Source of the DNA: a virus
Lineage: Duplodnaviria; Heunggongvirae; Uroviricota; Caudoviricetes
Direction: 5' to 3' (one strand)
Virus record (IMG/VR): IMGVR_UViG_2695420596_000005
Coordinates: 1-28,070 of that record
Length of the DNA stretch: 28,070 nt
In this document: in pieces, positions 1-28,070 of the stretch
How the letters are laid out: each line of letters begins with the position of its first letter
Position numbering within the stretch: the stretch's first letter is position 1
Program-made: the position numbers and the translations under genes
Notes under the pieces: generated by a model
Told to the model about the DNA's origin: nothing
The model's database searches: none
The model's input: only the letters and a program-made list of their open reading frames with translations

Positions 1-609
1 ACCCTGACGGCGCTGGCAGAGCTTGCTACATCAGCAGATAAACTCCCATATTTTACAGGGGCAGATCGTGCCGCGTTAACCGCGTTGACAAGTGTTGGAC
101 GTGCCATTCTTGGTAAAACCAGCACTCAGGGAGTTCTTGATTACCTTGGTTTGGGGGAAGGCTCTGCACTGCCCGTTGGTGTACCTGTTCCGTGGCCCTC
201 AGCCACACCGCCAGCAGGGTGGCTGAAATGTAACGGTGCAGCATTTTCTTCTGAAATGTACCCAAAACTGGCAAAGGCCTACCCCACCAATAAATTACCG
301 GATTTACGCGGTGAATTTATCCGTGGCTGGGATGATGGGCGCGGGGTGGATGCCGGAAGGGGCATCTTAAGCATGCAGGGGTGGTTAACAGGAAGTCATT
401 ATCATAATATTCGGTCATGGGATGCGTGGGATAACACGGTGTTGGTGCCAAATGACAAAGGAGGGGATAGTCTGTTGTCGACAGATAACGCCGTCCGGCA
501 AGGTGCAATTAACGGTAGATTTACCAGTCAATACAGAACGGAATCCTCAGAGGGGAATGAAACCCACCCACGCAATATTGCCTTCAATTATATTGTGAGA
601 ACCGCATAA
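1..609 (+). CDS. Tail fibre protein, 3' portion (5' end off-window): constant region joined to variable C-terminal cassette Sv1
   Basis: Frame 1 is open from nt 1. Translation TLTALAELATSADKLPYFTG...GEGSALPVGVPVPW matches the internal sequence of the full-length fibre at 12506-14119. Ends ...NYIVRTA; stop overlaps the ATG of the next gene (ATAATG at 607-611). Confidence 0.8.
   Translation, partial: TLTALAELATSADKLPYFTGADRAALTALTSVGRAILGKTSTQGVLDYLGLGEGSALPVGVPVPWPSATPPAGWLKCNGAAFSSEMYPKLAKAYPTNKLPDLRGEFIRGWDDGRGVDAGRGILSMQGWLTGSHYHNIRSWDAWDNTVLVPNDKGGDSLLSTDNAVRQGAINGRFTSQYRTESSEGNETHPRNIAFNYIVRTA
134..159. other. hix/gix-like 26-bp recombination site A (TTCTTGATTACC-TT-GGTTTGGGGGAA)
   Basis: Two 12-bp half-sites around a 2-bp core, 10/12 match of the left half to the remembered hixL half-site TTCTTGAAAACC. 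Sequence identity with the inverted cassettes at 1695-1720 and 2134-2159 begins exactly here. Confidence 0.6.
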
Positions 610-1220
610 TGAATAACGCGATATTAAATGATGACCTTATTGCCGTACAGGCAGGAAACATCGTCGTTTATAACTATGATGGTGAGACACGGGAATATAT
701 TTCCGAATCAACTGAATATCTTGCTGTGGGTGTCGGTATTCCGGCAAATTCCTGTTTAGATGCCCCGGGCGCACATAAAGCGGGCTATGCTATCCGCCGT
801 TCGGAGAATTTAAGCTCATGGGAGTATGCGCCAGACCATCGTGGTGAAACCGTCTATAGCACTGACACGGGAAACACCGAAGAAATCACGGCGCTGGGTG
901 ACTACCCGAAAAATACAACCACTATCGCCCCGTTAACACCATACGATAAATGGGATGGTGAAAAATGGGTGACAGATACTGAGGCACAACATCGTGCTGC
1001 AGTAGAAGCGGCAGAAACCAAGCGCCAGTCACTGGCTGATGCGGCAATGGCTTCCATAAGTCTGATTCAGTTGAAGTTGCAGGCCGGGCGGAAGTTGACG
1101 CAGGCAGAAACCACCCGGCTTAATGCCGTGCTGGATTATATAGACGCGCTGAACGCAATGGATATAAACATGGCACCAGATATCAACTTGCCGGAAATAC
1201 CACTGGCAGCAGCCAGTTGA
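609..1220 (+). CDS. Tail fibre assembly protein (P2 gpG / Mu U-like)
   Basis: 203-aa ORF immediately after the fibre gene with overlapping stop/start. Family assignment is by position and remembered similarity of the C-terminal region to tail-fibre assembly chaperones. Confidence 0.8.
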   Translation: MNNAILNDDLIAVQAGNIVVYNYDGETREYISESTEYLAVGVGIPANSCLDAPGAHKAGYAIRRSENLSSWEYAPDHRGETVYSTDTGNTEEITALGDYPKNTTTIAPLTPYDKWDGEKWVTDTEAQHRAAVEAAETKRQSLADAAMASISLIQLKLQAGRKLTQAETTRLNAVLDYIDALNAMDINMAPDINLPEIPLAAAS

Positions 1221-1226
1221 ATATAA

Positions 1227-1703
1227 CTAAGCCGCCCTCACGATATAGTTAAATGCAATATTGCGGGGGCGGGTTTCACTACCACCTGTGTTACCAATAC
1301 TTCCTCGTGAATGAAGCGTTGGTGATGGAATCAAACTCCCTCCTGTATTTGTGGCATCAAGCCCCCTGCCTTGCGTATATGTTTTTTTGAAAATTGTGGC
1401 CAACTCCCATTCATCCTTTGTGTCATATCCATCGTTAGCTACAACAATATGGCGGTGTTTTTCCAACATCCCGTTTTGAATGCTCAATAAAGCGCGTGCC
1501 GCATCAATTCCTCGCCCATCATCCCAGCCACGGATAAATTCACCGCGTAAGTCTGGTAATTTATTGGTGGGGTAAGCCCTTGCCAGTTTTGGGTACTTTT
1601 CAGAAGAAAATGCTGCGCCGTTACATTTCAGCCATCCCGTTGGCGGCGTGGCTGAGGGCCATGGAACGGGCACACCAACGGGCAGTGCAGAGCCTTCCCC
1701 CAA
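1227..1703 (-). CDS. Promoterless alternative tail-fibre C-terminal cassette Sv2 (inverted orientation)
   Basis: No ATG; the frame opens at the recombination site and starts GEGSALPVGVPVPWPSATPP. Its 158 aa are identical to the C-terminus of the fibre at 12506-14119. Confidence 0.65.
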   Translation of the reverse strand: MGEGSALPVGVPVPWPSATPPTGWLKCNGAAFSSEKYPKLARAYPTNKLPDLRGEFIRGWDDGRGIDAARALLSIQNGMLEKHRHIVVANDGYDTKDEWELATIFKKTYTQGRGLDATNTGGSLIPSPTLHSRGSIGNTGGSETRPRNIAFNYIVRAA

Positions 1704-1720
1704 ACCAACGTTTTCATGCT
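1695..1720. other. hix/gix-like recombination site B, inverted relative to site A
   Basis: Reverse complement reads AGCATGAAAACG-TT-GGTTTGGGGGAA; the cassette-proximal half-site is identical to site A. Confidence 0.55.
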
Positions 1721-2199
1721 GCCCTTACGATGTAATTAAACGTAATATTACGAGGACGAATGGTTACATAATTAACCCCATCACCTCGTGAAGGCCCTGC
1801 AAATGAAAAACGGGAAAAGCCTGGTTGGTTAGAAACAATTTGGTCATAGTTATTGATTGAATGACCAGACCCAATGTCGAAATTACCTCCGTAATGAGAA
1901 AAACTTGTACCATCCTGCCCTGAAAGCAGGGTACGTCCCGCATCAATCCCGCGCCCATCATCCCAGCCACGGATAAATTCACCGCGTAAATCCGGTAATT
2001 TATTGGTGGGATAAGCCCTTGCCAGTCTGGGATACATTTCAGAAGAAAATGCTGCACCGTTACATTTCAGCCAGCCCGTTGGTGGTGTTGCTGAGGACCA
2101 CGGAACGGGCACACCAACGGGCAGTGCAGAGCCTTCCCCCAAACCAACGTTTTCGTTTTTATCCCTACCTATACCAACTCTGTATTTTTCACGAAACAA
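1714..2199 (-). CDS. Promoterless alternative tail-fibre C-terminal cassette Sv3 (inverted orientation)
   Basis: Shares the GLGEGSALPVGVPVPW...KLPDLRGEFIRGWDDGRGIDAGR constant stretch and the C-terminal NYIVRAA with the other cassettes, with a divergent middle. No ATG start at the site. Confidence 0.6.
   Translation of the reverse strand: MFREKYRVGIGRDKNENVGLGEGSALPVGVPVPWSSATPPTGWLKCNGAAFSSEMYPRLARAYPTNKLPDLRGEFIRGWDDGRGIDAGRTLLSGQDGTSFSHYGGNFDIGSGHSINNYDQIVSNQPGFSRFSFAGPSRGDGVNYVTIRPRNITFNYIVRAA
2134..2159. other. hix/gix-like recombination site C, inverted relative to site A and direct relative to B
   Basis: Reverse complement reads AAAACGAAAACG-TT-GGTTTGGGGGAA. Confidence 0.55.
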
Positions 2200-2213
2200 A
2201 GAGGATGTTTTTT

Positions 2214-2813
2214 ATGCAAATTGGCTATATTCGTGTGTCAACAAATGACCAGAACACGGATTTACAACGCAATGCACTGAACTGCGCAGGATGTGAACTG
2301 ATTTTTGAAGATAAAATCAGCGGAACGAAATCAGCCAGACCGGGATTGAAAAAACTGCTCAGAACGCTATCAGAAGGAGATACGCTGGTTGTCTGGAAGC
2401 TGGACAGACTGGGCAGAAGTATGAAACACCTGATCACGCTTATTGAGGAATTGCGGGAAAAAGGTGTTAATTTCCGTAGTCTGACGGACAGCATTGACAC
2501 ATCAACACCCATGGGGCGTTTCTTTTTTCACGTCATGGGGGCTTTAGCCGAAATGGAACGTGAATTAATTGTAGAGCGTACACTGGCCGGGCTGGCAGCA
2601 GCACGCGCACAAGGACGCATTGGCGGACGTCGCCCGAAGTTGACAAAAGAACAACACGAGCAAATAGCGAGGCTGATTAAAAACGGTCATGACAGGAAAC
2701 AACTGGCGATCATTTACGACATCGGCATATCGACGATTTATCGTTATCACCCTGTAGGCGATATACAGGCTGAAGAAACAACCAGGCAGACTCAGGAAAA
2801 TAAAAACCGCTAA
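2214..2813 (+). CDS. Serine DNA invertase (Gin/Hin/Pin/Cin family)
   Basis: MQIGYIRVSTNDQNTDLQRNAL... is the conserved resolvase/invertase N-terminus with the catalytic Ser in the RVST motif; C-terminal HTH. GAGG Shine-Dalgarno upstream of ATG 2214. Adjacent to three inverted 26-bp sites. Confidence 0.9.
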   Translation: MQIGYIRVSTNDQNTDLQRNALNCAGCELIFEDKISGTKSARPGLKKLLRTLSEGDTLVVWKLDRLGRSMKHLITLIEELREKGVNFRSLTDSIDTSTPMGRFFFHVMGALAEMERELIVERTLAGLAAARAQGRIGGRRPKLTKEQHEQIARLIKNGHDRKQLAIIYDIGISTIYRYHPVGDIQAEETTRQTQENKNR

Positions 2814-2833
2814 TCTGACCATTAGCGGTTTTG
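2805..2833. terminator. Bidirectional hairpin terminator between convergent invertase and gpU genes
   Basis: AAAACCGCTAAT-ctgacc-ATTAGCGGTTTT, a perfect 12-bp stem flanked by A-run on one side and T-run on the other. Confidence 0.6.
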
Positions 2834-2839
2834 CGTTAA

Positions 2840-3334
2840 TCAAAACAGCCCTTTAACGGAGCTGGCCGCGCTGTTAAGGGATGATGTGACCTTATCTTTG
2901 AAGCCGGACAGCATATCACTGAACGATGAGGATTGCAGGCGCTCCCGCAAATCCTCATCACAGCGTTCAAGAGTCAGTGAAAATTCTATCTTTTTCGCCT
3001 TACCGTAGCGATCAAACTCGGAACGGGTCGTATTCGTTTCAGTCAGTACATACATGCCGTAAATCTGCCCGACACCATCAATCAGAGGCCAGGGGCGTCC
3101 TGTATATGCCTGCGTGGTCAGCAACGAAAGCGACACTTCGCCACCTGTAATTTCAGGATAAAGCACGCCGGAAAGCACGATGCGATCATCACCTGCGCCG
3201 ATATACTGCCAGCTTGCTGAACGGTTAACGCGTTCATTTTTCACATGCCGCCAGCTTTTGTTTTGCTGTAACTGCTGATGCGGCAATGTGCGCAGCTCAA
3301 AAACAAACATGCCGTAGATCATCATCATGGCCAT
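2840..3334 (-). CDS. U: Tail protein, P2 gpU-like
   Basis: 164 aa, MAMMMIYGMFVFELRTLPHQQLQQNKSWRHVKNERVNRSASWQYIGAG..., similar to remembered P2 gpU; lies directly downstream of the tape-measure gene. Confidence 0.8.
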   Translation of the reverse strand: MAMMMIYGMFVFELRTLPHQQLQQNKSWRHVKNERVNRSASWQYIGAGDDRIVLSGVLYPEITGGEVSLSLLTTQAYTGRPWPLIDGVGQIYGMYVLTETNTTRSEFDRYGKAKKIEFSLTLERCDEDLRERLQSSSFSDMLSGFKDKVTSSLNSAASSVKGLF

Positions 3335-3340
3335 GACTCC

Positions 3341-6148
3341 TCAATCTTTATCGTAAAAACTGCCACGTCCGGCACGGTCGCGTCGTTCCAATTCTGCCCT
3401 GACCATTTCACCGACCAGTTTCGCCAGTTCGCGGGGATTCTGCGTAACAACGTTATGCAGATGAACATGAATTTCACCGCCAAATCCGGAGACAACAGGC
3501 TCCCGGTTACGGGAAGTTGCAGGAACTGATGCCACTGGCGATCGTATGGCCTCCGCCACCGGGCGGGAGCTGGCCGCAACAACAGGGACCAGCGCCGGAG
3601 GCAGAGGAGTCGGGACCACGGGTGTGATGTTGATTGCGGAAGCAGGCTTACTGACCTGCGCAATCTTCCGCTCCTGCCACTCCCCACGAACAGCAAGTGC
3701 GCGGGGCAGATTCTTAAAGACAATATCGCCGGGGCCAATGCGTTTTTTCGTCTCATCAACCAGCTTACCTGTGTTATCAGCAATTTTGCTGAGTCTGCGT
3801 AGCGTACCGGTATTGCTGTCTGTGAGCGGTTTGTTGTCTTTGGGTTTATCACCTCCGGTGCCATTGCCATTTTCCACAGGCTTCGGCGGATTGATTTTCG
3901 CCAGGTCCCCCTGAAGCAAGGCAACCTTGTCCTGAAGAATGGCCGCACGCTGTGCGTCTTCGATTTTCTTGCGCGCCCTTTCCGCTTCATCCGGAAGGAC
4001 GCCAAGTTTTTCAAGTATCCACGCCAGCGTATCCAGTAGCATTTTTGCAGGCGTCAGAACAAGTTGTAACGCACCGCCAAGAACGTTACCGAATATCTCG
4101 CCAGCACTGGTACATTTATCCAGCGTTTCCTTGCTGGACTCCATCGGTGACAGCAGCGATTTAAACCAGTTAAACACCTGGCTGATCCCGCTTCCGATTG
4201 CGTCAAAAACAGGACCAAACCGTTCAAAGGTTTCGCGCAACGGGGCCAGCCTTTCCATAATCCCGCTGAACACCCCGGCAAAAAATGCCCTGATGGGATC
4301 CCAGTATTTCCAGATAAGAACGGCAGCTCCGGCAAGTGCAGCCACGATAAGACCAACCGGACTGAACAGCGCCCCGATAGCGCCTCCCAGTAAAGAAACG
4401 GAACCCGTCACCATTCCCCATAGTGCTGGCAGGACCCTGACAGCATTCATTGATCCGGTCAGGAGAGAAAAACCAAGACGCAGTTTTGCCAGCGGACCAG
4501 CAAGCACACCAATAGCCAGCGACAACGAGCCAACCGTTGCAGTCATTGCCAGCAACGCACCGCCTGCTATCAGTAGCTGGCGCGTCAGTGCCGGATGGGC
4601 CTGCGCCAGCGCCGTCACCCTTGATACCACCCGCGTGAGCCACTGCGTGACAGAACGCAGCGGACCGTCAATCAGATCTGCAATGCGGATGCGCAACCCT
4701 TCCCATGCACTGCCGAGTGATTTCAGATCGCCGTCAAGGTTGTTGGCCATAACCTTTGCTGTGCGTTCAGCCTCACCGCGCGCGCCTTCAAGTTCTTTTC
4801 TCAGTTTGGGTAAGGAACCGTCACCCGCTGCATCAACGAGCGCCATAAACGATGTGAAAGCCTCTTCTCCGGCAATGTCCTTAAAGAACGATACCCGGTC
4901 AACTTCCCCGTATTTGCGGGTGGCTTTATAAAGGTCGGCCAGCACATCCTCCATCGGGCGCATTTTGCCCCCGGCATCCGAGACGGACACGCCCAGCTCT
5001 TTCAGAGCTTCTGCCGCCGCCTTTGGCGGTGATGCCAGACGAGCCAGGCTGGCACGCATTGCCGTCCCGGCATCACTCCCTCTGATGCCCATATTCGCCA
5101 GCACGCCAGCCATCGCTGCGGCCTGCTCCAGCGATATTCCCAGCTTACCCGCCACCGGACCTGCATATTTCATGGTTTCGCCCAGTGCGCGAAGGTCAGT
5201 GTTGGTACGGGTAAACGCTGCGGTGAGTGTGTCACCGACCCGGTCCATCTGGTCAGCAGAAAGGCCGAACTGCGTCAGGATATTTGAGCCAATATCTGCC
5301 GTCTCGCCGAGATCCATACCGCCAGCCGTTGCCATGCTCAGCACTCCGGGAAGCGCAGCCTGAATGGCCTGCGGTGTGAAGCCAGCCATTGCAAGAAATG
5401 CCTGCCCACTGGCGGCATCGCCTGCGGTGAACTGCGTTTCAGAGCCAAGTTTTAACGCCTGCTCACGCAGCGCCTTAAACTGCGGGCTGTTCTGGTCGAT
5501 TCGCGTCAGCGCCTGAACGCGGGACATCTCTTTGCCGAACCCGATCGCGGGCTGCAAAAAACGCCCGGCAGCATAGCCGCCCGCCGCTGCCGCACCAATT
5601 GCCAGCGCACCACCTGTTTTCAGTTTTCCCGCGGTTTCCTGCGCGCGCGAATACCGCTCACGCGCCCGCGTTACACGCGCAAGCGCCTGCCGTTCGCGTT
5701 CAAGCTGGTTGTTGTACTGTTCGGTGCGTCTGATGGCCTGCTGGATGGTGTTATCGCTGCCTGTCAGGGAAATGCCGTGGCGTTTCAGCTCTCCGCCAAG
5801 TTCCCGCATTTTCTGAATTTCCCGTGTGCGCGATTCATTCAGGCGTTCAAGCCGGGTGCTTAACTGCTGCATCAGCTTTTGTTGTTTTTCGCTGAGCACT
5901 GTACCCGTGCGTTGTAACTGATTAAGAGCGTTAAGCTGGCGTCGTGCTTTCAATATGCCAGCATCCGCTTTACTGACAGCGTCACGGGCGCGCTCAAATG
6001 AACGCGCCTGACGCTCGAGATTTTTGATCGCCCCCTGCGTTCGCTGGATGGAGTCACCAAACTGCCCCATCAGGCGGCGGGCGTTTTCGGCAGGCCGGGT
6101 CAGCCTGTCAACGGCGCTGAAAGCGACCCGGATATCAAGAGTCTTCAT
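3341..6148 (-). CDS. T: Tail tape-measure protein, P2 gpT-like
   Basis: ~935 aa, Ala/Gly/Leu-rich with coiled-coil N-terminal part and hydrophobic glycine-rich central segment, positioned between E/E' and U. Start placed at ATG 6148 (MKTLDIRV); the tracked ORF begins at an in-frame GTG at 6184. Confidence 0.85.
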   Translation of the reverse strand: MKTLDIRVAFSAVDRLTRPAENARRLMGQFGDSIQRTQGAIKNLERQARSFERARDAVSKADAGILKARRQLNALNQLQRTGTVLSEKQQKLMQQLSTRLERLNESRTREIQKMRELGGELKRHGISLTGSDNTIQQAIRRTEQYNNQLERERQALARVTRARERYSRAQETAGKLKTGGALAIGAAAAGGYAAGRFLQPAIGFGKEMSRVQALTRIDQNSPQFKALREQALKLGSETQFTAGDAASGQAFLAMAGFTPQAIQAALPGVLSMATAGGMDLGETADIGSNILTQFGLSADQMDRVGDTLTAAFTRTNTDLRALGETMKYAGPVAGKLGISLEQAAAMAGVLANMGIRGSDAGTAMRASLARLASPPKAAAEALKELGVSVSDAGGKMRPMEDVLADLYKATRKYGEVDRVSFFKDIAGEEAFTSFMALVDAAGDGSLPKLRKELEGARGEAERTAKVMANNLDGDLKSLGSAWEGLRIRIADLIDGPLRSVTQWLTRVVSRVTALAQAHPALTRQLLIAGGALLAMTATVGSLSLAIGVLAGPLAKLRLGFSLLTGSMNAVRVLPALWGMVTGSVSLLGGAIGALFSPVGLIVAALAGAAVLIWKYWDPIRAFFAGVFSGIMERLAPLRETFERFGPVFDAIGSGISQVFNWFKSLLSPMESSKETLDKCTSAGEIFGNVLGGALQLVLTPAKMLLDTLAWILEKLGVLPDEAERARKKIEDAQRAAILQDKVALLQGDLAKINPPKPVENGNGTGGDKPKDNKPLTDSNTGTLRRLSKIADNTGKLVDETKKRIGPGDIVFKNLPRALAVRGEWQERKIAQVSKPASAINITPVVPTPLPPALVPVVAASSRPVAEAIRSPVASVPATSRNREPVVSGFGGEIHVHLHNVVTQNPRELAKLVGEMVRAELERRDRAGRGSFYDKD

Positions 6149-6396
6149 TGTCTGTATTCCCGCTGCGAAGTGCCGCCCGCTCACGCCAGCTAACCACTTC
6201 GCCGGGAGTCATCATGAAGATTTCGGCGGGCGACCAGTTAAAAATGGTGGCAATATCCGCCACCAGATCTTCGATGTGCTCAAAGCACACCAGGGTGATT
6301 ACGCTGCCGTCTCCTGCACGCTCTTCGCGCCAGAGTCTGGCTCGCTCATAAAATTTACAGCCACAGCGCACAACTGAATAAAATCGCGTGACGACA
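6135..6396 (-). CDS. E' extension in the -1 frame (putative E+E' frameshift product)
   Basis: An overlapping ORF in the -1 frame begins just 3' of an A7 run (T7 at 6396-6402 on the plus strand, codons ATT-AAA-AAA-ATG) at about codon 91 of E and runs to 6135. Confidence 0.45.
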
Positions 6397-6673
6397 TTTT
6401 TTTAATCATCACTTCATCCAGTTGTGGCGAGGTCACGCGAGGCAACAGCGTGAACATGGTATCCGCTTTCAGATTCAGCACATCAGACAGCGACAGACCA
6501 CGCAGGGATCCCGCCTGCTCAATAGCCCCGGTGATCTCCACATATGTGATTTTTTCGGCACCACGCTCAATTGGCCGGGAAAGTTTTACACCACGTTCGA
6601 CAGCCATATCCTCACCTGCCGTCACATCATCCGCTACGGTGTTATTCCGGGTTTCAGTATCGATATTTTTCAT
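6299..6673 (-). CDS. E: Tail assembly chaperone, P2 gpE-like (zero-frame product)
   Basis: 124-aa ORF with AAGGAG Shine-Dalgarno before ATG 6673, in the position between tube and tape-measure genes. Confidence 0.65.
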   Translation of the reverse strand: MKNIDTETRNNTVADDVTAGEDMAVERGVKLSRPIERGAEKITYVEITGAIEQAGSLRGLSLSDVLNLKADTMFTLLPRVTSPQLDEVMIKKMSSRDFIQLCAVAVNFMSEPDSGAKSVQETAA

Positions 6674-6728
6674 CAGTTGTCTCCTTTTCAGTCAGAGGCG
6701 ACGCACTGCGCCGCCTGCATATTACTTA

Positions 6729-7241
6729 TCAGCCAAGCCCGAGCGCGGAACGGATGCGATCGGGCACAATGTCCTTGCCGTCCTTCCGGTAAATGAAGTT
6801 CAGCAGGTCAATCTCCCACAACGGACGATCGTTAACACTCAGCTTGTAGTAGGTGTTTTTAATGGCGTAAGTGTGTGATGTGGCTTCGCCCTGTTTGGCT
6901 TCCCCCATATCAATTTCCGTCACACGTCCGCGCATTTCGACTTCATACAGGTCGCTTTCTGCATCGGTGTAATATTCACCCGCAAAACGCAGCAGCGTGC
7001 CGTCAATCGTGCCGCCATACTTAAGGAACAGCTCACGAACTGCGCCCCCCATGACAAAGCTCGCATCAAGCGCGGAGTCGTCCAGACCGAGATCAATACT
7101 TACCGCCCCCATCATGCCACCACCCCGGTAGCTGTCGGTTTTGCGCGTCAGCTTAGGCAGGGTGACGGACGTCACCTTACCCACTTCGTTTTCACCATCC
7201 ACAAACAGCGTAAAAAAGCGAAGATGTTTTGGCACAGCCAT
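6729..7241 (-). CDS. FII: Tail tube protein, P2 gpFII-like
   Basis: 170 aa, immediately downstream of the sheath gene; size and position match P2 FII. Confidence 0.8.
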   Translation of the reverse strand: MAVPKHLRFFTLFVDGENEVGKVTSVTLPKLTRKTDSYRGGGMMGAVSIDLGLDDSALDASFVMGGAVRELFLKYGGTIDGTLLRFAGEYYTDAESDLYEVEMRGRVTEIDMGEAKQGEATSHTYAIKNTYYKLSVNDRPLWEIDLLNFIYRKDGKDIVPDRIRSALGLG

Positions 7242-8425
7242 CAGGCACCTCCCAGCACCGCAAATGCGGGTTCAAAGTATTCATCAGTAAACGTCTGGTA
7301 AAGCTCCATGTCTTCCAGTGGCGGAACGGGCGTATATTTGTAGCGAATACGCACACGCCCCTGACGTAAATCCGTGGTGCTGTTATCCACCACGTCATAC
7401 CAGCACTCCGCGCCAATCAGTTTCCCGGCAGTCACCAGTGAATCCAGTTTTGCCCTGATGGCACTGATAACATCCTTCACGTTCGCAGGCGTCAGTGGAC
7501 TGTCGATGGTTTCAAACTGCGCTTCCGCAATTGAATCAGCCAGCACCTGTGCGGTTCGGGTATACACCTCAAAGATGTAGGCGTTCGTTTCCGGTGTGCG
7601 GTTGCCCCAGAAGCGGAACCCGTTGCGACGAATAATGGTCGTGATTTCTTTGTTGTTGAGGCTGTTGGCATCGCTGTCTTCGGCCTGCAACGACCAGAAC
7701 ACATGCCTCGACATCCCCAGCACATTTTTAACCGGAACGTTGGACAGTGATTTGTGCCAGCCCTGCTCATGGTCAATGTACGCACGAAGGCCGCACGCAT
7801 AGGCAGGCGCGGGGAACGTTTCGTTTTTGCCACTTTTCGGGTTGTAGGCGATGAAGTCCGGCCATAAGAGCATCACCTCACGTTCGTTGAATTTCTGGCG
7901 GTAGGTAATCGCATCAGCCATCGTGTCACAGCCATGACATGAGGCATACACAAACGCGCGCAGTTTACCCGCAATCACGCACAGGGATTTTGTCACCGCC
8001 TCCGTGTCCAGCTCCGGCGCGGCCAGAATACGCGGACGGTATCCGATGCTTTCATCCTGCTCTGCAACAAGCAGCGCATACATCCCCGTATAGCTGCCGT
8101 CAGATTCAGAACCACCGATAACCAGTTGATCCTGCGTCTTTCCGTCTTCTTCTTTGTGTTCAGCCACGCGAACGACGATCACCTTTGTGCTCACCTGGTC
8201 TGCGATAGCCTTAAGCGCACGATAAAGCGTCCCCGTTGTCCCGCATTTTCCCAGCACGTCATTGACGCGGGTCAGCAGTGTGGGCTTGTTCAGCGGGAAC
8301 AGCTTCGCGTCCGCATCATCCGCCGTTGCCACGATACCGATAACACTGGAATCAACATCATTAATCGCTGTTACCAGGTCGGTATTTTCCGTAACACGGG
8401 CACCATGAAAACGAGTTTCACTCAT
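7241..8425 (-). CDS. FI: Contractile tail sheath protein, P2 gpFI-like
   Basis: Start placed at MSETRFHGARV (ATG 8425, AAGGGG Shine-Dalgarno), giving ~394 aa, close to P2 FI size. The tracked ORF extends upstream to 8599 without a ribosome-binding site. Confidence 0.8.
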   Translation of the reverse strand: MSETRFHGARVTENTDLVTAINDVDSSVIGIVATADDADAKLFPLNKPTLLTRVNDVLGKCGTTGTLYRALKAIADQVSTKVIVVRVAEHKEEDGKTQDQLVIGGSESDGSYTGMYALLVAEQDESIGYRPRILAAPELDTEAVTKSLCVIAGKLRAFVYASCHGCDTMADAITYRQKFNEREVMLLWPDFIAYNPKSGKNETFPAPAYACGLRAYIDHEQGWHKSLSNVPVKNVLGMSRHVFWSLQAEDSDANSLNNKEITTIIRRNGFRFWGNRTPETNAYIFEVYTRTAQVLADSIAEAQFETIDSPLTPANVKDVISAIRAKLDSLVTAGKLIGAECWYDVVDNSTTDLRQGRVRIRYKYTPVPPLEDMELYQTFTDEYFEPAFAVLGGA

Positions 8426-8582
8426 AGCTTCAGCCCCTTGTATCCGTAAAATGATTCGGCAACAATCATCACCCACCACGCGCGTAATCTCACCCCTGCG
8501 CCGTTCTCCCGACCCGGCGACAACAAAAAGCAGTAACCCCCTCCGCACGCACATGCGACCATGCCGCACAGGGAGGGAACAG

Positions 8583-9683
8583 ATGACCGATACCACCATG
8601 CAATTGCTCAGTCAGGGCACAGACCCCGTGAAAATGCCGGATTTTGATATTCTCGCGGAGGGTAAAACGCTGTCAGGCGTGGCAGAGCGCCTGATGAGCC
8701 TGTCACTGACCGACAACCGGGGATTTGAGGCGGACCAGCTCACCATCACGCTGGATGATGCGGATGGTCAGTTGCAGCTACCGCCACGGGGCGCGCGCCT
8801 GACGGTTCTCATTGGCTGGAAAGGAGAACCGCTGACAGAAAAAGGCACTTACATTGTTGATGAAATCGCTCACGAAGGACCGCCGGACAGGCTGACTGTT
8901 TCAGCCAGAAGCGCAGATTTTCGGGATGAATTTAACGTTAAACGTGAGGTGTCCTGGCATGATGTGACCGTTGAGCGCGTGGTATCTGCCATCGCTCATC
9001 GGTACGGTCTGAAACCGCAAATCAGCGAAATACTGATGGATATCGAAATCGACCACGCCGACCAGACCGAAGAAAGCGACATGTCCTTCCTTACGCGCAT
9101 GGCGGAAATGCTGGGCGCAATCACCACGGTAAAAAGCGGTAATCTGTTATTCATCATGCCAGGCGGTCGCGTGAACGCACTGGGCCAGCCGTTGCCATCG
9201 TTCGCCATCACACGCAGCAGCGGCGATCGCCATCAGTTCCGCATTGCTGACCGCGAGGCGTATACGGGTGTACGCGCCTACTGGCTTGATCTTAATTACG
9301 GGAAAAAGAAAAAAGTCAGCGTGAAACGCCGCAAACCGAAAAAAGAGAAAAGCAGCAGCCGTGAAGGTGACTATATGGAAGGTGCGGAAGGCAACGTGTT
9401 TGTGTTACGCAAAACTTATCAGAACGAGCAGGCAGCAAGACGCGCAGCGGCGGCAAAATGGCAGCAGCTACAACGCGGAGCCGCATCATTTTCCATCACG
9501 CTGGCACGTGGACGAGCAGAACTCTACCCCGAAATGCATGGCACGGTAACAGGATTTAAAAGCGAGATTGATAATCAGGACTGGATCATTGCAAAAGCCG
9601 AGCACACCATTGATAACAGTGGCTTTACCACGCAGCTTGAGCTTGAAGCCAAAATCCCGGAATGGATAGCAGAAACAGAGTAA
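8583..9683 (+). CDS. D: Late tail gene D product, P2 gpD-like
   Basis: Start at MTDTTMQLLSQG (ATG 8583) preceded by GGGAGGG Shine-Dalgarno; ~366 aa; lies between FI and the ogr-like gene. Confidence 0.75.
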   Translation: MTDTTMQLLSQGTDPVKMPDFDILAEGKTLSGVAERLMSLSLTDNRGFEADQLTITLDDADGQLQLPPRGARLTVLIGWKGEPLTEKGTYIVDEIAHEGPPDRLTVSARSADFRDEFNVKREVSWHDVTVERVVSAIAHRYGLKPQISEILMDIEIDHADQTEESDMSFLTRMAEMLGAITTVKSGNLLFIMPGGRVNALGQPLPSFAITRSSGDRHQFRIADREAYTGVRAYWLDLNYGKKKKVSVKRRKPKKEKSSSREGDYMEGAEGNVFVLRKTYQNEQAARRAAAAKWQQLQRGAASFSITLARGRAELYPEMHGTVTGFKSEIDNQDWIIAKAEHTIDNSGFTTQLELEAKIPEWIAETE

Positions 9684-9877
9684 ACAACTTAGATGCATTA
9701 GCCCTGACATTTGCTAACGCGCTTACAGCAAGAATCATAACCAATCTGACAGCCTACCCGGTGTCAAAATCAGAAGAGCCTTACATTAGAATATGTTAAT
9801 TTGTAGCAAACAAATTTACACACAAATGATTACTGCTGAAATAGCCCCCATAAATGCCATGTCAAAGGATCCATGTT

Positions 9878-10543
9878 ATGAATATGCAAATTTTTATCGC
9901 ACCAGCAGCCACAGTTGCTGCAGTCTGCCTTGCTGCATATTTTGCTTTACGAAATGAACGTAAAAAGAAAGCACTTGAGATTAGAACAACTCAACTAGAT
10001 CGAATATCTGAGCTAGTAAACCGAGCATCTACCAATTTGATGCAATATACAGGTACTCTTGCCTCTATACTGGAAGCGCACGCCAAAGATAATTATCTAC
10101 CGAACAAAAAATTTGACATTAATGTAATTAGCAAATGGAAAGATTGCCTCGATGAGAGTGAGGTCTGGGCGATTGATATACAGCAACTAAGAACATGTCA
10201 GCACAGTCTGGAGTTTCATCGTGAAAAAGAATGGGCTGAATGGAAAAAAATAATTCCACCATTACTTGATAAAATTAACCAATTTTTTCTCATATCTAAG
10301 CCAGGGCAACCTGTTACGTTTATAAATGGCCAAAACAAAACAGCTGATGAACTACTTGTTTTCTCAAGATATTTGAGAAAACAAACAGCAGAAATTGAAT
10401 CAGTACGTCAGCTGTTACTTTCTCAAATGAGAGAGGAATTCATCGAGTTAACTAGCTTTGAACCTGTCACAATGTTTAGCTTATTTAAATCAATAAAGAA
10501 AAATGTCATGCAATTTTTCTGTATCAGTGCTCTTAAAAATTGA
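9878..10543 (+). CDS. Hypothetical membrane-anchored protein (AT-rich accessory gene)
   Basis: Start MNMQIFIAPAATVAAVCLAAYFAL gives one N-terminal hydrophobic helix followed by a charged ~200-aa domain. The region looks markedly AT-rich by eye. P2 has no gene between D and ogr. Confidence 0.6.
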   Translation: MNMQIFIAPAATVAAVCLAAYFALRNERKKKALEIRTTQLDRISELVNRASTNLMQYTGTLASILEAHAKDNYLPNKKFDINVISKWKDCLDESEVWAIDIQQLRTCQHSLEFHREKEWAEWKKIIPPLLDKINQFFLISKPGQPVTFINGQNKTADELLVFSRYLRKQTAEIESVRQLLLSQMREEFIELTSFEPVTMFSLFKSIKKNVMQFFCISALKN

Positions 10544-10558
10544 CGCTCTGTTGCAAGC

Positions 10559-10581
10559 AACCCCAGTGTTAAACTGGGGTT
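10559..10581 (+). terminator. Hairpin terminator candidate after the accessory gene
   Basis: AACCCCAGT-gttaa-ACTGGGGTT followed by ATTCTTGC. Confidence 0.45.
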
Positions 10582-10692
10582 ATTCTTGCTAAGAGACCTT
10601 TCTACGGCATCAGTAAACAAAACGAACTATCAGTTGGAGTCTGAGCAAGTTCAGCCTAAACTAGCGACAGCACTACGTTAAGGGAGGTCGCT

Positions 10693-10953
10693 ATGTTCCG
10701 TTGTCCGCTTTGTGGCGCATCTGCCCGTATCCGCACCAGTCGTCCGGAAAATGATTCAAACACCGTGCGGCAAAAGTATTACCAGTGTAACAACCTGGAA
10801 TGCGGCGTATGCTTCTCAACACTGGAAGCTTTCCATAAATTCACATCGAAACACGCCTCCGGCATCCACTCTTCAGAAGGTATCCCGTGGCATGAGCTGC
10901 CAGCTTCACACAGGGGAAACAATCAGATGAGCTTGCCTTTACCTCAGAATTAA
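10693..10953 (+). CDS. ogr: Zinc-finger late transcription activator, Ogr/Delta family
   Basis: MFRCPLCGASARIRTSRPENDSNTVRQKYYQCNNLECGVCFSTLEAF: CxxC...CxxxxC arrangement and similarity to P2 Ogr. Strong AAGGGAGG Shine-Dalgarno. Confidence 0.85.
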   Translation: MFRCPLCGASARIRTSRPENDSNTVRQKYYQCNNLECGVCFSTLEAFHKFTSKHASGIHSSEGIPWHELPASHRGNNQMSLPLPQN

Positions 10954-11092
10954 CAGGCAGAATTGCCGGAGTAACAAAAACGCGATAGATTACGCGCGGG
11001 TGCCTTTCGGCTGATGGTCGGAGGGAATACCCGAAGGCCAGATGTGGAAAGGCCCCGGAAAACATCTCTGTTTAACCGAGGCCCTAACCGCA

Positions 11093-12181
11093 TTACCTTG
11101 ACAAGTGAAAGGTTAGCGCCTCTCCGGAAAAGGAGCAAGTGCTTGTATGGGTCCACCACATATTGCAATTTTTATTCTCTTTTAAAATATATTCCACGGG
11201 CGTCATTAGTGCGAGCGCCTTGTGGGGTCTTTTGCTGTTATACAGCACCAGATATTCCGCCAGCTTCTGGTTAAATAGCGCCAGATCTTCAAAGAGTAAA
11301 ATCTCATTAAATTCAATAAACTGCTCTCTTAACGTCCGGTTAAAACGTTCACAGATAGCGTTCATTTTTGGCGTGTAGGGATAGGTCCAGAGGTGTTTGA
11401 TAGCGGCTTCCTGCAGCGTTTTGTCGAAGTTTCCCAGGAACTCTTTTCCGTTATCTGTGATTATCTGGCTGATACCGACCGGGAACAACCGGGCTGCGCG
11501 GCTGAAGAAGTGATTGACGATATCACTGTTGAGTGACGGCACAGCCAGCGCCAGCGCGTAATTGCTGCATTCGTCGATCATGGTGATGACATAGCGACGC
11601 AGTTCGCCCATTCTGAGCTCAATGGCGTCCATCCCAATGAGCTCACCTGTCTTTACCGGGCGGTAGTGCTTTGGCCTGCGGGGTTTGGCAGACCGCTTTT
11701 TGACAAGCAGTGCCTTCCCCCGCGATCCCAGACGCACAGGTATCATCCGCATTTTATCATGTGCGGCAGCGATCATTCTGCCGATGGTGGAAACACTCGG
11801 ACAGGCCAGATAGCGCTGTTCGCACCAGGGCTTCAGGCGAACAAAAATCTGCTCTTTACCGAGGTTCGGCAGCTCTGTCCTGAGGCGTCGAATCTCTTTC
11901 AGCACATCGGGATGCCAGTGTTTTTTTCGTCGCACCAGAGGTGCCTTACTGTGCGGGATTAGCCCCTCAGGTCCTTCCTTGTTCAGTAACTGACGCCACC
12001 AGTAAAGCGTGCGGCAGGACACGCCAAAGGCTTCAGAAGCTGCAGAAATACCGTGTTTATCCCAGAAGTGCAGAGCCTTCATTCTCATTGTTGCTATATC
12101 AGCCATCACTGAAAGCCTCAACGCATAATCGGCCGTTTGGTAGTACTTAGGATAGCCAACCATCAGATGCTGCATTTGCAT
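11093..12181 (-). CDS. DDE transposase (rve/integrase-core), IS481-family-like
   Basis: 362-aa ORF with N-terminal HTH region, ITDNGKEF and YxPxxN...E motifs typical of retroviral-integrase-type transposases. The last few codons probably read through into flanking DNA. Confidence 0.75.
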   Translation of the reverse strand: MQMQHLMVGYPKYYQTADYALRLSVMADIATMRMKALHFWDKHGISAASEAFGVSCRTLYWWRQLLNKEGPEGLIPHSKAPLVRRKKHWHPDVLKEIRRLRTELPNLGKEQIFVRLKPWCEQRYLACPSVSTIGRMIAAAHDKMRMIPVRLGSRGKALLVKKRSAKPRRPKHYRPVKTGELIGMDAIELRMGELRRYVITMIDECSNYALALAVPSLNSDIVNHFFSRAARLFPVGISQIITDNGKEFLGNFDKTLQEAAIKHLWTYPYTPKMNAICERFNRTLREQFIEFNEILLFEDLALFNQKLAEYLVLYNSKRPHKALALMTPVEYILKENKNCNMWWTHTSTCSFSGEALTFHLSR

Positions 12182-12216
12182 AGTGCAATCTCCCCTTACT
12201 TATCCGGAGGCAATTA
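11110..12216 (-). mobile_element. Insertion sequence, IS481-family-like (~1.1 kb)
   Basis: Single DDE transposase ORF. The right boundary is set where identity to the tfa copy at 940-1220 begins (12217/12218). The left boundary is approximate, set from an imperfect terminal inverted repeat (GTTAGCGCCTCTCCGGAAAAGG versus TAATTGCCTCCGGATAAGTAAGG). Confidence 0.6.
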
Positions 12217-12217
12217 A

Positions 12218-12499
12218 CCATACGATAAATGGGATGGTGAAAAATGGGTGACAGATACTGAGGCACAACATCGTGCTGCAGTAGAAGCGGCAGAAACCAA
12301 GCGCCAGTCACTGGCTGATGCGGCAATGGCTTCCATAAGTCTGATTCAGTTGAAGTTGCAGGCCGGGCGGAAGTTGACGCAGGCAGAAACCACCCGGCTT
12401 AATGCCGTGCTGGATTATATAGACGCGCTGAACGCAATGGATATAAACATGGCACCAGATATCAACTTGCCGGAAATACCACTGGCAGCAGCCAGTTGA
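12218..12499 (+). pseudogene. Truncated tail-fibre assembly gene (3' remnant only)
   Basis: Identical to the 3' part of the tfa at 609-1220 from nt ~940 onward; identity starts abruptly at the IS end, leaving the last ~83 codons without the native start. Confidence 0.75.
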
Positions 12500-12505
12500 A
12501 TATAA

Positions 12506-14119
12506 CTAAGCCGCCCTCACGATATAGTTAAATGCAATATTGCGGGGGCGGGTTTCACTACCACCTGTGTTACCAATACTTCCTCGTGAATGAAGCGTTG
12601 GTGATGGAATCAAACTCCCTCCTGTATTTGTGGCATCAAGCCCCCTGCCTTGCGTATATGTTTTTTTGAAAATTGTGGCCAACTCCCATTCATCCTTTGT
12701 GTCATATCCATCGTTAGCTACAACAATATGGCGGTGTTTTTCCAACATCCCGTTTTGAATGCTCAATAAAGCGCGTGCCGCATCAATTCCTCGCCCATCA
12801 TCCCAGCCACGGATAAATTCACCGCGTAAGTCTGGTAATTTATTGGTGGGGTAAGCCCTTGCCAGTTTTGGGTACTTTTCAGAAGAAAATGCTGCGCCGT
12901 TACATTTCAGCCATCCCGTTGGCGGCGTGGCTGAGGGCCATGGAACGGGCACACCAACGGGCAGTGCAGAGCCTTCCCCCAAACCAAGGTAATCAAGAAC
13001 TCCCTGAGTGCTGGTTTTACCAAGAATGGCACGTCCAACACTTGTCAACGCGGTTAACGCGGCACGATCTGCCCCTGTAAAATATGGGAGTTTATCTGCT
13101 GATGTAGCAAGCTCTGCCAGCGCCGTCAGGGTGGCATCCTTCGGTTGCTTACCCGCAAGCGCGTTAGTCATGGTGGTCGCAAAATTCGGGTCATTGCCCA
13201 GCGCCGCAGCCAGTTCGTTCAGCGTGTTCAGTGCATCAGGTGACGAATCTACAAGTGCGGCAATCGCGGCCATAACGAAAGCCGTGCTTGCGATCTGGGT
13301 ACTATTAGTCCCCTGTGGCGCTGTTGGTGTTGTTGGCGTTCCGGTCAGTGCCGGGCTGTTTAATGGTGCTTTCTTGTTCGTTTCATCCATTACCGCCTTA
13401 ACAGCTTTTGGTGTCGCTGCCAGCGTTTCAGACGTGCTGTTCGTGGCGCTACTGAGCTGAACAATTCCTTTTTGTGTAGTGGTGGCGTTCTGGGCGGTAT
13501 ATTTCCCGTTAGCCAGGTCATATGCAGCCTTAACCGCTTTCGGTGTTGCGGCCAGTGTTTCTGATTCACTGTTAATTGCACTGCTTAACTGAGTAAAACC
13601 TTTTACGGTCAGCGAGGCGTCCGGGTGACGTCGTGACTGTTCGTGCTCTGAGATTTTATCATCCACATATTTGCGGGTTGCCAGAACCACAGACGGGTCG
13701 ATTTTCAGCGTGATGGCTTCGGTGTTCGTGACAACCAGAATCATGCGGATAGTCTGGGTGCGTCCACTGCCTTCCTGCAACTGCGGTTTGTACGTTTCCG
13801 GGCAGTTTGCCACCGCAATGAGTACACCTTCATCATCATAAAGACCAATCTCACGGATCCAGAATCCTCCCTCGTTTTCAGGGATGATTTGCTCCGCAAT
13901 AATCTGGCTCTGATTGTTAGGGTCAACACTCAGAAGATTCAGCGGTGCAATGCGTTTCTGGTTAATCAGTTTTGTTTGTGCAGGGTCTGGTGTTGGTAAC
14001 ACACCATTTGCATCACCAACGGCCATTTGCGTCAGATTCAGCTTACTGCCGAGCATCGTCGCGTTAGCCAGTCGTGCCGCGCCCTGATTAGTCAGAATGG
14101 CGTAGTATTTCACTGTCAT
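12506..14119 (-). CDS. H: Tail fibre protein, P2 gpH-like N-terminus with the Sv2 C-terminal domain
   Basis: 537 aa. N-terminal two-thirds similar to remembered P2 H (AVANCPETYKP, EHEQSRRHPDASLTVKGFTQLSS, TPKAVKAVMDETNKKAPLNSPALTGTPT). C-terminal 158 aa identical to cassette 1227-1703. Confidence 0.9.
   Translation of the reverse strand: MTVKYYAILTNQGAARLANATMLGSKLNLTQMAVGDANGVLPTPDPAQTKLINQKRIAPLNLLSVDPNNQSQIIAEQIIPENEGGFWIREIGLYDDEGVLIAVANCPETYKPQLQEGSGRTQTIRMILVVTNTEAITLKIDPSVVLATRKYVDDKISEHEQSRRHPDASLTVKGFTQLSSAINSESETLAATPKAVKAAYDLANGKYTAQNATTTQKGIVQLSSATNSTSETLAATPKAVKAVMDETNKKAPLNSPALTGTPTTPTAPQGTNSTQIASTAFVMAAIAALVDSSPDALNTLNELAAALGNDPNFATTMTNALAGKQPKDATLTALAELATSADKLPYFTGADRAALTALTSVGRAILGKTSTQGVLDYLGLGEGSALPVGVPVPWPSATPPTGWLKCNGAAFSSEKYPKLARAYPTNKLPDLRGEFIRGWDDGRGIDAARALLSIQNGMLEKHRHIVVANDGYDTKDEWELATIFKKTYTQGRGLDATNTGGSLIPSPTLHSRGSIGNTGGSETRPRNIAFNYIVRAA
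12974..12999. other. hix/gix-like recombination site within the H gene (reverse complement identical to site A)
   Basis: TTCCCCCAAACC-AA-GGTAATCAAGAA is the exact reverse complement of 134-159. Confidence 0.55.
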
Positions 14120-14724
14120 GCGTTTACTCTCAGATTATCAATTAAATGAATGGCTGGGGCAGGGAAATAATCCCCTTCGACAATAATGGACTCCGGGGTG
14201 TAGGGATAAACCGTCAGGGCATCGCCGTGATAGCATCCCGTACCAACGAAAATCTTTCCGTTCACACTCAGGCTGATCGCCAGCCCCGTCAGATGGCGAC
14301 TTACTGGTTTTGCATCCGCAATAAGGCGCTCAAGTTCCTGATACATTTCATCGGTGATGCCCTGATCAAGTACTCCGACAACAATGCGAAATGTTCCCGG
14401 TTCCTCGTTGAGTTGCCACCACTCCTTTACTTCAATCAGGTAGCCGAGAGGCTCCACGGCTCTTCGCAGTGCGCTGATGGTCCCTTTGTGTCGGTGTATC
14501 AGCCATGCATCACGAATCACCTGTCGCTTTGTCTCTTCCGGCCAGTTGCGATCCCAGCGGTCAACGGAAAATGCCCAGGCGAGATAAGGCAGCAGATGCA
14601 CCGGGCAGGTGTCCGGCGACCACAGCGTGTTGAGGTCTACCGGAATGTCTGTAATGCGTGTTCCGACGGCTTCGGCACAACGCATGAAATTGCTGGCTGA
14701 TGGTGGTAACAACGAATTACTCAT
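14116..14724 (-). CDS. I: Baseplate protein, P2 gpI-like
   Basis: Start taken at MSNSLLPPSASN (14724); similar to remembered P2 I (LLPYLAWAFSVDRWD, RLIADAKPVSRHL). Overlaps J stop and H start. Confidence 0.8.
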   Translation of the reverse strand: MSNSLLPPSASNFMRCAEAVGTRITDIPVDLNTLWSPDTCPVHLLPYLAWAFSVDRWDRNWPEETKRQVIRDAWLIHRHKGTISALRRAVEPLGYLIEVKEWWQLNEEPGTFRIVVGVLDQGITDEMYQELERLIADAKPVSRHLTGLAISLSVNGKIFVGTGCYHGDALTVYPYTPESIIVEGDYFPAPAIHLIDNLRVNA

Positions 14725-15613
14725 TGCGTCCACCTTCGCTGATGGTGAATGACTCACAGCGCGCCGCCTGTATGTCGCTGATGGCCATATTCTGTGTGGG
14801 TTCGATTATCTCCACGCGTTGCACACCGTGCACATGCAGTGCGGCAGCAATGGCGGACAACGCCACGTCCTGACCGATAAGCCCCTGCTCAGCCAGCCAC
14901 TTCCTGAACGACGATTCAGCCGCGGCCAGAATAGGTTCGGATTCCGGGCCGGGGTAAAAGTACAGTTTTGCATTCAGCCGCCATGTCACGATTCTGGCGC
15001 TCTGTACGGTCAGGCGGTCGGCCACCGGGCGGGTATCCTCTGCATTCAGAACGGCGCGAACGGTATTAAGCAACGCCTCCGTTGCTGTGCCGTCGCCTTC
15101 AGTGGACAGGATGGAAACCGTCACACAGGCCGGAGACGGGCTGATGGCCCGCGCATCACGCACCAGACCGCTGGCGCTGCGTGCAAAATACTCGTATGCA
15201 CCTGACGGACCAGCAACACTCAGGCCGTCATACGCCCGTTGCGCCCGCAATCTCAGCGAGGTGTCACTCTCCATCACCGCGTCGGTGGTATCCGTTGCCG
15301 GAGTGATAACCAGGCGCTTTGTGTTCATATTGCCCGCGAGGTTGTCCAGGTTTGTCCCTGAACCGTGGCTTAACATGCAGGCGCGAGCGCCCTCGTTAAC
15401 CCGCTGGCGTAACAGCATTTCACGAAAAGACATGGTTTGAGCGATAACGTTCAGGGGTTCCGATTCCAGCTCCAGCGCGGCGGAGACGGCTTCACGCTGT
15501 TCGGCAGGATAGGACGCAATCATCATGGCCTTTGTGTCAGCCAGAATTGCCTCAAAATCAGGCTCCGCGATGATGGCGGGTTCCGGTAACTGGGAAAGGT
15601 CAACAGCAGGCAT
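14717..15613 (-). CDS. J: Baseplate assembly protein, P2 gpJ-like
   Basis: 298 aa, between W and I in conserved order. Confidence 0.8.
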   Translation of the reverse strand: MPAVDLSQLPEPAIIAEPDFEAILADTKAMMIASYPAEQREAVSAALELESEPLNVIAQTMSFREMLLRQRVNEGARACMLSHGSGTNLDNLAGNMNTKRLVITPATDTTDAVMESDTSLRLRAQRAYDGLSVAGPSGAYEYFARSASGLVRDARAISPSPACVTVSILSTEGDGTATEALLNTVRAVLNAEDTRPVADRLTVQSARIVTWRLNAKLYFYPGPESEPILAAAESSFRKWLAEQGLIGQDVALSAIAAALHVHGVQRVEIIEPTQNMAISDIQAARCESFTISEGGRNE

Positions 15614-15616
15614 GAT

Positions 15617-15967
15617 TTACTCTCTCAGCGTGATGGTTAATTCAACATTCTGCATGGTCTGCATGACAGTGCCCGACAGCGTCACCCCGGCGCGGCCTCC
15701 TGCCTTCCAGACAACGTCGATAGCGTCCAGGGCAATGCGGGGTTCCCATCGTGTCAGCGCAATCACGGCAGCACTCATGCATTGCAGACGCGTGGTGTTA
15801 TTCATGGGTTCGTCAATCAAATCAGGCACAAGGCTGCCATATTCCCGTCGCATAACCCGGCTTGCCAGCGGGGTGGTCAGGATGTCCCTGACTGACTGTT
15901 TCAGGTGCTCCATATCGTTCAGGTTTCCCGTTCCGTCCGGGTTCATTCCTGTGTAGCGGGTTGTCAC
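15617..15967 (-). CDS. W: Baseplate wedge protein, P2 gpW-like (gp25 family)
   Basis: 116 aa, size and position as P2 W. Confidence 0.75.
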   Translation of the reverse strand: MTTRYTGMNPDGTGNLNDMEHLKQSVRDILTTPLASRVMRREYGSLVPDLIDEPMNNTTRLQCMSAAVIALTRWEPRIALDAIDVVWKAGGRAGVTLSGTVMQTMQNVELTITLRE

Positions 15968-16545
15968 TGCGGGCCTCCTGTCGAATAGCTGCCACCTTTA
16001 ACGCCACCGTGTTTATGCGTATGCACTGTGATGCCGTTTGAGGTGAAATTGCCGCCGCTGTGCGTGATATTGCCGCTCATCTTTCCCCCTTTTGTGACGT
16101 CAAGCGTCGCCGTTCTCAGAAGGTCTGTGCATTCCACGACGGGCGTATCCAGTGTCACGCTGACGGATGCCTGCAGGGTGGCTGTTTTCATGCCGCTAGC
16201 GCTCAGTGCGCCTGCGTCCGCGTCGTAGCGGAACACCGCGCCATCCGGCGCGCTGACCACGATTTCTTTCAGGCTTTTGCCGGGGGCCGGAATAGCATCA
16301 CTCCACAGGCTGCCAATTATCATGGCGGTTTCCGGGTTGCCGCCAATGCAGGCAATTACCACCTGTTCGCCTGGTGATGGCGGCAGCCACACATTGAAGG
16401 CTCCCGCGCGCGTGGTGTTCCAGCGCAGCCAGCCTGTTTCCAGTTCGCCGCTGCGAACGCGCACGCGCCAGGACTTCTCATCAACTTCAGAGATGATCCC
16501 GGTGCGAATGATGTTGCTCAGCAGTCGCATGAGTTCTGCGCTCAC
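15964..16545 (-). CDS. V: Baseplate spike/assembly protein, P2 gpV-like
   Basis: 193 aa immediately upstream of W with overlapping stop/start. Confidence 0.75.
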   Translation of the reverse strand: MSAELMRLLSNIIRTGIISEVDEKSWRVRVRSGELETGWLRWNTTRAGAFNVWLPPSPGEQVVIACIGGNPETAMIIGSLWSDAIPAPGKSLKEIVVSAPDGAVFRYDADAGALSASGMKTATLQASVSVTLDTPVVECTDLLRTATLDVTKGGKMSGNITHSGGNFTSNGITVHTHKHGGVKGGSYSTGGPQ

Positions 16546-16575
16546 CGTACAGCCTCCGCAATCCGGCCCAGCACC

Positions 16576-16692
16576 GTGTTATAAATCAGGCGCTCATCTG
16601 CCTGGCTGATACCCAGCAGCTCACGTACCGGGTATCGCCATCATCGGTATCGGTGATGTCGTCCTCTGCGGGTCCGGGGTTGGTTCTGGCAA
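16576..16692 (-). CDS. Small acidic ORF (38 aa) in the M-V gap
   Basis: ATG at 16692 preceded by CAGGAGTG Shine-Dalgarno; encodes MSMVARTNPGPAEDDITDTDDGDTRYVSCWVSARQMSA. Not in the supplied track (too short). Confidence 0.2.
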
Positions 16693-16803
16693 CCATACTC
16701 ATGGGGTTCACTCCTGAAAAAATCGGGCGGTGGGTGCGCGGTGTAAGCGGTCACGGAGTCAAACCGGAACACCGCGCACGCCGCCCGCTGACGGGGTCAG
16801 TCG

Positions 16804-17604
16804 TTAACCGCGCTTCGCCTTCTGCGTCGCGGTGGTTTTTCGTGTTGCAGGCTTCCGCGTTGTCTTTTTACTTTTGCTGCTTTCGTCCTGCGCCTGCGGT
16901 GTGCTGGCATCTTCTGGTGCGGCTGCGGAATCGGCTTTTTTCAGGGCGCGGGAAAGGGTTGCAATCTCGCGTTTCACACCTGCGTTCGGGTTCAGGTGCA
17001 TTGCTTCGCGCAGCAGCTTCAGTGACAGGGCCATGCTGTCCGCATCACTCAGGCCACGGCGGGCAAAGGCGCACGCTTTGCATAATTTGGCGCGCACTTC
17101 GTCCGGCATGTCCTGGTCGGTGACAATCTCCCGGAGGGTGTCCAGTGGTTCGATAAAGGCGGACAAATCCGCGTCGGCATCCGTCCCGGCCTGCGTCAGT
17201 ACCGGATTACAGATTTCTTCGGTCAGTACCGTGGCAGCAGTACGGCCAAAGTTATCCGGCATGATGAGGTTGTGACGGACCACATACGCACCAATACGCA
17301 ACGCCAGCGGAAGATCGCCACAGTCAATCGCCCACACCATCAGCGTGGCAATCACTTCATCCTGCTGCCCGCCGTCAGCCTCCAGCGTTCCCTCAATCCA
17401 GCCGGAAAAATCCGGCAACAACTCTTTTTTGATGGCGGCTTTCGCGCTTCTGGCCTGTACGCCCTTAAGCCGGGCCTGTGCCAGACGCAGACGATACAGC
17501 ACCTCTTCATGCGCGGTACGCGCGGCGTGGTCCACGCCTTCATTCGCCCGGCCTGCGCGCTGTGCCATCACGTTCTGCCAGTGTTGCTGTGCAGGAGTAA
17601 TCAT
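16804..17604 (-). CDS. M: Terminase small (endonuclease) subunit, P2 gpM-like
   Basis: 266 aa with lysine/arginine-rich C-terminal tail and DMPDEVRAKL motif remembered from P2 M; downstream of the capsid gene. Confidence 0.8.
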   Translation of the reverse strand: MITPAQQHWQNVMAQRAGRANEGVDHAARTAHEEVLYRLRLAQARLKGVQARSAKAAIKKELLPDFSGWIEGTLEADGGQQDEVIATLMVWAIDCGDLPLALRIGAYVVRHNLIMPDNFGRTAATVLTEEICNPVLTQAGTDADADLSAFIEPLDTLREIVTDQDMPDEVRAKLCKACAFARRGLSDADSMALSLKLLREAMHLNPNAGVKREIATLSRALKKADSAAAPEDASTPQAQDESSKSKKTTRKPATRKTTATQKAKRG

Positions 17605-17649
17605 TTTTTCTCTCCGTTACAGGCGGGCATGATGCCCGCCGTGAGTTGA

Positions 17650-18702
17650 TTAGCTGTCGGCGAACTTCAGGCCAGTAACCATCGCGCACTTGCCATAGTC
17701 TTCAACGACATAAGCGTCATTGATGGACTGGTAGGTGGCGATGCGGTTGTATTCCGGCTCGTCTTTCATCAGGCGACGCATTGAACCTTTCTGCCAGTAA
17801 ATCGACAGGTTGTTGAACGAGGTGATCAGCATCGTTGCATCCGGGAAGAACGGTGCAAGGAACACGCCCAGCCCGCCAATGGTGCGCGATGACAGGATGA
17901 GCTGCCCGGCAAGTAATTCCGCATTGGGATTCTGGCCGCTGATGCTGTTCAGCACGGGCAGACGCAGCGAGTTAAACAGGTTGCGCCCCATAATCACCAC
18001 AAGGTCGTCAGCTTCCTTGTGCCATTCATCCAGCAGGGATGAACGCGCGTCCTGTACCAGTGCATCAGCGTTCGCATACTTACCCGCGTGCGCCACGGTG
18101 TTGTCCATGTTGCGGGAGGTCAGCGTCACGTCATTCATAACGCGTTCGCTGGCGTCGGTTCTGATGTGCTCCAGCCATCCCACGTTAACGTCCTGAAGCA
18201 GCTTGTTGGTGCTGAAGTTGGACTCATCCGCGTGAGACGTGCCGTTGAAACCGATCATGATGCGGTCAAGCGCCACCTGCCGGGCAATCTGTGCGCTGAT
18301 GCGGGACTGAAAATCAGGATGTGCCGCCCAGGCATCAAGCTGCGGATATGAAATAAACGTGTCGTAGTTCACCTGTTCGCACTGGTATTTGCGGTTTTTC
18401 AGATCAACCACGTTATTCGGGTTACGGCGTTTTGTGCCGTCATAACCGGTATTCGTGCGTGCAATTGGCCCGGTGGTGTCCAGGAGGATTTTTTCGCCTT
18501 TCTGGTCGGTCACGCCGATCACGTTAATTCTTTTTGTAAATTCGGTGCTTTCCTTTGAGGCGTTTCCAAAACGCTGCTGCACCGAGGGTTCCACGGTAAA
18601 TCGCGATACCAGTGCGGAAACCGGAATATTATTAAGCGACGCCTGCTGCGCCATATAGCAACCCAGCTTGTTGCGGGTAATATCTGACATCACCAGATTC
18701 AT
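17650..18702 (-). CDS. N: Major capsid protein, P2 gpN-like
   Basis: 350 aa; FTVEPSV, IMIGFNG, MLITSFNNLSIYW, YVVEDY motifs align with remembered P2 N. Confidence 0.9.
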   Translation of the reverse strand: MNLVMSDITRNKLGCYMAQQASLNNIPVSALVSRFTVEPSVQQRFGNASKESTEFTKRINVIGVTDQKGEKILLDTTGPIARTNTGYDGTKRRNPNNVVDLKNRKYQCEQVNYDTFISYPQLDAWAAHPDFQSRISAQIARQVALDRIMIGFNGTSHADESNFSTNKLLQDVNVGWLEHIRTDASERVMNDVTLTSRNMDNTVAHAGKYANADALVQDARSSLLDEWHKEADDLVVIMGRNLFNSLRLPVLNSISGQNPNAELLAGQLILSSRTIGGLGVFLAPFFPDATMLITSFNNLSIYWQKGSMRRLMKDEPEYNRIATYQSINDAYVVEDYGKCAMVTGLKFADS

Positions 18703-18725
18703 AAAAAATTTGCTCCTTTGTCTTA

Positions 18726-19562
18726 TCAGAAGTCAGCCAGCTGGTCGGAGGCTGCACCTGTTGCGGTGAACCGGTTCTGCGGATCGCCGTCCTGCGTGCG
18801 CAGTTTTTCCTTCAGTGCTGCCAGCTCTGTGGTCAGTGACGTAATTTTCTGGCGGTCCTGCTGATGGCGGGTTTCCAGCACATTAAAACGGTCGATAATG
18901 TCGGCCTGTGACGTTGCGACGCCTTCCACCGCTTCCTGAATACGGGAAAAACTGGCGTCATCCGCTTTGCGGCCACGGCCAATAATCCCCATTACGCGGT
19001 TAAACCACTGGGTGCCTTCTTCCTGGCGTTGTTCTGCCATTTCGATGATTTCAGACTCGATGGCTTCGGAGATAAGCGGCGCTTCACCCTGGATACTGTT
19101 GAACGTCATCACCGCCTGACGTTGCTGTGCCGTGAATTTCAGGCGCTCAGTGCCCAGGCTTGCCGGGGTGTCGGTCATCGCCAGCCCGACCAGATAGGCG
19201 CGCCCGTTAACGGAGAACTGCGGGTGCAGTTCGATACTGGAATAGATTTTCTTGCCGTCCGCGACAAGCTGCTTCATGCGCTCGGTCGGTTCGATTTCTG
19301 CATACAGCGCAGTACGTCCGGCCAGCGGACCTTCCGTAATGTCTTCCGTACTCAGTGCGGTGACATCGCCCATTGCGGAAAATTCGCTTGACGGGCATGG
19401 CGAGAGATAGTGCTCAACGTTCACGCGGGCAGCGTAAACATCCGGGTTGAAGTTCTCGGCGGCTTCACGCAGATGCACCGGACTGATTTCACGGCCATCA
19501 ACAGTTGATCCGGAGACAGCCACGCGAAACTTTTTGCGGGATGTCTTTTTTTCATTAGCCAT
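18726..19562 (-). CDS. O: Capsid scaffolding protein, P2 gpO-like
   Basis: Start placed at MANEKKTSRKKFRVAVSG (ATG 19562, GAGGGG Shine-Dalgarno); similar to the remembered P2 O N-terminus and central YLVGLAMTDTPASLGTE. Confidence 0.8.
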   Translation of the reverse strand: MANEKKTSRKKFRVAVSGSTVDGREISPVHLREAAENFNPDVYAARVNVEHYLSPCPSSEFSAMGDVTALSTEDITEGPLAGRTALYAEIEPTERMKQLVADGKKIYSSIELHPQFSVNGRAYLVGLAMTDTPASLGTERLKFTAQQRQAVMTFNSIQGEAPLISEAIESEIIEMAEQRQEEGTQWFNRVMGIIGRGRKADDASFSRIQEAVEGVATSQADIIDRFNVLETRHQQDRQKITSLTTELAALKEKLRTQDGDPQNRFTATGAASDQLADF

Positions 19563-19716
19563 AGTTTTTGCCCCTCTGACTGGTTCTTCAGTCATGATGG
19601 CAAAGCGTAACAGGCTGATACAAAGGGCTTTTGTTGTAAGAAAACGGCCAGAACAGGGGGTTAAGGAGAACAGTTTCGCGCGCGGGTAATCTTCCTGTAA
19701 TTACTCAGGGGGAGCA

Positions 19717-21468
19717 ATGATTCAGGACGCTTTTGTGCGCCAGCGTGCGCGGCAACTTTACTGGCAGGGTTATCCGCCCGCAGAAATATCACGTCTGATG
19801 GGAATAAACCCGAACACGATTTATGCGTGGAAAAAACGTGACCAGTGGGATGAAACGCCACCCGTGCAGCGTGTCACGCAGTCCATCGATGCGCGTCTCA
19901 TCCAGCTTACTGAAAAACAGAATAAAACAGGCGGTGACTTTAAGGAAATAGACCTGCTGACCCGGCAGCTTAAAAAGCTGCATGATGGCCAGCCGGATGC
20001 GACGGCCGCAGGAAAGAAAGGCCGGGCGAAAAAACTCAAAAATCATTTCACGCCGGAACAGATTGCCGCACTGCGGGAAAAAATCATCAGCAGGCTGGAG
20101 TGGCATCAGCGGGGCTGGTTTGACTCCCTGACCCTTTGCAGGGAAGCCGGGATACGTAACAGGATGATCCTGAAATCCCGACAGATTGGGGCGACCTGGT
20201 ATTTTGCACAGGAAGCACTGCTGATGGCGCTGCGTGACGATGTGGCGCAACCTTACCAGCGTAACCAGATTTTTTTGTCTGCGTCGCGTCGTCAGGCGTT
20301 CCAGTTTAAAAGCATTATTCAGAAGGCCGCGGCTGAAGTTGATGTGGAGCTGAAAGGGGGCGATAAAATCATCCTCTCCAACGGCGCAGAGCTGCATTTT
20401 CTCGGCACTTCTGCTGCGTCGGCACAGTCCTATACGGGCAATTTTTATTTTGATGAATTTTTCTGGGTCAGTCGCTTTGCTGAACTGCGCAAGGTGGCTG
20501 GCGCTATGGCAACCCTCAGCGGACTGCGGCGCACCTACTTCTCCACGCCATCCACCGAAACGCACGAGGCATACGCCTACTGGAACGGCGACCGCTGGAA
20601 TGAGAAAAAGGCCTCGCATAAACGCCAGCGTTTTTCTGTGGACTGGAAAACGCTGCATAACGGGCTTATCTGCCCTGACCGGACGTGGCGGCAAATTGTC
20701 ACGCTGGAAGATGTGGTTAATCACGGCTGGAAACACACTGATATCGACGAAATTCGTGATGAAAACACCGAAGACGAGTTCCTCAATCTCTATATGTGTG
20801 AGTTTGTCCGCGAAGGGGAATCGGCATTTAACCTGAATATCCTGATTGGCTGCGGTGTTGACGGATACGACGACTGGAAAGACTGGAAACCTTTTGCTCC
20901 CCGCCCGATGGGGAATCGTCCGGTATGGATTGGGTATGACGCAAACGGCAGTAGTGGCAACGGCGACAGCGGCGCTGTGTCCGTGGTGGTTCCTCCGGCT
21001 GTTCCTGGTGGCCGTTTTCGAACGGTGGAGACGCGACGCGTTCAAGGGCTGGAGTTTGAAGAACAGGCCAGAGTCATTGAAGAGTTCACGTATCGCTACA
21101 ACGTGGAACACATCGGCATTGATGTGACGGGCGGGAACGGGGAGGCTGTTTATCAGATAGTGAAACGGTTTTTCCCTGCTGCTATTCCGTACACCTTCAC
21201 GCTGTCATCAAAACGGTCGCTGGTACTGAAAATGCTGCACATAATGCGTGCCGGGCGGTGGGAATACGATCGCGCCGAACGCGAGCTGGTCGCGGCCTTT
21301 AACGCCGTGCGTAAGGTGAAAACACCGGGCGGCTTTATCACTTACGAAACGGACCGCGCGAGGGGGATCAGCCACGGCGACCTTGCGTGGGCAACCATGC
21401 TTGCTGTCATTAACGAACCGATTGGCGGCGAAGGAGAAAACGAGCGTTTCACGGTTATGGAGTTCTGA
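19717..21468 (+). CDS. P: Terminase large (ATPase) subunit, P2 gpP-like
   Basis: 583 aa, divergent from O across a ~150-bp promoter region; ATPase-like KSRQIGATW and YFDEFFW motifs; stop overlaps Q start. Confidence 0.9.
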   Translation: MIQDAFVRQRARQLYWQGYPPAEISRLMGINPNTIYAWKKRDQWDETPPVQRVTQSIDARLIQLTEKQNKTGGDFKEIDLLTRQLKKLHDGQPDATAAGKKGRAKKLKNHFTPEQIAALREKIISRLEWHQRGWFDSLTLCREAGIRNRMILKSRQIGATWYFAQEALLMALRDDVAQPYQRNQIFLSASRRQAFQFKSIIQKAAAEVDVELKGGDKIILSNGAELHFLGTSAASAQSYTGNFYFDEFFWVSRFAELRKVAGAMATLSGLRRTYFSTPSTETHEAYAYWNGDRWNEKKASHKRQRFSVDWKTLHNGLICPDRTWRQIVTLEDVVNHGWKHTDIDEIRDENTEDEFLNLYMCEFVREGESAFNLNILIGCGVDGYDDWKDWKPFAPRPMGNRPVWIGYDANGSSGNGDSGAVSVVVPPAVPGGRFRTVETRRVQGLEFEEQARVIEEFTYRYNVEHIGIDVTGGNGEAVYQIVKRFFPAAIPYTFTLSSKRSLVLKMLHIMRAGRWEYDRAERELVAAFNAVRKVKTPGGFITYETDRARGISHGDLAWATMLAVINEPIGGEGENERFTVMEF

Positions 21469-22514
21469 TGAGCAGAAAAAACAAAAAAGTGCGCATGAGT
21501 TCACGCATTGATCTCGCTGATGCGCTCAGGAAAGAATCATCGCTCAGTGCATTCACATTTGATGGTCCTTATCGCCTGACCGGGCATGACCTGCTGGACA
21601 ATATGTACTGTGCTGATAACGGGCGGTGGTATGAAACCCCGGTGGACTGGTACGGTCTGGCAAGAGCAGCCCGGCAAACGTCCTGGCATCAGTCTGCGCT
21701 TTACTTTAAGCGCAATGTATTACTCGGTTGCTACATCCCGCACCCGCTGCTTTCCCGGCAGGATTTCTCGGCGCTGGCGCTGGACTGGTTTGTGTTCGGT
21801 AATGCATTCCTTGAGCTTCGAAGCAATATGCTCGGCGAACCGCTTAAATTACGGCACGCCCTGGCGAAATACATGCGACGCGGAAGCGATCTTGAATCAT
21901 GGTGGTATGTGCAGGATGGTAAGGACGCGTTTCAGTTTCGCCCTGGCAAAGTATGCCACCTGATGAATCCGGATATTAACCAGGAAATCTACGGCATGCC
22001 GGAATATCTTGGCGCATTACTCTCGGCCAGCCTTTCTCATTCGGCGGACATGTTCAGAAAACTGTACTACGACAACGGATCCCACGCCGGGTGCATCATC
22101 TACATCGGTGCAGCGCAGGTAAACCGCGAAAGCATGGACTCCCTGAAAGAAACGTTACAGGGTGCGCGTGGTGGTGGTGCATTTAAAAACGTGCTCATTC
22201 ATGCGCCCAACGGGGGCAAAGAGGGGGTGCAAATTTTGCCGTTCCAGCAGATCACCGCAAAGGATGAGTTCATGAATGTTAAGGCGGCATCCCGTGATGA
22301 TGTACTGGCTGCGCACCGCGTTCCGCCGCAACTGATGGGGGCGATGCCGGGCGAAAAAAGTGCGTTTGGTGATGTGGAGAAGGCCGCGCGGGTTTATGCA
22401 ATTAACGAGCTGATGCCCGTTATGGAGGCTATGAAGCACATCAATGACTGGCTTGGCGAAGAGGTGATCCGCTTTAACCCTTACGCACTGTTAGACACCC
22501 AGCCCACATCCTGA
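21468..22514 (+). CDS. Q: Portal protein, P2 gpQ-like
   Basis: 348 aa, translationally coupled to P, last gene before the cos-proximal non-coding region. Confidence 0.85.
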   Translation: MSRKNKKVRMSSRIDLADALRKESSLSAFTFDGPYRLTGHDLLDNMYCADNGRWYETPVDWYGLARAARQTSWHQSALYFKRNVLLGCYIPHPLLSRQDFSALALDWFVFGNAFLELRSNMLGEPLKLRHALAKYMRRGSDLESWWYVQDGKDAFQFRPGKVCHLMNPDINQEIYGMPEYLGALLSASLSHSADMFRKLYYDNGSHAGCIIYIGAAQVNRESMDSLKETLQGARGGGAFKNVLIHAPNGGKEGVQILPFQQITAKDEFMNVKAASRDDVLAAHRVPPQLMGAMPGEKSAFGDVEKAARVYAINELMPVMEAMKHINDWLGEEVIRFNPYALLDTQPTS

Positions 22515-22542
22515 CGCGCTTCGCTTGTCTGCTGCTTCGTCG

Positions 22543-22567
22543 GGGCATAAAAAATTTATGCCCCGAC
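22543..22567 (+). terminator. Hairpin downstream of portal gene
   Basis: CGGGGCAT-aaaaaattt-ATGCCCCG; no clear U-tract, so terminator function is uncertain. Confidence 0.35.
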
Positions 22568-22983
22568 TCTCCAGCTCCTGTATCAATCAGATAATTTCAC
22601 GACGTCTTCCAGCTTATCGCCATCATCGACGGTCAGGCTCTTACGCAATCCCACCGCGTTGACTGCATGTTCTCGCCGCCTCAGTGCGATTTTGACGGCC
22701 TTATCTGTCACCCCATCAAATCAAAAGCCCTCACGTCTTTTTCACGCTCAGCGTGAGAAATACAGCCATTCTGTTGTGTCGCTGCGACATCGTTCAGGGG
22801 ATGCTATTTACCCCCTGAAACGCGGGCTGTTCCCCCGTCACCTGCGCGCAGAAAAAGCGCGTTTTTTTGTGCACGCACGGATCCCTGACGGATCCAGCCG
22901 CCACGCGGGCCAGAAGGGCAAAAATTCGTTCAAAAAAATTGTGCAAATTTGTGCACTATCGTGCATGTAAATTCATAAAAAAA

Positions 22984-23011
22984 TTACAGAAAAAAGGCCG
23001 CTTTCGCGGCC
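22984..23011 (-). terminator. Rho-independent terminator of the ATPase-protease operon
   Basis: GGCCGC-tttc-GCGGCC stem-loop, 8 nt past the protease stop, followed on the minus strand by TTTTTCTGTAATTTTTTT. Confidence 0.6.
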
Positions 23012-23018
23012 ATAAAAA

Positions 23019-25223
23019 TTACGTGTCGAGAGAAATTTGTGTGCGCAGTTGAATAGGATTCAGAATTGTATATCGCTGGCGAATAACATTATATAAATCA
23101 AAGTCTTTTACCCTTACGCTTATTACCATCGCATATTGCATATCAGGGGCTGAAACTCCCTTAACATGGCGCGAAGAATCTCGGGCATGATACCGTATAT
23201 CAAAAACTGGATCGCTTAATAATGTATCAGCACTGAACTTTTTGCTTCTGTGCAAACAAGTTTCCCACTTATGACCTTCACTCCTACACTCCCTTTCAGT
23301 CTTATACTGGCTTTTTTGACCAAAGAAATCATCTGTATCGGTATCGTCAAGGCCGAATCTTGGGCGGAAAGTTACCTGCATACCGGCCCTTGTATAGTTT
23401 ACTGAATGTTCAGGATCTACTGGGGTTTGAATGCATAAAGTAGCGGTAAGCTCAAATGCTTCGTCAAAGGGAACATCAGGGAATGGGATCGGTGCCCTTA
23501 AATATTTATTTTTTGCTAATGAACCATAGTAAATTACTGTAGCAGTATCATTTGGACAATCGATTAAAACGTTAGGATCCTCACTAAACCGTCCCCAACC
23601 GATATGTTCACGCGAATATTTTCTTGATGTTTCAGCATGATGAACAAGCAACGCTTTCAATGCAATGGTGTTCAATGGAGTTCCTGATAGAGCCGCAACT
23701 CCAGCGGCCGTTCTCAATGCTAATGGAGAGGCATAACTGGTTCCTTGAACTCCAACTATAGAACCAAGCAGAGGGTTGTAAGTGTAAAAAGGCTCGTCGT
23801 CGCTTCCACCAAAAATAACACCATCAGGTTTAACGAATCCGGGGCTTCTGCCTGGCCCAATACAGCTATATGGTGCCCGCCCCCATTTTTCACCGCTACG
23901 ATCAGCAGCACCAATCGCTAGCGCGTTTACCATATCGGAAGGAGGTTGTATTCTCGCTGCATCACCGTCCTCATTGCCATCATTCCCAACAGCAACAGTA
24001 AGTAATATCCCATGCTTAGCACAGATTTGGTCTAAAACAGCAGTCCATACATGAACCTCATCATCACCAATTGGAAGATGAGGACCAATACTTAGATTAG
24101 CGAACTTATAGTCACCACTATCAAGAACGGACTGTATTTTCTTAAGGACATCAAATAAATCCCAATTGCCATTGTCACCTGATGTCGGTGAAAGAACTCT
24201 ATAATGATCTACATTCATAAACGGTCTTTTAAAAGAAGGTGCATTTTCCTCGACACGTCCGAATAAGAAAGTGGATGTCACTTCATTACCGTGCTGCAAT
24301 AATAATCCGCTTGTTTCTTTGGTGTCTGGATACACGTATTCCGTAACCCAATTACTCAAGTCAGCTGTCCCCAAGCCACCATCAAAAATGGCAATACGTT
24401 CGGATTCAAGAACAGCTTTAGAATTAGGGAGCTCCGGTGTAACTATATTAGATAACTTTCTGACAATGTTCGGCTGAGTACACCTGAGAGACGGCATCGG
24501 CCGCACAACGCGGATTAATGAAAAATCGAGTGTTTTTTTCATATCTTCAGGTCGCGCGTGTGCAACGATGAAAGTCAGCCCACCAACTTGGATTCTACTT
24601 TTGTAATCAACAGAGACATCATATTGTGCCGCATAGCTAATATAGGCTTTAACGATATCATCGTCTTCAACCCCAGCATGAAGAACCACTTCAAATTTTA
24701 TCAAATCACTTTTCGCATGCTCAAAATTGCGTGCTCTCTCTTTTCCTTCAAAAAAGCTAACACTTTCAATTTCGATCAAATCCTTTTGTACGCCCTTCGG
24801 AGCTGTAGGGGAATTTAAAATTTCCTTAAATCTTATAACGGCATCATCATCACCGCTAACAAACAGTTGCGCCGTTACTAAGTCCTTATTCTGATCGCAC
24901 TGACGTGCCGCTTTCCGTGGGCGAATGATTACCTGACGGCTGCCGACATCCCGTAAACCTGTCGCTCTAAGCAATCCTTCCGGAAAGTAGCTTTTACCCA
25001 AAAACGCTGGGTGTAAAGTTAAATTGAATACACTCTCCCCCCTTGGCTTAGCCGCATCATCCAAACTGCGAAAGCGTGAGAGTAAAGTATCAATCTCTGG
25101 GTTTAAATGCTCCCTTACTTCTTCAAGAGTATAGGGATAGCGCTTACCATCCCTTCCTTTAGGCAAAGGTTCCTTTTTTGTCAGAACATGACCGTTACCT
25201 AAAAGTAAGTTCCTTTCCATCAT
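23019..25223 (-). CDS. S8 subtilisin-family serine protease with extra N- and C-terminal domains (IetS-like)
   Basis: 734 aa. Catalytic-triad motifs in subtilase order: Asp (RIAIFDGGLG), His (LLQHGNEVTS), Ser (GTSYASPLA), plus VAVGNDG. About 270 aa N-terminal and 250 aa C-terminal have no motif I recognise. ATG overlaps the upstream ATPase stop (ATGA). Confidence 0.8.
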   Translation of the reverse strand: MMERNLLLGNGHVLTKKEPLPKGRDGKRYPYTLEEVREHLNPEIDTLLSRFRSLDDAAKPRGESVFNLTLHPAFLGKSYFPEGLLRATGLRDVGSRQVIIRPRKAARQCDQNKDLVTAQLFVSGDDDAVIRFKEILNSPTAPKGVQKDLIEIESVSFFEGKERARNFEHAKSDLIKFEVVLHAGVEDDDIVKAYISYAAQYDVSVDYKSRIQVGGLTFIVAHARPEDMKKTLDFSLIRVVRPMPSLRCTQPNIVRKLSNIVTPELPNSKAVLESERIAIFDGGLGTADLSNWVTEYVYPDTKETSGLLLQHGNEVTSTFLFGRVEENAPSFKRPFMNVDHYRVLSPTSGDNGNWDLFDVLKKIQSVLDSGDYKFANLSIGPHLPIGDDEVHVWTAVLDQICAKHGILLTVAVGNDGNEDGDAARIQPPSDMVNALAIGAADRSGEKWGRAPYSCIGPGRSPGFVKPDGVIFGGSDDEPFYTYNPLLGSIVGVQGTSYASPLALRTAAGVAALSGTPLNTIALKALLVHHAETSRKYSREHIGWGRFSEDPNVLIDCPNDTATVIYYGSLAKNKYLRAPIPFPDVPFDEAFELTATLCIQTPVDPEHSVNYTRAGMQVTFRPRFGLDDTDTDDFFGQKSQYKTERECRSEGHKWETCLHRSKKFSADTLLSDPVFDIRYHARDSSRHVKGVSAPDMQYAMVISVRVKDFDLYNVIRQRYTILNPIQLRTQISLDT

Positions 25224-26302
25224 TTAATCCCCCACTTTTGTAATTTATTCGCGATTGTTGGATGTGAAACACCAACTAATTCAGCTATCTTCCTATTTGA
25301 AAAACCGTCAAAATGATATTTAATTATATTGAGATCATTATCGCTAAACTCATCCAATGAAACCCTCTCCGTAATTACGGCTTCTATTAATGAGCTTTCA
25401 AATGGAATATTTCTAAGTACCTCATTCTTTTTGGAGAAATTCAAAATACGGTTAATGATGGCAAAGGACATGCCATCTAATAATGGTGCAAGTTTTTTAG
25501 ATAGTTCAGGTTCAATATTATGATTGACTAAATATCTATCTATCAGTTCTACTGATGGCATATTAAATTTAAGGATGTGCTCAAATCGACGCCAAACAGC
25601 CGGATCTAAGATATCAGGGTGATTAGTCGCAGCAACAAGAAGCGAGGTCGCTGGCCACTCATCTATGGTCTGTAGGAGTACAGTAACTAAACGTTTTAAT
25701 TCTCCAACGTCCCTGTCATCATCACGTCTTTTTGCAACAGCATCAAATTCATCAAGCAAAAGGACACATGGTTTCTCTTTGGCATAATCCATAACGGATT
25801 TAATATTATTACCTGTTTTTCCCAAAAGAGAACTCATTACAGATGAGAGATCCAATGTTAAAAGAGGTAAATTTAACTTTGCAGCAAGCCAATGTGCGGA
25901 CATTGTTTTGCCTACGCCTGGCGGGCCAGAAAGTAAAACCGTCTTCACAGGTTCAAGACCAGCTTTGAACAAAGAAACCGCATTCTCTCTTTCGTTAACA
26001 ATTGACTCCAGCTTCTTTGAGATATCCGTATTCCATACAGGTTCTTCAACAATTGCGTTGACAGATGTTTCCTGCAAAAGGTTTCGTCTGGAGTCTCCAT
26101 CCACAGGCATAGGAGCCTTACTAGATGCCCCACGTAATACTGTTCCCTCAGCAACTAACGAAGCCAGCTTAGAAGCTAAAGCCTCATCATTTTTACGGAT
26201 GTTGTTAATCATCTTTCTGCATAGGAGTGTAAATGCATTTGCGTTGCCTTTGATGCCTTGCTCGATGAGTTTGAAAAGTTCATCCTCCCTCACGTTTACC
26301 AT
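25220..26302 (-). CDS. AAA+ ATPase with C-terminal helix-turn-helix (IetA-like)
   Basis: 360 aa. Walker A LLSGPPGVGKT, Walker B VLLLDEFDAV, sensor-1 LLVAATNHP. C-terminal NRKIAELVGVSHPTIANKLQKW resembles an HTH. GGGGG Shine-Dalgarno before ATG 26302. Confidence 0.8.
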   Translation of the reverse strand: MVNVREDELFKLIEQGIKGNANAFTLLCRKMINNIRKNDEALASKLASLVAEGTVLRGASSKAPMPVDGDSRRNLLQETSVNAIVEEPVWNTDISKKLESIVNERENAVSLFKAGLEPVKTVLLSGPPGVGKTMSAHWLAAKLNLPLLTLDLSSVMSSLLGKTGNNIKSVMDYAKEKPCVLLLDEFDAVAKRRDDDRDVGELKRLVTVLLQTIDEWPATSLLVAATNHPDILDPAVWRRFEHILKFNMPSVELIDRYLVNHNIEPELSKKLAPLLDGMSFAIINRILNFSKKNEVLRNIPFESSLIEAVITERVSLDEFSDNDLNIIKYHFDGFSNRKIAELVGVSHPTIANKLQKWGIK

Positions 26303-26359
26303 AAAACCCCCAATAAAACATCAGCTTGTGTAAGCTGGTAACTACATTAATGAAAATCA

Positions 26360-26396
26360 TTGACTAATGTTACCACTCTTGCTGGCGTAATTCAAA
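26360..26396 (-). promoter_or_regulatory. Candidate sigma-70 promoter for the ATPase-protease operon
   Basis: On the minus strand TTGAAT (-35, 26395-26390), 17-bp spacer, TAACAT (-10, 26372-26367), ~60 nt upstream of the ATPase start. Found by eye only. Confidence 0.3.
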
Positions 26397-26680
26397 GAGT
26401 ATCCTTACTTTTTTACTGTATGGATAATCAGCATAAAATCTATCCAGTTGGGTTACTCGAACATACTGTCAATACTTGTTTCCAACGATTGATCAGTTCT
26501 ACAGTTTTATCTCCTTCACTTGTGTTGGCAGCATGCTTATTCCTGAACCAGCTCGATTAACCCATGCTCATCGCGGTAGGGATAGAACGCTGCTAAACGC
26601 TCAAAGTCTGCCTGTTCGTGTGTGTTCAGGACTTTTGCCATGTGTGATAACCTGCGCTATCTGTGGTTGTTTGTGACTTG

Positions 26681-26732
26681 GTGTACTTATAAGTACACCT
26701 TGCGCGCAAGCTTAGTGTACTTATAGGAACAC
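26681..26732. promoter_or_regulatory. Operator-like repeats upstream of the repressor gene
   Basis: Perfect 18-bp palindrome GTGTACTTATAAGTACAC (26681-26698) and near-repeat GTGTACTTATAGGAACAC (26715-26732), centres 34 bp apart, ending 6 bp before the C start codon. Confidence 0.4.
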
Positions 26733-26737
26733 TGTCA

Positions 26738-27046
26738 ATGCTTATCGGTGAAAAAATTAGAGTGATTCGTGAATCAGAGGATTTAACGCGCGAAGAATTT
26801 TGCGGCCTGATTGATGTGCCTATCGGCACTTTGCGTCGTTATGAAACGGGGCGGATTGAAAACATAGGGGGCGAAGTGCTTATCAAGATTGTTAATCACC
26901 CTCGCTTTTTTAAGTACATGAATTGGCTTATGACGGGAAAAACAAATGAGGCTGCTGGGCAGATCAGTCCCTCTCTCTCCCCTGATGGGCCAGAAAACAC
27001 ATCGTCTTCTCAAAAATCCCGCAAGACTGGTACACAGCCCGGTTAA
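26738..27046 (+). CDS. C: Immunity repressor, P2 C-like (HTH)
   Basis: 102 aa; EKIRVIRESEDLTREEFCGLIDVPIGTLRRYETGR...NHPRFFKYMNWLMTGK aligns with remembered P2 C; directly upstream of, and co-oriented with, the integrase. Confidence 0.8.
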   Translation: MLIGEKIRVIRESEDLTREEFCGLIDVPIGTLRRYETGRIENIGGEVLIKIVNHPRFFKYMNWLMTGKTNEAAGQISPSLSPDGPENTSSSQKSRKTGTQPG

Positions 27047-27095
27047 TCATGGAACGCTGGGGGCATGGTGGTCTTGTAACGCTGGGGTTTCACGA

Positions 27096-28070
27096 ATGAG
27101 CATAAAATCAATTCCGGGAGGGTATCTTCTTGACATGCGCCCTGAGGGGCGTAAAGGCAAACGCATTCGCAAAAAATTTAAAACGAAATCGGATGCAGTT
27201 TTATATGAGCGGTGGGTGCTGGCGCAACAGCATAACAATGAGTGGAAAGGAAACTCCATTGATCGCCGTCCGCTGTCGGTGCTTATTGACTTGTGGTGGA
27301 AATACCACGGCCAGCTAATGAAGTCAGGGCATAACACGCGCCTTAAATTGCTGCGCTTGAGTGAGGCAATGGATGACCCGTGTGTGCATAAACTTAATAC
27401 AACGATGCTCACCGAGCTACGTGTGTCCAGGATAGAGCAGGGGATACAGCCCAGCACCATTAATCGAGAGATTGGGGCGTTAAGCGCGATGTTTACCGCA
27501 CTCATCTCATCCGGCCATTTTCTTAACGATAACCCCGTTCAAGGCCTTAAAGGAATGAAGGTTAACGAGCGCGAAATGGGATATCTGAGTAAGTCTGAAT
27601 GTGTTCAGTTGCTGGATGCACTGGCTGAAAATCCCGATGAACGGCTGGCTGTCGAAATCCTTCTGTCGACCGGGGCGCGATGGGGCGAGGTAGCGGCACT
27701 GGAGCAGCGCCGTGTTCTTCATTGTCGAATCACTTTTTCAAAAACGAAGAACAGCAAAAACCGTACCGTTCCTATTTCTGAAAGCCTGTTTGAAAAGATC
27801 AAAAAACGGGGCGGGAAACTGGTGTTTCCGACGCTGGATTATCCATTGGTTCGCGATGTCATCAAAACGGTCGCACCTGATGTTCCTGACGGCCAGGCTG
27901 TTCATGCGCTGCGCCACACCTTCGCCAGTCATTTCATGATGAACGGCGGCAATATTCTGACGCTCCAGAAAATTCTGGGGCACGCAAAGATTCAGACAAC
28001 GATGATTTATGCCCATCTTGCGCCGGATTACTTGCAGGATGCGGTGAGATTTAATCCTATTGCTGGGTAA
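27096..28070 (+). CDS. int: Tyrosine integrase, P2 Int-like
   Basis: Start at MSIKSIPGGYLLDMRPEGRKGKRIRKKFKTKSDAV (ATG 27096), near-collinear with the remembered P2 Int N-terminus. C-terminal HALRHTFASHFMMNGGNILTLQKILGHAKIQTTMIYAHLAPDY carries the R...HxxR...Y catalytic signature. The gene ends at the window edge. Confidence 0.9.
   Translation: MSIKSIPGGYLLDMRPEGRKGKRIRKKFKTKSDAVLYERWVLAQQHNNEWKGNSIDRRPLSVLIDLWWKYHGQLMKSGHNTRLKLLRLSEAMDDPCVHKLNTTMLTELRVSRIEQGIQPSTINREIGALSAMFTALISSGHFLNDNPVQGLKGMKVNEREMGYLSKSECVQLLDALAENPDERLAVEILLSTGARWGEVAALEQRRVLHCRITFSKTKNSKNRTVPISESLFEKIKKRGGKLVFPTLDYPLVRDVIKTVAPDVPDGQAVHALRHTFASHFMMNGGNILTLQKILGHAKIQTTMIYAHLAPDYLQDAVRFNPIAG

Follow-up and report, generated by a model that had tools for sequence, protein, structure and literature searches.

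Why does an anti-phage defence operon stand directly beside the immunity repressor of a P2-type prophage? The locus lies in a 28,070-nt stretch of tailed-phage DNA (IMG/VR record IMGVR_UViG_2695420596_000005, positions 1 to 28,070; hereafter the window), in which an ATPase gene, ietA, is the first intact gene divergent from the repressor gene C across a gap of 435 bp (26303-26737), an arrangement that an earlier note on this DNA had correctly described. The gene order is that of a P2-type prophage: late genes, P, Q, cos, the cargo hotspot, the place of the early operon, C and int, with portal and terminase genes left of the cassette and int starting 50 nt downstream of C (Table 1). The identity of C to P2 C extends across 96% of C length, and C is 53% identical to the C proteins of SEN4/SEN5 and phiT5282H. 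No homologue of B or A lies between C and ietA in the window, and the replication genes, A and associated early genes, are missing there and present in relatives. The earlier note had read this layout as a defence operon occupying the slot of the early operon, possibly under control of the phage repressor.

Table 1. Coordinates of the genes, predicted regulatory sites and junctions discussed in the text (window positions unless stated otherwise).
Feature	Position	Strand	Basis or remark
ietS, S8 (subtilase) peptidase, 734 aa	23019-25223	-	PADLOC IetS E = 6.6e-41; Pfam Peptidase_S8 E = 4e-17
ietA, AAA+ ATPase, 360 aa	25220-26302	-	PADLOC IetA E = 3.6e-89 and 4e-77; Pfam AAA E = 9.6e-31
Three TGGTAA/TTACCA motifs, at -73, -39 and +1 from ietA ATG	26296-26375	-	Candidate operator of the IetA helix-turn-helix
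257-bp leader travelling with ietAS	26303-26559	-	96.5-100% identity in the best 30 of 144 E. coli genomes
Small hairpin with U-rich tail, ietA 5′ UTR	26322-26337	-	6 pairs, 3 G-C; weak
P_iet, predicted promoter: TTGAAT (26395-26390), 17-nt spacer, TGgTAACAT (26375-26367)	26367-26395	-	Weight-matrix 11.5
Three GGATA/TATCC motifs ~21 bp apart, just upstream of the P_iet -35	26400-26445	.	Conserved in E. coli, Enterobacter and L014
Promoter-like TTTACT-16-TAAAAT, divergent from P_iet	26412-26439	+	Score 10.5
Remnant of the cox-position gene: codons 1-28 of 92, plus 6 out-of-context codons	26537-26641	-	E2348/69 alignment
Cassette left edge	26556-26562		In other loci: L003 8734-8738; L002 ~6264; L020 ~3930
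Deletion junction, TA microhomology	26558-26559	.	6,553 bp of E2348/69 missing
Pc candidate: TTCAGG-17-TGaTAACCT, within the retained cox remnant	26625-26653	+	Weight-matrix 6.5, weak
Two predicted operator half-sites, 26677-26698 and 26711-26732	26677-26732	.	22-nt direct repeat, 34-bp period
Pe, predicted early promoter: TTGACA (26738-26733), 18-nt spacer, TAAGCT (26714-26709)	26709-26738	-	Weight-matrix 11.45
C, P2-family immunity repressor, 102 aa	26738-27046	+	47% identity to P2 C; phrog_147 2.5e-31
Integrase	27096-28070	+	Pfam Int_N, Phage_integrase

By their profile matches, the two cassette genes are IetA and IetS, which together form the known defence system IetAS (Gao_Iet). As in that system, an AAA+ ATPase gene is followed by an S8 peptidase gene in one operon, with ietS directly downstream of ietA and a 4-nt overlap between them (25220-25223), and both proteins give strong PADLOC matches, IetA over nearly its full length. 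The Walker A (GPPGVGKT) and Walker B (LLLDEFD) motifs are legible in the IetA translation, as is the serine motif GTSYASP in IetS, and IetA ends in a borderline helix-turn-helix match (HTH_50, residues 335-359, E = 4.6e-06, 26.7 bits against a cut-off of 27 bits). IetAS has been characterized as a toxin-antitoxin-like pair with IetA as the antitoxin and a protease that is required for defence through an unknown mechanism (PMC13069673), and anti-phage or toxin-antitoxin activity is known for IetAS homologues (PMC13069673; bioRxiv 10.1101/2022.08.21.504612). By analogy, IetS would be the effector or toxin component. The window proteins show nothing distinctive compared with other IetAS systems, and several IMG/VR contigs encode an IetA of 100% identity; the upstream context alone differs. 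A search of genome contigs with IetA returned just one remote match and two loci in Vibrio, at 43% identity, which are too distant to be of use for defining the edges of the cassette. Directly after ietS, a near-threshold Rfam match to the 'Histone3 stem-loop' (22991-23036; 32 against 34 bits) was rejected as a false family assignment, and the element is really a GGCCGCGAAAGCGGCC-T6 terminator hairpin.

The P2-like prophage of E. coli O127:H6 E2348/69 (NC_011601.1, ~1867173-1902696) is 99.9-100% identical to the window over 12217-28070. The two elements share integrase, C, operators, IetA, IetS, portal and terminase, and E2348/69 has the same btuC-side attachment context that is seen in a contig of the sequencing run ERR124658. 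E2348/69 differs in retaining a 6,553-bp early operon and a 2.88-kb block with lysis genes, in having no insertion sequence (IS) at the position of window 11147-12216, and in carrying a 9.2-kb tail/ogr segment in the opposite orientation. Read from these alignments, the window is a defective derivative of the P2-like prophage that E. coli E2348/69 carries in intact form at btuC.

The two parts of the spacer between ietA and C are each 100% identical to the window in E2348/69 and lie 6.55 kb apart there. Window 26303-26559 corresponds to NC_011601.1 1875493-1875237 and window 26558-28070 to 1868685-1867173, and the two alignments share a 2-bp overlap, the dinucleotide TA at 26558-26559. The flanks of this joint carry no substitution relative to E2348/69, with 1460/1460 bases identical on the left (window 25100-26559, ending at 1875237) and 1511/1511 on the right (window 26560-28070, 1868683-1867173). 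The lost block runs from codon 29 of the 92-codon gene at the position of cox, through replication gene A and parM/parR, into the spacer before ietA, of which 121 of 378 bp are gone. In the E2348/69 annotation, the block comprises the rest of WP_001151410 (the 92-codon gene divergent from C), DUF4761 and DUF4754 genes, a MarR-like gene, several small ORFs, a replication endonuclease (the gene A homologue), ParM and a ParR-like protein. These alignments indicate that the 6,553-bp loss is very probably one simple, recent, illegitimate deletion of the microhomology type within a P2-like prophage, and the complete identity of the flanks to the intact prophage places the event very recently.

The distribution of the junction agrees with a recent origin. 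Among 5,426 complete E. coli genomes, 144 match the left 257 bp (26303-26559) and 235 match the part from 26558 on, and none holds the 435-bp spacer in one piece. The junction is absent from all 144 genomes with the leader, from the 11 IMG/VR loci and from phage phiT5282H, and the exact junction 40-mer has no match in GTDB representative genomes or JGI metagenomes; the junction-spanning sequence is TTCCTGAACCAGCTCGATTAACCCATGCTCATCGCGGTAG. The junction does occur in the Logan assembly of ERR124658, in a 30.7-kb contig that is 100% identical to window 20537-28070 and carries btuC-side chromosome, int, C, the fused ORF, IetA, IetS, portal and terminase. Two public contigs contain the 34-aa fused ORF, that of the ERR124658 assembly and another of 50-200 kb. 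Presence in the ERR124658 assembly, together with absence from the GTDB, JGI and IMG/VR collections, points to a rare, recent, natural variant.

Further lesions mark the same prophage. A second deletion of ~2.88 kb relative to E2348/69, at a 6-bp microhomology (CGGGTA, 16629-16634), removes part of a head-completion gene, tail X, holin, endolysin, LysB/LysC, R and part of S, and with these lysis genes lost the prophage would be unable to lyse its host. Between the end of ogr and a tail-fibre segment lies an insertion of 1,070 bp (11147-12216) with a 362-aa ORF for an rve-type transposase. It sits at the breakpoint of a 9.2-kb block (U, T, E, FII, FI, D′, ogr; 1936-11146) that is inverted relative to E2348/69, and 1-2150 and 12217-12990 hold duplicated segments associated with tail fibres and invertase. 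The window consequently lacks both a lysis cassette and a complete colinear set of late genes. Set against the E2348/69 sequence, the second deletion, the IS and the inversion show general prophage decay, and in defective P2-like elements it has been described that mobility genes decay and defence genes stay intact (PMC13586616).

Comparison with relatives shows the usual place of the cassette. The order in E2348/69 is cox-position gene, further early genes, replication endonuclease, ParM, ParR-like protein, IetA, IetS and portal, and in Enterobacter phage phiT5282H it runs from cox to A, IetA, IetS and portal; ietAS lies downstream of the early operon and beside cos/portal in E2348/69, phiT5282H and 10 of 11 IMG/VR contigs, and the 144 complete E. 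coli genomes with the leader likewise have it in this hotspot behind a full early operon. This is the gpA-gpQ cargo hotspot described in P2-like phages (PMC9122126, PMC13586616), also known for tin/old in P2, and the window cassette abuts its cos/portal side as in intact relatives. In contrast to an intact hotspot, the gpA side is gone and the cassette abuts the immunity region: all relatives examined have the cargo flanked by both gpA and cos/gpQ, and the window retains the cos/gpQ flank. Because relatives carry the cassette at the cos side together with the early operon, the cassette has stayed in place and the early operon has been lost. The proposal that the defence operon occupies the early-operon slot is therefore not borne out, since the cassette sits at its usual hotspot and the 6,553-bp deletion removed the operon. 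The earlier note had taken relatives with cox-to-A plus the cassette elsewhere as a sign against its reading; half of this applies, as relatives with both do exist, with the cassette in the same cos-proximal position rather than elsewhere.

At its left end the cassette has a sharp boundary, GGCC followed by AAGTA(A/G)TCG, which is common to two very different phage backbones. The E2348/69-type and phiT5282H-type A proteins are only 31% identical, and the two backbones turn homologous exactly at AAGTA(A/G)TCG(A/C)GCTGG, 260 and 267 nt before ietA, respectively. In strain no107, the E2348/69 backbone continues up to TGGCC and is then followed by a different cassette, encoding a DUF4760 protein. 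As a separate observation on this edge, 126 nt (42 codons) of gene A as annotated in phiT5282H overlap the conserved ietAS leader (L002 6138-6264); the same leader sequence is non-coding in the E. coli relatives, and the C-terminal tail of phiT5282H A is probably fortuitous.

The deletion endpoint in the window falls 3 nt inside this left edge, and a random deletion would end this near the edge with a chance of ~2-3%, if endpoints are uniform over the spacer and for what is a single event. The junction might accordingly stem from recombination at the level of the cassette, at a discrete left edge and for example by homology-facilitated illegitimate recombination, rather than from random internal deletion. 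The edge shared by two phages with such divergent A proteins, the DUF4760 cassette that joins the same backbone point in no107 and the closeness of the window junction to that point all favour this origin, which we nonetheless judge unlikely. Its basis is one event; joint and edge do not coincide exactly, since the cassette has lost its first 3 nt; the parR spacer is met by other cassettes at several different positions (query ends 317, 338, 360 and 435); and no terminal repeats or recombinase were found, the repeats having been sought by eye at both cassette ends in alignments A3 and A4. Equally doubtful is the course that such an event would have taken, with an incoming DNA end recombining homologously at the ietAS/cos side and illegitimately at cox. 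It is likewise improbable that ietAS moves as a discrete module whose left end (GGCC followed by AAGTAATCG, 260 nt before ietA) is prone to recombination and that the junction is a third independent joining at this point. If true, the locus could help to explain how cargo is exchanged in the P2 hotspot, a question left open by PMC13586616, and as a side effect the defence operon would react to repressor loss by way of read-through from the early promoter Pe. The outcome at the locus is the same however the joint arose.

Under the simple deletion that we prefer, one gene was truncated. The earlier note had suspected a cox remnant in a 34-codon ORF within the spacer, and apart from a one-base offset in its coordinates (26537-26641 here) this reading holds: the first 28 codons are exactly those of the 92-aa cox-position protein of E2348/69, and the last six come from the cassette leader. 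The statement that cox, B and A are absent thus stands for B and A, and the cox-position gene is truncated rather than absent. The full-length E2348/69 protein matches phrog_11533 (1.3e-54), and a Cox-like phrog_575 match (1.1e-07) is confined to residues 34-84, all of which are deleted in the window; Pfam has no family for the protein, and the weak link to Cox comes from PHROGs only. With 28 of 92 codons left, the window has no functional Cox-type first early gene. Separately, the segment 26560-26679, which joins the N-terminal part of the cox-position gene and its leader, is 80-85% identical in ~113 E. coli prophages with other C genes and operators, and this homology ends just before operator copy 1, at the boundary of the immunity module.

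Beyond this remnant, the predicted immunity switch is preserved. Palindromic operator-like repeats upstream of C, noted earlier, are confirmed as a 22-nt direct repeat of which copy 1 contains a perfect 20-bp palindrome (26680-26699); the 18-mer core occurs at only these two places in the window, with 0 expected in 100 shuffles. Pe has a perfect -35 hexamer, its spacer is exactly operator copy 2 (26711-26732), and copy 1 lies just downstream of the transcription start inferred for this promoter, which ranks third of all window sites by a simple sigma-70 weight matrix. The two half-sites are predicted binding sites of C. This arrangement resembles the switch of WPhi and P2 in combining a small C protein, two direct half-sites at a 34-nt period and a Pe directed toward the early genes (PMC1904263); in WPhi, the C operator is a direct repeat with 34 nt from centre to centre, O1 within the Pe spacer and O2 downstream (PMC1904263). 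The window differs from the WPhi/P2 switch in its half-site sequence, which marks a different immunity type, in that one half-site is itself a perfect palindrome, and in that the protein at the Cox position belongs to phrog_11533 rather than Pfam Phage_Cox and is truncated. The weak Pc candidate would give ~40 nt of overlap with Pe transcripts, inside the range of 35-82 nt for Pe/Pc transcripts in P2 and WPhi (PMC1904263). This immunity type is found in ~119 complete E. coli genomes, and same-immunity relatives are at least 95% identical, which makes operator conservation unusable as evidence. The modest gain here is a base-level map of the Pe/operator layout for this immunity type.

The cassette also appears to bring a promoter of its own. 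Its leader is 86% identical in phage phiT5282H and remains alignable in contig L014, a non-P2 phage context with an 85% identical IetA. A candidate promoter at 26360-26396 had been proposed earlier, and the minus-strand site P_iet within this interval ranks second in the window by the sigma-70 weight matrix, with hexamers and TG element conserved and the spacer variable across the window, E2348/69, L011, L012, phiT5282H and L014. P_iet falls below the threshold of a simple consensus scan, which returned 1 promoter against 1.1 expected by chance, and the case for it is made by the weight matrix together with conservation. TGGTAA/TTACCA hexamers at 26370-26375, 26336-26341 and 26296-26301 (plus-strand coordinates) overlap the P_iet -10 element and the ietA start codon and occupy identical positions in the window, L011, L012 and L014; the 22 such hexamers in the 28,070-nt window correspond to ~0.06 expected per 80 nt. 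Repeats resembling GTGGTAA precede the Vibrio ietA homologues (43% identity) as well. Since IetA has a borderline helix-turn-helix, these motifs are conserved and the pair is toxin-antitoxin-like (PMC13069673), P_iet is probably autoregulated by the C-terminal helix-turn-helix of IetA through the TGGTAA motifs, in the manner of a toxin-antitoxin operon. Taken with the GGATA/TATCC motifs, the sites across 26296-26445 suggest such autoregulation and perhaps a second factor.

Several further elements of the leader are recorded as observations. In E2348/69, two terminator-like hairpins lie ~160-230 nt past the promoter-like site 26412-26439 on the same strand (L003 8620-8691, -), and site and hairpins together could mark a small transcript, for which there is no Rfam match; with the hairpins deleted in the window, the divergent transcript would run antisense through the cox remnant toward C. 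The hairpin in the ietA 5′ UTR was rejected as a terminator or attenuator: its fold z-score is 0.37, an alifold consensus drops it, and it is broken in L011 and L015. Rfam scans of the right end of the window and of the E2348/69 spacer returned nothing relevant.

Could Pe now drive ietAS? A scan of the interval from Pe to ietA found no terminator apart from the 6-bp hairpin in the ietA 5′ UTR, and the E2348/69 spacer has no canonical terminator in the early-operon direction either. Repressor-sensitive read-through from Pe into ietAS is possible because no convincing terminator separates the two. In the ancestral prophage, IetAS lay between gene A, with parM/parR, and cos/portal and would have been transcribed from its own promoter, and the deletion joined the immunity region straight to the 257-bp cassette leader. 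C would still be made from Pc, bind the half-sites that bracket the Pe -10 element and start, and hold Pe off; with the Cox-position protein destroyed, the switch could not flip, and the element would be locked in the repressed state. IetAS would be expressed from P_iet as in intact lysogens, under autoregulation by the IetA helix-turn-helix through the TGGTAA motifs, and inactivation of C would add Pe transcripts that read through the cox remnant into ietA and then ietS. We give the regulatory parts of this model (C acting on Pe, the locked switch, expression from P_iet and autoregulation) an even chance or slightly better. P2-type repressors are not known to be SOS-inducible, and derepression would therefore be rare.

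A stronger claim would be that the cassette was placed under Pe and C by selection, such that loss of repressor function, for example through the anti-repressor of a superinfecting satellite or phage, boosts defence. Pe and both half-sites are intact, stand ~400 nt ahead of ietA in the same orientation and are separated from it by no canonical terminator, as such coupling would require. It is nevertheless quite improbable: the substitution-free flanks make the event very recent; the junction is limited to the ERR124658 assembly and one further contig, and is absent from the 5,426 complete E. coli genomes, GTDB representatives, JGI metagenomes and IMG/VR; it truncates a gene and has no designed features; and the cassette retains its own conserved promoter in a prophage that carries unrelated damage. 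The idea that a surviving early promoter puts the cassette under repressor control accordingly holds in that Pe is intact with no convincing terminator before ietA, and does not hold as a conserved design. Very improbable, finally, is a mis-joined assembly of a strain that really has the early operon. The left 12 kb of the window, rearranged relative to E2348/69 (duplicated tail-fibre segments and an IS), holds repeats of a kind that can confuse assemblers, but the junction has a 2-bp overlap and no repeat to mislead one, and recurs identically in the Logan assembly of ERR124658, with the fused ORF also in a second contig of 50-200 kb.

The few occurrences of the junction, its substitution-free flanks and the other damage to the prophage argue for ordinary prophage decay, rather than evolved regulatory design, as the reason that ietAS stands next to the repressor. 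As a whole, the element derives from a known prophage by ordinary, recent deletion and carries a known defence system in a known hotspot. Work on the expression of IetAS could draw on the conserved promoter and motif layout that accompanies the cassette. For the P2 family, the locus provides a clean and datable case of a locked-in defective prophage that keeps its repressor, integrase and an intact defence cassette, which fits recent surveys of defective P2-like elements, and it corrects a tempting misreading: a defence operon beside an immunity switch is here an accident of prophage decay.
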